From positions 1-52,244 of IMG/VR virus record IMGVR_UViG_3300046115_000069: DNA of 52,244 bases; one strand, written 5' to 3'. Origin of the DNA: a virus. How positions within the stretch are numbered: position 1 is the stretch's first letter; each line of letters opens with the position of its first letter. Below, one piece after another: positions 1-52,244 of this stretch. Made by a program: the position numbers and the translations under genes. The notes below the pieces were generated by a model that saw nothing but the letters and a program-made list of their open reading frames with translations, was not told where the DNA came from and did not search any database.

Positions 1-127
1 GACCTCCTCGTCCGGGTAGCTCATGAGGCGGACCGTGAGCTCGACGTCATCCGGCAGGTTGTCCTGTAGGAGCTGCACGCCTTTGATCCGCTGGAAGCTC
101 TTGGCAATAGTGCCTTCGAGCTGCTGG
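1..127. repeat. Terminal overlap copy A, identical to 52118-52244 (circular closure or terminal redundancy)
   Basis: The first 127 nt (gacctcctcgtccgggtagc...cgagctgctgg) recur exactly as the last 127 nt of the window. Confidence 0.97.
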
Positions 128-207
128 GTTTCGTCGGCCTTGAAGACACCGAGACCGTCGATCACCCTGTCAGACTTGCTTGTGACCTCATAGGTCAGGT
201 CCAGCAT
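1..207 (-). CDS. Small hypothetical late protein (about 69-71 aa), split by the linearisation point
   Basis: ATG at 207 lies 6 nt after GGAGG; ATG at 213 is an alternative. The ORF runs off base 1 and its 3' end plus TAG stop are visible in the duplicated copy at 52115-52244. Confidence 0.6.
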   Translation of the reverse strand, partial: MLDLTYEVTSKSDRVIDGLGVFKADETQQLEGTIAKSFQRIKGVQLLQDNLPDDVELTVRLMSYPDEEV

Positions 208-217
208 CTTCATCCTC

Positions 218-706
218 CTATTGTGCCTGCGTGAGACGAAGCTTGCTTCGTCCTCTCCAAGTCAAACGTGCCGAACGGTACAGAGCATTTCCGAACTGCT
301 TGTACCCTGACTCATTACGAAGCACGTAACCGTAGATGACGAGTGCATTGCCGTCAACGTCAAGCAACTGCCTGTGGTTCACGTTCAGGTACTCTTCGAC
401 AGCCTCAGACAGCTGGTCTGTCTTCAAGCGCACCTCATCAGCTCCGAGGTTCGCATCCGTGTAGTATATCAGAATGAGAACCTCAAGGCTGATCTCTGTC
501 ATGTCCGTCATCGTCGGCGGCCAATCGCGTTCCTTCGTCCCCGCCTCTACACAAATCCAGGGCGCATCAGGAACCTTGACTTGGTCACCATACGACACAC
601 CTTTGACTGGCGGGTCGAAGAAGGCGGTGTCGTTGACAAACGCCGTCAACAGCTGCTGAATTCGAACTGCCACCTTTGAGTTGCGCGCGGTTAGCACCTG
701 AGCCAT
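218..706 (-). CDS. Head-tail joining / tail-terminator-position protein (hypothetical, 162 aa)
   Basis: ATG shares the A of the upstream TGA (TGATG at 704-708). Lies between the gpG-like connector and the tail tube genes. No motif recognised. Confidence 0.6.
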   Translation of the reverse strand: MAQVLTARNSKVAVRIQQLLTAFVNDTAFFDPPVKGVSYGDQVKVPDAPWICVEAGTKERDWPPTMTDMTEISLEVLILIYYTDANLGADEVRLKTDQLSEAVEEYLNVNHRQLLDVDGNALVIYGYVLRNESGYKQFGNALYRSARLTWRGRSKLRLTQAQ

Positions 707-1389
707 CAGCCAGACCCCCACCACTTGTCAACACGTTCCTCAAGCCAGTCGAAGAAGACCTCTTGAATGGCGTACTCATCCTCTTCGTGGAACATAATGA
801 ACGGTCGTGCAGGGATAGCGGCAACGCCACGCTTATCTCCACCAGCTTCGTCCATACTGTCATAAGCTTCGCCTACGACATCTCGGCCACGAGCTCCTTC
901 GCCAAGCTTCTTCCGCGCAGCCGTAAGTCGATTGCCAAAGCCACCAATGCCTGCTTGGTGAATTGCACCGTACCAAACACTACCAGGCAAGCTTGTGATG
1001 ACCGCACCATTCTGACTGATCGTCCAAATGCCTCGAGAGGTCGCAACCTTCTTCAGTTTACCGGAGCGAAAGAGGATCGGATGGTCACGACCCTTACGAC
1101 GCTCGACGGTGAAGGGTGCCAACTCTTCCCAAGCAGGACGCCCTTCTGATGCGAAGTTCATCTTAAAGCTAGGAATCATAACCTGCACAACGGCGCGTGT
1201 CAATGGTTCCTTAAAGGACCGAATGTCCATCCCCAACTTATCGATGCGACTAGCAATCATGCCGATCGAGGGGTGGAACTCAAAGTCAACACCGGTCAGA
1301 TTGCGCGCAAAGACCAACCCACCTAGGGCTGAGTTGATGTCGCGAGTGCGCGGCCTAGCCCCTCCCGAAGACCTTGTGGGGCGTGCCAC
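706..1389 (-). CDS. Mu gpG-like virion morphogenesis / head-tail completion protein
   Basis: GTG start overlaps the upstream TAG (TAGTG). Motifs WYGAIHQAGIGG and IPARPFIMF resemble the phage virion morphogenesis (Mu G) family. Confidence 0.7.
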   Translation of the reverse strand: MARPTRSSGGARPRTRDINSALGGLVFARNLTGVDFEFHPSIGMIASRIDKLGMDIRSFKEPLTRAVVQVMIPSFKMNFASEGRPAWEELAPFTVERRKGRDHPILFRSGKLKKVATSRGIWTISQNGAVITSLPGSVWYGAIHQAGIGGFGNRLTAARKKLGEGARGRDVVGEAYDSMDEAGGDKRGVAAIPARPFIMFHEEDEYAIQEVFFDWLEERVDKWWGSG

Positions 1390-1844
1390 TAGAATGCCTT
1401 GCCCATGCTGAAGTGGGCATCACCTAGCGAGGAGTCGGCACTCGTTGGGCTCTGCCCCGAGGAAGCATCGTTGGGGTAGAAGCTTGGCTGACCAGAGCCA
1501 GTGTCGGACGGCAATGCGTCCGGAAGATTGATTGTACCATCGATAATGCCGACGATGAGCATCTCAGCGTTCGCCTGAAGCGCGCGAGCGTACTCGGGAA
1601 CCGTCTCTTCATCTTCGCTGTAGGCCTTGGCGTAGAGCCACGCCACGTACATCTTCGCAATGGCAGTGCGAACGAGACTCGGTGTGGCAGTAACGTCTAC
1701 CCAAAGGCTTACGTCGTACGAGGACGAGATCCTAGCAAGGACTTCGCCTTCGATCTGGTCGCAGAGGTCAGTGTCGATATCGCCAACACTGAACTTGGAA
1801 GTACGGACCCAGCCCTTTGCATTCTGTACAGTGATCCTAGACAT
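1389..1844 (-). CDS. Head-tail connector/adaptor-like protein
   Basis: GGAGGG RBS 7 nt upstream of ATG 1844 (in-frame GTG at 1850 is an alternative). Sits after the capsid genes. N-terminal region looks gp6-like by eye. Confidence 0.6.
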   Translation of the reverse strand: MSRITVQNAKGWVRTSKFSVGDIDTDLCDQIEGEVLARISSSYDVSLWVDVTATPSLVRTAIAKMYVAWLYAKAYSEDEETVPEYARALQANAEMLIVGIIDGTINLPDALPSDTGSGQPSFYPNDASSGQSPTSADSSLGDAHFSMGKAF

Positions 1845-1941
1845 CTTCACTCCCTCCGTGAAGTAGTCCTCGGGGCGGATCCCTCACCGTCCTAGAACCG
1901 GTGCTCGTCATAGGGATCCGCCCCGCGGGTGACCGAAGACG

Positions 1942-2157
1942 TCAGACGCCGGTGCCCTCGTCGTCGTTGTCTTCTTCGGTGTCGTCTTCGAACGGGTTCT
2001 TCATGGCTTCATCGGTCACGAGGGCGGTCCCAGCAACGCCGCCTTTGGCAACGTTGCCGTCGTCGTCGTACCGACCCCGCCAGACCTCGGGCTCGCCGGA
2101 GTCCGCAGGACGGTTCTCGTCCTCGTCAGCCAGCGGGTTCCGACTCTCGTCCGTCAT
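1942..2157 (-). CDS. Small highly acidic protein (71 aa)
   Basis: AAGGAGGA RBS 5 nt upstream of ATG 2157. Overlaps the previous ORF by 32 nt. D/E-rich. Confidence 0.5.
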   Translation of the reverse strand: MTDESRNPLADEDENRPADSGEPEVWRGRYDDDGNVAKGGVAGTALVTDEAMKNPFEDDTEEDNDDEGTGV

Positions 2158-2356
2158 CCGCGTCCTCCTTGTCCTGCTTCTCGACCTCGACAACGTCGAC
2201 CTCGCGGATCGAGCCGCTGTCCCAGAGCTCGCGCATCTCTTCCTTGGTCAGGCCCTTGACGACCGAACCGGACTCGAAGAGGAAGCGCTCGACGTCGCCA
2301 TCACCATTCACCCGGCCGCCGTCGATCTTGGTAACGGCCACGTATGCCTTTGCCAT
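2126..2356 (-). CDS. Small acidic protein downstream of the major capsid gene (76 aa)
   Basis: GAGGAGG RBS 6 nt upstream of ATG 2356, immediately after the capsid stop codon. Confidence 0.6.
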   Translation of the reverse strand: MAKAYVAVTKIDGGRVNGDGDVERFLFESGSVVKGLTKEEMRELWDSGSIREVDVVEVEKQDKEDADDGRESEPAG

Positions 2357-2367
2357 GTTCAGCCTCC

Positions 2368-3336
2368 TCAGGCAACCGCTGCTTTGATCACGTAGCCTGC
2401 GACGGACTTGCCCGCGTCGGCAGTGCCCGCGTCGCCCTGGGCGACCAGCTTGAGGTCGTAGGACCGCTGGCAGCGGATCAGGTCCGACTTCCGCGGCGCC
2501 TCACGCCAGCGGTCGACGTACTGCTGACCCCAGGTGTACTCGTAGCCGAAGGCCGGAACCTTCAGGCCGGGACGACCAGGAACGTAGGCGAAGATGACGT
2601 CCTTGCCCCAAAGGTAGCCGAGCGACGACGCCTGGCCGATGGCTGCGTTGTTGATGCCGGCACCCGGGACGATGATCTCGTCCACACCGATGATCGAGGC
2701 GATCAGTTCCTTGGTGACGATGCCACGCTCGGAGTACTTGATGCGCTCGATGAAGTCCGGGTGGTCCTCCAGGATCGTCATGACCTGGTAGGGGATGATC
2801 GCAACGTTCGGCTCGACGAAGATGCGAGCGTGGATCGCGGCCTTCGCGGCGCGCATGACGCCGATCGGGTCCGAGTTGGTGTAGTCGCTCCACTGTGTCA
2901 CGCCGGCGAGGGTGGTGCTGAGGCCTGCGGCGTAGTTCGCGGCGGTCGTCACCAGGGTCTTCATGGCGACCTCGCGGCCGAGCATGATCTTCGCAGTGAT
3001 GAGCTCCGTCGCGTCCCGGTCGGGGGCCAGCGGGCTGTCGACGTTCCGACGCTCCTCGTCCGTGACCGGTGTCTGGAGGGCGTGCTCCTGGCAGTAGTAG
3101 GCGTCGAGCGACAGCGCGACGCCCGGGACCTCGTTGGCAATGGTGCCGGGCGCACGGAGGTCGTCCTCCGGCTTCCAGGACTCGCGGCCGAAGACGTAGT
3201 ACTTGTCAGACTGCTTCATCACCGTCAGTGACGGGAAGAGCTTCTCACCGACGAAGCCGTTGTTCGGCCAGCCGACGCTGATGTTCGTCAGCACCTTGTC
3301 GATGTGCGCGTTGCCGGACCCAGTGGGTGCATACAT
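2368..3336 (-). CDS. Major capsid protein, lambda gpE-like family
   Basis: 322 aa. The N-terminal pattern FPSLTVMKQSDKYYVFGRESW...DLRAPGTIANEV...YYCQEHAL resembles Phage_cap_E. Follows the scaffold and DUF2190-like genes. Confidence 0.8.
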   Translation of the reverse strand: MYAPTGSGNAHIDKVLTNISVGWPNNGFVGEKLFPSLTVMKQSDKYYVFGRESWKPEDDLRAPGTIANEVPGVALSLDAYYCQEHALQTPVTDEERRNVDSPLAPDRDATELITAKIMLGREVAMKTLVTTAANYAAGLSTTLAGVTQWSDYTNSDPIGVMRAAKAAIHARIFVEPNVAIIPYQVMTILEDHPDFIERIKYSERGIVTKELIASIIGVDEIIVPGAGINNAAIGQASSLGYLWGKDVIFAYVPGRPGLKVPAFGYEYTWGQQYVDRWREAPRKSDLIRCQRSYDLKLVAQGDAGTADAGKSVAGYVIKAAVA

Positions 3337-3359
3337 GTGTTTTTGTCACTCCCCTCTGG

Positions 3360-3764
3360 TTACGGAACGATCCGGCCGGCAGGAACCAGCAGAACGTCGA
3401 TCTGGTCCAGGTCGGCGGCTGCCGCCTGGAGGGCAATGCCAGCCACTCGCGACGTGCTGGCCGCCGTGACGGCCTTGCCAGCCGCCGACGTGCTGACCTC
3501 AGCACCGATAGCGATCGCAGCACCTGCCACCACTCGCGAGATGCCCATGAGGCGAACGCCGACGACCACCTTGCCGAGCGCGACCTTGGCGCGGTCGACA
3601 GCCTCCTGCACAACACCGATCGGCACCTGCGTGATCGCCGAACAGATGTCGATGGTCTGGGACGCTGTGATTCGGACGAAGAAGAACGGTACAACACCAT
3701 TCGCGTTCGACGTGTTGTAGGTGGAGACGGCCGTGTAGCCCTTGTCGAGGACAAAGTTTGACAT
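3360..3764 (-). CDS. DUF2190-like head protein (possible decoration/cement protein)
   Basis: 134 aa, Ala/Val/Gly-rich. Lies between the protease-scaffold and the major capsid gene, as in Mu-like head modules. AGAGGGG RBS. Confidence 0.55.
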   Translation of the reverse strand: MSNFVLDKGYTAVSTYNTSNANGVVPFFFVRITASQTIDICSAITQVPIGVVQEAVDRAKVALGKVVVGVRLMGISRVVAGAAIAIGAEVSTSAAGKAVTAASTSRVAGIALQAAAADLDQIDVLLVPAGRIVP

Positions 3765-3779
3765 GTCAGCTCACCCCTC

Positions 3780-4931
3780 TCACGCGTCGACGGGAATGTA
3801 GACGGCCTTGCGGTACTCGTTGTACATCGCAGGGTTGTCGCGGGTGACCTTCTCGAGCGCGTCCACGTAGGACAGCTTCGAGGTCTCCATCTCCTGAGCG
3901 ACAGCGTCGTTGAACTTCTTCTCAGCGTTCCCGGCACCCTCGTGGCCCTTGTTGGCCAGGGAGTTCGGGTCGGTGCCACCAGTCTCACCGAGCGTGGTCA
4001 CACCACTGCCGTCCGAGATGGACTTGAGGACGGCGAACAGCTTCTCGCTGAACTTGGTCGGCGCCCCTGTCATGAGCGCCATGATCTCGTTGAGCGTGGC
4101 GGCACTGTAGCTGACCTTGGCGTCCTTGGACGCCAACTCGCCCAGCTGGCGCTGGGTCTCAGCCAGACGCGCCCGGTCCTCAGCTGCCTGCAGCAGCTCG
4201 TTCTGCTTCGTCATCTGATCCATGAAGGCCTTGATGACGGGATTGCCTTCGGCCAACTTCGAAAGCTGGTCCAGCTGGGGGTCGGCGGGCAGGGTCCCGA
4301 GCTTCGCAACCTCGGACAGCTTGGTGTCAACCTCAGCGTCCGTAGCAGCCTCGCTCAGACCCAGCTTCCGGCGAAGCTCCTTCGGGTCCACCTGATCTCC
4401 TTTGTCCTGTACCGGGACTACCGGGGAGTCCTTGAAGGACAGCTCCGATAGATTGAGTGGCACGAGGTTCTTCATGTAGGGTCGGTTGGTAATACCGCCG
4501 CCGAACACGACATCCTTGTACTTGTTGCCCTTTGCGTCTTCCCACTCGTCGGCGAGTTCCGAACTGAAGTATCGGAACTCCTTGTCCTTGACGGACTTGT
4601 GTCCTGCAGGAGTCCACTCAACGAGGAGCCAGAGGTCGTTGCCATCGGTACCAGGCCGCGCTTCTGCGGTCTTGACCCAACCCGCCGCCTTGTTACCCAT
4701 GGCGGCGTCCTGCTTGTGGTCGTAGTCGATGTCAGGATCCACCGTACGGTACTTCTTGACAACGCTCGCAACGTACCGATCGATCTTGGGCTCGTCGAAC
4801 TTCAACTCGCCGTAGACCGGATGCTGGTACGTTCCACCAGGGAGGGCGTGCACCCAACTCTGTGGCTCACCGTTCGGGCCCGACAGGAACACGACGTCTT
4901 TCAAGTCCGCGTAGTATGCGACTGTCGTCAA
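3780..4931 (-). CDS. Mu gpI-like head maturation protease fused to a scaffolding domain
   Basis: TTG start 5 nt after GGGAGG. DIDYDHKQD...GWVKT...DLWLLVEWTPAG...FRYFSSEL matches the remembered Mu-like prophage I protein pattern. The C-terminal half is coiled-coil-like. Confidence 0.75.
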   Translation of the reverse strand: MTTVAYYADLKDVVFLSGPNGEPQSWVHALPGGTYQHPVYGELKFDEPKIDRYVASVVKKYRTVDPDIDYDHKQDAAMGNKAAGWVKTAEARPGTDGNDLWLLVEWTPAGHKSVKDKEFRYFSSELADEWEDAKGNKYKDVVFGGGITNRPYMKNLVPLNLSELSFKDSPVVPVQDKGDQVDPKELRRKLGLSEAATDAEVDTKLSEVAKLGTLPADPQLDQLSKLAEGNPVIKAFMDQMTKQNELLQAAEDRARLAETQRQLGELASKDAKVSYSAATLNEIMALMTGAPTKFSEKLFAVLKSISDGSGVTTLGETGGTDPNSLANKGHEGAGNAEKKFNDAVAQEMETSKLSYVDALEKVTRDNPAMYNEYRKAVYIPVDA

Positions 4932-4957
4932 TGTGTCCTCCCTGGTCGGTTACCTTT

Positions 4958-4986
4958 ATTATACTGTAGTCCAAAAGCTAAAGCAC
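4958..4986 (-). promoter_or_regulatory. Candidate internal late promoter, GTGCTT-N17-TATAAT
   Basis: Minus strand reads ggacgTAGTGCTTtagcttttggactacagTATAAT, between the 5002 gene stop and the scaffold start. Same architecture as the sites at 9597-9625 and 24207-24235. Confidence 0.5.
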
Positions 4987-5001
4987 TACGTCCCATTTGG
5001 A

Positions 5002-5379
5002 CTATCTGGTAGCGAGATAGGCAGTCAAAACTAGGCCCAGCACACCAACAACGGCGCCAACGATCAACGTCGTTTGCGTTATGGGCCTTGCCCGCGTGTC
5101 GCTAGCATCACGTCGCTGATCGTCAGCGACCTTCAACGCAGCAGCAGTCTCCTTGACCGTCTTTTCTCGAGAGTCGCCAAGGTCGGCGAGGCGCTGTACT
5201 GCAAGAGTCAACACAGTTAGCTCCGCGCCAAACGTAGTGCCCTGACGCGCCAAGATCTCACTCATTTTGTCAAGCGACCCGTTCATCCGTACGAAGTGAT
5301 TCTCGTGCCGAGCCAACGCGGACGCCACTTCACCATCCAAACGCCCACGATTGTACGCTTCTTCTTGGGGCTGCGTCAT
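5002..5379 (-). CDS. C-terminally membrane-anchored coiled-coil protein (125 aa)
   Basis: GAGGAGG RBS upstream of ATG 5379. C-terminal hydrophobic stretch TTLIVGAVVGVLGLVLTAYLA. Lies between portal and protease. Confidence 0.6.
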   Translation of the reverse strand: MTQPQEEAYNRGRLDGEVASALARHENHFVRMNGSLDKMSEILARQGTTFGAELTVLTLAVQRLADLGDSREKTVKETAAALKVADDQRRDASDTRARPITQTTLIVGAVVGVLGLVLTAYLATR

Positions 5380-5438
5380 ATCACCTCCTCGGATGTAAAC
5401 GGCACCCCTTGCCACCATCGTCCCTACAGTAGACGCAC

Positions 5439-7052
5439 TCAGCCTCCGGAACGGTCGACTCCTGTGTTGCTTCGTCCGGATCCCTTTGGTGGAAGGTTTT
5501 GCTGTCGGCCTCCGCCTCGCTTGTTCTTGGCGTCACCCTTTCCACCATTCTTCGGATCGTTGGGGTCATCGATGGGGTCTCCATTCTCGTCCACCTCCGG
5601 TGGATCACCTGCGGCGGTAACCTGTCGCCGTGCCGTGGCGAAGTCCTTCGGAGGCATGTCAAGTTCCTCACGGAAGGTCTCCTCGAGCACGTCGTCAGGT
5701 TCGATGACGCCAGCACCAACCAGGTTGCGCACGGTGAAGGACTGCGTCCGCAGGTCCTCCCATTCACCAATACGGCGACAGGTCAACTCGGGGTATTCGC
5801 GGTCGGGCCCCATAGTGAAGTTCTTGTCCACCATCTCACGAATCACGTATCGGTTCATGATGTCTGTGATGCAGGCTGCCACGTAGCGAGTCGACTTCAT
5901 GAACATGTCGAGGGAGTCACTCTTCGCAGAGGTCTCCTTGATCCAAGCACCCAACACGTTCGCCATGATGGCCATGTCATGGTGCTCGATCGACTTCATA
6001 CAGTCGACCATCTGACCTTCCACCTTGGCGAAGAGCAACTCCCACATCGGCGGTAGGACGACATGGGCTCGCTCGTTGGTTCGCAGGTTGCGTCCGAGCT
6101 CGTCGGCACGATCCTTGTCGTCCTTCGTCCAACCCATGGGCAGCTTGATGACCGGAATGCCGATGCCGTGCCGTTCCTTCTGAATGCCGTCGATCTTGTA
6201 CAGGGTGTCCTTGTAGAACCAGTGCTTGTAGACGCTTCTCAGGACTGAAATGCCAGTTAGGTCTCCCGCCTCACCCTCGAGGTTGAAGATGACCAGCTTA
6301 GCGATCGGGATGGTGACGGGCTTCTGGGTCGGATTGTCAATCGACCCTTCCATCTCGATAGAGTCAGGACCGCCGTGGGCGTCGTAGTTGAACTCGCAAA
6401 CATCCAAGGGGTGCCGAGGCGCCAACTTGCGAAGCTTCTGAACGAACTTCCCACCGACAAGCTGCGGCGGGTTCCAAACCTTCTCGAAGGGCATGTAGCC
6501 ATACTCGGCACATAGCAGCACGTCATTGAGGAGGTTGAACCAAGAAACGTTCAGTTCCTTGAACAGGTTGTTCTGAACAAACTTGGCAATCTTCTTGTCC
6601 CTCGACGTGTTGCTCCCAGGCTTCATGAACCAGTGCGCGGCCAGCAGTGGCGTCTTCAGGGCACGCAGCGAGCCTCGAACGATGCCATCATTCCGCTTCA
6701 TGCGGTAGAAGGTCGTAAGTCCCTCACGCCCCCGAAGCTCAGCCACCCACTCCTCGCGGGTGTACGAGGTCCAAGGGCTTGGCGACGCCGAACCAATCTC
6801 TCGCAGGTCCTGAGAGGTCGTAGCGAGAAGGGCATGGCCCTTGGCACTGGTCTTCGCCTTGTCGGTCATGATGATGTAGCCGTGCTCGGCATTGGCGTCC
6901 ACGAACTCGTAGTTCGACAACACCTCAGCCATCACGATCCCACGGGCCGCAAGCTCCTGCGTAAGCTCAACGCTTCCAGCATCCTCATTGGCATCAATGG
7001 CTCCGTGTGCCGGCAACACCTCCACACGGCCATTGGAATCTGTGGCAGTCAC
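5439..7052 (-). CDS. Portal protein
   Basis: 537 aa, GTG start, immediately downstream of TerL and upstream of the protease/scaffold. Charged, Gly-rich C-terminal tail. The family assignment (Mu gp29/DUF935-like) is only a guess. Confidence 0.75.
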   Translation of the reverse strand: MTATDSNGRVEVLPAHGAIDANEDAGSVELTQELAARGIVMAEVLSNYEFVDANAEHGYIIMTDKAKTSAKGHALLATTSQDLREIGSASPSPWTSYTREEWVAELRGREGLTTFYRMKRNDGIVRGSLRALKTPLLAAHWFMKPGSNTSRDKKIAKFVQNNLFKELNVSWFNLLNDVLLCAEYGYMPFEKVWNPPQLVGGKFVQKLRKLAPRHPLDVCEFNYDAHGGPDSIEMEGSIDNPTQKPVTIPIAKLVIFNLEGEAGDLTGISVLRSVYKHWFYKDTLYKIDGIQKERHGIGIPVIKLPMGWTKDDKDRADELGRNLRTNERAHVVLPPMWELLFAKVEGQMVDCMKSIEHHDMAIMANVLGAWIKETSAKSDSLDMFMKSTRYVAACITDIMNRYVIREMVDKNFTMGPDREYPELTCRRIGEWEDLRTQSFTVRNLVGAGVIEPDDVLEETFREELDMPPKDFATARRQVTAAGDPPEVDENGDPIDDPNDPKNGGKGDAKNKRGGGRQQNLPPKGSGRSNTGVDRSGG

Positions 7053-7060
7053 TGGGCCCC

Positions 7061-8575
7061 TTAGAATGACTTGTCGAGTTGACCTAGCTGGAAAAAGCCG
7101 CCAGCAGGGAGGGAACGGTCTGCAAATTCACTGGCCCTGTACACATCCGCCAGGTGGCTGTTGGCGCCGAGCTTGAATACGTGCATGAGTCCGTAGCGTA
7201 GGGCATCGAGAGCGTGATCAGCCCAAGGCTGGGCTGCCTCTCTTACGTTGGTCTCCGCACGTCCCGTGTCTGGGCTGCGGTAGTTGTTGAATTCGGAGAT
7301 AAGGTCCTTGCAGGAGTGGTCAACAAACAGGCCAGGCTCCCGTAGGCTGTCAGCGTGCGACAGATCGAGTCGCGTAACCATTTCGGTAAGGTCAGCATTG
7401 TCCGACGGCTCTCGAATCTTCAGGAAGGCGTTCATGAGGTCGACACCCTCTTGCCAACCACTCTGCGCCTTGGCACCCTTACCCTCAATCGTCCCGCTCT
7501 TCGCCTTGGGGTCCGAGATGCACATATGGAAGTCACGACTTACTTCGGCGGTCGCGCCCGGGCTTGCTGCGTCACCGAAACACAGGTCAACGTGGTACCC
7601 ATCAGGGTTCGGGGTCTGCTTCATCATGTTGAGAAAGTCCCCCAACATCATGTAGCTCTTGTACCACATACGCCAAACATAGACCCTGTCGAACGGGTCT
7701 ACCTGGAACTCGACCGCCGCCATAGGGTTCGTGTAACCCCAGTCGAAAGCAATGTAGTTGCGCCAGGCAGGGTTGAAAACGTGCTTTCTTACATGGATGC
7801 TTTCCCGGAACGCTCCGTAGATCTTACCCACGAAGGCCGTGAAGTCGGCCGCGATCTCCTGCATGAACCACTCAGGCGCGGTGGTCCGCTCGATAAGCTT
7901 GATCTCGTCGTCGTCCCGACCATCAGGGTAAACATACGGGTTTTCCCACGACGGAAACTGCCACGAGTCGTGCTGCTTGTCGTCAGGGTCCTGCCCCCTT
8001 TGCCACAACTTGTAGAACCAGTTCTGGCCCTCAGGAGTGGTAGGGAAGTCTGCAGTTCCTCGTCTGTCTGCAAGCGCAGCACGGATGTATCGCTCAAAGG
8101 TGTCCTTCTTGTGCTTGGCTGCCTCACTCATGATCACATGGTCAAGGCTCTCGCCGACAAGGTTCTCTGGGTGGTCCGCGGAGCGACACTCGAGGCGGGT
8201 CTGCCAGGGAAACTCAATGTACATCGTGCCTTGCTTCTTGTTATACGCCCTCTTGACCCTACGGTCGCCACCGAATTTGAGGTCGATGATCATGGTGTCC
8301 CAGATCACTCGGAACTCTTTTTCGGCAAGATCGTACGTTGGTCCTACAATCCATTGGCGCTGCTTCGGCAACATAAGCTTGGGCTGCACGTCCATGCCAG
8401 CCATGCGACTCTTACCAAAGCGTCGTCCGCAGCAAGGCAAACGCAACCTTGCGTTTGAGTTGTGGAACAGCCACTGCTTGGGGTGCGGCTCATGCCCCAC
8501 CAACTTAAAGTACTTCGCCTTGTCGATTACCTTGTAGGACCCGCCGACTCCCTCGGTAGGCGAGTTCTTAGTCAT
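7061..8575 (-). CDS. terL: Terminase large subunit
   Basis: Walker A GRRFGKS, Walker B-like LDHVIMSEA. The nuclease half carries AFDWGYTNP, CFGDAA and the typical C-terminal ADHALDALRYGL. Confidence 0.9.
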   Translation of the reverse strand: MTKNSPTEGVGGSYKVIDKAKYFKLVGHEPHPKQWLFHNSNARLRLPCCGRRFGKSRMAGMDVQPKLMLPKQRQWIVGPTYDLAEKEFRVIWDTMIIDLKFGGDRRVKRAYNKKQGTMYIEFPWQTRLECRSADHPENLVGESLDHVIMSEAAKHKKDTFERYIRAALADRRGTADFPTTPEGQNWFYKLWQRGQDPDDKQHDSWQFPSWENPYVYPDGRDDDEIKLIERTTAPEWFMQEIAADFTAFVGKIYGAFRESIHVRKHVFNPAWRNYIAFDWGYTNPMAAVEFQVDPFDRVYVWRMWYKSYMMLGDFLNMMKQTPNPDGYHVDLCFGDAASPGATAEVSRDFHMCISDPKAKSGTIEGKGAKAQSGWQEGVDLMNAFLKIREPSDNADLTEMVTRLDLSHADSLREPGLFVDHSCKDLISEFNNYRSPDTGRAETNVREAAQPWADHALDALRYGLMHVFKLGANSHLADVYRASEFADRSLPAGGFFQLGQLDKSF

Positions 8576-8584
8576 AGCGTTCCC

Positions 8585-8971
8585 TTACAGCTGAAAGCCA
8601 GTAGCGACAACGGCGGCGTTGGTGTTACCAGCCCCCAAGCTGGGGCACGACACCACAATTGCTGTGTTAACAGCGCTCGCCGGAATCGGCTTCGAGAACA
8701 CCACCACTAGTGGCGCCAGCGCTGCTGTTACCCCCGCAGGCACGGCTACTGCAAAGGTCATAGTACCCCCGGAGGTACCAGTCACCGCCAACAGCACCAC
8801 ACTCGCAGCGGTGGCCCCAGCACCAGTCAACACAAACCCGGTAATGTAGGTGGTCTTACCTGCAACGCCGGCCAGAGTTGCTGCCGCTACTGCAGCGGCA
8901 ACGTTGCCACTACTTGCGGCAATGTCAGCAGTGGCAGCCACTGCCTGCTTGAGTTTGGTCGTGGCGCCCAT
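8585..8971 (-). CDS. Ala/Gly/Val/Thr-rich hypothetical protein (128 aa)
   Basis: ATG shares the A of the upstream TGA (coupled). No motif recognised. Lies just upstream of terL. Confidence 0.55.
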   Translation of the reverse strand: MGATTKLKQAVAATADIAASSGNVAAAVAAATLAGVAGKTTYITGFVLTGAGATAASVVLLAVTGTSGGTMTFAVAVPAGVTAALAPLVVVFSKPIPASAVNTAIVVSCPSLGAGNTNAAVVATGFQL

Positions 8972-9201
8972 CAGTGGCCGGTCCGAAAATAGAACACACC
9001 GGTCTGCTTCGCGTGGGTTGTTGCCACCGGAACGTTCGTGATTACGAACCGCTTACCACCACGCCAGATCACAATGTCTGCCTGCGTCGCGCTATCGCGG
9101 TTAGTGATGTAGCCAGACCACGACCGCCCGCCACCGTTACGGTAGATCACGTTCCGTCGCCCCTGCTTCTTCAACACCGTCGGAATCGGCTTCTGCGCCA
9201 T
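8971..9201 (-). CDS. Hypothetical basic protein (76 aa)
   Basis: GGAGGGG RBS upstream of ATG 9201. Translationally coupled to the next gene. Confidence 0.55.
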   Translation of the reverse strand: MAQKPIPTVLKKQGRRNVIYRNGGGRSWSGYITNRDSATQADIVIWRGGKRFVITNVPVATTHAKQTGVFYFRTGH

Positions 9202-9258
9202 CGCCCCTCCTAAAAGATCTTGCGCTTACCACCTGAACAGAGCTCCACACGGCCGGGA

Positions 9259-9576
9259 CTACTCTGCAGACATCGTGGAAGTAACGGCCTCGAAAACCTT
9301 CTCCCAGGGAGCGTTCTTCGTAGGGTCAAGGCCTGCCTTGCCCAGAACACGATCCACAATGTACGTGCTCGCCGTTAGCCTTACCCTTGAGTTCGGGTCA
9401 TTGGTGGCAATCCGGACGATCGACTGCGCAGCCAGAGGCGCCGCATCCTCCAGGATACTCTCTGCGAGCTCCGCCCCAGACTTCTCTGAGAATACAGTCC
9501 GTTCCATGCTGGCGCTCTCTTCGAGAGCGCGCATTGCCTCCGGGTCGTCGAACTCGTTCTCGTCGAAGCTTCTCAT
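9259..9576 (-). CDS. First late-operon protein; possible small terminase-like protein (weak)
   Basis: GGGAGG RBS. The C-terminal RVRLTASTYIVDRVLGKAG resembles the R..A...LDR.GK motif remembered from some small terminases. The position is consistent. Confidence 0.5.
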   Translation of the reverse strand: MRSFDENEFDDPEAMRALEESASMERTVFSEKSGAELAESILEDAAPLAAQSIVRIATNDPNSRVRLTASTYIVDRVLGKAGLDPTKNAPWEKVFEAVTSTMSAE

Positions 9577-9596
9577 GGCGACCTCCCTTTGCTCTC

Positions 9597-9625
9597 ATTC
9601 TATAGGAGTCCCTTTTGGATAGCAC
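9597..9625 (-). promoter_or_regulatory. Candidate late-operon promoter, GTGCTA-N17-TAGAAT
   Basis: Minus strand reads ggacgTAGTGCTAtccaaaagggactcctaTAGAAT, about 20 nt upstream of the RBS/ATG at 9576. Confidence 0.55.
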
Positions 9626-9639
9626 TACGTCCGCAGAGG

Positions 9640-9800
9640 TTTTCTTTGTGCATATACGCGCTCTCTGTTTCCAGTTTAGATCGCAATTAGATAATTGCGA
9701 TCTTGCTCGGGCCCTAGGCTAACGACCTTGCGATTCCGATCGATCTAATCGCTGTCTAAGTATGCACAAACGCGAAGGAATCACAGAGCTCAGCACTAGC
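9640..9800 (-). repeat. Structured intergenic repeat E1 (family E1-E4)
   Basis: Contains box TTGTGCATACTTAGAC (rc of 9754-9769) and a partial inverted copy at 9646-9656. Also an 11-bp perfect hairpin, AGATCGCAATT(9678-9688)/AATTGCGATCT(9693-9703), plus GGAATCGCAA and GCAAGATCGCAA blocks shared with E3/E4. Confidence 0.8.
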
Positions 9801-9833
9801 GGTAGCGCTGGACTACACCTTCCACTACAGACG

Positions 9834-9865
9834 TTGTATTACTACAACTCTCTGTCTCTTTTTGC
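9834..9865. repeat. 32-bp direct repeat, copy 1 (TTGTATTACTACAA...CTGTCTCTTTTTGC)
   Basis: Near-identical copy at 9892-9923 (58-bp period). The core TTGTA-TTAC-TACAA is palindromic. Confidence 0.85.
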
Positions 9866-9891
9866 AAGCACCGTGCTACTTGTATGTGACC

Positions 9892-9923
9892 TTGTATTAC
9901 TACAATCCGCTGTCTCTTTTTGC
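9892..9923. repeat. 32-bp direct repeat, copy 2
   Basis: ttgtattactacaatccgctgtctctttttgc versus copy 1 ttgtattactacaactctctgtctctttttgc. Confidence 0.85.
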
Positions 9924-10197
9924 GTAGACCGTACGGACCTGTACTGATCTTGTTTTAGCTATTATAATATAGTTATAAGAAAAAAAAAACAAAACGAACT
10001 AGCGCGCAGCAGCGCAGAGAGGATCATAACTAAACAGAACAGTACGTTCGCGCTCGCAGACACGAGTGGCGATGGTACATTGACAACTACATACGTAATG
10101 AATCGATCTTAGATTCAGCTAGTCTCTGATGGCATCTAGATCCTAAGACTCTACATCCGGTAGCGTACGAGAATCAGATTCCTAGAAGGAGACGGCC

Positions 10198-10581
10198 ATG
10201 GCTGAGAAGATGGACATCCGCAAGGTCTGGACCCGTGGCGAGCACGAGGGCTTCACCGCCTACATGGTCGCAACGATCGTGAACGTTGAGTTGGACCGTC
10301 GGGGCCTCGAGCAGATCCGGCCCCAGATGATGTACAACTACGACAAGAACGGTCTGATCAACGGGACCAAGGGTCAGAACAAGGAGAACCGAGACGGCAA
10401 GTTCGGCTACACTACCGCCGAGGTCGTCGCGTTCGCCGAGAAGTTCGGGAACATGCGGGAAGCGAAGGGCCGCAAGGTTCCGGTTGCCCCGGCTGCGAGT
10501 GCATTCAGCATCGAGGATGTTGCTGAGGCCGCCGAGTACATCGCAGAGACCGAACCCACGCTCGAGTTCGAGACCAAGTAG
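10198..10581 (+). CDS. Hypothetical early protein (127 aa)
   Basis: AGAAGGAG RBS. Shares a G(F/Y)..(V)...EL...PQ(M/V)(M/I)Y(N/S)Y segment with the 15281 product. Confidence 0.7.
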   Translation: MAEKMDIRKVWTRGEHEGFTAYMVATIVNVELDRRGLEQIRPQMMYNYDKNGLINGTKGQNKENRDGKFGYTTAEVVAFAEKFGNMREAKGRKVPVAPAASAFSIEDVAEAAEYIAETEPTLEFETK

Positions 10582-10633
10582 TACCGGATGTCATCAGAGG
10601 CTAGCTGAACCTAAGATCAGAGGGAGGTGGCAA

Positions 10634-10720
10634 GTGACCAAGCTGCAATGGGCGATCATGCGACAGATCCCCAATACGGTACTGTTCGCCCTGGCTCTAG
10701 GAGCCATGATCGGAGGTTAG
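10634..10720 (+). CDS. Possible 28-aa hydrophobic peptide
   Basis: GGGAGGTGG RBS 3 nt before GTG. TM-like NTVLFALALGAMIGG. Very short. Confidence 0.3.
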   Translation: MTKLQWAIMRQIPNTVLFALALGAMIGG

Positions 10721-10721
10721 C

Positions 10722-10958
10722 GTGACGTACGTGTCCAGACTTCGAGCCAAGCTGGATCCTCAGCATCCATGCAACAAGAGCTTTCCAGGTACCGGAAGGC
10801 CACCGCCGGACGACGACAAGATCGAAGAGGACTTCCAAGCGGACCTGCTGAACGGTTACCGAAGGTACGTTGGGACTGGAAAGAACCGCAGGAAGAACCG
10901 GTGCGAAACATGCTTCCAGTACCGGAGTGCCAACGGAACGTGTAGCTGCCAGGAGTAG
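10722..10958 (+). CDS. Hypothetical Cys-rich protein (78 aa), TAG-terminated
   Basis: GTG start just after the preceding TAG. C-terminal RCETCFQYRSANGTCSC. Confidence 0.55.
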   Translation: MTYVSRLRAKLDPQHPCNKSFPGTGRPPPDDDKIEEDFQADLLNGYRRYVGTGKNRRKNRCETCFQYRSANGTCSCQE

Positions 10959-10991
10959 AGCGATGGGGTCGAAAGGCCCCGAGGAGGAACA

Positions 10992-11147
10992 GTGTTCAAG
11001 AGGAAGTCCAAGCGACCCGAGGCTCGGATGACACGGGTCTGCGAGACCTGCTACCGAGCCGCGGACCTGTTCGACCGACCGCTACTGACGATGACCGATG
11101 ACAAGGACTGCCAGTCCTGGTGGTGCCAGAGGGAGCTGACAGCGTGA
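10992..11147 (+). CDS. Hypothetical Cys-rich protein (51 aa)
   Basis: GAGGAGG RBS 4 nt before GTG. RVCETCYRAAD...DCQSWWC. In the same frame as 10722-10958. Confidence 0.5.
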   Translation: MFKRKSKRPEARMTRVCETCYRAADLFDRPLLTMTDDKDCQSWWCQRELTA

Positions 11148-11302
11148 CCGAGGTCGAAAAGATCGAGAAGCTGTTGGCCCAGTACAAGCGGGGCATGATG
11201 ACCCGCGAGGAGTTCTGGGACCAGTTGATGATCACCTGGACCGAGACCACGCCGGTCGAGAGGTTCCACCAGCGACACCCGACAGGGTGGCGTAGGCCGT
11301 AG
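11144..11302 (+). CDS. Hypothetical protein (52 aa)
   Basis: GTGA start/stop overlap with the previous ORF. Ends TAG-GGA-TAA. Confidence 0.5.
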   Translation: MTEVEKIEKLLAQYKRGMMTREEFWDQLMITWTETTPVERFHQRHPTGWRRP

Positions 11303-11320
11303 GGATAAGGAGCATAGATA

Positions 11321-11509
11321 GTGCAAAGCCAGGATCTCCCGGCCCTGCTGGAAGGCAAAGGCCGGGAGTCCGGGATCAGCATGGAGCGGGCCCTGAAGCA
11401 GGTCCTGCACCTACTGGAGACCCGGCATGCAGACAGCGACGAAGAGACCGACATGGTCGAAGCGTCCATCGACGACGTCAAGATGATGCTCGGACGGATC
11501 CGGCACTAA
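11321..11509 (+). CDS. Hypothetical acidic protein (62 aa)
   Basis: AAGGAG 8 nt upstream of GTG 11321. Confidence 0.5.
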   Translation: MQSQDLPALLEGKGRESGISMERALKQVLHLLETRHADSDEETDMVEASIDDVKMMLGRIRH

Positions 11510-11557
11510 GGGAGGTGAGATCCAGGTGAAAGGCTTCGAGTGGAACTAGTGTGAGGG

Positions 11558-11575
11558 AGGGGCCTTCGGGCCCCT
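11558..11575 (+). terminator. Stem-loop AGGGGCC-TTCG-GGCCCCT
   Basis: 7-bp GC stem with a TTCG tetraloop at the end of the first early gene block. No clear U-tract. Confidence 0.5.
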
Positions 11576-11966
11576 ATCCTTGTGCCCAATTTCCGGGGCG
11601 AAAAGAGCGGAGGCTTTCCGCCCCCGTGAACGTGCTTTCAGCACAGATCCACACGTGGATTGGATCGGAAAGTTGCGTCGTAAATAGCGAGATAGTTACA
11701 TTGAGCAGGCCCTCTAAGTACTAGCGATATCAAGCGCCCATTACTATGTAAAGAAAGGTAACAGTCCAAAAAATCGTAAAAATAGGGAAGGTGGTGAATG
11801 AAGGATATCTGCATCTTTTACTACTTATATACTCTTCTACTCTTTCTCTATACCTAAATCTAAATGACGGTGCAAACATGTCAAAAAGGCGATTCGGCAC
11901 CCTCTAGATTCCTCTGGATTCGCTTTTTTCGGCAAAAGTTTTCCCGTGTCGAACTCGTTGACACCA

Positions 11967-11995
11967 GTGTAGACTAAAAAAGTAAGGGGTATAAT
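11967..11995 (+). promoter_or_regulatory. Candidate promoter GTGTAG-N17-TATAAT; the transcript is probably leaderless
   Basis: The -10 ends 6 nt before ATG 12002 and there is no RBS. Confidence 0.5.
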
Positions 11996-12001
11996 TGAGA
12001 T

Positions 12002-12571
12002 ATGAGCGAAACCGAGGGATACGAGGGCGCGAAAAGCGAGGTCGTAATCAAGCTATGTCCTCGGTGCCCTCAAGTGGGCCGGATCCCAGCCAATGAGCGC
12101 GAGGTTAGCAAGTCTGGCAAGCACTGGGGGTACTGCAAGCCCTGCATGTACGAGTACCAGAAGGACCGCAGGGACGCACAGAACACTCTTTTAGAGATCA
12201 CCAAGCCCGTAGGACCTTTCGTAGCAGGCCAGATTGATCGGCGCGCAGAGATTAGCGAGGCGGAGATTAGGCATGGCAAGATTCAACACGCCCGGAGTGT
12301 GTTGGAACCCAAGCAACGTGGGCGTAAACACGGTGACAACAAGTGTCCTCGATGTCTGGGCAACCAGAGGGCTGACAACTCCGCGTACTGCACGGAATGC
12401 AGCTCCGAGTATCGCAAGGATCGACGCGAAGAGCGGATCGCCGCGCTGAATCGTGCCTTGCAGGAAGCGCAACGGTTGGAGCAGGAGAGGCGACAGGCCA
12501 TTAACCAGGCGTACTTCGACGCGTTCGGCCACTGGCCCACAGTCAAGACCACTGAGGAGGAAAACGAATAG
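12002..12571 (+). CDS. Tandem Zn-ribbon protein (189 aa)
   Basis: Two copies of CPRC-x(n)-YCxxCxxEYxKDRR. Visibly lower G+C than its neighbours. Confidence 0.7.
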   Translation: MSETEGYEGAKSEVVIKLCPRCPQVGRIPANEREVSKSGKHWGYCKPCMYEYQKDRRDAQNTLLEITKPVGPFVAGQIDRRAEISEAEIRHGKIQHARSVLEPKQRGRKHGDNKCPRCLGNQRADNSAYCTECSSEYRKDRREERIAALNRALQEAQRLEQERRQAINQAYFDAFGHWPTVKTTEEENE

Positions 12572-12610
12572 CTTCGCGGCGTAAAGACCGGTGCTCTTTA
12601 ATTCGCACAC

Positions 12611-12639
12611 TTGTGTCGCCCTTAAATCTGCATTATACT
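12611..12639 (+). promoter_or_regulatory. Candidate promoter TTGTGT-N17-TATACT
   Basis: cTTGTGTcgcccttaaatctgcatTATACTaaaaa. Near-duplicate of the site at 15148-15176. Confidence 0.5.
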
Positions 12640-12732
12640 AAAAATAAACAACCAAAAAGCTAACATCGAACCAGAACCTACGAACACAACCAACTCCGTG
12701 TGGAGTTCCGGTCTCGCTAGAGGAGAGGCGCC

Positions 12733-12966
12733 ATGAAGGTTGTAGCTAGATGCAAGAAGCACGCAGGAGCGCAGGTACTGTTGCTCGAAGCAACACTCGG
12801 GTACCTAGACGCTGAAGGAGCACAGGTACAGAACAACGAGGTACCTGTAGCTGAGATTCATTTGGATCTTGGCAACACGTACTGCACGGTCGACGATCCT
12901 TTCAACCACGACATTGTCTTTGTGGTCATTACCGAAGACGGCCACTGGCTTTGCAACGCCGACTAG
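12733..12966 (+). CDS. Hypothetical protein (77 aa)
   Basis: GAGGAGAGG RBS. TAG stop embedded in the palindrome AGCTCCGTGTGGAGCT. Confidence 0.6.
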   Translation: MKVVARCKKHAGAQVLLLEATLGYLDAEGAQVQNNEVPVAEIHLDLGNTYCTVDDPFNHDIVFVVITEDGHWLCNAD

Positions 12967-13102
12967 CTCCGTGTGGAGCTTGTATCAAGCGCATTCGACC
13001 GGATGCGCCATGTACGACAGGTACGACAGGTAGACAAGGCCGAAACCGGATTGTCGGGAGACAAGCTGGTCCACCAGTTAGGCTGGTGCTGAGGAGGCCA
13101 AG

Positions 13103-13327
13103 ATGTACATTGAGGACGAGGACCACGCAATCGCAGTGGCTCTGTGCTTTCAGGAGGTGGCCACACACTGGAAGCACCTTGGAGCGCTCCCGACGCTGAT
13201 TGGTTGGCGTCGCAACGAGGAGCTGTCCGTGGACGGCAAGAACGTGTACGACTTCGGCTTCGAGGAGAACGGCCTCGTGCGCGTCTTCGAGCTCGACGGC
13301 GACGTTCAGATCACGTTGGAGGCATGA
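13103..13327 (+). CDS. Hypothetical protein (74 aa)
   Basis: GAGGAGG RBS 5 nt upstream of the ATG. Confidence 0.6.
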   Translation: MYIEDEDHAIAVALCFQEVATHWKHLGALPTLIGWRRNEELSVDGKNVYDFGFEENGLVRVFELDGDVQITLEA

Positions 13328-13479
13328 TGTTCCCTGGTGCTGGTGCGCAGGTGTACTACAACGAAGCCGGCGAACCGCTCGGCTGGGACAGCGCTGACTA
13401 CGACGGACCGCAAGACGCCTTCGACGCATACAACGAGGAAGAGGACTACGATGACGACGACCTGGATGAAGACGAGTAA
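13324..13479 (+). CDS. Small strongly acidic protein (51 aa)
   Basis: ATGA overlap with the previous gene. C-terminus EEEDYDDDDLDEDE. Confidence 0.5.
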   Translation: MMFPGAGAQVYYNEAGEPLGWDSADYDGPQDAFDAYNEEEDYDDDDLDEDE

Positions 13480-13861
13480 CGGCGTCGAGATCAGAGGCGA
13501 TCTCGACGTCTTCACCTACGACTACAAGTGGGGCAAGGTCGACCCCGTCGACTTCGCCAGGGTGATGAAACGGAACGCCGAGACGAAGTGGGAGCTCAGC
13601 TCCAACGACTACTGGTTCAACGTCGTCTACCCGGACGGCAGCAAGGGGCTGTTCAACGGCGAACGGATGACCACCGTCTGCCCGGCCTGTTACCGCAAGT
13701 ACGCCGAGTGCCACCTCAACAAGACCCCCGAGGACATGCCGATCACGGACCGCCGGTCCGCTGAGGCCTACATCGACGCCGTGTACGAGCGCCAGAACAA
13801 GACCTTCGAGGACCCGGGCGAAATCGGCCCCGGAATTCACAGAGACACGCCTAGTAACTAA
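13451..13861 (+). CDS. Hypothetical protein (about 136 aa)
   Basis: ATG at 13451 (13466 is an alternative). Contains CPACYRKYAEC. Confidence 0.55.
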   Translation: MTTTWMKTSNGVEIRGDLDVFTYDYKWGKVDPVDFARVMKRNAETKWELSSNDYWFNVVYPDGSKGLFNGERMTTVCPACYRKYAECHLNKTPEDMPITDRRSAEAYIDAVYERQNKTFEDPGEIGPGIHRDTPSN

Positions 13862-13873
13862 AGAGGAGAAGTC

Positions 13874-14062
13874 ATGAAGGTCAAGATCATCAAGAAGGTT
13901 CGCCTCGAGTTCGACCAGGAAGAGATGGACATTATCACCGGAGCGCTGAGCTACGTCGGCATGAACGCCACGAACGACAGCCTGCACCAGGGTGCGCAAC
14001 GGCTCGAGGAGCTGATCCACAAGGCGTTGATGAACGAGGCCCAGCAGGTCAACCAGTACTGA
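13874..14062 (+). CDS. Hypothetical protein (62 aa)
   Basis: AAAGAGGAG RBS. Confidence 0.6.
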   Translation: MKVKIIKKVRLEFDQEEMDIITGALSYVGMNATNDSLHQGAQRLEELIHKALMNEAQQVNQY

Positions 14063-14144
14063 AGGGTTCGTGGGGCAGCCACCAGTGGTGGAGGTCCTGC
14101 AAGCCTTTTAGTGAGGCGTGCTTTCTTTCGGGAAAGAGGTTAAG

Positions 14145-14360
14145 ATGGGAATAGGGTTCCCGATAGACAAAGGCGAACGATTCCGTGACCTGAACGGAAT
14201 CGTTGCTATCTTCGAGGACTACTACGTCGGAACAGCGTTCTGGACGCTGGAGGAGTCGGGCATCGAGTTCTCCCAGCCGTGGGATGTGTTCTACCAGCAG
14301 TACATGCTGGGACTAGTCGTGGAGGTTTGTGATGGGCCGGCGGCTTCGGAAGCTGCGTAA
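14145..14360 (+). CDS. Hypothetical protein (71 aa)
   Basis: AGAGG RBS upstream of ATG 14145. Confidence 0.5.
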   Translation: MGIGFPIDKGERFRDLNGIVAIFEDYYVGTAFWTLEESGIEFSQPWDVFYQQYMLGLVVEVCDGPAASEAA

Positions 14361-14634
14361 GTGGCTGTTCTGGGACGATGGGCGTCAAGGCGCAACGGAG
14401 GCGTGGTCTCCGACGCAAAGCACCGCACGGGCTGGACAGTCAGGCGACTTCGACGAGGCTGAGATTTTCTTGGCCTTCGACAAGCTGATCGCCTCGTGCT
14501 ACGAGAAGCCCGACTACCTTCGCGAGTTCGAAGAGCAGTCGATGGCGTCGCACTACTACCGCCAGATTGATACGGCCACGAACTACACGAACCAGGACGC
14601 GAAGAGGCTCAAGGCCGTTCTCGCCTACGCCTAG
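14332..14634 (+). CDS. Hypothetical protein (100 aa)
   Basis: GGAGG 6 nt upstream of ATG 14332. Confidence 0.5.
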   Translation: MGRRLRKLRKWLFWDDGRQGATEAWSPTQSTARAGQSGDFDEAEIFLAFDKLIASCYEKPDYLREFEEQSMASHYYRQIDTATNYTNQDAKRLKAVLAYA

Positions 14635-14714
14635 CATTCCATCGCCGTGTGGTGCTGTGCTTGGCTACAACGTGGCACTCATCGGCATCAATGATTACGT
14701 TTTGATTACGACTC

Positions 14715-14743
14715 TTGCGTTTAATAAAACCTTGGGTTATAAT
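14715..14743 (+). promoter_or_regulatory. Candidate promoter TTGCGT-N17-TATAAT; the transcript is probably leaderless
   Basis: The -10 ends 5 nt before ATG 14749 and there is no RBS. Confidence 0.5.
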
Positions 14744-14748
14744 AAAAC

Positions 14749-15117
14749 ATGACCAGATGTTGTAAGTGCAAGTGCGAACTGACGCTGGAGAACTCTTCGG
14801 CCAGCGATGCCTACTGTAGGCTTTGTCGAAGCGCATACAACAGCCAGGCAGACGGTTCTAGACGACGCATGCACAACATGCTCTACAGAACAGGCCTTAG
14901 GTTCACGCTTGAGGAACTGGTGGCCTTCGCAGAGACGTGTGATGGATTCTGCGACATTTGTAGAGATCCGATCACAGGACGTAACAGGCACCTAGACCAT
15001 GATGCCAATACGGGCAAGCTTCGCGGCTGGCTTTGTGGCAATTGCAACATGGGCATAGGCAAGTTTAAGGATGACCCGCAAAGGCTATCCGCAGCCATTG
15101 CCTACTTGACCCACTAA
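14749..15117 (+). CDS. Recombination endonuclease VII-type nuclease with an N-terminal Zn ribbon
   Basis: CDICRDPITGRNRHLDHDANTGKLRGWLCGNCNMGIGKF matches the Endonuclease_7 pattern. Lower G+C. Confidence 0.85.
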   Translation: MTRCCKCKCELTLENSSASDAYCRLCRSAYNSQADGSRRRMHNMLYRTGLRFTLEELVAFAETCDGFCDICRDPITGRNRHLDHDANTGKLRGWLCGNCNMGIGKFKDDPQRLSAAIAYLTH

Positions 15118-15147
15118 AAAGACTTATATCGCTCCCAGCGAGATCCC

Positions 15148-15176
15148 GTGTGTCGACACAAGATCTGCGCTATACT
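15148..15176 (+). promoter_or_regulatory. Candidate promoter GTGTGT-N17-TATACT
   Basis: cGTGTGTcgacacaagatctgcgcTATACTaaaaa. Shares ATCTGC..TATACTAAAAA with the 12611 site. Confidence 0.5.
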
Positions 15177-15280
15177 AAAAAGAAAAAGCAAAAGCGCAGT
15201 AGAGACAAGGTCATAAACGATCTCCGAGATCTACGTGATTTCCAGATCGAAACGCTGTACAATTGAGGTAAGACCAAAGG

Positions 15281-15865
15281 ATGAAGGAGCACACAGTGAG
15301 CGACAGCAACCCGTTCGACGCGAACGTCCAGGAAGAGAATGGTGTGGAGCTCGAGACCACCGACGACGGCGACGTGACCGACGACAGCTTCGAGCAGGAC
15401 GTTGAGACCGTTCCGGCGAGCAACGAGGACGTCGAGGTCGTGCCCGCTGCCCCGACCGCGCAGACGGTCCAGGCTCAGACGAAGGCGCCGGCCCGTCCGG
15501 TGGTTCCCGAGGGCTACATCACTCCGGTCCAGTTCGCCAAGGAGCTGACCGAGAAGCTTCGCAAGGACGGCGTCCTGGCCGAGGGCGAGGTCATCGCGCC
15601 GCAGGTGATCTACAGCTACGTCAACCAGGGCAAGAAGGCCGGTGCGGACCCCGCCAAGACCCTCAAGAGCTACGAGGAGGGCGGCCGGGTCAACCTCCTG
15701 AAGCGCGACGAGGCCTTCGCGTACTGGGCGGGCAAGGCCCAGCGCGTGCAGGAGCGGCTGCGCGCGGCCAAGGAGAAGGCCGCGGCCAAGGAGAAGGCCG
15801 CCACGCCGGTGCCCGTCGTCGAGGCTGAGGCTGCTCCCGCGGAGCCGATCGTCGAGGTCGAGTAA
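15281..15865 (+). CDS. Hypothetical protein with an acidic N-terminus, a central conserved segment and a basic AKEKAAAKEKAA tail (194 aa)
   Basis: AAAGGATGAAGGAG region. The central segment is paralogous to the 10198 product. Confidence 0.65.
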   Translation: MKEHTVSDSNPFDANVQEENGVELETTDDGDVTDDSFEQDVETVPASNEDVEVVPAAPTAQTVQAQTKAPARPVVPEGYITPVQFAKELTEKLRKDGVLAEGEVIAPQVIYSYVNQGKKAGADPAKTLKSYEEGGRVNLLKRDEAFAYWAGKAQRVQERLRAAKEKAAAKEKAATPVPVVEAEAAPAEPIVEVE

Positions 15866-15888
15866 CAAACAAGGGCCTCTGACAAGCC

Positions 15889-16227
15889 GTGAGGCGCGAG
15901 TTCGAAACTCGCCAGAGGTACGTGCACATCTTGTCAAATGTTGATGCAGAAGCACGTAAGGCTACTTGCTCTGAGTGCGGACCTGTGACTATTGTACATC
16001 AAGGAAAGGGTCGCTATAAGTGTACTGTAGCTCGAAAGGCTTACCATAAGCCATACAGAGCTTACGTTGACAAGCAATGTGCAAAATGTAACTTCGTGGC
16101 TGTCGATCCATGCCAGTTGGATGTGGACCACAAGGACGGTAACCATCAAAATAACGAGCTGTCAAACCTTTGGACGCTGTGTGCCAACTGTCACAGGCTA
16201 AAGACGCTGCGCCCTGATTTGTTTTGA
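15889..16227 (+). CDS. HNH endonuclease
   Basis: DVDHKDGNHQNNELSNLWTLCANCHRLKT. N-terminal CSEC...C Zn ribbon. Visibly low G+C. Confidence 0.85.
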   Translation: MRREFETRQRYVHILSNVDAEARKATCSECGPVTIVHQGKGRYKCTVARKAYHKPYRAYVDKQCAKCNFVAVDPCQLDVDHKDGNHQNNELSNLWTLCANCHRLKTLRPDLF

Positions 16228-16235
16228 TTTCTTGC

Positions 16236-16308
16236 GCACCTGTAGTTCATCGGCTGAACGGAAGCCTCTAAAGCTTCGCGTAAGTGGGTTCGACTCCCAC
16301 CAGGTGCT
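16236..16308 (+). tRNA. tRNA with anticodon CUA (amber suppressor type), copy 1
   Basis: Hand fold: GCACCTG/TA/GTTC-ATCGGCT-GAAC/G/GAAGC-CTCTAAA-GCTTC/GCGTAA/GTGGG-TTCGACT-CCCAC/CAGGTGC/T. All stems are Watson-Crick. U8, A14, GG, U33 and A37 are present. Anticodon CTA at 16268-16270. Confidence 0.85.
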
Positions 16309-16394
16309 CGTGTAACAACACCGTCGAGGAAACCGACGTGAAAAAACCATGACCCGGGCGGGTACAAAGCTACGAGCCTAAGCCCGCCCGCCTA

Positions 16395-16466
16395 GCACAC
16401 GTAGCTCAATGGATGAGCAGGCGCCTCTAAAACGCTTGGACGAGGGTTCGATTCCCTCCGGGTGCA
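16395..16466 (+). tRNA. tRNA with anticodon CUA (amber suppressor type), copy 2
   Basis: Hand fold: GCACACG/TA/GCTC-AATGGAT-GAGC/A/GGCGC-CTCTAAA-ACGCT/TGGAC/GAGGG-TTCGATT-CCCTC/CGGGTGC/A. One A.G mismatch in the acceptor and a C.A at 31-39. Anticodon CTA at 16427-16429. Confidence 0.75.
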
Positions 16467-16599
16467 CGGAAAGGTAAGAGACAAAGCGTCCCAGGCATCC
16501 TCGGATGGTTTAGGGAGACAGCGGGAGTGACGTCCCTCGCCTCGGCTGTATGTAGGGTACCATTACCTGTGGCCGGACAAATTCTTACCTTTGCACCAA

Positions 16600-16669
16600 G
16601 GGGAAGCCGGTACATGGTAGACTAGCTAGTTGCCGGACCGGTTTGGAGGTTCGAGTCCTCCCTTCCCCA
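16600..16669 (+). ncRNA. Non-canonical tRNA-like element: perfect acceptor stem and T-arm, no recognisable D or anticodon arms
   Basis: GGGGAAG...GGAGG-TTCGAGT-CCTCC-CTTCCCC-A. The 38 nt in between form only CCGGT(16607-11)/ACCGG(16637-41) around a 25-nt insert. Confidence 0.5.
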
Positions 16670-16678
16670 CGAAAGATT

Positions 16679-16701
16679 GCCACCTTGCGGTGGCTTCTTT
16701 T
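16679..16701 (+). terminator. Intrinsic terminator GCCACC-TTGC-GGTGGC followed by TTCTTTT
   Basis: 6-bp GC stem, tetraloop and T-run directly after the tRNA cluster. Confidence 0.8.
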
Positions 16702-16745
16702 AAGGCTGGTTAGTGTATAACTGACTAGCACTAGGAGGTGAGCTG

Positions 16746-16982
16746 GTGGCAAAGAAGCTCGACTTCGGAACTGGTGAGTTGGAAGTGCTCCAACGCGTCG
16801 TCGACGAAGCCATCGAGACTGAACAGGCGTTCCAGGCACACGAAGAAGCAGACGGCGTCTGTTTAGGGGCGCCGCTCTTCGAGGTCGAAGGAATGCCTGT
16901 CATGACAGAAATGAAGGCTGATTCCATCAGCTACGAGGAGAACCTGAAGCGAGTCAAGGCGAAGCTAGAGGAGGTGAAATAG
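16746..16982 (+). CDS. Hypothetical acidic protein (78 aa)
   Basis: TAGGAGGTGAG RBS, GTG start. Confidence 0.6.
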   Translation: MAKKLDFGTGELEVLQRVVDEAIETEQAFQAHEEADGVCLGAPLFEVEGMPVMTEMKADSISYEENLKRVKAKLEEVK

Positions 16983-16983
16983 C

Positions 16984-17406
16984 ATGACGGAAGGAATGCC
17001 TGCACAGTTCGACCACTGCATGCGTGTGTACGCGATGATGGACAGCGAGTCGCGGACCGAGGAGGTCGATGGCAATCCTGAAGGGATGTCCGTCGAGAGG
17101 AAGGTTTGGGAGGGTCATACCACCAGGATCTTCAACGACTTGCGCCTGTCGACGCCGTACTACACGTCGGTGATGGCACACCTCAAGCGCATGGGCTGCG
17201 TCGAGCAGCTTCGCCGAGGCGGTGGCAGTGCCACATCGTTGTGGCTTCTGATCCGCGAACCCACCCTGGACCTGTACGAGAAGAAAGGGTCAGGGCACGT
17301 CAATCCAACGACGCTGACCGGCCGCACCGCCGAGAACGAGCGCAACATTCGCGAGCTCAACCGCAAGATGGACATCATCCTACAACACCTGGGAGTGAAG
17401 CTGTGA
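16984..17406 (+). CDS. Putative winged-helix DNA-binding protein (140 aa)
   Basis: GGAGGTG RBS. YYTSVMAHLKRMGCVEQLRRGG resembles a MarR/wHTH recognition region. Confidence 0.6.
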   Translation: MTEGMPAQFDHCMRVYAMMDSESRTEEVDGNPEGMSVERKVWEGHTTRIFNDLRLSTPYYTSVMAHLKRMGCVEQLRRGGGSATSLWLLIREPTLDLYEKKGSGHVNPTTLTGRTAENERNIRELNRKMDIILQHLGVKL

Positions 17407-17471
17407 TCGAACAGTGCAAGCTCTGCAAGAAGGACGTCGACCTCTGCCACTGCGATGGGGTGGAGCTGTGA
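17403..17471 (+). CDS. Possible 22-aa Cys-rich peptide
   Basis: GTGA overlaps at both ends. CKLCKK..CHC. Very short. Confidence 0.25.
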   Translation: MIEQCKLCKKDVDLCHCDGVEL

Positions 17472-17773
17472 GCATGCTTCAGGAACTGCTGGCGATGATG
17501 ACGCCAGAGGAGCGCGTTGCCGAGTTTGGCACGGTGGAGGAGAAGCGGGCCTACATCGCGGAGAAGCGCCTCGAGAACCCGAACTGGGTCAACACGATCT
17601 TCCCTCCCGGCAAGGATAAGCGCAATGTCGCTTGGACTCCTTGTCACCGAGGCATGGCGCGTGGCTACGTGAACGCGTCTGAGGACACGGTCATGAACTA
17701 CGGTCGTCGCAAGTCATTCTCGGCCAGGAACGGGGCGAAGCCTAGGAACGCGAGGAAGTCCCGTGCTCACTGA
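17468..17773 (+). CDS. Hypothetical protein with a basic C-terminus (101 aa)
   Basis: GTG 17468 overlaps the previous TGA (ATG 17474 is an alternative). Confidence 0.55.
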   Translation: MSMLQELLAMMTPEERVAEFGTVEEKRAYIAEKRLENPNWVNTIFPPGKDKRNVAWTPCHRGMARGYVNASEDTVMNYGRRKSFSARNGAKPRNARKSRAH

Positions 17774-17948
17774 AACGCGAAAAGTGCTGCAGCCAAAGGC
17801 TGCCTGGGCAACAACGCTCTGTCCGTACGCGGTCAAGAAGGGGCGCCTGCAGATGTGGCACGACTGCGCACAGCAGGCAACCTACGAACTCGACGGTCAG
17901 CTGTACTGCTACGAGCACTGGAACGATCTGAAGATGGCAACGAGCTGA
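17763..17948 (+). CDS. Hypothetical Cys-containing protein (61 aa)
   Basis: GTG start overlapping the upstream gene. TGATG coupling to the next gene. Confidence 0.5.
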   Translation: MLTETRKVLQPKAAWATTLCPYAVKKGRLQMWHDCAQQATYELDGQLYCYEHWNDLKMATS

Positions 17949-18256
17949 TGGCTAGCTTCGAAGAGGCTAGGGCATGTCCGAAGTGTGCTGTTCCGGGAAC
18001 GATCGGACGGTCGAAGAGCATCCCACGAAGTCGTGACCAACTCATCACGTTGACTTGCGGCAACGAACGGTGCAAGTGGTTCAACACGAACTGGGCTGTG
18101 CAACGCCGGCCGGATGGGTCGGTTCCCGATCCCGACCCGCGTGGACACATCAAGGAGTACCCGAAGACGAGTCCCTCAGGGCTGGTTACGGCGAACATCC
18201 AGAACCTCCAGGACCTACTAGAGGCACAACGTCGAGCGGGAGGCGCAGAAGTATGA
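17948..18256 (+). CDS. Zn-ribbon protein (102 aa)
   Basis: CPKC...CGNERC. TGATG coupled start. Confidence 0.55.
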   Translation: MASFEEARACPKCAVPGTIGRSKSIPRSRDQLITLTCGNERCKWFNTNWAVQRRPDGSVPDPDPRGHIKEYPKTSPSGLVTANIQNLQDLLEAQRRAGGAEV

Positions 18257-18606
18257 GCGACGTGGAGTTCGGAGATCCAGACAAGACCCAAGAGCCGAAG
18301 CTGTACAAGATTCGGTACGAGATGGTCTACAGGGTCTGGACCGAGACCGAGGTTACCGAGGAGAACTACGCTAGCATGGACGAACAGGCGGCTTTCGCCG
18401 AGGCGATGGAGGACGACGAGGCGACCATCTACGAGAACGTCTTCGAGGAGGAGATCTCGGCCAACGGTCCGGACGGTGCGTACATCCTCGTCCAGCTGGT
18501 GCATCCCGACGGTCACGTGGTAAGGCAGGGCGTCATCGAGGGACGCCCGAGCGACGTGCAGCCGACATACCTGGTTAACAGCATGGAGCATGAGACCCCG
18601 AGCTAA
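18253..18606 (+). CDS. Hypothetical acidic protein (117 aa)
   Basis: ATGA overlap with the previous gene. Confidence 0.6.
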   Translation: MSDVEFGDPDKTQEPKLYKIRYEMVYRVWTETEVTEENYASMDEQAAFAEAMEDDEATIYENVFEEEISANGPDGAYILVQLVHPDGHVVRQGVIEGRPSDVQPTYLVNSMEHETPS

Positions 18607-18760
18607 GAGCTCGAGCTCTAGGGAATCCAACGATTGTGCATAGTTAGACAGCGCTTAGACAAGAGGGAATAACGTTAGCAAGGCTTAGTGTAGCCGCGCT
18701 GACATCGATTGTCTAATCGCTGTCTATCTATGGATTATCGATACGGTACTCCACACGGAG
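18607..18760 (+). repeat. Structured intergenic repeat E2
   Basis: AGAGCTCGAGCTCT palindrome at the stop codon and box TTGTGCATAGTTAGAC (18634-18649). The arms TAGACAGCGcTTAGACAA and TTGTCTAAtCGCTGTCTA form a long imperfect hairpin. Ends with CTCCACACGGAG (18749-18760). Confidence 0.8.
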
Positions 18761-18773
18761 ATTGGATCGGCTG

Positions 18774-19004
18774 ATGGAGGATCCAGCACCGAGAATGGCA
18801 ATTGGTGAGTATGCCAAGTTACGGCATATCACACCGCAAAACGTCCACTACTACATTCGGCAGAAGCGACTTGAGAAATACAAGTGTGACTGCGGGCGGT
18901 TTGTAGTGGATACTCACGAGGCAGACATTGCCATGGGTTTCAAGAAGAAGGAGGTCCCTGACGGTGGGACACAAGAGGATCGAACAGGTGGTCAGGCCGA
19001 TTGA
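18774..19004 (+). CDS. Helix-turn-helix DNA-binding protein (MerR/excisionase-like HTH)
   Basis: AIGEYAKLRHITPQNVHYYIRQKRL. Start uncertain (TTG 18762, ATG 18774 or ATG 18795). Confidence 0.6.
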   Translation: MEDPAPRMAIGEYAKLRHITPQNVHYYIRQKRLEKYKCDCGRFVVDTHEADIAMGFKKKEVPDGGTQEDRTGGQAD

Positions 19005-19419
19005 AGGCATGACCTACGACGTGGGCCTCGACAGGTATCGGTGCGACTTTAACTCGGCGGAGAAGCCGTGTGGTCGAACGTACCGCTACCCGTCGGCTGC
19101 GGAGCATCACTACGTGAACCACACAGTTGCGAAGGTGGACGTAGTGCTCGCGACCGACAAGTTCCTGGTGGACCCAGAGGTGATAGGTGGTGACGTCCTC
19201 CGTATGATCGTGCGTCGGTTGGAGAGCGGCGTGATCAACGTGCCTGAGTTGGTCCTGCAGCTCAACGGTGCGGCGCTCGCCATGGATTGGCTGCACGACG
19301 AGTTGGCCAAGGCAAACGTTCGCAGCCTCCGGAAGAAGGCCGACGCCTGGGACCTGATCGTCGAGATCCTGGCGAAGGACCCTGGCATGGTGAAGGTGCT
19401 CGCCGATGCCGCTCAGTAG
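18988..19419 (+). CDS. Hypothetical protein (about 143 aa)
   Basis: AGAGGA 8 nt upstream of GTG 18988 (ATG 19009 is an alternative). Confidence 0.55.
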   Translation: MVRPIEGMTYDVGLDRYRCDFNSAEKPCGRTYRYPSAAEHHYVNHTVAKVDVVLATDKFLVDPEVIGGDVLRMIVRRLESGVINVPELVLQLNGAALAMDWLHDELAKANVRSLRKKADAWDLIVEILAKDPGMVKVLADAAQ

Positions 19420-19750
19420 GCTTCTGATTCAGGGTGCCGTCAAGTGTCCGAACTGGCAGGAGTTCCGTAGGTCCCTGAAGGGAATCTCGACGGAGCGCAA
19501 GCTGATCTACCTGCTGGAGTACGTTAAGCCTCTCGACTGGCGGCAGCGTCGTGCCTCGGACAAAGAGACCATTGCGATCGTGGCGTGGAAGTTGGATGAC
19601 TGCGACGTGACAACGCGCCAGGTTCAGATCCTTAACTACCTCACGGCACTGTCACGTGGTGGTCAGATCGCGCCCGTCCCTGAGCGCTACCAGTACGTTG
19701 ACCAGGTCGAAGGGTTCCTCCGAGCAAAGAGGTACGTGATCCTCAAGTGA
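19406..19750 (+). CDS. Hypothetical protein (114 aa)
   Basis: ORF overlaps the previous gene by 14 nt. Confidence 0.55.
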   Translation: MPLSRLLIQGAVKCPNWQEFRRSLKGISTERKLIYLLEYVKPLDWRQRRASDKETIAIVAWKLDDCDVTTRQVQILNYLTALSRGGQIAPVPERYQYVDQVEGFLRAKRYVILK

Positions 19751-19830
19751 GTGACGAGACGAAGGTTTTGTTGTGCCTCATCGTCGCAATTACGGTCATC
19801 GCAGTTGTACTGATCCTGAAGTGGGGGTAG
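19747..19830 (+). CDS. Possible 27-aa transmembrane peptide
   Basis: GTGA overlap start. VLLCLIVAITVIAVVLIL. Very short. Confidence 0.3.
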   Translation: MSDETKVLLCLIVAITVIAVVLILKWG

Positions 19831-19832
19831 AG

Positions 19833-20114
19833 GTGACACGAAGCAAGCAGTACGGAAAAGCCGATCGGATCGTAGGTGCTCTCCGCCGTGCGCACGCTGG
19901 TATGGTTGGATGGCACACGCGGAAGGACATCTACGACAAGGCCTGCCGGGACGCTGATGTCGCCGATCAGCCGCGGCCGAACATGGAGGTTGGCAAGCGT
20001 CCAGCACCTGTCGCCAGCTTCATCGCCAGGAAGTTTCTGAGCGCAGCTTCTGAGGACGGCCACCGCTACTGCAAGGGGCATCACGTCATCGGCGTGGAGT
20101 GCGAGCACCACTGA
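19833..20114 (+). CDS. Hypothetical protein (about 93 aa)
   Basis: GTG 19833 after a G-rich stretch. The longer 19773 start is possible. Confidence 0.45.
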   Translation: MTRSKQYGKADRIVGALRRAHAGMVGWHTRKDIYDKACRDADVADQPRPNMEVGKRPAPVASFIARKFLSAASEDGHRYCKGHHVIGVECEHH

Positions 20115-20172
20115 CATTGAGGTTGGTGACCATCCCGAAGGATGGTTACCTTCCTAGATGCCAGAGGGAAGG

Positions 20173-21726
20173 ATGGTAATGGAACTCTTTCCACATCAGG
20201 TGGAGGCTGTCGCTAAGTTCACGAAGTATGGCCGTCAGTGGCCTCACGTGCTGCTTGGTGACGATATGGGTCTTGGGAAGACAGTGACAGCCATTGCCTT
20301 GGACAAGGAGTGGCGGACGTTCGAACACGGGGAGCTTCAGAAGGAGTGGCTTGGCAACGTTCGTCACATGACCTTGGTCGTGACTCTTAAGAGTCTCATC
20401 TCGATGTGGGAGGAGCACTTCGCACAATGGAACCCGGATTTGAAGGTCCTATCTTTGAGCAACACGGCCCGCGGGTCTCTTGTCGAAGCTTCACTTCAGC
20501 AGAAAGCAGACGTCTTCATCGTGAACTGGGAGACGCTGCGTCTCGAGCCACGGCTGGCACAGGTCAAATGGCTACACATGATCAGCGACGAGGTTCAGAA
20601 GGCGAAGAACCGGAAGGCGTTGTTGACAGTCGCCTGGAAGAACGTACGAGCGCTGCACCTGACGGACATGTCGGGGACGTGGGCTGACAACGCGCCCGAT
20701 GACGGATGGTCGATCCTGAACCATCTGTACCCACGTAAGTGGTCCAGCTACTGGGCCTTCTACAACCACCACATTCTCTTCCAGCAGAAGATCAATCCCA
20801 AGACCGGGCAGTCGTACAGGAAAGTGTTGGGCGTGCACGATGAGGAATCCCTTCAAGAAGACATGCGCCCCTTCTACGTTCGTCGAACTAAAGAAGCGGT
20901 CCTCAAGGACCTTCCCGAGAAGAGCTATTCATGCATCCGGGTACGTTTGCATCCCCAACAGCGGCGTGCGTACGATGACATGCGACGAGACATGTTGGCC
21001 TGGGTGGGGGAGCACGAGAGTGATGTCCTCGCAGCTCCTGTCGTCATTGCTAAACTCATGCGACTCCAGCAGTTGGCAGTAGCGTACGGAGAGATGCGTC
21101 GAATCGAACAGTTCACCTGGAGGGATCTTCCTAGCATCGACGAGCTCGACCCGGACAACGTAAAGTACATGCTCAACCATCCAGAGATGACCTTTAGAGT
21201 AGATCCCAAGGCTGGTGGGAACCAGACAAGGGTAAAGGAGATCGTCTCGAAGTTGTTCCTGACAGACCCATCGGCCAAGCTCGACGCCTTTATGGAGCTA
21301 CTGGAGCAGTTGCCTGCGAAGGAAAGCATCGTTGTCTTCGGTCAGAGCAAGCAGGCAATTCACCTGTTGGCGCAGAGGCTCGACAAGGCGGGCGAATCCT
21401 ACGGCATCTTAACAGGTGATGTGACATCTGATCGCGTTCGCGGACAATTGGTCACGGACTTCCAAGCAGGCAAGTTCCGGGTCTTCATGGGAACGATCAA
21501 GGCTGGCGGCGTAGGCATCACCCTTCACAGAGCATCGAACATGGTGTTCCTCGACAGGGACTGGTCGCCATCCAAGAACAGACAGGCTGAGGACCGCATT
21601 CATCGGATCGGGCAGAAGAACGCCTGCATGTACTACGACCTGATGGCGGACGACACTATCGACATGGGTCGATTCCAGCAGATTCAAACCAAATGGGAAT
21701 GGATCAAAAAGATCCTCGGCAGCTGA
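20173..21726 (+). CDS. SNF2-family DEAD/H helicase
   Basis: Motif I LGDDMGLGKT, motif II DEVQKAKN, and C-terminal GGVGITLHRASNMVFLDRDWSPSKNRQAEDRIHRIGQ. Confidence 0.85.
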   Translation: MVMELFPHQVEAVAKFTKYGRQWPHVLLGDDMGLGKTVTAIALDKEWRTFEHGELQKEWLGNVRHMTLVVTLKSLISMWEEHFAQWNPDLKVLSLSNTARGSLVEASLQQKADVFIVNWETLRLEPRLAQVKWLHMISDEVQKAKNRKALLTVAWKNVRALHLTDMSGTWADNAPDDGWSILNHLYPRKWSSYWAFYNHHILFQQKINPKTGQSYRKVLGVHDEESLQEDMRPFYVRRTKEAVLKDLPEKSYSCIRVRLHPQQRRAYDDMRRDMLAWVGEHESDVLAAPVVIAKLMRLQQLAVAYGEMRRIEQFTWRDLPSIDELDPDNVKYMLNHPEMTFRVDPKAGGNQTRVKEIVSKLFLTDPSAKLDAFMELLEQLPAKESIVVFGQSKQAIHLLAQRLDKAGESYGILTGDVTSDRVRGQLVTDFQAGKFRVFMGTIKAGGVGITLHRASNMVFLDRDWSPSKNRQAEDRIHRIGQKNACMYYDLMADDTIDMGRFQQIQTKWEWIKKILGS

Positions 21727-21778
21727 CCGATTCAATGGCCGTGTGGAGCTGTGCGAGAACAAGGAAGGGGGATTCGCC

Positions 21779-22003
21779 ATGAATCAGAATGTGAACGTCT
21801 CCGCACAGCAGACGAAGTTCGTCACGGTGACGATCGGCATTACCGACCAGCAGTGGGACGACTACCTGCGTCCGCTGCTTGAGGCGGGTCGGCAGCACGT
21901 GAAGTTCGAGGACAAGCAGCAGACCGCGTGCGCGGTCTCGTTTGCAAGCAACCTAATGTCTGGGACGGACAGGGCCGTCTACGACGCAAGGGAGGACGAC
22001 TGA
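21779..22003 (+). CDS. Hypothetical protein (74 aa)
   Basis: GGAAGGGGG RBS 7 nt upstream of the ATG. Confidence 0.55.
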   Translation: MNQNVNVSAQQTKFVTVTIGITDQQWDDYLRPLLEAGRQHVKFEDKQQTACAVSFASNLMSGTDRAVYDAREDD

Positions 22004-22197
22004 TGAACCTGACAGCGAAGCAGTTGGTGGGCCTGGCAGGCCACATTGACTTGATGACGGAGGCTGCGGTTAAAGACCCGAAGGTTCGTATCAGTGGCCG
22101 ATTCAGCATTGAGCTCGAGTGGCAGGAGGCCGGGCGCGGTACGTCTACCGGCCAGTACCTGCTGTGTGATGTAAACTCGCAGGAGACGACACGATGA
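22003..22197 (+). CDS. Hypothetical protein (64 aa)
   Basis: TGATG coupled start. Confidence 0.5.
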   Translation: MNLTAKQLVGLAGHIDLMTEAAVKDPKVRISGRFSIELEWQEAGRGTSTGQYLLCDVNSQETTR

Positions 22198-22334
22198 TCA
22201 GTGACTGCAAGGAATGCATCGAGGGCCGACACGAAGAGTGCAAGGTCAAGAATTGCGTTTGTCAACACATCAGGACGGAGGTGCTCGATGATGGAACCAT
22301 TGCTCCGGTCGGAGTTCGACGCGACGTCCGTTGA
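22194..22334 (+). CDS. Possible Cys-rich 46-aa protein
   Basis: ATGA overlap start. CKEC...C..NCVC. Overlaps the next gene by 47 nt. Confidence 0.3.
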   Translation: MISDCKECIEGRHEECKVKNCVCQHIRTEVLDDGTIAPVGVRRDVR

Positions 22335-22665
22335 GCCGGACGGCTACATCGAAGTCGTCTATTACGGCGAGATTCCAAACGAGACGTACTTCTTTAGCGA
22401 CATCAAGAGGTGGCACTGGTCGGCGGACTACCAAACGTTGGCCATCATTTTCAATGGTGGTCAAGGACGTGTCGAAGTCCCTGTAGAGGCCATTCGCAAG
22501 GTCCGAGTACGCGACAATAGTGAAGGCTACGTCCTGGCACAGCAGTTCATCTCGGCTGTCGACGAGATCGAGGTCGTCGAGGCGAAGCTACGGTTCCTCA
22601 AGGGTAAGATGCTCCAGAAGCGAGAGGAGATGCTCCGATGGCACGCTACATCCTCGTCGAAGTAA
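22288..22665 (+). CDS. Hypothetical protein (125 aa)
   Basis: GGACGGAGGTG RBS 4 nt upstream of ATG 22288. Confidence 0.6.
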   Translation: MMEPLLRSEFDATSVEPDGYIEVVYYGEIPNETYFFSDIKRWHWSADYQTLAIIFNGGQGRVEVPVEAIRKVRVRDNSEGYVLAQQFISAVDEIEVVEAKLRFLKGKMLQKREEMLRWHATSSSK

Positions 22666-23021
22666 ACGATAACGAGACCGCCGGCGATCTGGTCGCAGCG
22701 CTTCAGATCGACGGTGAGATGCACTTCTACCACAAGTTGCAGGCAACGCCTGAAGATCGAGAGTACACGGTCAAGAGCGTTGCAGCGAAGGTCGTTGGCC
22801 TCTTCGCCAAGCCGGTCAAGTTCTGCGACTGTCCCAACCCAGGTGACAAGCAGGTACGCGGTGCAAAGTTCGGCTGGTGGGTACATGCAGTGTGCGGCAA
22901 GCCTATGAAGGGTCATTGTCAGCACCCACGCAACCTTATCGAGCCGGATGGTTACAAGCCTCCGCGGGAGGAACGTTGGGGGTACCTCGGAATCTGGGAG
23001 CGTGGCGATGAGGCTTCGTAA
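22638..23021 (+). CDS. Hypothetical Cys/His-rich protein (127 aa)
   Basis: GAGAGGAG RBS. FCDCPNPG...HAVCGKPMKGHCQHP. Confidence 0.6.
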   Translation: MARYILVEVNDNETAGDLVAALQIDGEMHFYHKLQATPEDREYTVKSVAAKVVGLFAKPVKFCDCPNPGDKQVRGAKFGWWVHAVCGKPMKGHCQHPRNLIEPDGYKPPREERWGYLGIWERGDEAS

Positions 23022-23487
23022 GCTAGTAGTGGTAGCATTGGCGACTCTGTCGCCACTTCTAATGGCAGGCTGTCCTCAAGAGTCAGGGTCTGCACCAAAC
23101 CCTGGACAGGGAGGGCACGGATTCAACGATCCCAATCCCGGCCAGCAGCCGCCAGTACCAGCAGCCGATCCTGGACCACAAAATGATCCCAAGCATACGC
23201 GCCTACAGGTAACCTGGAAGGGTGAACGTGGCGGACAGGTCGAGGTGACGATCAATAGCGTGTTGCAGCCCAAGGAGACGGTGAAGAAGCCCGTCAAGGA
23301 GGGCACACAATATTACGGTCAGTGGACGAAGGACCTAGCGGTGGCTTCTGGGTACACCGTTGGATTCACGTTCTTTCCAGACGTGCCAGGTATGTTTGCC
23401 CAGTGTATCGTCCAGTACAAGGGGCAGGTGCAGGACTTCGCACAGGTCCAAAGTGGTCCCTGCGCCGTAGGCTACACCATTCCGTAA
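23008..23487 (+). CDS. Secreted lipoprotein with an MmpS-like C-terminal domain
   Basis: Signal peptide plus lipobox LLMAG|C. Pro/Gly-rich linker. The C-terminus ...AQCIVQYKGQV...SGPCAV is reminiscent of the MmpS family. Confidence 0.65.
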   Translation: MRLRKLVVVALATLSPLLMAGCPQESGSAPNPGQGGHGFNDPNPGQQPPVPAADPGPQNDPKHTRLQVTWKGERGGQVEVTINSVLQPKETVKKPVKEGTQYYGQWTKDLAVASGYTVGFTFFPDVPGMFAQCIVQYKGQVQDFAQVQSGPCAVGYTIP

Positions 23488-23496
23488 GGAGACGTT

Positions 23497-23805
23497 ATGG
23501 CAAGGCTTGCACCTGAGAGCGAGTGGCTGCTACAGCAGATGGGCGGTGAGGTCGTCCTCTTCCACGAGCACACCGAAGAGGAGATCGTCCGCTTCAATCC
23601 GGCCGACGGCAACGCGGCCGCTCAGGCACAACTGCCCATCCACAACAGCGACAAGTTGACCGACGAAGAGAAGTCCTTCGCACACTTCTGGTCGGGCTAC
23701 TTCTACGCACATGCGAACATGAAGGGATTCACAACGGTCATCAGGCTGGACGAGCCAGCAAAACTGGACGGATTGTTCGAACCCTACGAAACAAAGTTCG
23801 ACTAG
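23497..23805 (+). CDS. Hypothetical protein (102 aa)
   Basis: AAGGAGA RBS. TAG stop. Confidence 0.6.
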   Translation: MARLAPESEWLLQQMGGEVVLFHEHTEEEIVRFNPADGNAAAQAQLPIHNSDKLTDEEKSFAHFWSGYFYAHANMKGFTTVIRLDEPAKLDGLFEPYETKFD

Positions 23806-23815
23806 CGACGAGACC

Positions 23816-23857
23816 TTCCCGGCATGGCATCTGTGGGTTCGAGTCCCACCCGGGGAG
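23816..23857 (+). ncRNA. tRNA-like minihelix (7-bp acceptor-like stem plus T-arm only)
   Basis: TTCCCGG-catggcatct-GTGGG-TTCGAGT-CCCAC-CCGGGGA-G. The 5' strand pairs with the 3' strand (one G.U). Confidence 0.5.
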
Positions 23858-23860
23858 CTT

Positions 23861-23881
23861 GAGTATGACCCCCTCATACTC
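23861..23881 (+). terminator. Hairpin GAGTATGA-ccccc-TCATACTC
   Basis: 8-bp perfect stem immediately after the minihelix. No U-tract. Confidence 0.45.
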
Positions 23882-23905
23882 ATTGACATCAATAGGAGTG
23901 CTATC

Positions 23906-24190
23906 ATGGTACAGGACTCCACACGCACGTTGCCTGGGCCGATGACACGTGCGTACCACCATCACGTTGTCAAGGCTGATCTCTTTGAGATCAAGGCCAA
24001 CGCTCGACGTGAAGCCATCAAGAAGGTGATCATCCAACGTAACCCAAACGCATCGTCCGAGTGGGTGGAGAAGGAATGCTCGGCTGACCACTACTTCAAG
24101 GCGCACGTGGCGGCGCAGCAGTTCCACGTGCGGCAGGCCACGATGTATGGACTGGGCGCCATTCTGGAGGCTCTATCTTCCGAGGGGTAA
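23906..24190 (+). CDS. Hypothetical protein (94 aa)
   Basis: ATG 23906. The CTCCACACG motif lies at codons 4-7. Confidence 0.55.
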   Translation: MVQDSTRTLPGPMTRAYHHHVVKADLFEIKANARREAIKKVIIQRNPNASSEWVEKECSADHYFKAHVAAQQFHVRQATMYGLGAILEALSSEG

Positions 24191-24206
24191 ATATTTAATT
24201 GCCCTA

Positions 24207-24235
24207 GTGCTTTTCCATCGTGAGTCCTTTAGAAT
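24207..24235 (+). promoter_or_regulatory. Candidate promoter GTGCTT-N17-TAGAAT
   Basis: cccTAGTGCTTttccatcgtgagtccttTAGAAT in an AT-rich gap, 29 nt upstream of ATG 24265. Confidence 0.55.
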
Positions 24236-24264
24236 AAGATTACAAAGAAAAACAAGGGGACAAT

Positions 24265-25512
24265 ATGGAACTCACAACAGTCGAAGATTACATTGAAGCA
24301 AAGCTGACACACTCGATTCACACGTCAGGTCGTCGGTCCTTCAGAGGTTGTCGGCGTAGGTGGAATTGGATCTTCAACCAGTTCTACTACCCCACGGTGA
24401 CTGCCAAACCCTTGGAGTTCGGCGTCGCGGCCCACAAGGCGTGGGAGGCGATGTACGATCCCGACCAGTGGTACGATCGTGCGGCTTCGGCGGCGGTAGC
24501 TCTGGTAGTCTTCAAGAAGACTGTTGAGGCTCAGAGGGCAGCCTACCGCGACAAGCATGGTGAACTGAGTCTCGAAGAGGAACAGGACTACGACGAACGC
24601 GTCGAGCTCGGGCTTGGCATGATCAAGTACTACGGCAAGAAGTTCCTACCCTACGAACAGCTGACTCCCATCAAGGTCGAAGTCGCATTCGAGGTACCGA
24701 TCAAGCACAGCGATGGTCGTGAGCTCTGGTGCAAGTGCGACAACTGCTGGAACCGCTACATGGCGTTCTGGAAGGCTCGGATCGAAAGTGACCCGGAGCA
24801 GTCGTATGTCCCGCTTGCCATCTCTCACCACGCCTGGAAGGGTCTGCCGGTCACGTACGGCGGGCGCATCGACGTCCTGTTCGTGGACGAGTACGGCCGC
24901 ATCTGGATCGGTGACTGGAAGACAGCAGCGCAGCTCACCGCCGACGGCAAGGACCAGTTCCTCCTCCTGGATGATCAGATCACGTCGTACTGCTGGGCGT
25001 TGTGGACCCTCAACTTGGACATCGCAGGCTTCCTGTACATGGAGATCAAGAAGGGATTCCCGCAGGAGCCGGAGCCGCTTAAGAGGCCGTACCGCGGGTG
25101 TATCTACTCCACGTCGAAGAACAACGACTATGACTACGAGACGTATGTCAAGACGGTCGAGGAGAACGACCCCTTCGGTTACGTGAATGGCAACTACAAC
25201 AGCTACATTGAGTGGCTGCGCACCGAAGGCGTAGTCTACCACCGCCGGCACCAGATCGATCGCTCCGAAGCAGAGCTACAACTCGCCGGCGACAACATCT
25301 TCGAAGAGGCGGCCGACATGGTCGACCCCAATCTTCGTATCTACCCCTCCCCCGGACGTTTCAGCTGCAGCTTCTGTGCGTTCATCGATCCGTGCCTGGC
25401 TGCCAACAGGGGAGACCAAGTTCTGCCGCTTCTAGAAGTCATGTACGAGAAGCGGAAGTATCATTATTGGGAGACGAAGGAGCCATCAACGGAAGGTAAG
25501 GGTGGAGAGTAA
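24265..25512 (+). CDS. PD-(D/E)XK (RecB/Cas4-like) exonuclease
   Basis: GRIDVLFVDEYGRIWIGDWKT core. N-terminal RGCRRRW Cys plus a C-terminal CSFCAFIDPC cluster, as in Cas4-type Fe-S nucleases. Confidence 0.75.
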   Translation: MELTTVEDYIEAKLTHSIHTSGRRSFRGCRRRWNWIFNQFYYPTVTAKPLEFGVAAHKAWEAMYDPDQWYDRAASAAVALVVFKKTVEAQRAAYRDKHGELSLEEEQDYDERVELGLGMIKYYGKKFLPYEQLTPIKVEVAFEVPIKHSDGRELWCKCDNCWNRYMAFWKARIESDPEQSYVPLAISHHAWKGLPVTYGGRIDVLFVDEYGRIWIGDWKTAAQLTADGKDQFLLLDDQITSYCWALWTLNLDIAGFLYMEIKKGFPQEPEPLKRPYRGCIYSTSKNNDYDYETYVKTVEENDPFGYVNGNYNSYIEWLRTEGVVYHRRHQIDRSEAELQLAGDNIFEEAADMVDPNLRIYPSPGRFSCSFCAFIDPCLAANRGDQVLPLLEVMYEKRKYHYWETKEPSTEGKGGE

Positions 25513-25697
25513 TGACAGATGGTGAGTACGGGCTTACGGCAGACGACGCCTACAAGATGGAGCTAGAGGCCGAGGACAGGCAGCATGCTATCAAGGACCT
25601 CCTTGACAACTGGAAGCACGATCACAGCTTCATGTTCGTGAAGCCCGAGGACGACGAGGGTTGGACCATGTTGGTCCAACGGGTGTTGCAGGCGTGA
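25512..25697 (+). CDS. Hypothetical acidic protein (61 aa)
   Basis: TAATG coupled start. Confidence 0.55.
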   Translation: MTDGEYGLTADDAYKMELEAEDRQHAIKDLLDNWKHDHSFMFVKPEDDEGWTMLVQRVLQA

Positions 25698-25810
25698 ATA
25701 CGGCAGCGCTTGTCTGTAGCGTCAGCTGTCTCGTCGGCATGATCGTCTGCATAGGCTGGTTGGTAGCGCAGGCGAAAGCAGGAGTCCTGAAGGGTGACGA
25801 TGAGGCATGA
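25694..25810 (+). CDS. Small membrane protein (38 aa)
   Basis: GTGA overlap at the start and ATGA overlap at the end. Hydrophobic core AALVCSVSCLVGMIVCIGWLVA. Confidence 0.45.
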   Translation: MNTAALVCSVSCLVGMIVCIGWLVAQAKAGVLKGDDEA

Positions 25811-26607
25811 GCGTTCTCGATCAAACACTCAGCCCCAGAAGTTTGGGGGGCCTACCAATCAGGGCAGCTTCCTCAGCCAATCCGCATCTCAACATGCTGA
25901 TCTATGGCAGCTACGGCGCAGGCAAGACGCTACTCGCTGGCTCAGCGACTGAGGTGCCCGAGATGCGGAAGGTTCTAGCTCTCGACATCGAGGGTGGAAC
26001 CTTCACACTACAGCATCAGCACTCTGACGTGGACGTCATCCGGATCACCGACTGGAACCAGATGGCGGACATCTACAAGGAGTTGAAGGCAGGTCTCGCC
26101 AAGGAGTACCAAACGCTGATCGTCGACAGTCTGACGGAAGCACAGTACTTCAACATGGCAGAAATCATGAAGCAGCTCGTGGCCAACAAGCCGGAGCGCA
26201 ACGAGGATGTCCCCGACCTGCGAGAGTGGGGCATCAACCAGACGCAGATCAAGAGGTTCATTCGGGCCTTCCGCGATCTGCCTGTCACCGTCATCATGAC
26301 GGCACTGATGCAGGAGAAGAAGAATCCCCAAACGAGCGCCGTCAAGAAGGGGCCCGATCTTCCTGGCAAGCTCTCGTACCAGGTTCCTGCATTGTTCGAC
26401 GAGGTGTTCTTCCTCTACGTCAAGACGCTGACGTTCGCACAACTCGGTCGTGAAGGTGACGGCAAGGCAGAAGCGCGTCTGCTTCTCACCGGCGACACGG
26501 AGAACGCCGCAGGCAAAGACCGATCGGGCAAACTACCCAAGATCATGATCGAGCCCACGATGCAGAAGATCTGGGACAGAATGACGAAAGAGGACAACAA
26601 GTCATGA
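25807..26607 (+). CDS. RecA-fold AAA ATPase, Sak4-like (AAA_24 type)
   Basis: Walker A GSYGAGKT, Walker B LIVDSLTE. Followed by a DUF669-like gene, as in Sak4 modules. Confidence 0.7.
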   Translation: MSVLDQTLSPRSLGGLPIRAASSANPHLNMLIYGSYGAGKTLLAGSATEVPEMRKVLALDIEGGTFTLQHQHSDVDVIRITDWNQMADIYKELKAGLAKEYQTLIVDSLTEAQYFNMAEIMKQLVANKPERNEDVPDLREWGINQTQIKRFIRAFRDLPVTVIMTALMQEKKNPQTSAVKKGPDLPGKLSYQVPALFDEVFFLYVKTLTFAQLGREGDGKAEARLLLTGDTENAAGKDRSGKLPKIMIEPTMQKIWDRMTKEDNKS

Positions 26608-27236
26608 CTGACATGGACAACTACGACAGCGACGCGTACGTCGGCGACGAGTTCGGTGCGGATGGTGACGGCGGCTGGGACGAGGCCGAGGGCTTCACCG
26701 TTAACATGTCGGAGAAGGAGGCCGGCTCCGAGGTCCGCGTGTTCCAGGTGGCGCCGGCCGGCTTCTACCGTGTGAAGGTCGACGAGGTGGATCTGGAGGA
26801 GGTGAAGGGCGGCAAGAACAAGGGCAAGCCCATGTTCAACTTCAAGCTCATCGTCATCGACGGTGACTTCGTCGGCCGGGCCTTCTACAACCGCATCTGC
26901 CTCTTCGATGGCGCCCTGTACACGATCTCCCAGGCCATGAAGGCTCAGGGCCTTCCGGTCAACGAGGGCAACCTCCGCATCCCGCCGGCGAAGTGGTGGC
27001 AGGGCAAGGAGATGCTCGCGCAGGTCAAGGTCGTCAACAAGCAGGTCAAGGGCGACGAAGGCACCTACGTCAACGAGACCGACGAGAATGGCAAGCTTAT
27101 CAAGACCAACGACGTCGGCGGCTACAAGGCGACGCCGACGGACTGGGACCCGACCAAGATGAGCCCGAAGAAGCCTGGCACGAAGGGCGCGGCGGAGCAG
27201 GCGGCGAAGAACGCCGTCGACACCCTCGCTCCGTAA
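26604..27236 (+). CDS. DUF669-like protein (putative ssDNA-binding partner of Sak4)
   Basis: ATGA overlap with the ATPase. Acidic N-terminus then a beta-rich core. The assignment rests on synteny and general resemblance. Confidence 0.5.
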   Translation: MTDMDNYDSDAYVGDEFGADGDGGWDEAEGFTVNMSEKEAGSEVRVFQVAPAGFYRVKVDEVDLEEVKGGKNKGKPMFNFKLIVIDGDFVGRAFYNRICLFDGALYTISQAMKAQGLPVNEGNLRIPPAKWWQGKEMLAQVKVVNKQVKGDEGTYVNETDENGKLIKTNDVGGYKATPTDWDPTKMSPKKPGTKGAAEQAAKNAVDTLAP

Positions 27237-27242
27237 CAAGTT

Positions 27243-27271
27243 GGAGGTGCCTGCTAACGACAGGCACCTCC
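27243..27271 (+). terminator. Strong hairpin GGAGGTGCCTG-ctaacga-CAGGCACCTCC
   Basis: 11-bp perfect stem 7 nt after the stop of 26604-27236. Confidence 0.7.
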
Positions 27272-27274
27272 CCT

Positions 27275-27349
27275 GGGGGTAATTGGGAATGGCCGCGCCG
27301 GGAAAGTCAATCGGCGGTCTGTAGCGGAGTTCGAGTCTTCGCACCCTCA
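27275..27349 (+). ncRNA. Non-canonical tRNA-like element
   Basis: Acceptor GGGGGT(a)/(c)ACCCTC is 6 of 7 paired. T-arm CGGAG-TTCGAGT-CTTCG. An internal stem CGCCG/CGGCG closes a 9-11-nt loop. No canonical D arm. Confidence 0.4.
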
Positions 27350-27380
27350 CGTACAACAAGTGAAGAGAGGGGGTGAATGC

Positions 27381-29573
27381 ATGACTACTCCGGACGCTTT
27401 GAGGGCTTTCTTTCAAACAACATTCGGCAAGAGTCAAGGAGTCCTTGGCTTTGCTGTGATGTCGATCGACAAGAAGGAATTCAAGGAGTACTTCTTCGAC
27501 TGGCCTCGGGACATGAACGAGATCATTCGTTGGGTCGACCTGAAACGCATTGAGTACAATGTGTACTTCTGTCCCCAGTTGTTGGAAAGCCGAGAGCGTA
27601 CCAAGGATAATGTCAAGGCATGCACTAACATTTGGGCAGACTTGGACGCATGTAGTCCCGACAAGCTGCTCATGGAACCAACGTTCAGCATCGAGTCTTC
27701 GCCAGGACGTTATCAAGCCCTGTGGTGCTTGGACGATCCGGTGGACCCGCTGACCGCGCAGGACCTCGCGATGCGAATCGCGTACTACCATGCAGGTCAA
27801 GGCGCTGACCGAAGCGGATGGGATCTCACACAGCTGCTGCGAGTGCCTTCCACCTTCAACTACAAGTACTCACCCCACAGTTTCGAAGCGCCCCAAGTAA
27901 CCGTTCTAAAAGTTAACAAGGTCAAGTTTCACCTTTCAGACTTTGAAGTGTACCCTCCAGTCAAAGGGACCAAAGAGCTTACACTGCCACTACCCGAAGC
28001 AGGAGAGCTTCCGGACGAAGAACCACTAGACATCATGCAACGTAACCGGTACCGTTTGAACCCTCACGCATTCGGTTTGTTCTCCCAGGAACCAGCAACC
28101 AAGAGCTGGTCGGAAGCATTGTGGCGCCTTCTTATGTTCTGCTTTGAGGCAGGATTTACTAGGGAGGAAGTGTACGTTGTCGCAAACAAGTCAGCATGCA
28201 ACAAGTACTCACGTGACGGTAAGCCATCGACGTACCTCTGGCGCGATGTCTGTAGAGCCTTCCTTCGACACCACGAGAACATCAACTCAATCGTCACAAG
28301 TTCTGAACAAGAAGCAATCATTGACGATGGGGAGATCAAAGACCTTGCGGCCAACGATACCTTCGTGGAGCAATATATTCGATGGGCTTCGAGCGTTGGT
28401 GATGCAGCCACGCAGTACCATCAGGCAGGAGCCTTTGTTATCTTGTCTAGTATACTGTGCGGTAGCATTCGAGTGCCTACTTCTTTCGGTGCTATCATCC
28501 CGAATCTTTGGTTTATGATCCTTGCTGACACCACCCTCACCAGGAAGACCACCGCGATGGACATGGCGATGGACATGGTGTTGGAAGTCGACGAGGATGT
28601 GCTCCTAGCTACGGATGGAACCATTGAGGGCATGATGCGTTCCATGATGATGCGACCGGGGAAGCCTTCGGTGTTCCTGAGAGATGAGTTCACTGGACTC
28701 ATGGAACAGATCACCAAGAAGGACTACATGGCAGGCACAGCTGAGCTCCTGACGAAGCTGTACGACGGCAAGCCGCAGAAGCGTGTCCTATCGAAGGAGG
28801 TGATCGATGTTAGGAGGCCGCGCCTAGTTCTCTTTGCTGGAGGCATCAAGGATCGAATGCAGTCACTGTTGACGTATGAACACGTGAGCTCAGGCTTCAT
28901 GCCTCGCTTCATCTTCATCACTGCTGAGTCGCAACCTAGCAAGGTGCAGCCTCTCGGGCCTCCATCCATTCGAAACATGGGTGAGAGGGACTTCATTCAG
29001 GGACGCGTTCGAGCAATCTACGAACATTACAATCGTGACACGACCTTGACTCTGAAGGAACAGAACCTCACAGCAACAACGACAATGCAGTGGGACACGG
29101 AGTTGACTCCCGACGCATGGGCACGTTATGGTAAGTTCGAGAAGGCCATGACTATTGCAGGGACCAGCTCCGAGAGAGCCGACCTCATGGTGCCTACGTA
29201 TACGCGTCTGACGATCTCAGGTCTCAAGGCGGCAGCGCTGCTAGCCGCCAGCCGCAAGTTCGCTGACGAGAAGGTTGTTATCGAGGAGGGAGACATCGTC
29301 CGTGCCATCAAGTACGTTTCTGAGTGGCGCGAGTACGGGAACAACGTACTCAACGGCATTGGCAGGACAACGCTTGAGAAGGACTTGGAAAAGGTGCTGG
29401 GATCCATCGTTCGTAATCCGGGAATTACCCGATCGAAATTGATGCAGAACCACCACCTCACATCACGTACTGCTGATGCAACATTTTCCACCCTCGAACA
29501 ACGAGGACTCATTACGCGGACGCGTAGTGGTACTGCCCAAACGTTCTACCCAATCTTGGCAGGAGTAGTATGA
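27381..29573 (+). CDS. DNA primase (RepB'/prim-pol-like N-terminus) fused to a DUF3987-type helicase-like domain and a C-terminal wHTH
   Basis: GAGAGGGGGTG RBS. VYFCPQL...NIWADLDAC...IESSPGRYQALWCL...LLRVPSTFNYKY resembles plasmid/phage RepB-type primases. 730 aa. Confidence 0.6.
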   Translation: MTTPDALRAFFQTTFGKSQGVLGFAVMSIDKKEFKEYFFDWPRDMNEIIRWVDLKRIEYNVYFCPQLLESRERTKDNVKACTNIWADLDACSPDKLLMEPTFSIESSPGRYQALWCLDDPVDPLTAQDLAMRIAYYHAGQGADRSGWDLTQLLRVPSTFNYKYSPHSFEAPQVTVLKVNKVKFHLSDFEVYPPVKGTKELTLPLPEAGELPDEEPLDIMQRNRYRLNPHAFGLFSQEPATKSWSEALWRLLMFCFEAGFTREEVYVVANKSACNKYSRDGKPSTYLWRDVCRAFLRHHENINSIVTSSEQEAIIDDGEIKDLAANDTFVEQYIRWASSVGDAATQYHQAGAFVILSSILCGSIRVPTSFGAIIPNLWFMILADTTLTRKTTAMDMAMDMVLEVDEDVLLATDGTIEGMMRSMMMRPGKPSVFLRDEFTGLMEQITKKDYMAGTAELLTKLYDGKPQKRVLSKEVIDVRRPRLVLFAGGIKDRMQSLLTYEHVSSGFMPRFIFITAESQPSKVQPLGPPSIRNMGERDFIQGRVRAIYEHYNRDTTLTLKEQNLTATTTMQWDTELTPDAWARYGKFEKAMTIAGTSSERADLMVPTYTRLTISGLKAAALLAASRKFADEKVVIEEGDIVRAIKYVSEWREYGNNVLNGIGRTTLEKDLEKVLGSIVRNPGITRSKLMQNHHLTSRTADATFSTLEQRGLITRTRSGTAQTFYPILAGVV

Positions 29574-30520
29574 GCACCGAATTCATCGACCTTCCCAAGC
29601 CTACTGCAGGCGCCTTCGATCCGTTGAAGTACCACGACAGCTGCGCAATCGTCAGCGGTGGGATGGACAGCGTGACGCTGGTCTACGACATGGTCAGCCG
29701 CGGCATGAAGCCACACCTTCTGTCCTTCAACTACGGACAGCGGCACAAGAAGGAGCTAGCGTTCGCGCACATTGCCGCGAAGACCTTTGGCCTACGACAC
29801 GACATCATCGACCTCAGTAGTCTGACGGGGCTCATCAGCAACTCGGCCCTCACCTCCGATGTCGCTCGACACACCAAGCCTATGGCGGCACAGGAGTGGT
29901 CGGCCGGCAAGGAAGCCGGGTGGGTCAGCACGCCGCACATCGAGGTGCCTGAGGGACACTACGCCGCTGACAACATGGCGCTGACGGTTGTTCCCAATCG
30001 GAACATGATGATGCTCAGCATCGCTGGGGCCGTCGCAGTCAACTACGGCTACAGCCAGATCGGCACGGGAGTCCACACCGGCGACCACTACCAGTACCCG
30101 GACTGCCGTCCAGACTTCGTCTACGCTGTTGGGCGCACCTTGAAGAAGGGCAACGAAGGCTTCCACAAGTTCTTCCTCGATGAGGACCTACGCGACGAGC
30201 TTCGAAGCACCAAGAAGGTCCTCGGCCAGGACATTCAGGGCGACGAGGGCATCCTACCCATCCTGGCGCCCTACCTAGAAGCGTCCAAGCAGGACATCGC
30301 CGTTCGTGGCTTCGAGCTGGGCGTGCCGTGGCACCTCACCTGGTCGTGCTACAAAGGCGAAACGAACCACTGCGGACGGTGTGGCACCTGCGTCGAACGT
30401 CTCGAGGCGATCGCCGGTGCCCAGAAGGTCATGGTCGAACGGTACCCCGCTACTGCCAACGTGTGGGCTGACTATACCGTCTACGACGACAGTGAGTACT
30501 GGAAGGTCGTGACCAAGTAA
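29570..30520 (+). CDS. queC: 7-cyano-7-deazaguanine (preQ0) synthase QueC, with insertions
   Basis: SGGMDSVTL PP-loop, FNYGQRHKKE, and C-terminal Zn site CYKGETNHCGRCGTCVERLEA. At 316 aa it is longer than a typical QueC. Confidence 0.9.
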   Translation: MSTEFIDLPKPTAGAFDPLKYHDSCAIVSGGMDSVTLVYDMVSRGMKPHLLSFNYGQRHKKELAFAHIAAKTFGLRHDIIDLSSLTGLISNSALTSDVARHTKPMAAQEWSAGKEAGWVSTPHIEVPEGHYAADNMALTVVPNRNMMMLSIAGAVAVNYGYSQIGTGVHTGDHYQYPDCRPDFVYAVGRTLKKGNEGFHKFFLDEDLRDELRSTKKVLGQDIQGDEGILPILAPYLEASKQDIAVRGFELGVPWHLTWSCYKGETNHCGRCGTCVERLEAIAGAQKVMVERYPATANVWADYTVYDDSEYWKVVTK

Positions 30521-30708
30521 TGGGCGGCGACGTCTTCTACCCCGTTCCGTCCGACGACAATATGTCGGACCAGGAGATTCGATTGGAGGCCGCTCAGATC
30601 GTTGCACAGGTTTGGCAGGGCTCCAACGCGACGTTCGACGACCATGGCGACCCCGCCCTCATCGACGAGATGAAGCGCGTCGCGCAGTACATCCGGGAGG
30701 GGAACTGA
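30520..30708 (+). CDS. Hypothetical protein embedded in the deazaguanine cluster (62 aa)
   Basis: TAATG coupling to queC and TGATG coupling to queD. Confidence 0.55.
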   Translation: MGGDVFYPVPSDDNMSDQEIRLEAAQIVAQVWQGSNATFDDHGDPALIDEMKRVAQYIREGN

Positions 30709-31094
30709 TGTTCCGCATCGCCAAGGTGTTCGAGTTTGAGGCATCGCACCAGCTGCATGGTCTGCCGGAAGAGCACCAGTGTGGCCGACTCCACGGACAC
30801 AGCTACAAGATCGAGCTGACGTTCGTCGGCAGCGTCCTAACCGATGAGGGGTGGCTGTTCGACTTCGGACAGATGAAGACCTTCAAGCAATTCGTCGACG
30901 AGCGACTCGACCACCGGCACCTGAACGATGAGATGGCACAGCCGACGTCGGAGAACCTGGCACGGTTCCTATACGACACGGCCAGTGACATGCTCTACAG
31001 CAACGCCTTTGGTCTCGTGGCCGACGAGGTCTACCTGGAGAAGGTCCGCGTCAGCGAGACGGCGAAGACCTACGCGGAATACTTTGGGGTGTGA
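30708..31094 (+). CDS. queD: 6-carboxy-5,6,7,8-tetrahydropterin synthase QueD
   Basis: FEFEASHQLHGLPEEHQCGRLHGHSYKIEL. Confidence 0.9.
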   Translation: MFRIAKVFEFEASHQLHGLPEEHQCGRLHGHSYKIELTFVGSVLTDEGWLFDFGQMKTFKQFVDERLDHRHLNDEMAQPTSENLARFLYDTASDMLYSNAFGLVADEVYLEKVRVSETAKTYAEYFGV

Positions 31095-31095
31095 C

Positions 31096-31833
31096 ATGCT
31101 ACGTGTGAACGAGATCTTCGGCCCAACGATCCAAGGTGAAGGCACTACTGCCGGACGGCACTGCCTCTTCGTTCGCGTCGCCGACTGCAACCTCGAGTGC
31201 AAGTGGTGTGACACGCCGTACACCTGGGCCTTCACCAAGGAGAAGGCTGCGAAGCATGACTCAGGCACTCGCCACGACAAGCTGCTGAACTCGATTGAGA
31301 TGTCAACAGCTGACATCATGGACGCGCTACTCGAGAACTGGATGATCTACTCACAGCCGACAATCGTCGTCATCTCGGGCGGCGAGCCCCTGATGCAGCA
31401 GCCAGGTCTGGCCGAGTTGCTACAGGAGCTCAAGGAGCTCAAGCACGAGACACACATCGAGACGGCTGGCACCATTCAGCCGTCGGAGATCCTCGATCAG
31501 CACGTCACACAGTACAACGTTTCGCCCAAGCTGACGAACAGCGGCAACCGCCTTGCGAAGCGGTACAAGCAGGACGTCCTGAACTGGTTCTCGGACAGCG
31601 TCAAGGCCTGGTTCAAGTTCGTCGTGACGCATCCGGAGGACCTTGACGAGGTTCGTGACATCGTCAACATGTCGGAGATCGATCCTCGACGAGTCATGGT
31701 CATGCCTGAGGGTACTACCATCGACAGGAACGTTGAGGTCGGCCGGAAGGTCATCGATGAAGCCTTGCAGCTTGGCTACGGCTTGAGCTTCAGGTCGCAC
31801 GTGCTGTTGTGGGGTGACGGGCGTGGCAAGTGA
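31096..31833 (+). CDS. queE: 7-carboxy-7-deazaguanine synthase QueE (radical SAM)
   Basis: EIFGPTIQGEGTTAGRHCLFVRVADCNLECKWCDTPYTW. Confidence 0.9.
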   Translation: MLRVNEIFGPTIQGEGTTAGRHCLFVRVADCNLECKWCDTPYTWAFTKEKAAKHDSGTRHDKLLNSIEMSTADIMDALLENWMIYSQPTIVVISGGEPLMQQPGLAELLQELKELKHETHIETAGTIQPSEILDQHVTQYNVSPKLTNSGNRLAKRYKQDVLNWFSDSVKAWFKFVVTHPEDLDEVRDIVNMSEIDPRRVMVMPEGTTIDRNVEVGRKVIDEALQLGYGLSFRSHVLLWGDGRGK

Positions 31834-31879
31834 TCGTCATGAGCACGACGGCTTTGCAGGGCACAACTCCACACGGGCA

Positions 31880-32266
31880 TTGAATCCCTCGTTTGGCAAC
31901 GCACGGACGAAGCTGCAGCTGGAGAACCAGCTTCGACAGTTCAGCCCTGACTGGTGGCTCAAGCAGACGCCACCTAAGGGTGCGCGCAACGCGTACCACT
32001 GCAGCACGTGTGGTCAGTACATCGTCACGATCGACATGGACAAAGGCACGACGCCTATTCGGATGGGCTGCAAGGCGACCGAGGGCTGCAACGGTGCGTC
32101 GGTATCGTCAGGCTATCCGCCAGAGCCGATGCCAGCGGAGCTCGAGTCCTGCCGAGTGTTCGAGTGGTATCGCCCGGAGGCTAGTGCCTTGGGGCTATTC
32201 CACGAGGACCAGCTCGTCGACGAGTACATCCGTGCTGGCGGTCTACTACTAAGGGAGCGCGAATGA
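31880..32266 (+). CDS. Hypothetical Zn-ribbon protein embedded in the deazaguanine cluster
   Basis: ORF open from 31814 (GTG). TTG 31880 follows the CTCCACACGG motif. CSTCGQY...CKATEGC. Start uncertain. Confidence 0.5.
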   Translation: MNPSFGNARTKLQLENQLRQFSPDWWLKQTPPKGARNAYHCSTCGQYIVTIDMDKGTTPIRMGCKATEGCNGASVSSGYPPEPMPAELESCRVFEWYRPEASALGLFHEDQLVDEYIRAGGLLLRERE

Positions 32267-32321
32267 AGTACCTCTGGTATAGTATCAAGTTCGCCTGGGA
32301 CGTGAATAGGAGGGCACTGGT

Positions 32322-32969
32322 ATGAGCGACGACATCCTGCGAGCAGCAGGCTTCAGGTCATTGGATGAGAGCATGTTCATTCCGGGACCGGCAAAGGCAC
32401 TAACGTTCTCCGACGTGATGGACCCTGCAGCGGAGTGCCTGATAGCCCACACGGGCCTCGACATGAGCACGGAGCACGGCAAGGACACGCCGAAGCGGTT
32501 CGCGCAGATGCTGGAAGACCTGACGGCGTGCAAGTACTCTAGCGGCGAGCACATGGAAACTTGCATCAAGTGGAAGACGTTCGAGTCGACCAACGACGAG
32601 ATGATCGTGGTGCAGGACATCACCTTCACCAGCGTCTGCAACCATCACGTGGTGCCGTTCATGGGCGTTGCGCACGTCGCCTACGTGCCTCACCGCAGGA
32701 TCGCAGGCCTCTCTAAGTTTGCCCGGGTGGTGCGGCACTTCGCCCGACGCCTCCAGGTCCAGGAACAGCTGACAACTGACATCGCGGACTACTTGGGTGG
32801 GCACCTGGAACCTGCAGGCGTCGGAGTCATCATCAAGGCGGAGCACCTCTGCATGACCATTCGCGGTGTGGAGTCTCCGGGAACGAAGACCACAACGTCT
32901 GCCATGCGTGGCGTGTTCGCCGATCACGCCAGGACGGCCAAGGCCGAGTTCCTCAGCTTCATCCGGTAG
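32322..32969 (+). CDS. folE: GTP cyclohydrolase I
   Basis: VCNHHVVPFMGVAHVAYVPHRRIAGLSKFARVVRHFARRLQVQEQLT. Confidence 0.9.
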   Translation: MSDDILRAAGFRSLDESMFIPGPAKALTFSDVMDPAAECLIAHTGLDMSTEHGKDTPKRFAQMLEDLTACKYSSGEHMETCIKWKTFESTNDEMIVVQDITFTSVCNHHVVPFMGVAHVAYVPHRRIAGLSKFARVVRHFARRLQVQEQLTTDIADYLGGHLEPAGVGVIIKAEHLCMTIRGVESPGTKTTTSAMRGVFADHARTAKAEFLSFIR

Positions 32970-32993
32970 TCGCCATGCCTACCGGATCGCCAG

Positions 32994-33021
32994 GCTCGCG
33001 TTCGCCCTGCGGAACGCGAGC
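32994..33021 (+). terminator. Hairpin GCTCGCGTTC-gccctgcg-GAACGCGAGC
   Basis: 10-bp perfect stem between folE and the MazG-like gene. No U-tract, so it may be an attenuator or a processing site. Confidence 0.45.
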
Positions 33022-33116
33022 TGCCTATCAATGGCACATCAGGGGCAAGACTGTGCCGTGCGAACGTTGTAGTGCTGCCAATGCACTATACGAAAAGCTA
33101 CGAAAGAGGGCGAAAC

Positions 33117-33587
33117 GTGGAAATCGTTGACCTGATCGACACAGCACTAATGGACAGTGAGCGTTGGTTCCCTGACAAGGCCCATGAGCCTTTCTTCGTC
33201 GCAGCCTGCATGGCCGGCGAGGCTGGTGAAGTTATCAACCTAATGAAGAAGGTGGAACGCGGGACGCACACATGGACACCTGAGATGAAGACAGACGTGG
33301 CCGAGGAGATCGCTGACGTCTTCACCTACATGCTCGGGCTCTGCGGAGCTCTCGAGATCAATCTCGAGGAGGAGTACCACAAGAAGCGGAAGGCGAACGA
33401 CATCCGCTTCTCGGCCCGACGTGCACTGACTGAGGAGGCCATCACCAGCCTGACGCAGGTCATCCGACACGCAGGCCCGCCCATGGTCGTCGACCTCGAG
33501 GACCGCAACCGTCGACACCAGGACGGGCTATTCCGTTCGCCGGGCGAACGGTGCATGCGCACCAAGTGCTGGTGCGTTACAGCGTGA
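33117..33587 (+). CDS. mazG: MazG-like nucleoside triphosphate pyrophosphohydrolase
   Basis: AGAGGG RBS before GTG 33117. GEAGEVINLMKKVERG and EEIADVFTYMLGL helices. Confidence 0.75.
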   Translation: MEIVDLIDTALMDSERWFPDKAHEPFFVAACMAGEAGEVINLMKKVERGTHTWTPEMKTDVAEEIADVFTYMLGLCGALEINLEEEYHKKRKANDIRFSARRALTEEAITSLTQVIRHAGPPMVVDLEDRNRRHQDGLFRSPGERCMRTKCWCVTA

Positions 33588-33871
33588 GCGACGAGGTCGA
33601 CACGCCGACTGCGTTAATCGAAGAGGCCAGCAACGCCTTCGACACCCTCTGCGAAGAACGACATGTGATGGGATCCGCCAAGTACGGTCCCGTCAAGTTC
33701 CTGACGATCAACTCCATCGAGGAAGCAATGGCTGAGGTCCTCGACCTGGCCAACTACGCACGGTACACGTTCATCAAGCTGTGGCTACTGAACAGGCAGA
33801 TGCAGGACATCATCCCGCAGGAGAACCTTGGCACCAACAGCTTCGTGCCGAACAGCAAGGATGGTACATGA
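33584..33871 (+). CDS. Small all-alpha protein, possibly a second MazG/NTP-PPase-like protein (95 aa)
   Basis: GTGA overlap start. ...ERHVMGSAKYGP...EEAMAEVLDLANYARYTFIKL. Resemblance is weak. Confidence 0.4.
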   Translation: MSDEVDTPTALIEEASNAFDTLCEERHVMGSAKYGPVKFLTINSIEEAMAEVLDLANYARYTFIKLWLLNRQMQDIIPQENLGTNSFVPNSKDGT

Positions 33872-34680
33872 AAGTAGCCCTCATTCCCCCATTGGGTTGG
33901 GAATCCTACCTTGCACAGTCCACAGGCATCTTGATGGCATTGGCCCTAGAGACCTGCATCGAGAGCATGAACTATCCAGCAAGCATGCGTCTCGTTCGTG
34001 GTACAAGCAAGGCCCTCTTGATCCTCGACAACGGTGCCGCAGAAGGTCAGCAGGCCAAGAACGGCGCCATGAACAAGTTCGCACAGCACCTAGGAGCTCA
34101 CGAGCTCGTCCTGCCTGACGTGCTGGGATCACGCATGGGGACAATCGCGAAGGTGCATGAGTACTTCCGGTACACCAAGTGGGATACCGCTCTCACCTAC
34201 ATGGGTGTGGTACAAGGCGACAGCGTCCGACACGCACAGCAGTGCATTAGGGACTACGCCGGCATGCAGGTGCGCAGTTTCCCAGAGTCGCCCGAAGTGC
34301 TGCAGCCGATCAAGACGCTCGGCATCCCTCGACGTCTGATCCAGACCACCGAGGAGTTCTCAGTTCGTATCGACTTGGCGAACTGGATCACCGAACACTA
34401 TGGACGTCGCTTCGAGATCCACTTTCTGGGCGCTGCAGGTGTGTGGCCCCAAGAAGTCAAGTACGCAGCCAAGTACGCACCACAAGTCCGCTCGATCGAC
34501 ACGTCGTTGCCGTTCGTCTTCGCCCACCACAACGTCGACCTCGCGGCGATGACGTCAGCTCGACCCCAGACACGCAAACTCGAACGGCCGACGGGCTACA
34601 TGGTCGGCAGCCTGGTGAACAGGAATCCGACACTCATCCAGTCGAACATTGACACCTACCTGGCCTGGGCAAGGAGCTAA
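33868..34680 (+). CDS. dpdA: DpdA-like DNA (7-deazaguanine) transglycosylase, TGT fold
   Basis: The strand pattern LILDNGAAEG / LVLPDV / GVVQG / LGIPR / HFLGAAGVWP / VRSIDTSLPF parallels the TGT blocks DSGGFQ / ..D.. / IVQGG / IGGL / LLGVG.P / D.FD...PT. Lies in the que cluster. Confidence 0.7.
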   Translation: MKVALIPPLGWESYLAQSTGILMALALETCIESMNYPASMRLVRGTSKALLILDNGAAEGQQAKNGAMNKFAQHLGAHELVLPDVLGSRMGTIAKVHEYFRYTKWDTALTYMGVVQGDSVRHAQQCIRDYAGMQVRSFPESPEVLQPIKTLGIPRRLIQTTEEFSVRIDLANWITEHYGRRFEIHFLGAAGVWPQEVKYAAKYAPQVRSIDTSLPFVFAHHNVDLAAMTSARPQTRKLERPTGYMVGSLVNRNPTLIQSNIDTYLAWARS

Positions 34681-34681
34681 C

Positions 34682-37078
34682 ATGAGCGAGGACCTTCTTC
34701 TCCCACCTACTTGGATTCGTCGCCACCCCAAGGCAGTGTGCGAAGAATGTCCTCTGAACGTTCCGGAGAACGGCTTCGTCCCTTCGGTAATGCCCAAGGG
34801 GGCCTCGTTGGCAATCGTCGGCGAGGCCCCCGGCTTCCAGGAGACAGCCTACAAGCGGCCGTTCATGGGACCATCAGGCCAACTCCTGAAGCGAGTGTTG
34901 GCACACCACGACATCCCCGTCCAGGATGTGATGCTAACCAATGTATGCCTATGTCGTCCTCCAGACAACGCGACTCCTCCTAAAGCTGCCATCAACGCGT
35001 GTCGTCCGCGCCTCCTTACAGAGCTCGCCGAACAACGGATTCAAGATGTTGTTGCTCTTGGGTCGACCGCGGCACACGCTCTCATTGACAGTACTAGTTC
35101 TATCACCAACCTTCGCGTTGGTGCCCCTAAGCCACCCACTGTCTCACTCGGCGGATCGACTATTGAAAGAGTTGTTGCAACGTGGCACCCTGCGTACTGT
35201 CTACGCAGCGCTGACAATTTTCCATCGTTCGTCACTGACGTCGGCAAGCTAAAGGAGTCACAACGTGAGCCTTGGAGTGAACCTCGGTACCAAGTATTTG
35301 ACGATCCTGACGACGCCCTCGCCGCTATTGCTGAACTCGAACTTGTTACGGACACACTCGTCGTTGATATTGAGGTCGGTATTGACAAGGACGAGTCCTT
35401 CTTCCACCCTAACGAATTTGACATGCTCTGCGTGGGACTCGCTTACGCAAAAGGGCGAGTCGTGGTCATTGGTCAGATTGCACTTACCTTCCAACGAGTT
35501 CGAGATGCACTCGCCCAACTGCTGCGGCGAAAGAGACTTGTCGCGCATAACGGTAAGTTTGACCTCGCAGGTCTCCAGCCAATCTGCGGGACCCTTCAGC
35601 TATGGTTTGACACTATGCTCGCATCCTACGCACTCGATGAACGCCCTGGAAATCATGGCCTTAAAGTCCGAGCTGTCGAAGATTTAGGTGCGCCGAAGTA
35701 CGACGACGAGATCAAGCAGTACATTCCCAAGGGGGACAAGAACTATGCCAACATCCCCCGACCTATTCTGTATAAATATAACGCCTACGACGTTGCGTGC
35801 ACGTGGGACCTATACGAGTTGTTTGTCGAAAGACTCGAGCTTAGGAACCTGCGGCGGGTTCACGACATGCTTGTTGCGGCTAGCAATCAACTCATGTTCC
35901 TCGAACTCAACGGAATCGCCTTCGACCTCGTCTACAACTTCCAACTCCAAGGCGAGTACAGGGAACGTCTCGCAGAGATCGAAGGCAAGCTAGACGCCAT
36001 CGTCAATGCTGCCACGGAGGGCATTCAGCCCTTCATCAACCCACGATCGCCAAAGCAGATCAAAGAGTTCTTATCTTCTGTGGGCATCATCGTTGAGTCA
36101 ACGAACGTTGCCACGTTGACACTTGTCAAGACGAGAATCTCTCCCAGGTCGTACGCGGGACAGTTCATCAACACGCTTCTGATCCACCGTAGAGAACAGA
36201 AGTTGTTCTCTACGTATGTAGTCGGACTGGTCAAGAGAGTCTACCGTGGACGCATCTATACCACCTACATGCTGCACGGGACAACGTCAGGTCGCCTAGC
36301 TAGTCGCAATCCTAACCTGCAAAACATCGTTCGAGACAAGGCCATTCGTAAGCAATTCGTTGTCAGTCGCGTTGGGAACATATTCATCCAGGCTGACTAC
36401 AAGCAGGCTGAACTCCGAGTCATGACCACCCTAGCGAAGGATGAATACTTCCGTGGCATCCTCGCCGACCCCGAAGCTGACCTCTTCACTGAGTTGGTAT
36501 GCCAGCTATACGGCATTGACAGGGACCAGGCGCTTGACGGTTCGGCGCAGTCGAAAGAAATGCGGATTCGTATCAAGGCCTTCGTGTACGGTTTGGGTTA
36601 CGGCCGTGAGGTCAACTCCATCGCCAAGGAATTCAAGATTCCGTTTAGTGAAGCTCAGGTACTCCGCGACGGCTTCTTCGACCTCATTCCCAGCATTGTT
36701 CGTTGGCAGCACAATGTCAAGGCGATTGTACATAAGACTGGTCGGCTGATCACACCATTCGGCCGACAGCGCCGCTTCCACCTAATCACCGACCAGAATA
36801 GGAGGGACGTTGAGAACGAAGCATTGTCGTTCCTGCCTCAGTCCACTGCCTCCGACATCTGCCTGCGAGCGTTCACAAATGTGCGCCCGCTGCTTAAGGG
36901 TCTTGCTTACGTTCGTCTTACCATCCACGATGCGTTGGTGGTCGAGTGCGCTGAGGATCGACGCGACGTGGTTGGCGATATCCTCACCACTGCCATGGAG
37001 GCTTCAGGTCGCCAGTTCACCGACTATCTTCCTTTCGCCGCCGGCCTCAGCTATGGCAAGTCTTGGGGGGACCTGTGA
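34682..37078 (+). CDS. polA: Family A DNA polymerase with an N-terminal family-4 UDG-like domain and a 3'-5' exonuclease
   Basis: UDG domain: CEECPL, GEAPGFQETAYKRPFMGPSGQLL, CLCRPPDN, WHPAYCLR. Exonuclease: VVDIEV. Polymerase: TSGRLASRNPNLQNI, IQADYKQAELRV, RIKAFVYGLGYG, IHDALVVE. Confidence 0.9.
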   Translation: MSEDLLLPPTWIRRHPKAVCEECPLNVPENGFVPSVMPKGASLAIVGEAPGFQETAYKRPFMGPSGQLLKRVLAHHDIPVQDVMLTNVCLCRPPDNATPPKAAINACRPRLLTELAEQRIQDVVALGSTAAHALIDSTSSITNLRVGAPKPPTVSLGGSTIERVVATWHPAYCLRSADNFPSFVTDVGKLKESQREPWSEPRYQVFDDPDDALAAIAELELVTDTLVVDIEVGIDKDESFFHPNEFDMLCVGLAYAKGRVVVIGQIALTFQRVRDALAQLLRRKRLVAHNGKFDLAGLQPICGTLQLWFDTMLASYALDERPGNHGLKVRAVEDLGAPKYDDEIKQYIPKGDKNYANIPRPILYKYNAYDVACTWDLYELFVERLELRNLRRVHDMLVAASNQLMFLELNGIAFDLVYNFQLQGEYRERLAEIEGKLDAIVNAATEGIQPFINPRSPKQIKEFLSSVGIIVESTNVATLTLVKTRISPRSYAGQFINTLLIHRREQKLFSTYVVGLVKRVYRGRIYTTYMLHGTTSGRLASRNPNLQNIVRDKAIRKQFVVSRVGNIFIQADYKQAELRVMTTLAKDEYFRGILADPEADLFTELVCQLYGIDRDQALDGSAQSKEMRIRIKAFVYGLGYGREVNSIAKEFKIPFSEAQVLRDGFFDLIPSIVRWQHNVKAIVHKTGRLITPFGRQRRFHLITDQNRRDVENEALSFLPQSTASDICLRAFTNVRPLLKGLAYVRLTIHDALVVECAEDRRDVVGDILTTAMEASGRQFTDYLPFAAGLSYGKSWGDL

Positions 37079-37132
37079 CACTGATGCCATCGACGCACTG
37101 AGGTACGCAATCTACCGCCTGAAGAGGAGGCA

Positions 37133-37327
37133 ATGGTGAAAACCAAATTCATCGACACGTGCGATGGCGGTAAGGAGTACGAGATGGATCACTGCCCGCT
37201 ACTCCAATTCAAGATGTTGATCCATGGCCTATGGGGTAGTCGCCGCGTCATAGACGTGATACTGAACGTGAACCACGAGGAGCCACGGCAGACCATCTTC
37301 CTGGGGTTGGTGAACATCCATGCCTAG
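37133..37327 (+). CDS. Hypothetical protein (64 aa)
   Basis: AGGAGG just upstream (tight spacing). TAG stop. Confidence 0.45.
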   Translation: MVKTKFIDTCDGGKEYEMDHCPLLQFKMLIHGLWGSRRVIDVILNVNHEEPRQTIFLGLVNIHA

Positions 37328-37640
37328 GGGCAACGTGATGGAAGTTGGCACCGAGCGTCGGGCGCCGAACGGTTACTGGTACGTCAAGACCGAAGACCGC
37401 GGCTGGGTGCTGAAGCACTGGCTGGCCTGGGAGAAGTACAACGGTCGCAAGGTCGACAACACCAAGGAACAGATCCGCTTCGCCAACGGTAAGAAGGAAG
37501 ACTTCAGCCCTGAGAACCTCCTCTGCATCCCCAAGGGCAAGGTTAGGATCCGTCAGAAGTTGGCCTCGCTGTATGCACAACGTGATGACGTTGCTGCACA
37601 GATCGAATACTACGAGAAAGGCCTGGCGGAAGAGAGCTAG
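37320..37640 (+). CDS. Degenerate HNH_3/AP2-like homing-endonuclease-related protein
   Basis: NGYWYVK...LKHWLAWEKYNG...IRFANGKKEDFSPENLLCI follows the HNH_3 layout, but the catalytic His positions are replaced. Confidence 0.5.
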   Translation: MPRGNVMEVGTERRAPNGYWYVKTEDRGWVLKHWLAWEKYNGRKVDNTKEQIRFANGKKEDFSPENLLCIPKGKVRIRQKLASLYAQRDDVAAQIEYYEKGLAEES

Positions 37641-37800
37641 AGCTCTAGTGCTGAGCGAGAGCGTTCCTTAGCATTTGTGCATACTTAGACCTTAGTTAGA
37701 CAGAAGGAATTACGCTCAGCGCTACTTACTATAGCAGCAAGATCGCAAGTATCTAATTGCGATCTAAGCTTGTACGGACCTTCGGCCAAGGCTCCACACG
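37641..37800 (+). repeat. Structured intergenic repeat E3
   Basis: TAGTGCTGAGC and box TTGTGCATACTTAGAC (37675-37690). Hairpins GCTGAGCG/CGCTCAGC and AGATCGCAA(37740-48)/TTGCGATCT(37757-65). Ends with CTCCACACG (37792-37800). Confidence 0.8.
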
Positions 37801-37817
37801 CACATAGGAAGGGCGTC

Positions 37818-38234
37818 GTGCGCATCATCACAGGAGACAGAGGCAGCGGTAAGACTGAAGCCATGCTGAACTGGTTCCTCGACCCGTTCAACGGCTTCGG
37901 CAAGAGGCTGATCATCGTTCCCAACATGGAAGAGCAGGCGTACGTTCAGCAGCGAGTTCGATCCTTCGGACACACGCACAGAATCCCGGCCGTTGACATG
38001 ACGCACGCCCATCGCCGCGTGGTAGTTTGGGGCCCAGAGGTCCGCCGCGTGACCATGGGCATGGACATTCAGGAAGTGTGGGTGGACAACATGGACACCA
38101 TCATCGCCCAGGAGCTTCGACTTCACATCCTGCGTGAGAAGTTCACCTTCACCATGACCGATCCTGTCGAGACCGAACACATCGTCCTTGGCGGGTCCAC
38201 GATCAAGAAGGTCGAGGGTAAGCCAGGTGACTGA
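37818..38234 (+). CDS. Small P-loop NTPase (138 aa)
   Basis: AGGAAGGG RBS 4 nt before GTG. Walker A GDRGSGKT, Walker B-like EVWVDNMD. Confidence 0.6.
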   Translation: MRIITGDRGSGKTEAMLNWFLDPFNGFGKRLIIVPNMEEQAYVQQRVRSFGHTHRIPAVDMTHAHRRVVVWGPEVRRVTMGMDIQEVWVDNMDTIIAQELRLHILREKFTFTMTDPVETEHIVLGGSTIKKVEGKPGD

Positions 38235-38727
38235 TCCAACGCAGCTCGTTGGCAACCAACGTATCCTGGCGAATGACTTCGGACCGCACCACGGCTTCAC
38301 CCTCTTCGAGGCAGGCAAGATCACCTCCTGGGAGTTGGAGCTCGGCGAGGACGGACACTATCAGTTCTACAAGGCCCTGTACGAAGTGATGACGCCCAAC
38401 ACGATCTTCATCGGCGAACGCTTCCTACACCTACACGAGTTCGCCAACCGGCCGAAGATCGACCTTACGGCGCCCGAGTACATCGGCGTGGCGAAGCGAG
38501 CCATTCAGGAGCACAAGTGGACCGCCGTGTGGCAGAACGCTGCACAGGCCTGCGGCAAGACGGCCTTCTGGGGCGACAACTCCAAGCCGGGCGGGGGCAA
38601 CGAGAAGATCAAAAAGCTTGGCCTGTGGCTCCCTGGGAAGCGGCACGCCATGGACTCGCTTCGACACTTCCTATTCTGGTTCAGCTTCACCCACGGCAGC
38701 GACTACTTCCTGCGCCAGCTTCGCTAG
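38227..38727 (+). CDS. RuvC-like Holliday junction resolvase
   Basis: GTG overlapping the upstream gene. Acidic catalytic candidates ANDFGP, IGERF and HAMDSLRH, spaced as in an RNase H fold. Confidence 0.55.
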   Translation: MTDPTQLVGNQRILANDFGPHHGFTLFEAGKITSWELELGEDGHYQFYKALYEVMTPNTIFIGERFLHLHEFANRPKIDLTAPEYIGVAKRAIQEHKWTAVWQNAAQACGKTAFWGDNSKPGGGNEKIKKLGLWLPGKRHAMDSLRHFLFWFSFTHGSDYFLRQLR

Positions 38728-38739
38728 ACAGTCTACTGA

Positions 38740-38783
38740 CCCGGCATCGAGGGACCTGGTTCGGGGATACCAGGGATGCCGGG
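38740..38783. terminator. Bidirectional terminator hairpin between the convergent arms
   Basis: CCCGGCATC(38740-48)/GATGCCGGG(38775-83) with inner CCTGGT/ACCAGG. Lies between the plus-arm stop 38727 and the minus-arm stop 38792. Confidence 0.75.
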
Positions 38784-38791
38784 CCAGCAGT

Positions 38792-40168
38792 CTATTCGGA
38801 CGTCATCACAACGAGAACGCTGCTTCCCGTCCGCACAGTGAGGACCTCTGGACTAGTGGTAATCGTAGTGACAAACGGCCCAGACCGAACGACTACATCA
38901 GGCAAGATCGGGATCACACTTGGCAGGTCAAGACCGAGAAGGTAATCGACCGTCGACAGAAGTCCAAGTGTCTTTCGCTTCAGACGTCCGAACGGTAGAA
39001 CCGTATTGGTTTCCTGAAGCATTCCCAAAGGTGTGCCATCAGGGCTTGTAACGCTTAGCACGCCGTCGTTCGTTGTCAGCAGACCAAGCGTTCTGCTACG
39101 CCGACGAGTCATCTGCTGTGTGGCGCTTGTGTCTCCGATGAGGCCGAGGATCTTGCTCCTTGCACGTCCCAGGGAAAGCATTGAACTGCTGTCGCTAGGG
39201 ATTCCCAGTGTCTTCCGCTTGAGCCGATTGAGGCCTAGTGTTACGTTGGTCTCAACAAGTGTACCAAGCGTACGCCATCTTAGCCGCGTGAGGGATAGTC
39301 CCACGTCGGTTGTTGCAAGTATTCCTAGTGCGCGGCTGTGCCTCTCCTGCACACCTAGGACAGTGGCAGTTTCCTGCAACGCGCCCAAGGCGAGCGTCCT
39401 TCTCCGACCCATAGCCTGCACCGAGCTAGTGTCAGCGAGGATGCCTAGGTTGCCGATGAGAGGTCCGCCTGTCGACGCCTTAATACCGTACGCGGCGAAG
39501 TTGTTGGTGTTACTTGACGATGGCGCGCCTGTGGACATCGTTACAGAACTGGCAGGACTGGTCACGGCATTCTGAATGCCGACATACACGCGCGCGTCAG
39601 GCGCGCCAATGGAGTCAGACACAATGGCTGTCTGACTTGCGCCGGCTGTCATCGCCGCTGCAAGGTTCCAGTCCATCGCAGCAAGGAAGCCACGTGAACC
39701 GTCCGTGACGATAGAGATGGCTTGGGAGATGACTGCGCCAGCGTTGGTGCCTTCGACAACCACGTCGATCGGGTTCGAGGTGTCCACGCCTGTTGTCATG
39801 ACGCGGACGTAGATACCTGCAGGGTTGTTGGTGTTCGTACCAGTAGTCGTAACGGTCATCGCTACGCCGGTCGAGATTGCCCAGTAGCCCTTGATGTGAC
39901 CGTTCGCGAAGCCGGTGCCATCGCTCGCCTTGGATACTTCGTAGAACGCTGTCCAACCAGATACGGTGCCGCCGGTTGTTGTGTCAACGCCATCGCTGGA
40001 AGTGATCGCCGAGGAGTTGGTTAGGTTGCCGCCGGCCGTATCATGCTTGCAGTTGGCGACAAGGACACGGCCGGCTGGTGGCGTGAAGCTCGCAGTCGTG
40101 ACCGCCTTGGAAGCGCTATTGGCCTTGGCGTAGGCCGGAGTAGTAGCATCGGCGTCGCCGACGGCCAT
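38792..40168 (-). CDS. Terminal late protein: putative tail fibre/receptor-binding protein with nine 20-aa repeats
   Basis: GAGGAGG RBS. 458 aa. The N-terminal ~230 aa are Thr/Ser/Gly-rich and beta-like. Residues 241-420 are strictly periodic (LG at 241, 261, ... 401). Confidence 0.65.
   Translation of the reverse strand: MAVGDADATTPAYAKANSASKAVTTASFTPPAGRVLVANCKHDTAGGNLTNSSAITSSDGVDTTTGGTVSGWTAFYEVSKASDGTGFANGHIKGYWAISTGVAMTVTTTGTNTNNPAGIYVRVMTTGVDTSNPIDVVVEGTNAGAVISQAISIVTDGSRGFLAAMDWNLAAAMTAGASQTAIVSDSIGAPDARVYVGIQNAVTSPASSVTMSTGAPSSSNTNNFAAYGIKASTGGPLIGNLGILADTSSVQAMGRRRTLALGALQETATVLGVQERHSRALGILATTDVGLSLTRLRWRTLGTLVETNVTLGLNRLKRKTLGIPSDSSSMLSLGRARSKILGLIGDTSATQQMTRRRSRTLGLLTTNDGVLSVTSPDGTPLGMLQETNTVLPFGRLKRKTLGLLSTVDYLLGLDLPSVIPILPDVVVRSGPFVTTITTSPEVLTVRTGSSVLVVMTSE
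38909..39448 (-). repeat. Nine tandem 60-nt (20-codon) coding repeats
   Basis: Protein repeats LGxLxxTxxx-LxxxR(L/R)(K/R)(R/W)(K/R)T, for example LGTLVETNVTLGLNRLKRKT and LGMLQETNTVLPFGRLKRKT. Confidence 0.85.
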
Positions 40169-40179
40169 GGCTTACCTCC

Positions 40180-40500
40180 TCACAGTCCCGCAGTGACCTG
40201 AGCGCTCTGAAGGTCCTCGATCTTGTCGAAGCCGAACGCGACGAACTGTCCACGGCCGATGCTCGACGGCCCAGCCAGGATCGTGAACTGCGTCTCTGTG
40301 CCGTCAGGGACGCCGTTGAGCCCGACACCAAACAGGATCTTCGTGTACATGCAGTCGGCGTCGCGTTGCACGTTGGCATTCAAAATGGCCCTGGTGTTGT
40401 TGTTGAAGTTGACGGTCAGCGTGATCGCCTTGTTGGCGTAGTCAGCGAATCGGGTCTCCCACGGTGACGGCTCGACGTCGCCCCTTGCCTGACCAGCCAT
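40180..40500 (-). CDS. Hypothetical beta-rich protein (106 aa)
   Basis: TGATG coupled start. Confidence 0.55.
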   Translation of the reverse strand: MAGQARGDVEPSPWETRFADYANKAITLTVNFNNNTRAILNANVQRDADCMYTKILFGVGLNGVPDGTETQFTILAGPSSIGRGQFVAFGFDKIEDLQSAQVTAGL

Positions 40501-40982
40501 CAGGCGGACCTGTAGAAGCCTGCGGCGTTGACCACGGCCACGACATCCGAGCCGTCGGGGGTGATGGCGAAGTCGTAGCTGCCGAGGAACACGATGTTGG
40601 CATCCGTGCCACCGGTCGTGTCCGAGTCGTAGCCCAGCAACAGGTCCGTGGACACGCCACCCGCGAGCGCCACAGTGGTCCACGTGAGGTCGGGCATGTC
40701 GACGTCGTAGCGGTCGTTGGCGTCGTCCGGCGCTGGTAGTGCTGCCAGGTCAGCGTCGGTGATGGTCTTCCGGTTCCACCCGTTGGTGGTCCGTTCGGTG
40801 ATGCCACCGCCCAAGGCCAGTACAGCCGTGATCGTGTCGGCGTCACGAAGCTGTGCGTCGGTCACCGTGCCGCGTGAGATCGGGATGATGATGAAGGCCG
40901 AGTTCGCAGGGTCGTTGTTCTCAACCCTGTTGTAGAGCTCGACCACTCGGCCCTTGCCGATGTTGGCCGTCACGTCTGCCAT
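40500..40982 (-). CDS. Hypothetical structural-looking protein (160 aa)
   Basis: TAATG coupled start. MADVTANIGKGRVVELYNRV... No family recognised. Confidence 0.55.
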   Translation of the reverse strand: MADVTANIGKGRVVELYNRVENNDPANSAFIIIPISRGTVTDAQLRDADTITAVLALGGGITERTTNGWNRKTITDADLAALPAPDDANDRYDVDMPDLTWTTVALAGGVSTDLLLGYDSDTTGGTDANIVFLGSYDFAITPDGSDVVAVVNAAGFYRSA

Positions 40983-41329
40983 TACTGAGTCACCATTTTC
41001 TGTACTACGACCCCGCCCTGGGCAAGGTACTCTGGACTGTTCGGTGTGCCGTCGTCGATCCAAACGTCCCAGACGCCGGACAGGATCGTCAGTGCAGCTG
41101 TCTGCGCCTTGCTGAGGAAGATGTCAACGTAGCCGGACGCAGCTACGATGGTAGGGACGACCGTCAAGACTTCGACTAGGTCGTCGACATCCTGGCGGAT
41201 CTGCATCTTCGCCGTGAAGCCAATGAGGTTGCGGACAGTCCCGTCGCTGTTAGTAACAGCGATGCGCTTGATGAACGGTGCGCCCTTGTGGATGGTGATG
41301 TCAAGGCGTGCAGGTGTGTTAGCTGCCAT
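40982..41329 (-). CDS. Hypothetical Ig-like/beta-sandwich-looking protein (115 aa)
   Basis: ATG 41329 overlaps the holin-like gene by 11 nt. Confidence 0.55.
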   Translation of the reverse strand: MAANTPARLDITIHKGAPFIKRIAVTNSDGTVRNLIGFTAKMQIRQDVDDLVEVLTVVPTIVAASGYVDIFLSKAQTAALTILSGVWDVWIDDGTPNSPEYLAQGGVVVQKMVTQ

Positions 41330-41591
41330 CGGAAGGCTTCAGTCCGTAGTCGCGCGGACGATCGTAGACCATGGACGCAGATCCGATGGGGCCAGCGCCG
41401 GATGCGTTGACGATCATGGACTTGATGACGCTGAAGAGTGCTGCGATGGCCGCTGCCAGCAAAACGCCCTTCCAGTCCGCCGAGATGATGTCCAGGCCGT
41501 CGACACCTGCGATGCCTACGAGGGCTGCCAGGAAGGCCCAGAAGAGGCGTTCGCTGGCTCCCTTCCAAAACGCTACTGTCCAGATATTCAC
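41319..41591 (-). CDS. r1t-type holin-like membrane protein (90 aa)
   Basis: GTG 41591 lies 6 nt after AGAGG. AFWKGASERLFWAFLAALVG...WKGVLLAAAIAALFSVIKSMI resembles the phage_r1t_holin family. Confidence 0.6.
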   Translation of the reverse strand: MNIWTVAFWKGASERLFWAFLAALVGIAGVDGLDIISADWKGVLLAAAIAALFSVIKSMIVNASGAGPIGSASMVYDRPRDYGLKPSDGS

Positions 41592-41592
41592 T

Positions 41593-41937
41593 TCATACCT
41601 CTGTATTGCTTCGACGCTGATTGCGAATGAGTAGGACAAGCCATCGACCCAACACCACCATCGTGATGCCGAAGATGGCCAAGCGAATGAGACCCCGCTC
41701 AGGATAGCCCTCAAAGGCTGATGCGGAGACACCGTGGACAACTGATTGAAAGTTGGCCATGGCCACGTAGGTTAGGACCAAAGCGTAGGAACCAATAGTT
41801 GCCATCAGCGCCTTGCCCTCGTCGTACAGCTGCCACTTGGACCTTGAGGCGTACAGGATGATGTGTGTCCAGGCGATAGCGGCGTCTGCAACAACGACGA
41901 CAGATCCGATCCAGAACACCCATTCATTAGCGTTCAT
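41593..41937 (-). CDS. Multi-pass membrane protein (114 aa), holin/antiholin candidate
   Basis: Three or four hydrophobic segments. Basic C-terminus NQRRSNTEV. Confidence 0.6.
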   Translation of the reverse strand: MNANEWVFWIGSVVVVADAAIAWTHIILYASRSKWQLYDEGKALMATIGSYALVLTYVAMANFQSVVHGVSASAFEGYPERGLIRLAIFGITMVVLGRWLVLLIRNQRRSNTEV

Positions 41938-42133
41938 CGTGCCTACCTTCCATCGCTAGGCGAATGCGGGCGCCTAGGTGGTTTTGGTCACGCTCAGTCC
42001 GGAGTGAATGAGTAAGTTTCCGGCCCTGAACGGCTTGCACATCTACTACCTTCTTCGCGGCCCTCACCTCGGCAAGTGCCTCACTATGCTTCGCGCGACC
42101 TGACGACCACCTCATTAGATTCCACCAGTTCAT
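41927..42133 (-). CDS. Small basic soluble protein (68 aa)
   Basis: ATGA overlap with the upstream gene. Confidence 0.5.
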   Translation of the reverse strand: MNWWNLMRWSSGRAKHSEALAEVRAAKKVVDVQAVQGRKLTHSLRTERDQNHLGARIRLAMEGRHDER

Positions 42134-42381
42134 TGCTGGACACCTCCGCGCGGGAGTGCCTTTAGGATGGCATCCGCAGTCCTAGCGTACTCGAGAAGTT
42201 CCTTGTTAGTCTCAACGACCGTCATAGCTACGGCCTGCCATTCTCTGGCCTCTTGTGCCTTTTCGCGGTAGAAGGAACGAGGAACAAGCCGTCCGGTTAG
42301 GATCATGATGACTGTCAATGCCAAGAGCGATCCAGGTCCCCACTTGGCAAGGATAGCTTCTAGTGCCAACCCTTCGAACAT
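42130..42381 (-). CDS. Single-pass membrane protein with a coiled-coil tail (83 aa); holin or lysis accessory candidate
   Basis: GACGGGGA RBS. TM segment GPGSLLALTVIMILTG. Confidence 0.6.
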   Translation of the reverse strand: MFEGLALEAILAKWGPGSLLALTVIMILTGRLVPRSFYREKAQEAREWQAVAMTVVETNKELLEYARTADAILKALPRGGVQQ

Positions 42382-42406
42382 GTTCCCCGTCTCTCTACTG
42401 CTATGG

Positions 42407-43222
42407 TTACGGAATCGCCGTGGTCGCTTCCGCCTGAATCTTGAGGGCGGCGACGCAACCGTCCTTCGCGTACTTCTTGGCGAGCGTTGGGTCGAAGGCC
42501 TTCTCGGCGATGGCGGTCGCGAGCGTGTCGATGAAGGTAGCGTCTGCGATCAGAGCCGCTGCGAGCTCGGTGGCGTTGACCGCAACCTCGACTGGCTTCT
42601 TGACCTCAGTGAGGAGCTCCTTGAGGATGTTTGGGAACGTGACGGGTGCGCCGTTCTGCACGCTCTTGTTGCCGACGATCGGATCGTGTCCCTGAAGGGC
42701 GTGGTACAGAGCGTTGTCGGCGTTGAGCGCCGCCTGTTCGGGTGCGGTGGCCACGATGCTTCCTCCTGCTTTGAACGAGGTGATTGAAGTCCACTCCGAG
42801 CCATCCTCATCGAAACCAGGATCGCCACTGAAGTGGCCATGCATGTCGTGCGGGTCCTTGCCTGTGTAGCGTTCCTCTTTCCAACCGTCGGACTTCTTCC
42901 AGACCCTACGGTCGTAGATGATGTAGATGAGACGCTTCAAGTCTCCAGGAGTCCGAAGCATCCGCTGAACAACCTGCTCGAGCGTTACGCCCCTGGGGTT
43001 GTTCAGCCGCTTGTCCTTGTCGATGGCACGGACCTCTTGCTTGGAATCTGCATCCGACCTCTCTGCAGACACACCTGGTGTGTCGTCAGGGTTGTGACCT
43101 GACGTTCCCGACGCGTGTGCTAGGTCGCCGATCCACCCGTCCTGGGCCGTCTCGCTCTCAGGGAACGTTGACTTGAAGTCTTTCCACATTCGGTCCATGC
43201 TTGTCGACCGTTGCGGTGCCAC
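42407..43222 (-). CDS. Putative endolysin (LAS/M15-like zinc peptidase motifs)
   Basis: GGAAGGGAGG 6 nt before GTG 43222 (the ORF is open to 43255). HNPDD (H-x3-D) and HDMHGH (HxH). Lies between the tail genes and the membrane proteins. Confidence 0.55.
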   Translation of the reverse strand: MAPQRSTSMDRMWKDFKSTFPESETAQDGWIGDLAHASGTSGHNPDDTPGVSAERSDADSKQEVRAIDKDKRLNNPRGVTLEQVVQRMLRTPGDLKRLIYIIYDRRVWKKSDGWKEERYTGKDPHDMHGHFSGDPGFDEDGSEWTSITSFKAGGSIVATAPEQAALNADNALYHALQGHDPIVGNKSVQNGAPVTFPNILKELLTEVKKPVEVAVNATELAAALIADATFIDTLATAIAEKAFDPTLAKKYAKDGCVAALKIQAEATTAIP

Positions 43223-43394
43223 TACTTGCCTCCCTTCCACGCAACTCATCTTCACGAATGCCGACTACCACTTCGCCAAACAGCGTCACACGGAGTTGGA
43301 ATCCGCAACCGTCACAGTCGAACACGTGACCGATTCCAACCCCCAATTCTGTGAGGTCGGTCTCTTCGGCACAGTTCATGCATGGGATGATCAT
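43158..43394 (-). CDS. Small Zn-ribbon protein (78 aa)
   Basis: TGATG coupled start. CMNC...CDGC. Its 3' end overlaps the endolysin start by about 65 nt. Confidence 0.45.
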   Translation of the reverse strand: MIIPCMNCAEETDLTELGVGIGHVFDCDGCGFQLRVTLFGEVVVGIREDELRGREASSGTATVDKHGPNVERLQVNVP

Positions 43395-44194
43395 CAGAAT
43401 CCGTTCACTGACAGTAGCTGTAGACGAGCTGTTCCGGCACCGCTGACTCGACGCATCTCTAGATCGATCTTGAACAGGAAGCCAGCGTACGGGGGACCGC
43501 CGGCGAAGTCATTCTCATGTTCGTAGAAGAGCTGCGAGTATACAAAGGCACCAGAGCCATGAGCATTGGGCGCCGTGGTGGGATTGCTAAAGGCCGTATC
43601 ACGTGCACGAACCTCGGACGTCGTACCAACATCATTCTGGACCAGATAGCTAAGCTCCAGGAATGGGTGAAAGCCCTGGCCGTAGACGGTCCACAACGAA
43701 GCGAACGAGCCTGACGTGGTGCTCGCTGAAGGTGTGGCATGTACACTAGACAAGGCGAAGGGGTAGTCGAAGGACGGACTGCTGAGGCCCCAGTTCACGC
43801 CCAACGAAACGACAGAGGATCCGTTGTGGTCGATGACGTCAACCACCCCGCCCTCGTCAACGCCCCCAGGCTCACTTGCCCCTGCAACGAACATGGGTGA
43901 GCCGTCGCCACCTGTGTTGGGGTTGTTTGCCTGGATGCCCCAAACATCTCCGTCAATGTTTCCGATGCGGGCAACAATGCCATCGTCCAACTGTCGACGC
44001 ACGATGAGAGTTGCACCGGACTTGAGTGTCAGCTCGCCACTGTCGATTGACGTATTGCCCTTGCCGCCGCCCGACTCCAAAGCCTTTAGGCGTCGGTCGA
44101 ACTGGGCAATGATGTCGCCCATGGTCGCCTCGCCAGTGCCATACCTCGTGCTGCGCCCAGAGCCGAGACCTGGACCAAGACCTGCACTAGTCAT
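43394..44194 (-). CDS. Minor tail protein (266 aa)
   Basis: ATGACTAG overlap with the upstream gene. Gly/Ser-rich. Called by position. Confidence 0.6.
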   Translation of the reverse strand: MTSAGLGPGLGSGRSTRYGTGEATMGDIIAQFDRRLKALESGGGKGNTSIDSGELTLKSGATLIVRRQLDDGIVARIGNIDGDVWGIQANNPNTGGDGSPMFVAGASEPGGVDEGGVVDVIDHNGSSVVSLGVNWGLSSPSFDYPFALSSVHATPSASTTSGSFASLWTVYGQGFHPFLELSYLVQNDVGTTSEVRARDTAFSNPTTAPNAHGSGAFVYSQLFYEHENDFAGGPPYAGFLFKIDLEMRRVSGAGTARLQLLSVNGF

Positions 44195-45266
44195 TCAACT
44201 CATCCCCCTCAAAGACAAGTTGGACCTCGTCAGAACTGTCATCGGATTGTGGCGTGTAGCTCCACGCGACCAACCTGGCAGGTGTCTGAAAGCCTTCAGG
44301 ATGTCTGGCATCCAAAATAGCCACCGTACAACTATCACCCAAGCCGTACGATCCGAAGACAGGTGCTGTGTTCCCTTTAACCTGGATCTTAATGCTGGTG
44401 AATGGAGGGCGTCGACGCGGCCCAATTTGATTGGCGAAGCTCTGCACCAGATAGGCGTTGTCGATATCCTTCCGGGGGTACGACACGTCGAACCTGTTGA
44501 ACCCCGATGCCAACAGGTCCGTTGCTACGTATGTGCCTACGATGATGTCCGAGCCGTTGCCGTCGCCGAGTACGTACATGTGCGTCCCGGCGTTAGTCAT
44601 GCCGTCGGTCTTCCAATAGTTGAAGATGTTTCCGGGGTACTCGAAGGACATCCCGGAAGGATCGGCTGTTCCCAAGTTGGGACTACCAATTCGAAGGTCG
44701 CGCCTGTAGTTGTATCCGGCCTTCGTTGCCGTAATCTTCCAATCGAAGCCCTCGACACCATCTGCCAATGCCTGCATATTGGTCAAATAGGTCTTGTAGT
44801 CTGTAGTCAGTGTCGACAAGTCCACTGACGTCAGAGCCATGAAGGCGGACGGAACGTTGATGCCGAGATTGCAGTAGGTCTGTGCCTGAAGCGTGTTCCA
44901 AAGGTCACGCATGATGTTTCGTGGGTCGGCTGAGATGTTGTAGTCACCCATGAACACCTTGTCAGCGTATGCCTCGGACTCACGGCACGTTAGCTGCAAG
45001 TCCTTGGCAAGGCTGTCGTAGGTCCTAGACCATACGATGCCGTCCCAAAGAACAACATCGTCACGTTCCGCAGTCATGAAGCACTCGCCTGGTACAGTTG
45101 CGTTGACTACGTCGTGGTTGTCAACACCTGTGGCATCCAGTCGGACTGTGGCACGAAACGTTCCCCAATCGTTCAGCATGCTGGACATCGACACGCCCTC
45201 AAGAGCGAGCTCAGCAAGGACTGTTCGGTCGGAGAGCCTGCCAAAGACGTACCGGATGCCAGACAT
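44187..45266 (-). CDS. Minor tail protein (359 aa), Tal-position candidate
   Basis: TAATG coupled start at 45266. Confidence 0.6.
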   Translation of the reverse strand: MSGIRYVFGRLSDRTVLAELALEGVSMSSMLNDWGTFRATVRLDATGVDNHDVVNATVPGECFMTAERDDVVLWDGIVWSRTYDSLAKDLQLTCRESEAYADKVFMGDYNISADPRNIMRDLWNTLQAQTYCNLGINVPSAFMALTSVDLSTLTTDYKTYLTNMQALADGVEGFDWKITATKAGYNYRRDLRIGSPNLGTADPSGMSFEYPGNIFNYWKTDGMTNAGTHMYVLGDGNGSDIIVGTYVATDLLASGFNRFDVSYPRKDIDNAYLVQSFANQIGPRRRPPFTSIKIQVKGNTAPVFGSYGLGDSCTVAILDARHPEGFQTPARLVAWSYTPQSDDSSDEVQLVFEGDELND

Positions 45267-46429
45267 TAGTCCCAGCCCTCCAGGTAGAAGGAGCACCCGG
45301 CCTGGAAGTTGCCAGCGGTCTGCAGAAGCGAGAAGCTGGTGTAACCAGAACCAGACGAGCCCAGGTAGGCCAGCACCTGAGTGAAGGCCTGACTACCACC
45401 AGAGGTGTTGAAGACGTAGCCGGATTGTGCGATTGCGGTCAGGTAGGTCGCATGCGGCGCATCCCACCCGAACAGGTCCATGTTCCCACCAGCCCAGTCA
45501 CCAGCGCCGGCACCTGACGGGAAGTTGCCAACGGCCCAAGAGGTCTGGCCAATGCCTGCCGTCGCTGATACGGTGGTAGCGAAGGCATTCAAGGTCTGGT
45601 GCCTGTAGTTAGCACCGGCGTCGGCGTTGATCCTCGCCAGTAGAGCTCCCGACGATGAAGCGTCGCCGCGAACTGTCCAACCGATGCGAAGCCGCTTCAA
45701 GGTAGCTGGGATGTTCGAGAACGTGATCGTTGAAGCAGGCGCCACCAACGTTTGATCCTGCTTGTACGGGGCAATCAGGAACCACGTGGTACTAACCAGG
45801 CGGCGGTGGAGCGTCGTGTCGAGCTCGTAGATCAGCTGCCCTTGCGGTACGGTGTTAGTGCCAGGCCGAGTGGTGCTCGTGCAGTTGATTACGCCGCCGA
45901 GTGCCGCTGCCCAGACGCGTTGGTCCGTGATGTTGGCATTGACGATGGTCGTAGTGGCCGCGGCCACAGCAATGCGAGCCAAAATCAAGGAGCTGTTCGG
46001 TGCAGAAGGAACAGCAGGCGAAGCCGAAGCCACACCCGTTACGTTGATGATGCGCCAGTCGTTAATCGCGCCACTGTAAGCCTGGTCACGAACCTGAGCC
46101 ACGATCAAGTCAATACGCGGCTGTGCTGGATCTGACGCTGTCAGTGTAACGTTGACTGTGGCATCGTTGACGGCGGTGTACACGCCCTGCTTGGAGCCCT
46201 CAACGCCAGGGATGAAGGCCACGCCTGATGCCACGTTGACAGACATGTTTGGGGAGCCATTCTGCGTGACCGCAAGCTCCCCGCCATGCGTGTTGTGAAT
46301 GCCTCCACGACTCTGCAGAGGCGAGCCGGAATCTGAACCCGCAAGCAGTGCGTTCGCAACACCACGATCCACCTCAGCCGTGTGGTTGGTCAAGTTTTGC
46401 ATGAATGCGGGTGGCTGTACTGCTGTCAT
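45266..46429 (-). CDS. Minor tail protein (387 aa)
   Basis: Follows Dit. PRIDLIVAQVRD and Thr/Ala/Ser-rich beta-like sequence, as remembered from actinophage minor tail proteins. Confidence 0.6.
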   Translation of the reverse strand: MTAVQPPAFMQNLTNHTAEVDRGVANALLAGSDSGSPLQSRGGIHNTHGGELAVTQNGSPNMSVNVASGVAFIPGVEGSKQGVYTAVNDATVNVTLTASDPAQPRIDLIVAQVRDQAYSGAINDWRIINVTGVASASPAVPSAPNSSLILARIAVAAATTTIVNANITDQRVWAAALGGVINCTSTTRPGTNTVPQGQLIYELDTTLHRRLVSTTWFLIAPYKQDQTLVAPASTITFSNIPATLKRLRIGWTVRGDASSSGALLARINADAGANYRHQTLNAFATTVSATAGIGQTSWAVGNFPSGAGAGDWAGGNMDLFGWDAPHATYLTAIAQSGYVFNTSGGSQAFTQVLAYLGSSGSGYTSFSLLQTAGNFQAGCSFYLEGWD

Positions 46430-46432
46430 GTC

Positions 46433-47290
46433 TCACCTCCAGGCGTATCGGTATTGAATGATCAGCTTGCTCGTAGGATCAGAACTCTCAGCACGGTACC
46501 GGATGAACGTCGATCCTGGATCGAGGTAGAACCATACCGGAGCCAAGAGTGTGTTGCGACGATTCGTAGCGTCGTTCAACTTCACCGTCTTGTACTGTGG
46601 CCGGATCACCAACGTTTCTCCAGCACCCAAGGTGATGTTGAACTTCATCAACTGGCCCGTGGTGTCGTTCAGAATCTGGGGATTCGTGACCGGTCCGTAG
46701 ATGGTAAAGGTTGGCGGCGTCGAACGGTTACCGCCATTGGTAACGAAGGCGCCATCCGAGACAGTACTGACACCACCGTACCCGAAGTTGTAGCTCTTGT
46801 TATAGCCACGACCTGTGAAGACTGTAGCACCTAGGTTGATCTGAGTCGACACCAAGTTGTTGCTGTAAATGCGTGGGTCCTCGGCGAAGCCCCGGAACTG
46901 AATGTCTGCCTGACCAAGACGACGAAGACTTGTCCAGTCGTATCGAACACCCAAAGGCTTGATGAAGATCAAACGCTCGCCGGCATCAGGTGTTGTGAAG
47001 TACAACGGAACTAGAACACTACTAGGCGACCAATTTGCCTTAAGCGTATCTACATACGTTTCGAACAGACCTGTCAGTGCGTACAGCATGCCCGTCAGGG
47101 CAATGTCGCGTCCCTTCTCAAACTCGGCATCCATGTAGCCACCATCGTCGCCCTCATGGTCACGCTGCGTCTCCCGGAATGGTGCCGAGTCAAGTCCACG
47201 AACCTCGTTCAGGTCAATAAAGGGAAAGCTTGTCGAGTCACTATTGATGACTGCACCCGTATCGCCAAGGCGAAAGCTAAGTTCATCCAT
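46433..47290 (-). CDS. Distal tail protein (Dit-like)
   Basis: TGATG coupling to the tape measure stop (GTG 47293 is an alternative). The N-terminus LSFRLGDTGAVINSDSTSFPFIDLNEVRGLD is typical of siphovirus tail component proteins. Confidence 0.7.
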   Translation of the reverse strand: MDELSFRLGDTGAVINSDSTSFPFIDLNEVRGLDSAPFRETQRDHEGDDGGYMDAEFEKGRDIALTGMLYALTGLFETYVDTLKANWSPSSVLVPLYFTTPDAGERLIFIKPLGVRYDWTSLRRLGQADIQFRGFAEDPRIYSNNLVSTQINLGATVFTGRGYNKSYNFGYGGVSTVSDGAFVTNGGNRSTPPTFTIYGPVTNPQILNDTTGQLMKFNITLGAGETLVIRPQYKTVKLNDATNRRNTLLAPVWFYLDPGSTFIRYRAESSDPTSKLIIQYRYAWR

Positions 47291-50013
47291 CACATCACCG
47301 TCGTAACTTCCCAGCCCAGCTGCGTGGCAGCGCGCTGTGGGCTAACTTCCTGAGTGGTAATGTTCTGTGTAATGTTGTAGTACTTGTTAACCACGGGCGC
47401 AGGTGCTGGCTGTAGATCCGGACGACGGAACGAAGGCTGGCCATCTGAGTCCAAGTCAGTACGTAGATCCAACGTACTGTTGATTCCATTCAGCTGATTC
47501 AACAGTGCTGGGAACTGCGACTCGATACCAGTCATGAGGCCTGTCATCACGGCCTTACCTGCAGGGACGAGGATCTTACGGTCGTAGTCAAGCGGACCCT
47601 TGTGGTCGGCAATGTACTTGCCAACGCCAGACAACACTGTACCAAGACCCGGAATGGCTTGTTCGACGCCACGAATCAGGCCTTGAATTACAGCTCGTCC
47701 AGCACTAACCAACACACTACCAAGGTCGCCTACAGCATTCTGGATCGCACCCGGAAGTGAACGGATCAGAGACAACACGAGGGAAATGTGTTCACTAACA
47801 GACTTGCCAAGAGACTTGAAGATGTCGATTAGACGGTTAACAGCCGCCTTCGCCATGTTGAAGGCGTCGACACCCCAACCCCAAGCCTGTACCATCAGCT
47901 GGACGACACTGATGACAAAGCTGACAACGGCAATCAGCAAACCGAGTACACCAGCGCCAGCCAACAATGTAATCACAGCAATGGCTACCAAGCTGGCCTT
48001 GGCAAGACTAAACAACACACTAATAAACGGCATGAGTGTCGCCTTATTTTCATTCCACTTATCTGTAAGACCCTTAATGGCTGGGAGTAGAACACCCGTG
48101 ATGAGGTCGCCAATCCAGCTAAGCACTGGTGCTAGCCAAGACTGCAACGTCTGTCCCACAGTTTGCAGAGTGGAGATTAGGTTGCCGCCCATCTCCTCAC
48201 GGAAGGAGATGAATGCAGGCAGCACCCACTCCTCGATGTAGCCCCACAGTTCTTGCAACGCAGGAAGGATCGTAGCCCTAAATGCCTCGGAGAACGAGGC
48301 AGCAAAGCTAGAGGCGATACCCCAAAGGACCTTGATGTCCTCCCACACCATCTGGAGCATCATTCGGAAGTTGGCGCTGTGCTTCCAAACGTAAATGAAG
48401 GCTGCAGCCAAAGCGGCCAAACCTGCAACGAGTGCTAGAGCGCCACCCAACACTACTAGCAGTACAGACCCTGCTGCGACGAAGGCTGCAATGACACCCG
48501 CCAAGGCGCCAACGAGAATCAGGATGATGCCACCAACAATGGCAATAGCCGTGCTAAATATCAGGAAGGCTGCTACAGCCTTCTGCATCGCCGGCGACAA
48601 GCCATTGAACTTGTCGAGCAACTTCATGACCCAGTTGATGATGGAGATGAAGGTGGGAATGAGTGCCCGACCCAAACTCTCCTGCAACAGCTTCCACTTG
48701 TTACGAAGCATCTCTGTCTTGGCAGCAGCTGTATCAGCCATGAGGCCATATGCAGCATCCAAGCTACCTGCAGAGTTCTTAACCTCGCCAAGAATACTAT
48801 CGAAGGTCTCCAAGGTGCCAGGAACGAGAAGCATCGTCTGAAGGAATCGACGTGCCTCAATCGTGCTTCCAGCACCCTTGAAAATCTCCAAGATTGCCCC
48901 GACACGATCCTTCTCCGGCAACTTGTTAATTACCGTACGAAGGTCACGCAAGACGTCGTTGAAGGGTCGCATGTGTCCAGTAGCATCAAGGGCACTGATA
49001 CCAAGGCCCTTCAGGTTCTTGATAACCTTCGGGTTGGAGATTGCATCGAAGGCACGAGCCACCGAGGTAGTAGCTCGTGCAGCCGACATACCCATACGGG
49101 TCGCGGTAGCAAGTGCAGCCATCATAACTTCGATGGACTGCCCTGCTCGCGCCGCCGATGGGGAGACAAGACCGATCTTCTCGGCCCACTCCTGGTATGT
49201 GCCAACACCTTCCTGGACCAGCTGGAACTGCATGTCTAGGACTTTGTTAACGTCCTCAAGGGGCCTACCGAAGGCATTGAGGACACCAACGGTTGCTCGC
49301 GAGGCCTCCTGAATATCAACCTGGCCGGCAACCGCAGCCTTCGCAAACGCCCGCAGAAGCAACTCCGCCTGACGTGTATTAGCTTCTGTCGAGGAGAAGA
49401 TGTCGAACAGTGCCGGCTGAATGCTCTCGAACGGCAATGCAATGTCATTAGCGACTCGTCGGCCAATGTCACCAAGTTCCTGAAGGTTACCCTTGAAGCC
49501 GTCAATCTGTGTCGCCGTGTGCTTCACTTGACGCTCGTACTCAACTGCAACGTCAATGAAGCTCTTCATGGCATAGAGAGTCACAGCGCCAAAGGCTACG
49601 AGACCAACACCTGCCGTTGCAAGGGCTTGCCCACCCTGCTCAACGACACTAATCATGTGTCGGTGTCGTTGTGAGCTTGCGTCAGCTGCTCGAGCAACAG
49701 CATCGTGTGCTCGAGCAGCATCTTCCGCACGTCGTGCCATGTTCGCGTAACCCAATGCAGCACGACGATGTCCTGCAATCTGCTCTTCCGTAGCACCATT
49801 CAACGCTGCTAGGGTTGCACGCTCGCGGGCCATGGTCGACAAGCGCCGAAGCCTATGAGCGTTCTCCCTTTGAATTCCAGCGGCAGCAGCCGCTGAGGCA
49901 CGATTCGCTGCAGCCCCCGTAGACAGAAGTTCCCGACTGATACCACGCAACGTACGTGAAGCCTCATCTCGTGCACGAAGCACGAGATACAACTCACGCG
50001 TTGACATGGGCAT
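47290..50013 (-). CDS. Tape measure protein
   Basis: 907 aa, Ala-rich and helical with a long hydrophobic central block. AGGAGG RBS. Immediately follows the G/G-T chaperones. Confidence 0.88.
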   Translation of the reverse strand: MPMSTRELYLVLRARDEASRTLRGISRELLSTGAAANRASAAAAAGIQRENAHRLRRLSTMARERATLAALNGATEEQIAGHRRAALGYANMARRAEDAARAHDAVARAADASSQRHRHMISVVEQGGQALATAGVGLVAFGAVTLYAMKSFIDVAVEYERQVKHTATQIDGFKGNLQELGDIGRRVANDIALPFESIQPALFDIFSSTEANTRQAELLLRAFAKAAVAGQVDIQEASRATVGVLNAFGRPLEDVNKVLDMQFQLVQEGVGTYQEWAEKIGLVSPSAARAGQSIEVMMAALATATRMGMSAARATTSVARAFDAISNPKVIKNLKGLGISALDATGHMRPFNDVLRDLRTVINKLPEKDRVGAILEIFKGAGSTIEARRFLQTMLLVPGTLETFDSILGEVKNSAGSLDAAYGLMADTAAAKTEMLRNKWKLLQESLGRALIPTFISIINWVMKLLDKFNGLSPAMQKAVAAFLIFSTAIAIVGGIILILVGALAGVIAAFVAAGSVLLVVLGGALALVAGLAALAAAFIYVWKHSANFRMMLQMVWEDIKVLWGIASSFAASFSEAFRATILPALQELWGYIEEWVLPAFISFREEMGGNLISTLQTVGQTLQSWLAPVLSWIGDLITGVLLPAIKGLTDKWNENKATLMPFISVLFSLAKASLVAIAVITLLAGAGVLGLLIAVVSFVISVVQLMVQAWGWGVDAFNMAKAAVNRLIDIFKSLGKSVSEHISLVLSLIRSLPGAIQNAVGDLGSVLVSAGRAVIQGLIRGVEQAIPGLGTVLSGVGKYIADHKGPLDYDRKILVPAGKAVMTGLMTGIESQFPALLNQLNGINSTLDLRTDLDSDGQPSFRRPDLQPAPAPVVNKYYNITQNITTQEVSPQRAATQLGWEVTTVM

Positions 50014-50018
50014 CGGGG

Positions 50019-50638
50019 CTACCTCCTCTTCGAGTCGCGCTCTTGTCGTTCTTGCTGGGCACCATACGTGACCATGAACAGGTGCATCAGCAATGCATCT
50101 TGGTCAAGTACGCCACCAGCCCTCGGCAACGCGTGTGTAATGCTACACAAGTTTGCCAGGTTTACCACATCTGCTGCGACACCCTCAATGGGTCTACTAG
50201 TTAAGATCCCAGCCCTGATGTCGAAGCAGATTTTCCCAGCGCACTCGACTCGTCGTCCAGTTCGTCCTCGAAGTTGTTCAGCTCGCCGATCCGTGTCGAG
50301 ATCTCCTCGGCGATACGTGCGTCGACCTTTCCGATGTCCTGCGGGTTGCTGAAGTCCAACTTCCGCGTACCCTCTTCAGGCTTCTTCGGGTTGATGTACT
50401 CTTCGAGGTTGTGGTCCTCGATCAGGTTGGTCCACTCCCAAACAGCAATCTCTCGCTGCATGAGGTCGATCTCGCCTGCGATGTCCTTCTGCTTCTTCGA
50501 CCCGGTGAAGCGGAGCTTGTCGGACAGGGCGCCACGGGTCAACTTCTGTCCGTGGTTCATCCGACGGACGACCACATAACCTTCCGCTAGAGTCTTCAGG
50601 TCGAAGCGCTTGCTACCACCAGTGACTGCGATTGGCAT
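50019..50638 (-). CDS. Tail assembly chaperone G-T fusion made by a -1 frameshift at 50231-50237
   Basis: The -1 frame is open for 70 codons from the slippery site to TAG 50019-50021, exactly filling the otherwise non-coding gap before the tape measure gene. Confidence 0.75.
50201..50638 (-). CDS. Tail assembly chaperone (G-like, 145 aa)
   Basis: GAGGGAG RBS. Lies between the major tail and tape measure genes. Acidic C-terminus. Confidence 0.75.
   Translation of the reverse strand: MPIAVTGGSKRFDLKTLAEGYVVVRRMNHGQKLTRGALSDKLRFTGSKKQKDIAGEIDLMQREIAVWEWTNLIEDHNLEEYINPKKPEEGTRKLDFSNPQDIGKVDARIAEEISTRIGELNNFEDELDDESSALGKSASTSGLGS
50231..50237 (-). other. Slippery heptamer G_GGA_AAA for a programmed -1 ribosomal frameshift
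   Basis: The minus strand reads CTG GGA AAA TCT in the zero frame, which fits the X_XXY_YYZ pattern. Confidence 0.75.
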
Positions 50639-50689
50639 TGTCAGCTCCCTCAGCTGTATTCATTAATGACGACGAGTGTGCCCGCTTGG

Positions 50690-50850
50690 CTCCCCAATAC
50701 TCCACACGGGCTTGGAATGCTTCTTACGTTCACAGTTAGACCTTAGTTAGATACTTGCGATCTTGCGCTGGACTTACGCTGTAGCTGTTGCGATTCCGCG
50801 CGATCTAACTAAGGTCTAACTATGCACAAACGCAGGATTCCAAGAGCTCT
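50690..50850 (-). repeat. Structured intergenic repeat E4
   Basis: Box TTGTGCATAGTTAGAC (rc of 50814-50829). 19-bp perfect inverted repeat 50734-50752 / 50803-50821. GGAATCGCAA and GCAAGATCGCAA blocks. CCGTGTGGAG (rc of 50700-50709). Confidence 0.85.
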
Positions 50851-50868
50851 TAAGAGATGAGCTCTTGG
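50840..50868 (-). terminator. Hairpin CCAAGAGCTC-(9 nt)-GAGCTCTTGG straddling the major tail gene stop codon
   Basis: 10-bp perfect inverted repeat. The loop contains the TAA stop. Could attenuate read-through from the abundant tail tube gene. Confidence 0.5.
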
Positions 50869-52112
50869 GTCTTTACCGTCAACGTGTACTCCGCACCGGT
50901 GGCGTTGACGATGTTCTGGTAGGCCACAGCCGCCCGCACCAGATCGCCCTGCGATCTGAGACCTACCTCGTAGGTGTCCTTGATGGTGACTGGAAGGTCG
51001 ATCACGATGCTATTGTTGGAGCCCTTGGTTGCCGTGAGCTTGATCGCCTGCGACGTGTACGCCTTGAAGGCGTCGTAGTCAGTACGTGCAGTGAAGTCGC
51101 GCTCCATCGTTGTGGTGCAGTTGCGCTCACCGTACTTTACGAAGTCGGCACCGCGCCCGGTGTTCTTCAGGCGGTACTGCGGCTCTGCGTTGTCCTCGAC
51201 CTGAAACTCGAACGTGTCAGCGTCCGTGACAGGTGTTGCTGCGGGTACCTCGATGATGTACTGGCCAGCACCGTACGGCGTGGTGGTGGGCCACGTCGGA
51301 ACCGGAACAGCCTGTGAGGCCTCGTCGCGGCCAATGATGGAGCAGCTGTACATCAGGGCACCATCATTCACAGAGATCGTGAACGAGGACACAACACAAC
51401 CCACGTAGCCGAACACTACGCCGGCAACGCGCTCGATGGTGATCGAGGCGGTGCGTGCAGGAACGGCCAACGCTGTAGGCGTTCCCGTGTAGGTGTAGTT
51501 CGGGGTGGTACCGGTACGTACCACGTCCATGCGCGAGATGCACATGAAGTACGGCAGGACGTCCTCGGTCAGCTCGAACTCCAGGTCGCCCTCGACGTGG
51601 GCATTGCCAGGGATTGCACTCTGGACGCCAACGCTACGACGGATGGGCCGCCGCCACGTGGTGTCCTGTTGGTACATCAGGGCTTCACTGGTCACAGGGA
51701 TGAACTTGGTTGGTGCAACGTAGATGCCACCATTGCTGGCGGTGTTCATCGTTGGGTAGGCACCTGAAGGTGCACCAACGGCCGTATCGTTGTACAGCAA
51801 CACCAGACCGAGAGTAGCCAACAGGAGCTCTGAGCCTGACGCACCTGCAGCCGCCGTACGGTAAACCTTGTAGCCGGTGGCGCCAGTGACGGCACCCCAG
51901 GTCAAGGCACCTGTCAGGTTGCCGGCAGACGTGGTAATGGTGATCTCGTTGGAGACACCCGTCTCACCGCTTGCGTTGATGGCCGTAACGTAGTACTTGT
52001 ACGTCCCGGCAGTAAGAGCGCCACCAGCAGTAGCACTACCAGCCAGTACCGGCGGGATGAGGACTTCGAAGGCAAACCCCACCTGGCCGCCTCCGCCAAT
52101 TCCCAAGGGCAT
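50850..52112 (-). CDS. Major tail (tube) protein with an N-terminal FN3-like domain
   Basis: 420 aa, GAGGAGG RBS, directly upstream of the chaperones and tape measure. YKYYVTAINASGETGVS...GATGYKVYRT is an FN3 signature. Confidence 0.75.
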   Translation of the reverse strand: MPLGIGGGGQVGFAFEVLIPPVLAGSATAGGALTAGTYKYYVTAINASGETGVSNEITITTSAGNLTGALTWGAVTGATGYKVYRTAAAGASGSELLLATLGLVLLYNDTAVGAPSGAYPTMNTASNGGIYVAPTKFIPVTSEALMYQQDTTWRRPIRRSVGVQSAIPGNAHVEGDLEFELTEDVLPYFMCISRMDVVRTGTTPNYTYTGTPTALAVPARTASITIERVAGVVFGYVGCVVSSFTISVNDGALMYSCSIIGRDEASQAVPVPTWPTTTPYGAGQYIIEVPAATPVTDADTFEFQVEDNAEPQYRLKNTGRGADFVKYGERNCTTTMERDFTARTDYDAFKAYTSQAIKLTATKGSNNSIVIDLPVTIKDTYEVGLRSQGDLVRAAVAYQNIVNATGAEYTLTVKTQELIS

Positions 52113-52114
52113 GA

Positions 52115-52244
52115 CTAGACCTCCTCGTCCGGGTAGCTCATGAGGCGGACCGTGAGCTCGACGTCATCCGGCAGGTTGTCCTGTAGGAGCTGCACGCCTT
52201 TGATCCGCTGGAAGCTCTTGGCAATAGTGCCTTCGAGCTGCTGG
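52115..52244 (-). CDS. 3' part of the junction-spanning small late gene (same gene as 1-207)
   Basis: TAG stop at 52115-52117. The sequence 52118-52244 duplicates 1-127. Confidence 0.6.
   Translation of the reverse strand, partial: QQLEGTIAKSFQRIKGVQLLQDNLPDDVELTVRLMSYPDEEV
52118..52244. repeat. Terminal overlap copy B (identical to 1-127)
   Basis: Exact 127-nt identity with the window start. Confidence 0.97.

Follow-up and report, generated by a model that had tools for sequence, protein, structure and literature searches.

An RNA cluster with two CUA tRNAs

Exactly two tRNA genes were called by ARAGORN in the window, the whole 52,244-base stretch of viral DNA analysed here. Both lie on the plus strand and both carry the anticodon CUA, at 16268-16270 in the first gene (tRNA1, 16236 to 16309) and at 16427-16429 in the second (tRNA2, 16395 to 16467). 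Against the Rfam tRNA model (RF00005, gathering score 29), they reach 53.6 bits (E-value 8e-9) and 57.7 bits (E-value 6e-10), respectively. Each covers model positions 1-71 of 71, and the model places CUA at positions 34-36, in the centre of a 7-nt loop, CUCUAAA. Both genes form a complete cloverleaf, with a 7-bp acceptor stem, a D-arm, a 5-bp anticodon stem and a T-arm, and both retain U8, A14, G18G19, U33, A37, A38 and the T-loop UUCGA; tRNA1 folds with a z-score of -3.35. Neither gene encodes CCA. All four stems differ between them, as does the discriminator base (U73 in tRNA1 versus A73 in tRNA2). tRNA2 carries A20 and contains two non-standard pairs, A5.G68 and C31.A39, while the variable loop of tRNA1 has an unusual length of 6 nt. 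The cluster is 100% identical in an independent Logan assembly of the same phage, and the anticodons are therefore not assembly errors. These are genuine, canonical elongator-type tRNAs with a CUA anticodon. The preliminary description of this DNA, which had folded them by hand, was right to place CTA at these positions and to see two distinct canonical tRNAs; the ARAGORN run it had proposed as a check returned a CTA anticodon for both, and the Rfam covariance model agrees with high scores.

ARAGORN labels such genes 'Pyl', its name for any CUA tRNA. Pyrrolysine tRNAs are characterized by a 6-bp anticodon stem, a 3-nt variable loop, a small D-loop devoid of G18G19 and a single base between the acceptor and D stems. 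The two tRNAs of the window have 5-bp anticodon stems, variable loops of 5-6 nt, G18G19, and UA at positions 8-9, so that we rejected this assignment; Pfam and PHROG scans of the ORFs tested also gave no match to the pylS and pylBCD families. We likewise set aside an analogy between tRNA2 and the tRNAs that misread stop codons by means of a 4-bp anticodon stem, since the published cases unpair 27:43 and not 31:39.

The tRNA genes belong to a wider RNA cluster on the same strand. An HNH endonuclease gene (15889 to 16227; a weak Pfam HNH_3 match and matches to 14 PHROG HNH families) lies directly upstream of tRNA1. The 85 nt between the two tRNAs (16310 to 16394) form a structured spacer of three hairpins, with a fold z-score of -3.5. 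Beyond tRNA2, the region 16467-16700 has a z-score of -2.0 in minimum free energy (MFE) folding. It comprises a structured region (16468 to 16599), predicted by MFE folding to be closed by a long-range stem, GAAAGGUAAGAG / UUCUUACCUUUGC, which matches no Rfam family and has no homologue in the related contigs L049 and L047, and then a third, non-canonical tRNA-like element (16600 to 16669). In this element, a perfect acceptor stem of 7 bp (GGGGAAG/CUUCCCC) is combined with a canonical T-arm and a discriminator A, and a long hairpin tipped by CUAGCUAG takes the place of the D and anticodon arms. It folds at -32.1 kcal/mol (z-score -2.9), scores 25.8 bits with the Rfam tRNA model, below the gathering score of 29, and is not called by ARAGORN. 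We also considered a tmRNA spanning 16467-16669, and rejected it because ARAGORN and Rfam gave no tmRNA match and the G3:U70 pair is absent. An intrinsic terminator follows at 16679 to 16700 in our terminator scan (GCCACC-TTGC-GGTGGC, then TTCTTTT).

We found no sigma-70-like promoter in 15200-17100, and the cluster is for this reason probably the tail of an early unit starting near 10198. The terminator at 16679-16700 would then probably close both the RNA cluster and the early transcription unit. The wider RNA cluster, the third tRNA-like element, and the conserved spacer and variable slot described below had escaped the preliminary description.

The first 127 bases of the window are identical to its last 127 bases, which indicates a complete genome of 52,117 bp. 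Its GC content is 57%. The minus strand carries a siphovirus-like structural module with terminase, a Mu/P23-45-type portal, protease, capsid, tail tube, tape measure, Dit and holin genes. The early/replication module, on the plus strand, encodes an SNF2 helicase, an exonuclease, a Sak4-like annealase, SSB, a primase and a PolA with a UDG-like N-terminal domain. Among the ORFs tested we detected no integrase, in keeping with the lytic phage proposed at first reading. The phage is novel. No terminase of a cultured actinobacteriophage is more than 35% identical to its own, and identities of 47-62% are reached with about 43 IMG/VR contigs, many of them about 50 kb long, whose sample numbers suggest a soil origin. 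A megablast search of GenBank phages with the tRNA region gave no match. ARAGORN and Rfam detected no further canonical tRNA or tmRNA in the window. The CUA pair thus represents the only tRNAs of a complete genome, and is not the by-product of a large tRNA array.

The tRNA slot in relatives and CUA tRNAs elsewhere

The cluster is flanked by genes for a 194-aa protein (15281-15865) and a 140-aa protein (16984-17406), and we compared this slot in the relatives that keep both. None of the approximately 50 related loci that we fetched contains a CUA tRNA. The slot is empty in L025 (about 170 nt), and that of L028 likewise contains no tRNA. The slots of L049 and L047 are occupied by tRNA-like genes in which an insertion of 38-42 nt lengthens the anticodon arm to a helical stretch of about 19 bp; L049 has in addition a D-armless tRNA-like element (10795-10860). 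Other odd tRNA-like genes sit at similar positions in L005 (a D-armless element at 2076-2153 on the minus strand) and L009 (a gene with a disrupted anticodon arm), and L039 has three sense tRNAs and a tmRNA. The third element of the window is similar in architecture to the D-armless elements of L049 and L005. An attempt to reach further relatives with the SNF2 helicase as anchor returned a single distant locus.

The spacer is the best-conserved part of the region. It is about 93% identical to L049 10708-10794, versus 58% for the flanking protein, while the neighbouring tRNA or tRNA-like genes differ. Its third hairpin contains two compensatory pairs between the window and L049 (GC to AU and CG to UA). 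Used as a probe, it gave no match in the JGI metagenome collection and 14 matches in IMG/VR, none with extended similarity. The HNH gene is missing from the corresponding site in the syntenic relatives L025, L028, L047 and L049, and elsewhere its closest homologues (54-57% identity) are not accompanied by tRNAs, so that we rejected a mobile module made of the HNH gene and the tRNAs. Given the varied contents of the slot among relatives and the absence of the HNH gene there, the slot is accessory and fast-changing, and the HNH gene represents a separate insertion.

We scanned JGI metagenome contigs for CUA tRNAs with a pattern combining the shared D-arm and CCTCTAAA, and obtained two short contigs, L187 and L188. 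The first, a soil contig of 65% GC, contains a tandem of two distinct CUA tRNAs, which score 58 and 64 bits and have G73 and U73 as discriminators. In the second (39% GC), a CUA tRNA is found together with Arg, Met and Leu tRNAs; this CUA tRNA has A73 and the C31.A39 mismatch in common with tRNA2. The five CUA tRNAs of the window, L187 and L188 show compensatory changes in all four stems, against backgrounds of 57%, 65% and 39% GC. Since the search pattern forces the loops of L187b and L188, only L187a counts as an independent observation of the loop. CUA tRNAs in the style of the window thus recur in other DNA, including in another tandem pair. Searches of IMG/VR with the exact anticodon-arm patterns returned one chance match, L001, with no tRNA and no similarity. 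Two other leads were dropped: a PTH2-type peptidyl-tRNA hydrolase adjoining the L187 pair found no support in Pfam, and the 'tRNA-OTHER' of Arthrobacter phage Hestia is not a CUA tRNA.

Could the two tRNAs be neutral hitchhikers, or decaying genes with a chance CUA, perhaps brought in with the HNH endonuclease? The cassette is missing from the relatives, tRNA2 has two mismatched pairs, and the TAG usage of the genome is not adapted to the presence of the tRNAs. These observations are countered by scores of 53-58 bits with all tertiary-interaction nucleotides intact in both genes, by the presence of CUA on two independent bodies, by the second tandem pair in L187 and by the features shared with L188 (C31.A39 and A73). 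The HNH homologues, moreover, are not linked to tRNAs. We consider this origin very improbable.

The main rival to a decoding function is that the pair, like the rest of what the slot encodes, consists of non-decoding tRNA mimics, acting as decoys or antidotes for a host immunity factor that targets tRNAs, such as an anticodon nuclease or a toxin modifying the acceptor end, or for a tRNA-handling enzyme. The CUA anticodon, with no sense codon to read, would then be tolerated or selected for that reason. The RNAs occupying the slot of relatives (L049, L047, L005, L009) are consistent with such a role, as they keep perfect acceptor stems and T-arms and cannot decode; the D-armless third element of the window also speaks for it. 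Phage tRNAs are established counter-defences against tRNA-cleaving systems, as shown by the tRNA-Lys of T5, which acts against PARIS (PMC11464382), and its tRNA-Tyr, which acts against retron and Septu effectors (PMC11555353, PMC13096335). Like the window's tRNAs, these T5 genes are accessory, lie beside homing endonucleases and are kept for reasons besides codon usage; homing endonucleases are found next to such loci, and an HNH gene is present here too. However, the documented anti-defence tRNAs all decode the sense codons of the host tRNA that is cleaved and depleted, which CUA cannot do, and on this ground we rejected a replacement tRNA of the T5 type. A decoy for an acceptor-end toxin would also have no need of the fully canonical anticodon stem-loops seen in both tRNAs, the CUA loop recurs independently in L187a, and no defence-related partner gene was identified among the ORFs scanned. 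Taken together, the mimic explanation seems unlikely to us.

A wider version of this explanation, to which we also assign a low probability, holds that one family of soil phages maintains fast-changing, tRNA-shaped RNAs without sense decoding at a fixed site, the end of an early operon. In this unlikely case, a single set would comprise CUA tRNAs, tRNAs whose anticodon arm is lengthened to about 19 bp, and D-armless acceptor/T-arm minihelices, with a conserved structured spacer between them. These RNAs would act by binding, titrating or misleading either an immunity factor directed at tRNAs or a tRNA-processing enzyme of the host, and CUA would be a 'harmless' anticodon for a full-length mimic.

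TAG as a terminator in a standard-code genome

Translation follows the standard code in this phage, with TAG serving as a real terminator. The 907-, 809- and 737-aa ORFs are intact in the standard code, as are the terminase, portal, capsid, tape measure, polymerase and primase genes in code 11, in agreement with the initial claim of a genome without recoding, in which TAG still acts as a stop. A simple gene call based on codon usage yielded 67 genes, with 30 ending in TGA, 19 in TAA and 18 in TAG. The frequent use of TAG reported in the preliminary description is therefore correct, and its estimate of roughly a fifth should be raised to nearer a quarter. The share of TAG-ended genes, 27%, compares with 26% (97 of 369) in relatives that have no suppressor. 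No in-frame TAG occurs on the coding strands, lysis and structural genes included, and no coding-strand TAG has coding potential on both sides; the top-scoring candidates are all antisense to real genes.

A phage-encoded TAG suppressor tRNA is one of the hallmarks of TAG-recoded phages, and it is present here. We nevertheless rejected a recoding of the code 15 type, as in-frame TAG is absent, TAG is not depleted and the GC content is 57%. The tRNAs could still represent an early step toward recoding, following the route of Borges et al., in which suppressors come first and in-frame TAGs in late genes appear later. Suppressor tRNAs do occur in standard-code close relatives of recoded phages, where they have been read as preceding the code change (bioRxiv 10.1101/2021.08.26.457843). 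That route, however, starts from a low GC content and a depleted stop codon. Neither condition is seen here, given the GC content and a TAG share on a par with that of suppressor-free relatives; the coding strands contain no in-frame TAG and CUA tRNAs are found in none of the approximately 50 related loci. A nascent recoding therefore seems quite improbable.

A second possibility, raised in the preliminary description, is the programmed read-through of particular phage genes, giving rise to C-terminally extended isoforms. TAG closes 20 genes of the phage, and the tRNAs, being early genes, would already be there when the late proteins are made. We translated these 20 genes past their TAG and compared the products with the approximately 50 related loci. 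In every informative alignment, the stop of the relative falls in the same column as the TAG, with no similarity beyond; this includes the HSPs that seemed at first to span TAGs, which we discarded. The extensions following TAG score as non-coding in their codons, and their lengths are distributed like those of the extensions following TGA or TAA; backup stops are no closer after TAG than after the other two codons.

Two cases of neighbouring genes in the same frame deserved closer attention as possible read-through fusions, and in both of them the partners turned out to be separate genes. GTP cyclohydrolase I (FolE, 32322-32969), which is followed by MazG, is full-length at its TAG, where the match to its PHROG profile has reached position 198 of 200, and MazG has its own ribosome binding site (RBS) and start codon. 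For the 78-aa protein whose gene stops at 10958, at least five relatives encode homologues that end at the same residue, and the 51-aa ORF that follows it has a GAGGAGG RBS. Regulated read-through of selected phage genes is thus disfavoured; we regard it as highly improbable and as largely refuted in silico. With a standard code, no in-frame TAG, and matching stops in relatives, no phage gene needs the decoding of UAG.

Proposed amber suppression in trans and possible amino-acid identities

The reading we prefer, whose chances we would nonetheless place slightly short of even, is that tRNA1 and tRNA2 are functional accessory amber suppressors that compete with release factor 1 (RF1) and bring their benefit in trans. 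The pair, which occupies a variable tRNA slot, would form the 3' end of an early transcription unit and be co-transcribed with the early genes upstream; the position of the terminator right after the cluster and the lack of an internal promoter fit expression as the tail of an early operon. Host RNase P and 3' processing would release the tRNAs from the transcript, a host enzyme would supply the unencoded CCA, and charging would fall to an aminoacyl-tRNA synthetase of the host able to tolerate or use U35. The tRNAs would compete with RF1 at UAG throughout infection. A benefit in trans is the most likely one, because the phage's own proteins gain nothing recognizable from read-through. It might consist in a partial, global read-through of UAG that perturbs the proteins of the host or of co-resident elements during takeover, with the tolerance of amber mutations as a possible side benefit.

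Several observations weigh against suppressor activity. Efficient suppression would extend a quarter of the phage proteins, and the TAG usage of the genome shows no adaptation, which suggests that suppression is weak or that the tRNAs were acquired very recently. The mismatches of tRNA2 at 5:68 and 31:39 and the 6-nt variable loop of tRNA1 also speak against this reading, and the non-decoding tRNA-shaped RNAs in the slot of relatives hint at a non-translational role for the locus.

The tolerance of amber mutations might also be the main function of the pair, as an insurance against nonsense mutations in the phage population. According to the classical T4 work, as cited in PMC8386662, suppressors borne by a phage rescue amber mutants. 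Yet the benefit would be small and diffuse and would cover only one of three stop codons, and such an insurance explains neither the presence of two different tRNAs nor the recurrence of pairs. We hold this to be a very improbable main function.

Stop-codon suppressor tRNAs are already known from other phages with a standard code, the cultured XacN1 and Abraxas among them, precedents that the preliminary description did not mention. XacN1, a Xanthomonas jumbo phage, has a standard code, uses TAG stops and carries two CUA tRNAs, and an in-silico read-through of its amber stops revealed no extended homology (PMC5852040). The window resembles it in all four respects, including the negative read-through result. 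However, the XacN1 genome measures 385 kb and its suppressors are two of 29 tRNA-like genes in each terminal repeat, whereas the present genome has 52 kb and only these two tRNAs. Abraxas, a T4-like Acinetobacter phage (MT385367.1), has a CUA tRNA in a tRNA cluster, annotated as 'tRNA-Pyl', that is, with the label ARAGORN gives to the tRNAs of the window. This phage is cultured and is not known to be recoded. It differs from the window in that several sense tRNAs accompany its single CUA tRNA, in its genome size of 167 kb, and in the small gene adjoining this CUA tRNA, annotated as peptidyl-tRNA hydrolase/RF2-like, of which we found no equivalent in the window.

The TAG- or TGA-recoded gut phages (crAss-like, Lak, Agate, Jade) likewise encode stop-reading tRNAs in hosts with a standard code (bioRxiv 10.1101/2021.08.26.457843), and a suppressor is occasionally found in relatives of theirs that use the standard code, as the window does. 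In these lineages the GC content is low, the target stop codon is depleted, late and lysis genes contain in-frame stops, and TAG is read as Gln. The window, by contrast, has 57% GC, 27% of genes ending in TAG, no in-frame TAG, and tRNA bodies that look closer to those of Arg or Lys than to those of Gln.

The known cases, which include XacN1, the T4-like Acinetobacter phages and the relatives of recoded gut phages, are either buried in large tRNA arrays or explained as a step in recoding. The present case is cleaner, with a small, complete genome of high GC content, a tRNA complement made of two different suppressors, a heavy use of TAG and no target in cis. These features suggest that the tRNAs act in trans, on the translation or the immunity of the host. 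The variable slot, with its conserved spacer RNA and the non-decoding mimics of relatives, may be the more original lead.

A further parallel is with the amber suppressors of the laboratory, such as supE, supF and Su7 of E. coli and psu1+ of T4, which have the same CUA anticodon and whose mechanism, competition with RF1, would be the same. The loop CUCUAAA is also that of supF and Su7. Laboratory suppressors, however, were selected as single-mutation derivatives of known sense tRNAs, while the tRNAs of the window are natural, paired and diverged, since identity to the sense tRNAs found does not exceed about 78%.

Which amino acids would these tRNAs carry? Both are class I tRNAs with short variable arms, which excludes the bacterial Tyr, Leu and Ser bodies, and both have A3:U70, which excludes Ala. 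We compared them with a panel of bacterial tRNAs having the same T-arm and 3' acceptor half; this choice of probe biases the panel, so that its results are suggestive only, including the fact that 77 of its 113 members are tRNA-Arg. Within this biased panel, tRNA2 is nearest to tRNA-Lys(CUU) and tRNA-Arg (identity of about 0.75-0.81), tRNA1 has no close relative (0.76 or less), and the Gln and Trp bodies are not close to either. A single substitution leads from the loop of tRNA-Lys(CUU), CUCUUAA, to CUCUAAA. An isotype BLAST against annotated phage tRNAs gave ambiguous results (Trp, Arg, Asp, Asn, Val and Met) and was not relied on. The bodies of both tRNAs may therefore be said to resemble bacterial tRNA-Arg or tRNA-Lys, a suggestive likeness only.

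Normanly, Kleina, Abelson and Miller reportedly observed in 1990 that CUA derivatives of the Arg, Ile, Met, Thr and Val tRNAs of E. coli were mostly charged with Lys, and several other CUA derivatives are said, from the same study, to have been charged with Gln. This behaviour is understandable, since U35 is a strong determinant for both LysRS and GlnRS. A20 and A73, both present in tRNA2, are Arg and Lys determinants, while U73, the discriminator of tRNA1, is otherwise typical of Gly and Cys tRNAs. It is possible that tRNA1 and tRNA2 have two different amino-acid identities.

The tRNA spacer and a third tRNA-like element

The 85 nucleotides separating the two CUA tRNAs of the window (16310-16394, + strand) are about 93% identical to the spacer at 10708-10794 of L049, a related phage contig, despite the differing tRNA or tRNA-like genes on either side. 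The third hairpin of this spacer presents two compensatory base-pair changes between the window and L049. The spacer is a conserved, structured RNA, and no Rfam family matches it.

A third, non-canonical tRNA-like element lies at 16600-16669 (+). Its acceptor stem of 7 bp is perfect, the T-arm is canonical and the discriminator base is A, but a long hairpin with the palindrome CUAGCUAG at its tip stands in place of the D and anticodon arms. The element scores 25.8 bits with the Rfam tRNA model, below the gathering score of 29, and ARAGORN calls no tRNA at this position.

Related phage contigs carry tRNA-shaped genes of their own, at 10604-10707 and 10795-10860 in L049, 5807-5915 in L047, 2076-2153 (-) in L005 and 3349-3430 (-) in L009. 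In one gene each of L049 and L047, an insertion of 38-42 nucleotides extends the anticodon arm to about 19 bp (52 and 48 bits with the Rfam tRNA model); the remaining ones either lack the D-arm or are disrupted in the anticodon region. The acceptor stem and T-arm are good in all of them. Normal decoding is impossible for these genes. L047 also contains an odd tRNA (12661-12741, +), to which ARAGORN assigns a four-base anticodon (cgcg) and which obtains a sub-threshold 29 bits with the Rfam tRNA-Sec model.

CUA tRNAs and other RNA genes elsewhere

Two different CUA tRNAs occur in direct tandem in L187, a metagenome contig of 65% GC (144-215 and 217-287, with G73 and U73, respectively), and another is found among Arg, Met and Leu tRNAs in L188 (875-946), a contig of 39% GC; both contigs are too short for their genetic code to be read. 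The L188 tRNA has A73 and a C31.A39 mismatch in common with the second tRNA of the window. Among cultured phages, Acinetobacter phage Abraxas (MT385367.1) encodes a true CUA tRNA, annotated as tRNA-Pyl (77783-77857), with a small gene annotated as peptidyl-tRNA hydrolase/release factor 2-like about 0.5 kb downstream. In Arthrobacter phage Hestia (MH910036.1), the 'tRNA Undet' (49692-49767) lies close to an HNH gene; it is tRNA-like, with a loop enlarged to about 11 nucleotides.

The more distant relative L039 (44% GC) carries tRNA-Leu(UAA), tRNA-Thr(UGU), tRNA-Lys(UUU) and a tmRNA, whose tag peptide is ADYEALCAEFSTVTV, at 1102-3081 (-). This group lies some 7-9 kb upstream of the L039 terminase gene, and the RNA cluster of the window is roughly equally far. 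L025, another related contig, has a match to the type II hammerhead ribozyme (3896-3955, -; 40.1 bits versus a gathering score of 37).

Genome ends, nucleases and possible DNA modification

The window begins and ends with the same 127 bases (1-127 and 52118-52244), which shows it to be a complete genome, circular or terminally redundant, with a length of 52,117 bp; the Logan contig is equally long.

An endonuclease VII gene (14749-15117, +; phrog_2633, 2.7e-23) lies 0.8 kb upstream of the HNH gene that precedes the RNA cluster. A biosynthesis module for 7-deazaguanine (preQ0-type) occupies 29570-34680 (+), with QueC-like (29570-30520, +) and QueE-like (30928-31833, +) genes and GTP cyclohydrolase I (32322-32969, +); next comes a MazG-like pyrophosphatase (approximately 33118-33587, +). 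The presence of these genes suggests that the phage DNA is modified. PolA (34649-37078) bears a UDG-superfamily domain at its N-terminus, and a second HNH endonuclease gene is located downstream of it (37320-37640, +).

Follow-up and report, generated by a model that had tools for sequence, protein, structure and literature searches.

A preQ0 synthesis cluster with a DpdA3-family TIM-barrel protein in an uncultured phage genome: a probable module for replacing guanine in phage DNA

The stretch of DNA analyzed here (the window) is the complete genome of an uncultured phage, 52,244 nt in length (IMGVR_UViG_3300046115_000069). An original prediction, made from the sequence alone, had described a tightly coupled 7-deazaguanine DNA-modification cluster between the primase and polymerase genes, and we found every gene that it named on the (+) strand, as are all features described below, with coordinates unchanged. 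Upstream, the module is bounded by a 737-aa primase/helicase ORF (27360 to 29573); PF16793 (RepB_primase) and PF13148 (DUF3987) occur in its homologs from related loci. Downstream, it is bounded by the gene for a family-A DNA polymerase whose N-terminal region is a family-4 UDG domain (UDG-PolA; 34682 to 37078; PF00476, 4e-59; PF03167, 9e-25). The tight coupling was also evident, with the overlaps ATGA (primase/helicase stop and QueC start), TAATG, TGATG, GTGA, and ATGA all observed along the cluster.

The preQ0 gene set proved complete, with QueC, QueD, QueE, and FolE identified unambiguously (E-values of about 1e-31 to 1e-61). QueC, the 7-cyano-7-deazaguanine (preQ0) synthase (29570 to 30520; PF06508, 1e-48; phrog_1550, 9e-54; TIGR00364, 3.7e-43), possesses the SGGMDS and C-x7-C-x2-C-x2-C motifs; at 316 aa, it is a long form, extended at both termini and interrupted by two internal inserts that were located by comparison with Bacillus-phage QueC. 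It is followed by QueD, the 6-carboxytetrahydropterin synthase (30708 to 31094; PF01242, 5e-31; TIGR03367, 8.8e-26, above cut-off), in which the CxxxHGH motif reads CGRLHGH, and by QueE, the radical-SAM 7-carboxy-7-deazaguanine synthase (31096 to 31833; phrog_2076, 5.6e-61; TIGR03365, 1.5e-26; PF04055/PF13353), in which the CxxxCxxC cluster motif reads CNLECKWC. FolE, the GTP cyclohydrolase I responsible for the first step from GTP (32322 to 32969; PF01227, 3.9e-60; NF006826, 8.5e-59, above cut-off), is preceded by a strong AGGAGG ribosome-binding site and ends in a TAG stop codon. Together, FolE, QueD, QueE, and QueC would convert GTP through CPH4, CDG, and ADG to the free base preQ0.

Three small ORFs within the cluster were absent from the original prediction. 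The first is a candidate 62-aa ORF (30520 to 30708), translationally coupled through TAATG and TGATG, with no match in family searches and no homolog in 86 related loci. The second (31880 to 32266, in an ORF that opens at 31814) encodes a Cys4, zinc-ribbon-like protein of ~128 aa with no match in Pfam or the PDB and only 11 homologs, all hypothetical and ~127 aa long, among which four Cys residues and an EWYRPE...GGLLLR motif are invariant; it was found in 1 of the 53 related loci and is an accessory gene restricted to a sub-lineage. The third, a 51-aa WhiB-like/zinc-ribbon ORF (32975 to 33130; phrog_12112, 5.6e-8, with the match confined to the C-terminal portion of that model), was not found in the related loci and probably lies outside the pathway.

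Between FolE and the last gene of the module lie two small all-alpha proteins. The first was predicted to be a MazG-like NTP pyrophosphohydrolase; its ORF opens at 33072 and runs to 33587, with a likely start at 33117 that best fits the homologs and the ribosome-binding site. The single sequence fell below Pfam cut-offs, and the assignment stands on its family: the family profile led to DCTPP1/RS21-C6-type pyrophosphatases in the PDB (2q73, 3e-12; DCTPP1/RS21-C6, 8e-11) and to MazZ (0.011), PF03819 was matched by all 23 of 23 family members, and the GE.GE and E..D motifs are invariant. The second, a conserved 95-aa protein that we call u106 (33584 to 33871), is likewise real; it overlaps its neighbors by GTGA and ATGA, and AlphaFold predicted a hairpin of two long helices (pLDDT 73). 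A fold search with u106 gave no match, its only outside link being a 27-residue match to AF_0060 (2p06; E-value, 0.004), and it may be a degenerate half-domain of the MazG-like type or else serve as a partner subunit. Its position is always MazG-u106-DpdA3, and since the MazG-like gene and u106 nearly always accompany DpdA3, we counted both in the module.

The last gene of the module (33868 to 34680) encodes a 270-aa DpdA3-family TIM-barrel protein, a predicted guanine/7-deazaguanine transglycosylase. The proposal of a DpdA-like transglycosylase here held with respect to fold and to DpdA3 homology but not with respect to the TGT/DpdA models of Pfam and NCBIfam: the suggested HMMER check (PF01702, DpdA models) found nothing, the product had no Pfam, NCBIfam, or PDB sequence match, and it lacks the structural zinc site that TGT/DpdA proteins have. 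The fold itself was predicted confidently, as an AlphaFold TIM barrel of eight beta-alpha units (pLDDT 95.6). We regard the protein as DpdA-like because its family profile aligned with CGPG_00065 of Cellulophaga phage phiST (hhalign, 99.1%; E-value, 5e-19; 237 columns), because its best viral structure match (BFVD) was the same 259-aa phiST protein (M4SLA5; TM, 0.77/0.80; E-value, 3e-15), which is called DpdA3 in PMC10516641, and because 17 of 49 family members showed weak matches to DUF6610 (DpdA4). The lineage HMM also matched BSP7_057 (2e-45) and a protein of Chryseobacterium MA9V-3 (2e-43). Residues D54, D84, Q116, H185/G188, and D211 are invariant and sit at the C-terminal ends of the barrel strands, with the Asp residues on strands 3, 4, and 8, where Salmonella DpdA has Asp95, Asp130, and Asp256 (PMC10164549). 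These matching positions, together with a published HHpred match of phiST DpdA3 to PF01702 (98.8%; PMC10516641), connect DpdA3 to TGT. In the proposed chemistry, D211 would act as the nucleophile and D54 as the general acid/base, while D84 and Q116 would read the base.

Next, we compared the locus with 53 related metagenomic loci. The order primase, QueC, QueD, QueE, FolE, MazG, u106, DpdA3, UDG-PolA recurs in ~50 of the 53, and the clustering from primase to PolA is therefore far beyond chance. QueC and FolE were present in all 53 loci, QueD and MazG in 52 each, PolA in 51, u106 in 49, and QueE in 45. Two cultured phages, BSP7 of Bacillus and Youna2 of Weizmannia, show the same order, and in four other lineages a dNMP-kinase-like gene lies immediately 5′ of DpdA3.

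Given the pathway genes and the DpdA3 homology, the earlier reading of a 7-deazaguanine DNA-modification system with an anti-restriction role holds, and we consider it probable that the phage uses the module to replace guanine in its own DNA by a base of the 7-deazaguanine type. The 270-aa barrel, as a DpdA3-subfamily member of the TGT/DpdA superfamily, would swap guanine for preQ0, a use by DpdA3 that was argued to be unlikely in PMC10516641. As to the stage of the exchange, the MazG-like pyrophosphatase here and the dNMP-kinase-like neighbors in the four lineages suggest that it takes place at the nucleotide level and not on DNA. We tentatively favor, with somewhat less than even confidence, an exchange by DpdA3 on deoxyguanine nucleotides ahead of replication, in which MazG would remove dGTP and supply dGMP.

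The same module and product could instead involve DpdA3 swapping G for preQ0 on finished double-stranded DNA after replication, as in the model published for the DpdA family, with MazG and u106 as nucleotide house-cleaning genes that merely travel along. We consider this only slightly less probable than exchange on nucleotides. In its favor, the characterized superfamily members (bacterial, archaeal, and eukaryotic TGT, bacterial DpdA, and phage DpdA1 and DpdA2) all act on polynucleotides (PMC10164549, PMC6884629, PMC10516641), and no recognizable dNMP kinase lies beside DpdA3 in the window. Small size is no argument against it, since some DNA-modifying phage DpdA proteins have only ~250 aa (e.g., a 251-aa Mycobacterium phage entry). 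However, complete G replacement through base flipping in a DNA duplex is without precedent, tested DpdA1 and DpdA2 reach only 0.1 to 30%, and DpdA3 left E. coli DNA unmodified (PMC10516641). Moreover, the adjacency of MazG in 52 of 53 loci, and its presence in phiST, speak for more than co-travel, as does the kinase-like gene elsewhere. The cytoplasm of CP220-infected cells was reported to contain the ADG nucleoside, and a modified-dGTP route has been proposed for those phages (PMC10516641, PMC6884629).

It is improbable that the barrel is no transglycosylase at all but a sugar-phosphate isomerase/epimerase or an Endo IV-like AP endonuclease, with the Que genes serving another purpose or a host enzyme performing the insertion. 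D-psicose/tagatose 3-epimerases did lead the PDB fold search (E-value, 9e-7; TM, 0.50) ahead of TGT (4e-5; TM, ~0.5), but such TM values at an rmsd of at least 7 Å represent generic TIM-barrel similarity. AP endonuclease family 2 proteins occurred among the viral fold matches, yet the strong ones (TM, 0.72 to 0.77) were only DpdA3-like viral proteins, and the weaker ones that followed were enriched in annotated queuine/tRNA-guanine transglycosylases. The direct profile match to bacterial TGT was not significant (hhalign probability, 0.3 to 2.4%), and DpdA3 transglycosylase activity has never been demonstrated, attempts in E. coli having failed (PMC10516641); against this stand the published HHpred match, the TGT/DpdA catalytic residues matched in motif order and strand positions, and the linkage of the gene with both QueC and FolE in every one of the 53 loci. 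Least likely is that the cluster feeds preQ0/queuosine precursors to tRNA to tune phage translation and leaves DNA unmodified, for although bacteria make queuosine with these same four genes and the phage encodes tRNAs, both of its tRNAs have a CUA anticodon whereas queuosine goes to GUN anticodons, family searches of the cluster and larger ORFs found no QueF, QueA, QueG/H, or tRNA-type TGT, the cluster is flanked by the primase and polymerase genes and invariably linked with DpdA3, and no Q-specific gene was found among the phages surveyed in PMC6884629.

Replacement of guanine through a DpdA3 protein has its closest parallels in the DpdA3 phages of PMC10516641, which share a ~260-aa DpdA3-family TIM barrel without the zinc site. 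The local order QueD, QueE, FolE, MazG-like, ..., DpdA3, polymerase is that of phiST, whose MazG-like protein, CGPG_00068, belongs to the same PHROG (229), and QueC is present as in immuto_2-6A. In contrast, DpdA3 identity to phiST is only ~19%, u106 occupies the place directly 5′ of DpdA3 where phiST has a P-loop kinase-like protein, and this phage probably infects a host outside Bacteroidota and Campylobacter, unlike the compared phages. BSP7/BSTP5-12 and Youna2, in which the module bears no DNA-modification annotation, likewise have primase, QueC, QueD, QueE, FolE, small genes, a DpdA3 homolog, and PolA, but differ in a thymidylate-kinase-like P-loop gene (phrog_761) directly 5′ of DpdA3, a short-form QueC, and a split PolA without the UDG domain; lineage HMMs detected no MazG or u106. 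In the DpdA1/DpdA2 phages (9g, CAjan, Rosebush, nt-1, iggy) and bacterial DpdABC, preQ0 genes also feed a TGT-superfamily enzyme with three catalytic Asp residues and an anti-restriction role. However, those enzymes match the Pfam TGT/DpdA models and carry a CXCX2CX22H zinc site (PMC10164549), DpdA1/DpdA2 systems modify their 0.1 to 30% of G at sequence motifs, and bacterial DpdA requires the DpdB ATPase. A functional analogy only is offered by T4 hmC (gp56 dCTPase, gp42, gp1 kinase) and S-2L/phiVC8 dZ (MazZ, DatZ, PurZ), in which a MazG-type or other dNTP pyrophosphatase similarly adjoins the non-canonical-nucleotide enzyme and polymerase and one base is completely replaced by a pre-replicative pathway; the base-converting enzymes are not homologous, and we infer that DpdA3 may act on nucleotides.

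The proposal that the base is dPreQ0 or an unknown derivative appears reasonable. Family searches of the cluster and larger ORFs confirmed that QueF, ArcS, and Gat-QueC are not found and revealed no further modifying enzyme, and dPreQ0 is therefore the predicted base, with dADG possible; unlike the DpdA3 phages of PMC10516641, this phage has QueC without QueF, DpdL, or DpdN, which argues for dPreQ0 or dADG and not dDG or fdPreQ1. Since the tested DpdA3 phages (phiST, CP220, and immuto_2-6A) replace 100% of G (PMC10516641), occupancy is possibly high here as well. DNA carrying the modified base would withstand restriction enzymes; palindromes are not avoided in the genome (mean z for 6-mers, +0.05), which fits protected DNA only weakly. 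The family comprises more than 5,000 clusters at 50% identity, and the module would represent a known anti-restriction strategy, here in a phage lineage that is very large and unannotated.

The gene at 33868-34680 (+), the last of the preQ0 cluster, encodes a 270-aa protein that had been predicted to be a DpdA-like transglycosylase with a TGT fold. The TGT and DpdA model searches proposed as a check on this prediction did not bear it out: there was no Pfam or NCBIfam match, and the one PHROG match was weak (E = 2e-4), to a family without known function. Sequence searches of the PDB with the single sequence or the family profile returned nothing relevant, and the best matches there (MDP-1 phosphatase and Dlg guanylate-kinase domains) were judged spurious. 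A word-indexed collection of 5.8 billion sequences held 171 close homologs, none of them functionally named or assigned to a Pfam family, while an HMM run against all 1.84 billion cluster representatives recovered 5,074 clusters at E ≤ 1e-3 (1,108 at E ≤ 1e-30) and no bridge to TGT among the best 150 matches, all of them close relatives. Weak matches (0.0026 or weaker) to DUF6610, the Pfam family of DpdA4, were seen for 17 of 49 family members, and one of the 49 matched PF23859 (0.067).

An AlphaFold2 model built from the 49-sequence alignment (pLDDT 95.6, pTM 0.93) contains eight beta-alpha units and very confidently predicts a TIM barrel. A fold search of the PDB with this model was not discriminating, with generic TIM-barrel matches to ketose 3-epimerases (E = 9e-7, TM 0.50) and tRNA-guanine transglycosylases (E = 4e-5, TM 0.55-0.58). 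A Foldseek search of BFVD had as its top match M4SLA5, a 259-aa protein of Cellulophaga phage phiST (E = 3e-15, TM 0.77/0.80, rmsd 3.5 Å), and phage and archaeal-virus proteins annotated as queuine/tRNA-guanine transglycosylases were enriched in its list below three such proteins. The phiST record (HQ634192) places a 259-aa gene, CGPG_00065, at 45600-46379, and its product has been named DpdA3 by Cui et al. in 2023 (PMC10516641). When aligned with CGPG_00065 by hhalign, our family alignment reached a probability of 99.1% (E = 5e-19) over 237 aligned columns, and the lineage HMM recovered the DpdA3-like proteins of phiST, Bacillus phage BSP7 (BSP7_057, 2e-45) and Chryseobacterium phage MA9V-3 (2e-43). 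The identity of the window protein to phiST DpdA3 is ~19%.

Five motifs of the window protein occur in the same order as their counterparts in E. coli Tgt, namely LDNG (TDSGG in Tgt), LPD (FDE), VVQG (IIQG), HLLG (YLMG) and DTSLP (DCVMP). Residues invariant in the 49-sequence alignment comprise D54-N55-G56, E79, D84, P154, R167, H185, G188, E196, R208, D211, S213, P215, R240, N260 and W267; the three invariant aspartates among them lie at the C-terminal ends of barrel strands 3, 4 and 8 (D54, in LDNG, at the end of strand 3; D84, in LPD, after strand 4; and D211, in DTSLP, at the end of strand 8). In Salmonella DpdA, Asp95 is the general acid/base, Asp130 serves in base recognition and Asp256 is the nucleophile (PMC10164549), and we infer from that published description, rather than from a superposition, that D54, D84 and D211 are their respective equivalents. 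TGT and DpdA proteins have a structural zinc site (CXCX2CX22H) and a large insertion at beta8/alpha8, both absent from the window protein family, in which the Cys frequency of any alignment column is at most 51%, H185 is the sole conserved His, and the segment after strand 8 is modeled as a 40-residue coil. The pI of DpdA3-like proteins, ranging from 4.5 to 9.5, was uninformative as a proxy for DNA binding.

By remote homology, the protein probably belongs to the TGT/DpdA superfamily, because a published HHpred comparison of phiST DpdA3 with PF01702 gave 98.8% (PMC10516641) and the motifs and their positions agree; our own hhalign comparisons with E. coli Tgt alone and with a six-sequence bacterial TGT alignment, which used shallow profiles, were not significant (0.3% and 2.4%). 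We therefore place it in the DpdA3 family, with a predicted activity.

The QueC, QueD, QueE and FolE calls of the original prediction proved unambiguous in family searches and by diagnostic motifs, and all four genes lie on the (+) strand within 4.3 kb upstream of the DpdA3 homolog, in a cluster spanning 29570-34680. QueC matched PF06508 (1e-48), scored 147.4 bits against TIGR00364 (cut-off, 150.3), and carries the PP-loop SGGMDS at residue 29 and the zinc motif CYKGETNHCGRCGTC at residue 260. The latter reads C-x7-C-x2-C-x2-C, with a spacer of 7, and canonical QueC (PF06508 cluster 1) combines an SGGxDS PP-loop with a C(x)8CxxCxxC zinc motif, with a spacer of 8 (PMC13329287). Compared with Bacillus-phage QueC, the window protein is of a long form that carries two inserts and is extended at its termini. 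QueD (PF01242, 5e-31; equivalog TIGR03367, above cut-off) has a CxxxHGH motif, QueE (phrog_2076, 6e-61; several QueE equivalogs, 1e-22 to 1e-26) a CxxxCxxC motif, and FolE matched PF01227 (4e-60) and scored above the NCBIfam cut-offs. Together, FolE, QueD, QueE and QueC convert GTP to preQ0 by an established pathway (PMC10516641, PMC6884629). The reported ATGA, TAATG, TGATG, GTGA and ATGA overlaps were all present at the gene junctions, with starts refined by homolog alignments and ribosome-binding sites to 33117 for the MazG-like gene, 33584 for u106 (a 95-aa protein encoded at 33584-33871 [+], just upstream of DpdA3) and 34682 for PolA.

Family searches of the cluster and of the larger ORFs of the genome likewise bore out the predicted absence of QueF, ArcS and Gat-QueC, and found no equivalents of DpdL, DpdM or DpdN. 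Since none of these was detected, dPreQ0 would be the expected DNA base, with dADG as the alternative. High replacement of G in this phage is plausible by analogy, because the tested DpdA3 phages phiST, CP220 and immuto_2-6A have all G replaced (PMC10516641). The original prediction did not mention a 62-aa ORF with no relatives (30520-30708), a WhiB-like zinc-ribbon ORF (32975-33130; phrog_12112, 5.6e-8) or a protein with four conserved cysteines encoded between QueE and FolE (31880-32266 [+]). This last protein, here called Cys4, had no match in Pfam or the PDB; its family comprises 11 proteins of ~127 aa, found in the window sub-lineage only, with four invariant Cys and the motif EWYRPE...GGLLLR. 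Cys4 might act as an additional modifying or regulatory protein, and an unknown derivative made by it is possible in the window sub-lineage.

Positions 1-127 and 52118-52244 of the window are identical over all 127 bases, and the window is therefore a complete genome, either circularly assembled/permuted or terminally redundant. Its minus strand encodes the large terminase, portal, head protease, tape-measure protein and minor tail protein, while a long plus-strand replication block encodes a helicase, an exonuclease, a Sak4-like annealase, an SSB-like protein, primase and PolA; from this structural and replication gene set, the phage is of siphovirus type. A nucleotide search with the 5.1-kb cluster had no match among GenBank phages, and a host search of 185,579 species genomes found no relatives. 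No polymerase of a cultured phage shares more than 34% identity with that of the window, the top matches by bit score being from Curtobacterium and Arthrobacter phages. By our own reading of the translations, similar CxxC...CxxC zinc-ribbon motifs occur in small early ORFs at 12002-12571, 14749-15117, 15889-16227 and 32975-33130 (+), one of which matches PHROG 'WhiB-like' families. The WhiB-like zinc-ribbon ORFs and the polymerase neighbors point weakly to an actinobacterial host. Across the whole window, palindromic 4- and 6-mers are not generally avoided (mean z, +0.10 and +0.05, respectively), and depletion was limited to GGCC (z -3.3) and CTAG (z -3.6); this lack of avoidance is compatible with protected DNA, for which it is weak evidence.

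At 16236-16309 and 16395-16467 (+) there are two distinct tRNA genes whose CUA anticodon makes them amber suppressors; both were found by ARAGORN (Rfam tRNA, 53.6 and 57.7 bits). TAG is the stop codon of 19 of 72 crude gene calls in the window, FolE among them. No long window ORF is interrupted by an in-frame TAG, and this does not look like the classic pattern of stop-codon recoding. Beyond the FolE TAG, the reading frame stays open to the MazG stop (32967-33587 [+]), so that suppression would give an ~420-aa FolE-linker-MazG fusion. Such read-through is possible with suppressor tRNAs, but FolE and MazG lie in different frames in the relatives L003 and L004, and we treat the shared frame as probably due to chance because it is not conserved.

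Next to the DpdA3 homolog, the predicted MazG-like protein proved sound at the family level, as all 23 members of its family matched PF03819. We judged the window protein to have the four-helix core and the EExxE and ExxD metal-binding motifs by which the MazG family is recognized, the invariant motifs being GE.GE (E32, E35) and E61..D64. A 23-sequence profile matched the MazG-like structure 2q73 (3e-12), DCTPP1/RS21-C6 (8e-11) and, weakly, MazZ of phage S-2L (0.011) in the PDB, and PHROG 229 is common to the window protein and phiST CGPG_00068. The neighboring u106 is a predicted two-helix hairpin (pLDDT 73) that had no match in Pfam or in a fold search and reached only 17% probability against the MazG family in hhalign. 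Its sole outside similarity covers 27 residues of AF_0060 (2p06; E = 0.004), an entry named hypothetical protein, which we take to be a member of the all-alpha NTP-pyrophosphatase superfamily.

Related loci were searched with iterated HMMs built from the window proteins and comprised 80 IMG/VR loci, of 179 confirmed, plus four metagenomic contigs from an exact-protein look-up. Gene counts cover the 53 loci in which 5.5 kb or more of sequence precedes the DpdA3 homolog (27-41% identical to the window protein); these loci include near-duplicates and so are not 53 independent events. QueC and FolE occurred in all 53 loci, QueD and MazG in 52 each, PolA in 51, primase in 50, u106 in 49 and QueE in 45, with a constant gene order. 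Eight of the 53 loci lack QueE. QueE is absent from a sub-clade of the lineage in which QueD is followed directly by FolE (L006, L048, L051, L055, L057-L059 and L063-L065; locus L052 ends just upstream of QueD). This sub-clade retains QueC, QueD, FolE, MazG, u106 and DpdA3, and would need a host QueE or another intermediate. The same architecture is found in the cultured Weizmannia phage Youna2 and the Bacillus subtilis phages BSP7 and BSTP5/8/10/12, whose DpdA3 homologs are annotated as hypothetical or mis-annotated. The DpdA3 HMM had no match in the first 50 kb of CP220.

At its N terminus, the adjacent polymerase (34682-37078 [+]) carries a uracil-DNA glycosylase domain of family 4 (PF03167, 9e-25), in which the motifs GEAPG and HPA are kept by our own reading of the translation; such a domain has been described for some phage PolA subfamilies (bioRxiv 10.1101/2025.03.26.645540). 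This UDG-PolA fusion occurs in most related loci, and in the window it is followed by an HNH endonuclease gene (37320-37640). Further downstream, 37770-38234 (+) encodes a 154-aa Walker A protein (GDRGSGKT) without a family match, which 20 of 54 related loci likewise encode downstream of PolA/HNH.

In four cultured lineages, the gene directly upstream of DpdA3 encodes a small P-loop dNMP-kinase-like protein, from two different families. Those of phiST (CGPG_00066; 46381-46860 of locus L002) and MA9V-3 (6528-6998 of L094) match Pfam AAA_18/AAA_33, and those of BSP7 (BSP7_056; 6339-6902 of L093) and Youna2 (7318-7869 of L001) match phrog_761, 'thymidylate kinase' (1e-15 and 1.5e-9, respectively); all four have an N-terminal Walker A motif. 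These neighbors suggest that DpdA3 works with nucleotide-pool enzymes. In a search of the window for a dNMP kinase, the P-loop protein at 37770-38234 could not be linked to the DpdA3-adjacent kinases.

MazG-type dNTP pyrophosphatases are a hallmark of pre-replicative replacement pathways, as with the T4 dCTPase and S-2L MazZ. The published position is that where DpdA is present, bases are exchanged on the DNA after replication (PMC10516641). Such exchange on DNA is a substantial possibility, which we rate below an even one: all characterized members of the superfamily act on polynucleotides, and the window has no recognizable kinase beside DpdA3 and no homolog of the four DpdA3-adjacent kinases. 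Against it stand the close association of MazG with DpdA3, seen in 52 of 53 loci, the presence of MazG in phiST too, the dNMP-kinase-like gene directly upstream of DpdA3 in four other lineages, and the restriction of complete replacement to DpdA3. Moreover, DpdA3 expressed in E. coli left the DNA unmodified, whereupon the authors suggested that other enzymes may be required (PMC10516641). In CP220-infected cells, the ADG nucleoside was present in the cytoplasm, and a route through modified dGTP had been proposed for such phages (PMC10516641, PMC6884629). Exchange at the nucleotide level comes close to an even chance in our estimate.

In a tentative scheme, DpdA3 would be a deoxynucleotide rather than a DNA transglycosylase: it would act on dGMP or dGTP and replace the guanine there with preQ0 or a similar base. 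Canonical dGTP would be broken down by the MazG-like enzyme, which would also provide dGMP. Phosphates would be added back to the product by the dNMP-kinase-like protein encoded directly upstream of DpdA3 in the phiST, MA9V-3, BSP7 and Youna2 lineages, and the adjacent polymerase would build fully substituted DNA from the modified nucleotides, with u106 as a required partner of MazG or DpdA3.

Systems of this kind have been known since 2019-2023. New here are a divergent member in a gene combination without earlier tests (DpdA3 with QueC and without QueF) and the comparative observation of conserved MazG and u106 neighbors, alongside the kinase-like genes of sister lineages. Among the enzymes that insert 7-deazaguanines, DpdA3 is understood least; complete replacement of G is linked to this subfamily alone, and no test system has yet shown it to be active. 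The MazG-like pyrophosphatase and u106 here, and the dNMP-kinase-like genes elsewhere, are candidates for the 'missing factor'. DpdA3-type modules are not confined to a few marine and Campylobacter phages: the module defines a very large, uncultured and unannotated lineage of ~50-kb phages (>5,000 clusters at 50% identity, all labeled hypothetical), whose genomes may be under-sampled or mis-called in sequencing and resistant to restriction-based methods. It also occurs in easily grown Bacillus and Weizmannia phages, and the conserved neighbors make pre- versus post-replicative insertion directly testable. If true, the nucleotide-level route would be the first by which 7-deazaguanine DNA arises pre-replicatively, and would account both for the restriction of 100% replacement to DpdA3 phages and for the inactivity of DpdA3 when expressed on its own in E. 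coli.

Follow-up and report, generated by a model that had tools for sequence, protein, structure and literature searches.

The 211-nt gap that separates the tail-tube open reading frame (ORF; 50850-52112, minus strand) from the adjoining ORF (50201-50638, minus strand) in a 52,244-nt virus sequence, analysed here at its full length and called the window, raises the question of what fills it and whether that element acts as RNA or as DNA. An earlier note on this DNA described an element in the gap, E4, with a hairpin at the tail-tube stop codon and a perfect 19-nt inverted repeat; the gap, the hairpin, the repeat and the other blocks it listed all lie where it had placed them (Table 1), and the repeat forms part of two 42-nt arms (50711-50752 and 50803-50844) that are 83% complementary. 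We judge the chances to be about even that E4 belongs to a cis-regulatory cassette, present in four copies, which acts as DNA rather than as RNA and is a candidate for protein-bound control of transcription at boundaries between transcription units.

E4 and its three paralogues, E1 to E3, are one family built on a single plan, and the family of four that the note had proposed is real. The cassette is 130-180 bp long and occurs four times in the genome, each time with two 17-bp modules, TTAGAY-N5-TTAGAY (sites 11 bp apart), that face each other across a 49-50-bp core. With at most one mismatch, TTAGAY-N5-TTAGA has eight matches in the 52 kb against 0.56 expected, a number reached in none of 100 shuffles, and every element holds two of them, inverted, at start-to-start distances of 68, 68, 67 and 68; the downstream module of E4 reads TTAGACCTTAGTTAGAT on the plus strand and is thus inverted relative to the module at 50803-50819. 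Eight of the nine TTAGAC hexamers in the genome fall within the elements, and its avoidance elsewhere looks strong against dinucleotide shuffles, but both this avoidance and the excess of the hexamer within the elements are only modest under higher-order Markov expectations. The modules are flanked by GAGCTC, GGAATCC and TTGTGCATA boxes, with a CTCCACACG motif nearby; TTGTGCATA is exact at all four elements, a GAGCTC stands 30-60 nt upstream of every element, and arm types A, B and C are shuffled among the four copies. E1 occupies the divergent gap ahead of the head/packaging operon, E2 lies between the early block and the replication block, and E3 directly after an HNH endonuclease gene.

Table 1. 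Positions in the window of the features of E4, of its three paralogues and of the candidate binding protein.
Feature	Position	Strand	Details
E4 10-bp hairpin CCAAGAGCUC/GAGCUCUUGG	50840-50868	-	encloses tail-tube stop codon (50850-52); without U-tract
E4 GGAATCC block and TTTGTGCATA box	50821-50841	-	GGAAT 50837-50841; TTTGTGCATA 50821-50829
E4 upstream site module TTAGACCTTAGTTAGAT	50803-50819	-	two sites, 11 bp apart
E4 50-bp core	50753-50802	-	GGAAT 50793-50797; TA-hexamer TAAGTC 50771-50776; AAGATCGCAA 50755-50764
E4 downstream site module	50736-50752	+	reads TTAGACCTTAGTTAGAT on the plus strand
CCGTGTGGAG copy of CTCCACACG motif	50680-50711	-	motif 50700-50708 (plus strand), in weak stem GCCCGU/GCGGGC
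E1	9646-9791	-	modules 9743-9759 (-) and 9676-9692 (+); core 9693-9742
E1 boxes			TTGTGCATA 9761-9769 (-) and 9646-9654 (+); GAGCTC 9786-9791
E2	18607-18757	+	modules 18644-18660 (+) and 18711-18727 (-)
E2 boxes			two GAGCTC 18607-18618; GGAATCC; TTGTGCATA 18634-18642; CTCCACACG 18749-18757
E3	37640-37800	+	modules 37685-37701 (+) and 37751-37767 (-)
E3 boxes			GAGCTC 37640-37645; TTGTGCATA 37675-37683; CTCCACACG 37792-37800
gp16984, candidate binder	16984-17406	+	early 140-aa winged-helix protein with C-terminal coiled coil

Within E4, the stop-codon hairpin (50840-50868) folds at -17.4 kcal/mol (z = -4.1), and a relative's locus, L030, has a hairpin of different sequence at the matching position. 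This hairpin is stable but lacks the U-tract that, on the transcribed strand, follows the G+C-rich stem of an intrinsic (rho-independent) terminator, and a terminator scan made no sense-strand call at E1 to E4, the E4 stop-codon hairpin included. The GGAATCC block and the TTTGTGCATA box are kept in E1-E4 and in L030, L160 and L161, and the blocks of the E4 core recur at equal spacing in E1, E3, L030, L144, L160 and others. One entry in the note's list of blocks belongs elsewhere: the CCGTGTGGAG block is present, but it is a copy of the CTCCACACG motif, which is separate from the module family and occurs ten times in the genome (1.0 expected), 17-53 nt upstream of start codons and in both orientations. 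The copy at E4 is oriented opposite to those at E2 and E3 and is kept as CC(C/G)TGTGG in relatives; its weak stem, GCCCGU/GCGGGC (50680-50711), folds no better than shuffles (z = +0.9).

The note had asked that the copies be sought in relatives, and they are not absent there: syntenic relatives (~27-88% protein identity by tblastn) have cassettes of this kind at the corresponding four boundaries between gene blocks, and this conserved synteny supports the placement at transcription-unit boundaries that it had described. Common to these cassettes are TAGAC pentamers, the 11-bp phasing and a core whose length is quantised at 39-41 or 48-51 bp. The window and 25 loci together give 26 syntenic sources with 407 kb of sequence; in these, a distance of 11 bp between TAGAY sites on one strand occurs 48 times, and most other distances have a background of 0-5. 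Cores found in an IMG/VR scan that permitted 35-55 bp fell only into the two length classes, which are one helical turn apart and both occur at the E4 position, and widening the permitted core to 30-60 bp on the relatives' loci added nothing. What varies is the spacers, the number of sites (2-4 per side), the orientation of the second module, which may be inward, outward or direct, and sometimes the polarity of the whole cassette, and the pentamers are retained while spacers and core sequence diverge. The shared orientation relative to local transcription that the note reported is a property of this genome, where polarity relative to the flanking genes is identical in four of four elements, and not of some relatives: one clade and L149 have the reverse polarity at the positions of E1 and E2, which is awkward for a directional promoter. 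This pattern of conserved and varying features fits DNA-level recognition by an oligomerising protein, and the variable site number and module orientation likewise fit modular protein sites.

L160 carries the orthologue of E1 (equivalents in L102, L103 and L147) and L161 that of E2, whose further equivalents (in L104, L110, L144, L147, L148 and L149) were judged syntenic from called genes; equivalents of E3 are in L088, L089, L090, L099, L106, L131 and L132. True near relatives made up two of the 16 matches of a metagenome pattern scan, a scan for modules in direct orientation returned mostly unrelated 11-bp tandem repeats with L131 and L132 as the only confirmed syntenic relatives, and scans seeded with single polymerase and helicase proteins gave few relatives. 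A nucleotide search of cultured phages with the gap between the tube and chaperone genes and its flanks (50400-51100) found no match. The 16-mer TTGTGCATASTTAGAC had 29 single matches in IMG/VR, which we set aside as chance because none has the extended element.

If a protein binds these sites, the best candidate in the window is gp16984, a link that we infer from its predicted structure and gene neighbourhood. Its AlphaFold2 model has a mean pLDDT of 88, a confident winged-helix prediction, and its Foldseek neighbours, among which are binders of iterons and of operators, are the winged helices of MarR, Rrf2, RepA_N and TubR proteins, with a best E of 9e-4; the values for RepA_N and TubR are marginal (0.004-0.02, TubR 0.023). 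Three early proteins, gp16984 among them, have tblastn matches in the L063 clade; most early proteins are without annotation in Pfam and PHROG. The gp16984 gene lies 1.2 kb from E2, no cassette stands directly upstream of it, and its homologues adjoin the E2-position arrays in L104, L110, L144, L147, L148 and L149; L143 has a homologue, with a divergent recognition helix, and no TAGAC array. No prophage or host came up when genome contigs were scanned with the gp16984 family. The contigs of the two closest homologues end before reaching E2.

The note's other suggestion, protein-binding sites arrayed at intervals of 10-11 bp, is supported by the 11-bp phasing, the quantised core and the pentamers kept despite spacer divergence. 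Because the TTAGAC sites lie one turn apart around a core of fixed length, the cassette looks more like a protein-bound regulatory switch than like an RNA-processing hairpin, and may be the seat of a regulatory nucleoprotein complex at transcription-unit boundaries. In the mechanism that we propose, a sequence-specific phage protein, with gp16984 as the candidate, would oligomerise on the phased sites, along one face of the helix and on both sides of the core, to form a nucleoprotein complex resembling that of ParR on R1 parC or of TubR on tubC. The complex would control transcription at the boundary, either at a weak promoter situated within the core or a short way downstream of it, or as a block to read-through, and such control would help to time the replication, head and tail blocks.

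The promoter, in the core or its surroundings, is putative. In the short class of cassettes TAGACN lies 16-18 bp from the central TA-hexamer, a -35/-10-like spacing, and the A/T-rich core hexamer starting with TA lies 17-18 bp before the downstream module; most core hexamers are without the terminal T of an actinobacterial -10. A better -10-like hexamer is found ~75 nt downstream of E1 (TAGAAT here, TATAAT in L160), so that the promoter may be outside the core. Scans for sigma-70 consensus sequences and for terminators gave calls at shuffle level genome-wide, and within the elements the sigma-70 scan made antisense calls only, in E2 and E3; a TTGCTT-18-TATAAT arrangement seen by eye in the sister clade was uncalled by the sigma-70 scans.

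The note's comparison with the RNase III processing hairpins of T7-like phages does not hold as a property of the family, and we consider it very unlikely that E4 works at the RNA level, whether as a long hairpin cleaved by host RNase III or another factor or as one by which the mRNA upstream is stabilised or ended. Hairpins of 20-40 bp are indeed predicted for E4 and E2 (z = -6.2 and -6.6), and all four copies share one polarity in this genome, as an RNA element would lead one to expect, but E1 and E3 fold differently, without the long hairpin (z = -3.3 and -2.4). Arm spacers are perfectly or nearly complementary in eight of 16 elements, whereas in the other eight they are unrelated, so that half of the elements have no arm complementarity outside the pentamers, and some modules are direct or outward-facing. 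A structured covariance model gains 10-15 bits over a sequence-only model for L147, L099 and L108, yet both strands score about equally. The pentamers themselves are invariant in sequence and do not covary, and the RNAalifold covariation term of +0.24 means no net covariation; Rfam returned tRNAs and one unrelated weak match only, with no match to the element at gathering score or E <= 1. Nor is there a reason at the RNA level for a loop length that is quantised in steps of 10 bp. Arm spacers are more alike within than between elements (4.25/6 vs 2.5, P < 1e-4), and in the orthologous pairs E4/L030 and E2/L161 whole spacers have been replaced in concert in both arms; selection for a hairpin may, for these two reasons, have acted on those copies, although the pair E1/L160 has changed in one arm only. 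Under the DNA-level reading, the hairpin potential of E4 and E2 would be a by-product of the inverted modules, perfected by concerted arm-to-arm correction.

Several other explanations also take the element to be DNA. That the sites are iterons for a DNA transaction other than transcription, namely replication origins with initiator loading or dispersed centromere-like sites, bound by a RepA_N/TubR-like winged helix, is in our view distinctly unlikely. The sites are indeed phased iterons in split blocks, function seems independent of orientation in relatives, and beside the arrays stands the TTGTGCATA box, which may resemble the actinobacterial DnaA box (TTGTCCACA); dispersed centromere-like sites have been reported in phage N15. 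RepA_N initiators and TubR are among the structural neighbours of gp16984, but at marginal Foldseek E values, and no ParA, ParM, ParR, TubZ (tubulin/FtsZ-like), integrase or repressor was found among the ~50 ORFs screened with Pfam and PHROG; several origins would be unusual in a 52-kb genome, and the four copies sit exactly at gene-block boundaries, three of them beside a start-codon-associated motif. A pure boundary or roadblock, at which a bound protein would halt RNA polymerase as L5 stoperators do, or would insulate adjacent units from each other, with no promoter in or near the core, is highly improbable. The position after the last gene of a block, behind the stop-codon hairpin, would suit it, but E1, in its divergent gap, has nothing to halt on its upstream side; a symmetric design could stop polymerase from both sides, and polarity does vary among relatives, but conserved core blocks and a TA-hexamer at a fixed distance would be unneeded, and only four ~130-bp sites are present against many short asymmetric stoperators. 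Scarcely credible is a selfish, palindromic MITE-like repeat that spread within the genome and is functionless for the phage: every copy is intergenic, with inverted terminal arms whose types A, B and C have been shuffled between copies, but the same four positions are filled in relatives down to ~27-40% protein identity, the short sites and their geometry are conserved and the ends are not, a transposase was not found, and E4 has no target duplication that can be seen by eye. We also entertain, as unlikely, a broader version of the preferred reading, in which a lytic phage lineage has adopted a centromere-type iteron architecture, with parC/tubC-like wrapped complexes and a winged-helix/coiled-coil protein, as a genome-wide timing or insulation system at four fixed boundaries that divide the chromosome into early, replication, head and tail domains, or in which the sites are true centromeres or origins, dispersed over the genome, of a maintenance system so far unrecognised. 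Three further candidates were rejected: attP arm sites, as there are four copies and no integrase; pac/cos sites, as there are four copies and the terminase gene is not near; and small ORFs in the gaps, whose GC3 is low.

Neither Rfam nor the literature that we searched holds a match to the cassette, in agreement with the note, whose author knew of no described element of such sequence; its kind is known, that of the cluster-specific intergenic repeats of actinophage-like phages. Many clusters of actinobacteriophages have conserved intergenic repeats, and for hardly any of these has a function been demonstrated (PMC3203893, PMC7302621, PMC12699233). The design rules of the present family are unusually explicit, comprising a 5-6-bp site, an 11-bp period, a core that changes in one-turn steps and four fixed positions, and make direct tests possible; a short list of candidate binders accompanies them. 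If the reading as a regulatory cassette is true, the family would reveal how an uncultured soil-phage lineage orders its temporal gene programme, and would offer a compact, orthogonal operator/regulator pair.

Among known systems, the RNase III sites of T7-like phages share with the cassettes the form of intergenic inverted repeats that recur within an operon, from gene to gene, and long double-stranded RNA could arise from E4 and E2; here, in contrast, there is no fold common to all copies, no net covariation and no strand asymmetry, and the conserved features are properties of DNA. L5-type stoperators are many short asymmetric sites of ~13 bp, set in one orientation in a temperate phage that has a repressor, whereas here there are four composite elements of ~130 bp, repressor and integrase were not detected, and relatives differ in polarity. 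Sites of OmpR/PhoB-family and SARP activators are short direct repeats with an 11-bp period that overlap or abut the -35 of a weak promoter, and the short-class TAGACN, 16-18 bp from the central hexamer, may be comparable; the cassette differs in its second, inverted module downstream of the hexamer, and the phage yielded neither a response-regulator nor a SARP domain.

SAS/ESAS of Cluster K mycobacteriophages and the similar cluster-specific repeats of Microbacterium phages are start-codon motifs of which some are preceded by ~17-bp imperfect inverted repeats; the 13-bp SAS of Cluster K (GGGATAGGAGCCC) takes the position of the ribosome-binding site in one orientation, and the ESAS arms lie 4-13 bp apart (PMC3203893, PMC7302621, PMC12699233). 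The likeness is that of a lineage-specific start-codon motif, here CTCCACACG, a subset of which is preceded by ~17-bp inverted repeats and which recurs at homologous genes across relatives. The sequences themselves are not similar: CTCCACACG stands 17-53 nt upstream in either orientation rather than at the ribosome-binding site, the arms are 49-50 bp apart rather than 4-13 bp, and the internal 11-bp phasing of sites is undescribed for ESAS.

Closest in architecture are plasmid and prophage centromeres, in which blocks of iterons flank a promoter. In tubC of type III partition systems, for example that of prophage c-st, TTGAC iterons spaced 6 bp form split blocks covering a predicted promoter (PMC6009700), and the cassette likewise has pentamer iterons 6 bp apart in split blocks, with TAGAC in place of TTGAC; it differs in having four copies, none directly upstream of the candidate's gene, and the match of the candidate to TubR is weak (E 0.023). 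The parC locus of R1 is a single locus upstream of parMR, whose parM encodes an actin-like ATPase; a promoter region of 39 bp is flanked on either side by five direct repeats, iterons of 11 bp, on which the small ribbon-helix-helix protein ParR oligomerises and bends the DNA (PMC2241845). Where parC has this single array, the present phage has four dispersed copies with 2-4 sites per side, usually inverted, and a winged-helix candidate; in both, 11-bp-phased repeat blocks flank a short centre, of 39 bp in parC and of 39-41 or 48-51 bp here.

The features described for E4 in an earlier note are all present. E4 occupies the 211-nt gap between the tail tube ORF and the next ORF, which has no family match; the label "chaperone" for the latter comes from the earlier note and is retained for position only. 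The 10-bp hairpin containing the tube stop codon has a folding energy of -17.4 kcal/mol (z = -4.1), and the perfect 19-nt inverted repeat is the middle of 42-nt arms that are 83% complementary. The pattern TTAGAY-N5-TTAGA, with at most one mismatch, has exactly eight matches genome-wide against 0.56 expected, and these fall as one inverted pair in each of E4 and three further intergenic elements, E1-E3 (start-to-start distances of 68, 68, 67 and 68 bp), so that the proposed family of four stands. Eight of the genome's nine TTAGAC hexamers lie inside the elements, a skew less striking against higher-order Markov expectations. Every copy is accompanied by TTGTGCATA, a GGAAT(CC) block and a GAGCTC palindrome, and the alignment of the four copies with one IMG/VR orthologue has a mean column identity of 71%. 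TTGTGCATA also occurs exactly at two more places: at the other flank of E1, adding to the symmetry of that element, and within the HNH gene, where it precedes E3 by 95 nt.

The window holds a complete, circularly assembled phage genome of ~52.1 kb, since an exact terminal duplication of 127 nt (bases 1-127 = 52118-52244) is most simply read as the overlap of a circular assembly; its genes lie in three strand blocks. The large terminase was recognized by a tblastn match to phage terminases, and annotated products include the major tail protein, a Mu-like protease, a Dit tail protein, a holin, a SNF2 helicase, an AAA_24 ATPase, a DUF669 protein, a RepB-like primase, QueC, a radical-SAM enzyme, FolE, one exonuclease and HNH endonucleases. 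Among the ~50 ORFs screened there was no RNA polymerase, sigma factor, integrase, repressor or partition NTPase. The family A DNA polymerase (PolA) is fused to an N-terminal uracil-DNA-glycosylase (UDG)-superfamily domain. A set of 7-deazaguanine (queuosine-precursor) genes encoding QueC, a radical-SAM QueE-like enzyme, GTP cyclohydrolase I and a MazG-like pyrophosphatase, accompanied by an unannotated 299-aa ORF, suggests that the phage DNA is modified. Two tRNA genes lie in the early region, and a third is weakly predicted there, its 25.8 bits falling short of the gathering score.

No close cultured phage was found and the tube/chaperone region has no nucleotide match; the best protein matches are all to actinobacteriophages (terminases ~33% identical, a tail-protein segment 51% identical at 22% coverage). 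Dozens of syntenic contigs, whose proteins are ~27% to 88% identical to those of the window by tblastn, came from DNA-pattern scans and from searches that started from the tail protein, the polymerase or the early protein gp16984. TAGAC arrays occur at the same four positions in these relatives (synteny for L144 and L147-L149 being based on called genes), and the possibility raised in the earlier note, that the copies are absent or unconserved in relatives, is not borne out. From this distribution, the elements are ancient. They are not universal among the relatives: contig L101 lacks the E1-position array, 17 kb of L143 hold no TAGAC array, and a sister clade has a differently arranged tail gap. 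In that clade (L045-L053) a GGCCGTGTGG...CCACACGGCC hairpin stands instead of TAGAC arrays ~30-200 nt after the tail gene. One relative (L042/L043/L072) has an extra small ORF between the tail gene and the array, and four contigs (L109, L111, L114, L116) have TAGACcgcaatTAGAC, a 48-bp gap and then GTCTA-N6-GTCTA, with the CGCAAT spacer of window arm type C.

Location of the elements and other features (window positions unless a contig is named), with the relatives carrying arrays at equivalent positions
Feature	Position	Strand	Relatives or detail
Head and packaging genes	1-9576	minus	
Early and replication genes	10198-38727	plus	
Tail and lysis genes	38792-52112	minus	
E1, divergent gap upstream of head operon	~9646-9791		L102, L103, L147, L160
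E2, after gp16984 homologue, before SNF2	18607-18757		L104, L110, L144, L147, L148, L149, L161
E3, HNH to next gene	37640-37800		L088, L089, L090, L099, L106, L131, L132
E4, tail tube to chaperone	50690-50868		L030, L061, L063, L064, L072, L085, L094, L096, L101, L105, L108
Hairpin with tube stop codon	50840-50868		
Extra TTGTGCATA copies	9646-9654; 37572-37580		
Arm spacer type A	E3-left, both E4 arms		CCTTAG
Arm spacer type B	E1-left, both E2 arms		CAGCGM
Arm spacer type C	E1-right, E3-right		TCGCAA
gp16984	16984-17406	plus	
tRNA genes and candidate	16236-16308, 16395-16466, 16600-16669		
7-deazaguanine genes	29570-34680		
PolA	34649-37078		
CTCCACACG motif copies	7020, 9243, 12697, 12970, 18749, 21740, 23917, 31867, 37792, 50700		
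Early-gap repeat pairs	9830-9874/9888-9932; 12612-12656/15149-15193		
Hairpin at convergent junction	38725-38800		
-10-like hexamer	9577-9605		TAGAAT
-10-like hexamer	L160 2370-2405		TATAAT

These arrays share the pentamer TAGAC, mostly with T or GT in front of it, and an 11-bp period: over 407 kb of syntenic sequence, neighbouring sites on one strand are 11 bp apart in 48 cases, against 0-5 cases for most other distances. Core length, measured between the two site modules, is likewise restricted. When IMG/VR was scanned without bias for cores of 35-55 bp, the 23 loci obtained, many of them orthologous and so not independent matches, had cores of only 39-41 or 48-51 bp, and widening the limits to 30-60 bp over all collected sequence gave no further length. 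Elements found by other routes fall into the same long (50 bp in L089, L144, L147 and L160, 51 in L161) and short (39-40 bp in L063, L064 and L061) classes; the E4 position has examples of both, so core length shifts by a whole helical turn at a time. The inter-site spacers and most of the core sequence are not conserved, and the number of sites varies from two to four per side, a common layout being xAGAC-N7-TAGAC-N4-TAGAC-N6-TAGAC. Module orientation also varies, L088 and L149 having outward-facing modules and L090, L131 and L132 direct ones, and the L063 clade, like L149, has the cassette turned round relative to the genes at the E1 and E2 positions.

The earlier note had offered two readings, an RNase III processing hairpin and an array of phased protein-binding sites. 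Folded as RNA, E4 and E2 do form a long arm-to-arm hairpin (z = -6.2 and -6.6); E3 and E1 lack it and have a local hairpin in one arm (z = -2.4 and -3.3, respectively). The RNAalifold covariation term on five aligned copies, +0.24, gives no net support, and Rfam returned nothing at the element sites at gathering scores or at E <= 1. We built the covariance model that the earlier note had proposed, plus a sequence-only twin, and the two agree on which elements they recover from relatives. Compared with its twin, the structured model scores 10-15 bits higher for L147, L099 and L108, where the arms are complementary, and little or no higher where they are not (L104, L103). Its scores on the two strands are nearly equal (29.6/28.2 for L108, 21.3/19.1 for L104, 16.3/16.0 for L103), which is the behaviour of a DNA palindrome and not of a strand-specific RNA. 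With no fold common to the four copies, no net covariation and strands that score alike, the RNase III hairpin reading is not supported. The protein-site reading is favoured by the short invariant sites, their helical phasing and the rotational quantization of the core, which point to an oligomeric protein recognizing the double helix; a folded RNA would not yield such a pattern of conservation. On this sequence evidence the elements are very probably DNA-level protein-binding arrays.

We infer that gp16984 is a candidate binder of the TTAGAC sites. It is one of only three early-block proteins (with gp10198 and gp15281) that have tblastn matches in the L063 clade, and, its own database entry aside, 24 metagenomic homologues share with it the invariant core LSTPYYTxVMxHLKxMGCVEQLRRGGG..S.W and a C-terminal heptad-rich helix. 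Its AlphaFold model is confident (mean pLDDT 88), and its PDB neighbours are winged-helix DNA binders (MarR and Rrf2 regulators, RepA_N initiators and TubR), matched with high probabilities and marginal E-values (best 9e-4). Homologues lie 0.3-5 kb upstream of the E2-position array in L104, L110, L144, L147, L148 and L149. L143, whose homologue has a divergent recognition helix, shows no TAGAC array in 17 kb; this single case would fit protein and site varying together but does not prove it.

Three arm spacer types are shuffled among E1-E4, which indicates exchange between copies. The 6-nt spacers in the two arms of one element match at a mean of 4.25 of 6 positions against 2.5 for permuted pairs (P < 1e-4), with a bimodal distribution in which eight elements have 5 or 6 matches and another eight no more than 3. 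Among close orthologues, the whole spacers of both arms have been replaced together between E4 and L030 (CTTAGT/CTTAGT to AGCAGA/AGCAGA) and between E2 and L161 (AGCGCT/AGCGAT to TTAATT/TTAAGT); between E1 and L160 a single arm has changed (AGCGAT to TACACG). Quasi-palindromes are known to mutate by template switching, and we infer that it acts on these arms, their likeness reflecting concerted correction, to which exchange between copies would add. Selection for the hairpin in E2 and E4 is kept as a rival explanation.

In gene sense the long-class core reads TAGAC, 4-5 nt, a GGAAT-like block, 15-19 nt, a TA-hexamer, ~6 nt and (C)AAGATC. The hexamer (TAAGTC, TACTAT, TAGTAA, TAAGTA, TAGGTA, TATAAG and others) stands 17-18 nt before the downstream module in the long class; in the short class TAGACN lies 16-18 nt from it on both sides. 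This layout resembles a weak promoter set between operators, the upstream module lying at -35 or a turn beyond it. Support for a promoter is thin. Few of the hexamers end in T, and a promoter consensus scan stayed at noise level genome-wide, its calls within the elements being limited to antisense sites of E2 and E3. The first start codon of the head operon is preceded at 22-24 nt by a better -10-like hexamer, which is ~75 nt downstream of E1. The tail gap of the sister clade holds a CCGTGTGGAG hairpin, two TTTAACAT(G/T)GT repeats and, by eye, TTGCTT-18-TATAAT; these features suggest that the tail gap is a terminator/promoter junction, but the scan did not call it. We propose no more than a regulatory nucleoprotein complex that would act on transcription at gene-block boundaries, with a promoter in the core or just downstream and the protein as activator, repressor or block, a model that, taken as a whole, could equally well hold or fail.

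The terminal CCGTGTGGAG assigned to E4 in the earlier note is present but is part of a separate motif, CTCCACACG, found ten times in the window against 1.0 expected, the E4 copy having the opposite orientation to those at E2 and E3. By eye, all ten copies lie in gaps before gene starts, with CTCCACACG ~10-25 nt or CCGTGTGGAG ~26-53 nt before the start codon on the coding strand. The extended consensus is CTCCACACGGnnATTGGAT, and relatives retain CCACA(C/G)GG at equivalent places. This is a SAS-like motif, SAS being a repeat of Cluster K mycobacteriophages. Two further repeat pairs in early-region gaps, one with the palindrome TTGTATTACTACAA and the other ending in ATCTGCRYTATACTAAAAA, are candidate early promoters or operators. 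The convergent plus/minus junction has TAGACaGTCTA and GTCTA on either side of a G+C-rich hairpin, CCCGGCATC...GATGCCGGG; this may be a terminator working in both directions, with stray sites.

Among known systems, the architecture of the cassette is closest to two partition centromere-operators, parC and tubC. In parC of plasmid R1, two blocks of 11-bp iterons flank a 39-bp promoter region and are bound by ParR in a U-shaped complex (PMC2241845). In tubC, TTGAC iterons set 6 bp apart form split blocks over a predicted promoter (PMC6009700). The cassette has no motor protein among the ORFs screened and comes in four dispersed copies, and therefore is not a member of either system. In genomic behaviour it is closest to the cluster-specific repeats of actinobacteriophages, including SAS/ESAS, a start-associated motif of which a subset of copies is preceded by ~17-bp inverted repeats and whose function was still unverified in 2025 (PMC3203893, PMC7302621, PMC12699233). 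ESAS differs from the cassette in sequence, spacing and internal phasing, and the cassette is a hitherto undescribed form of a phage cis-element whose kind is known, with clear design rules that are open to direct testing.
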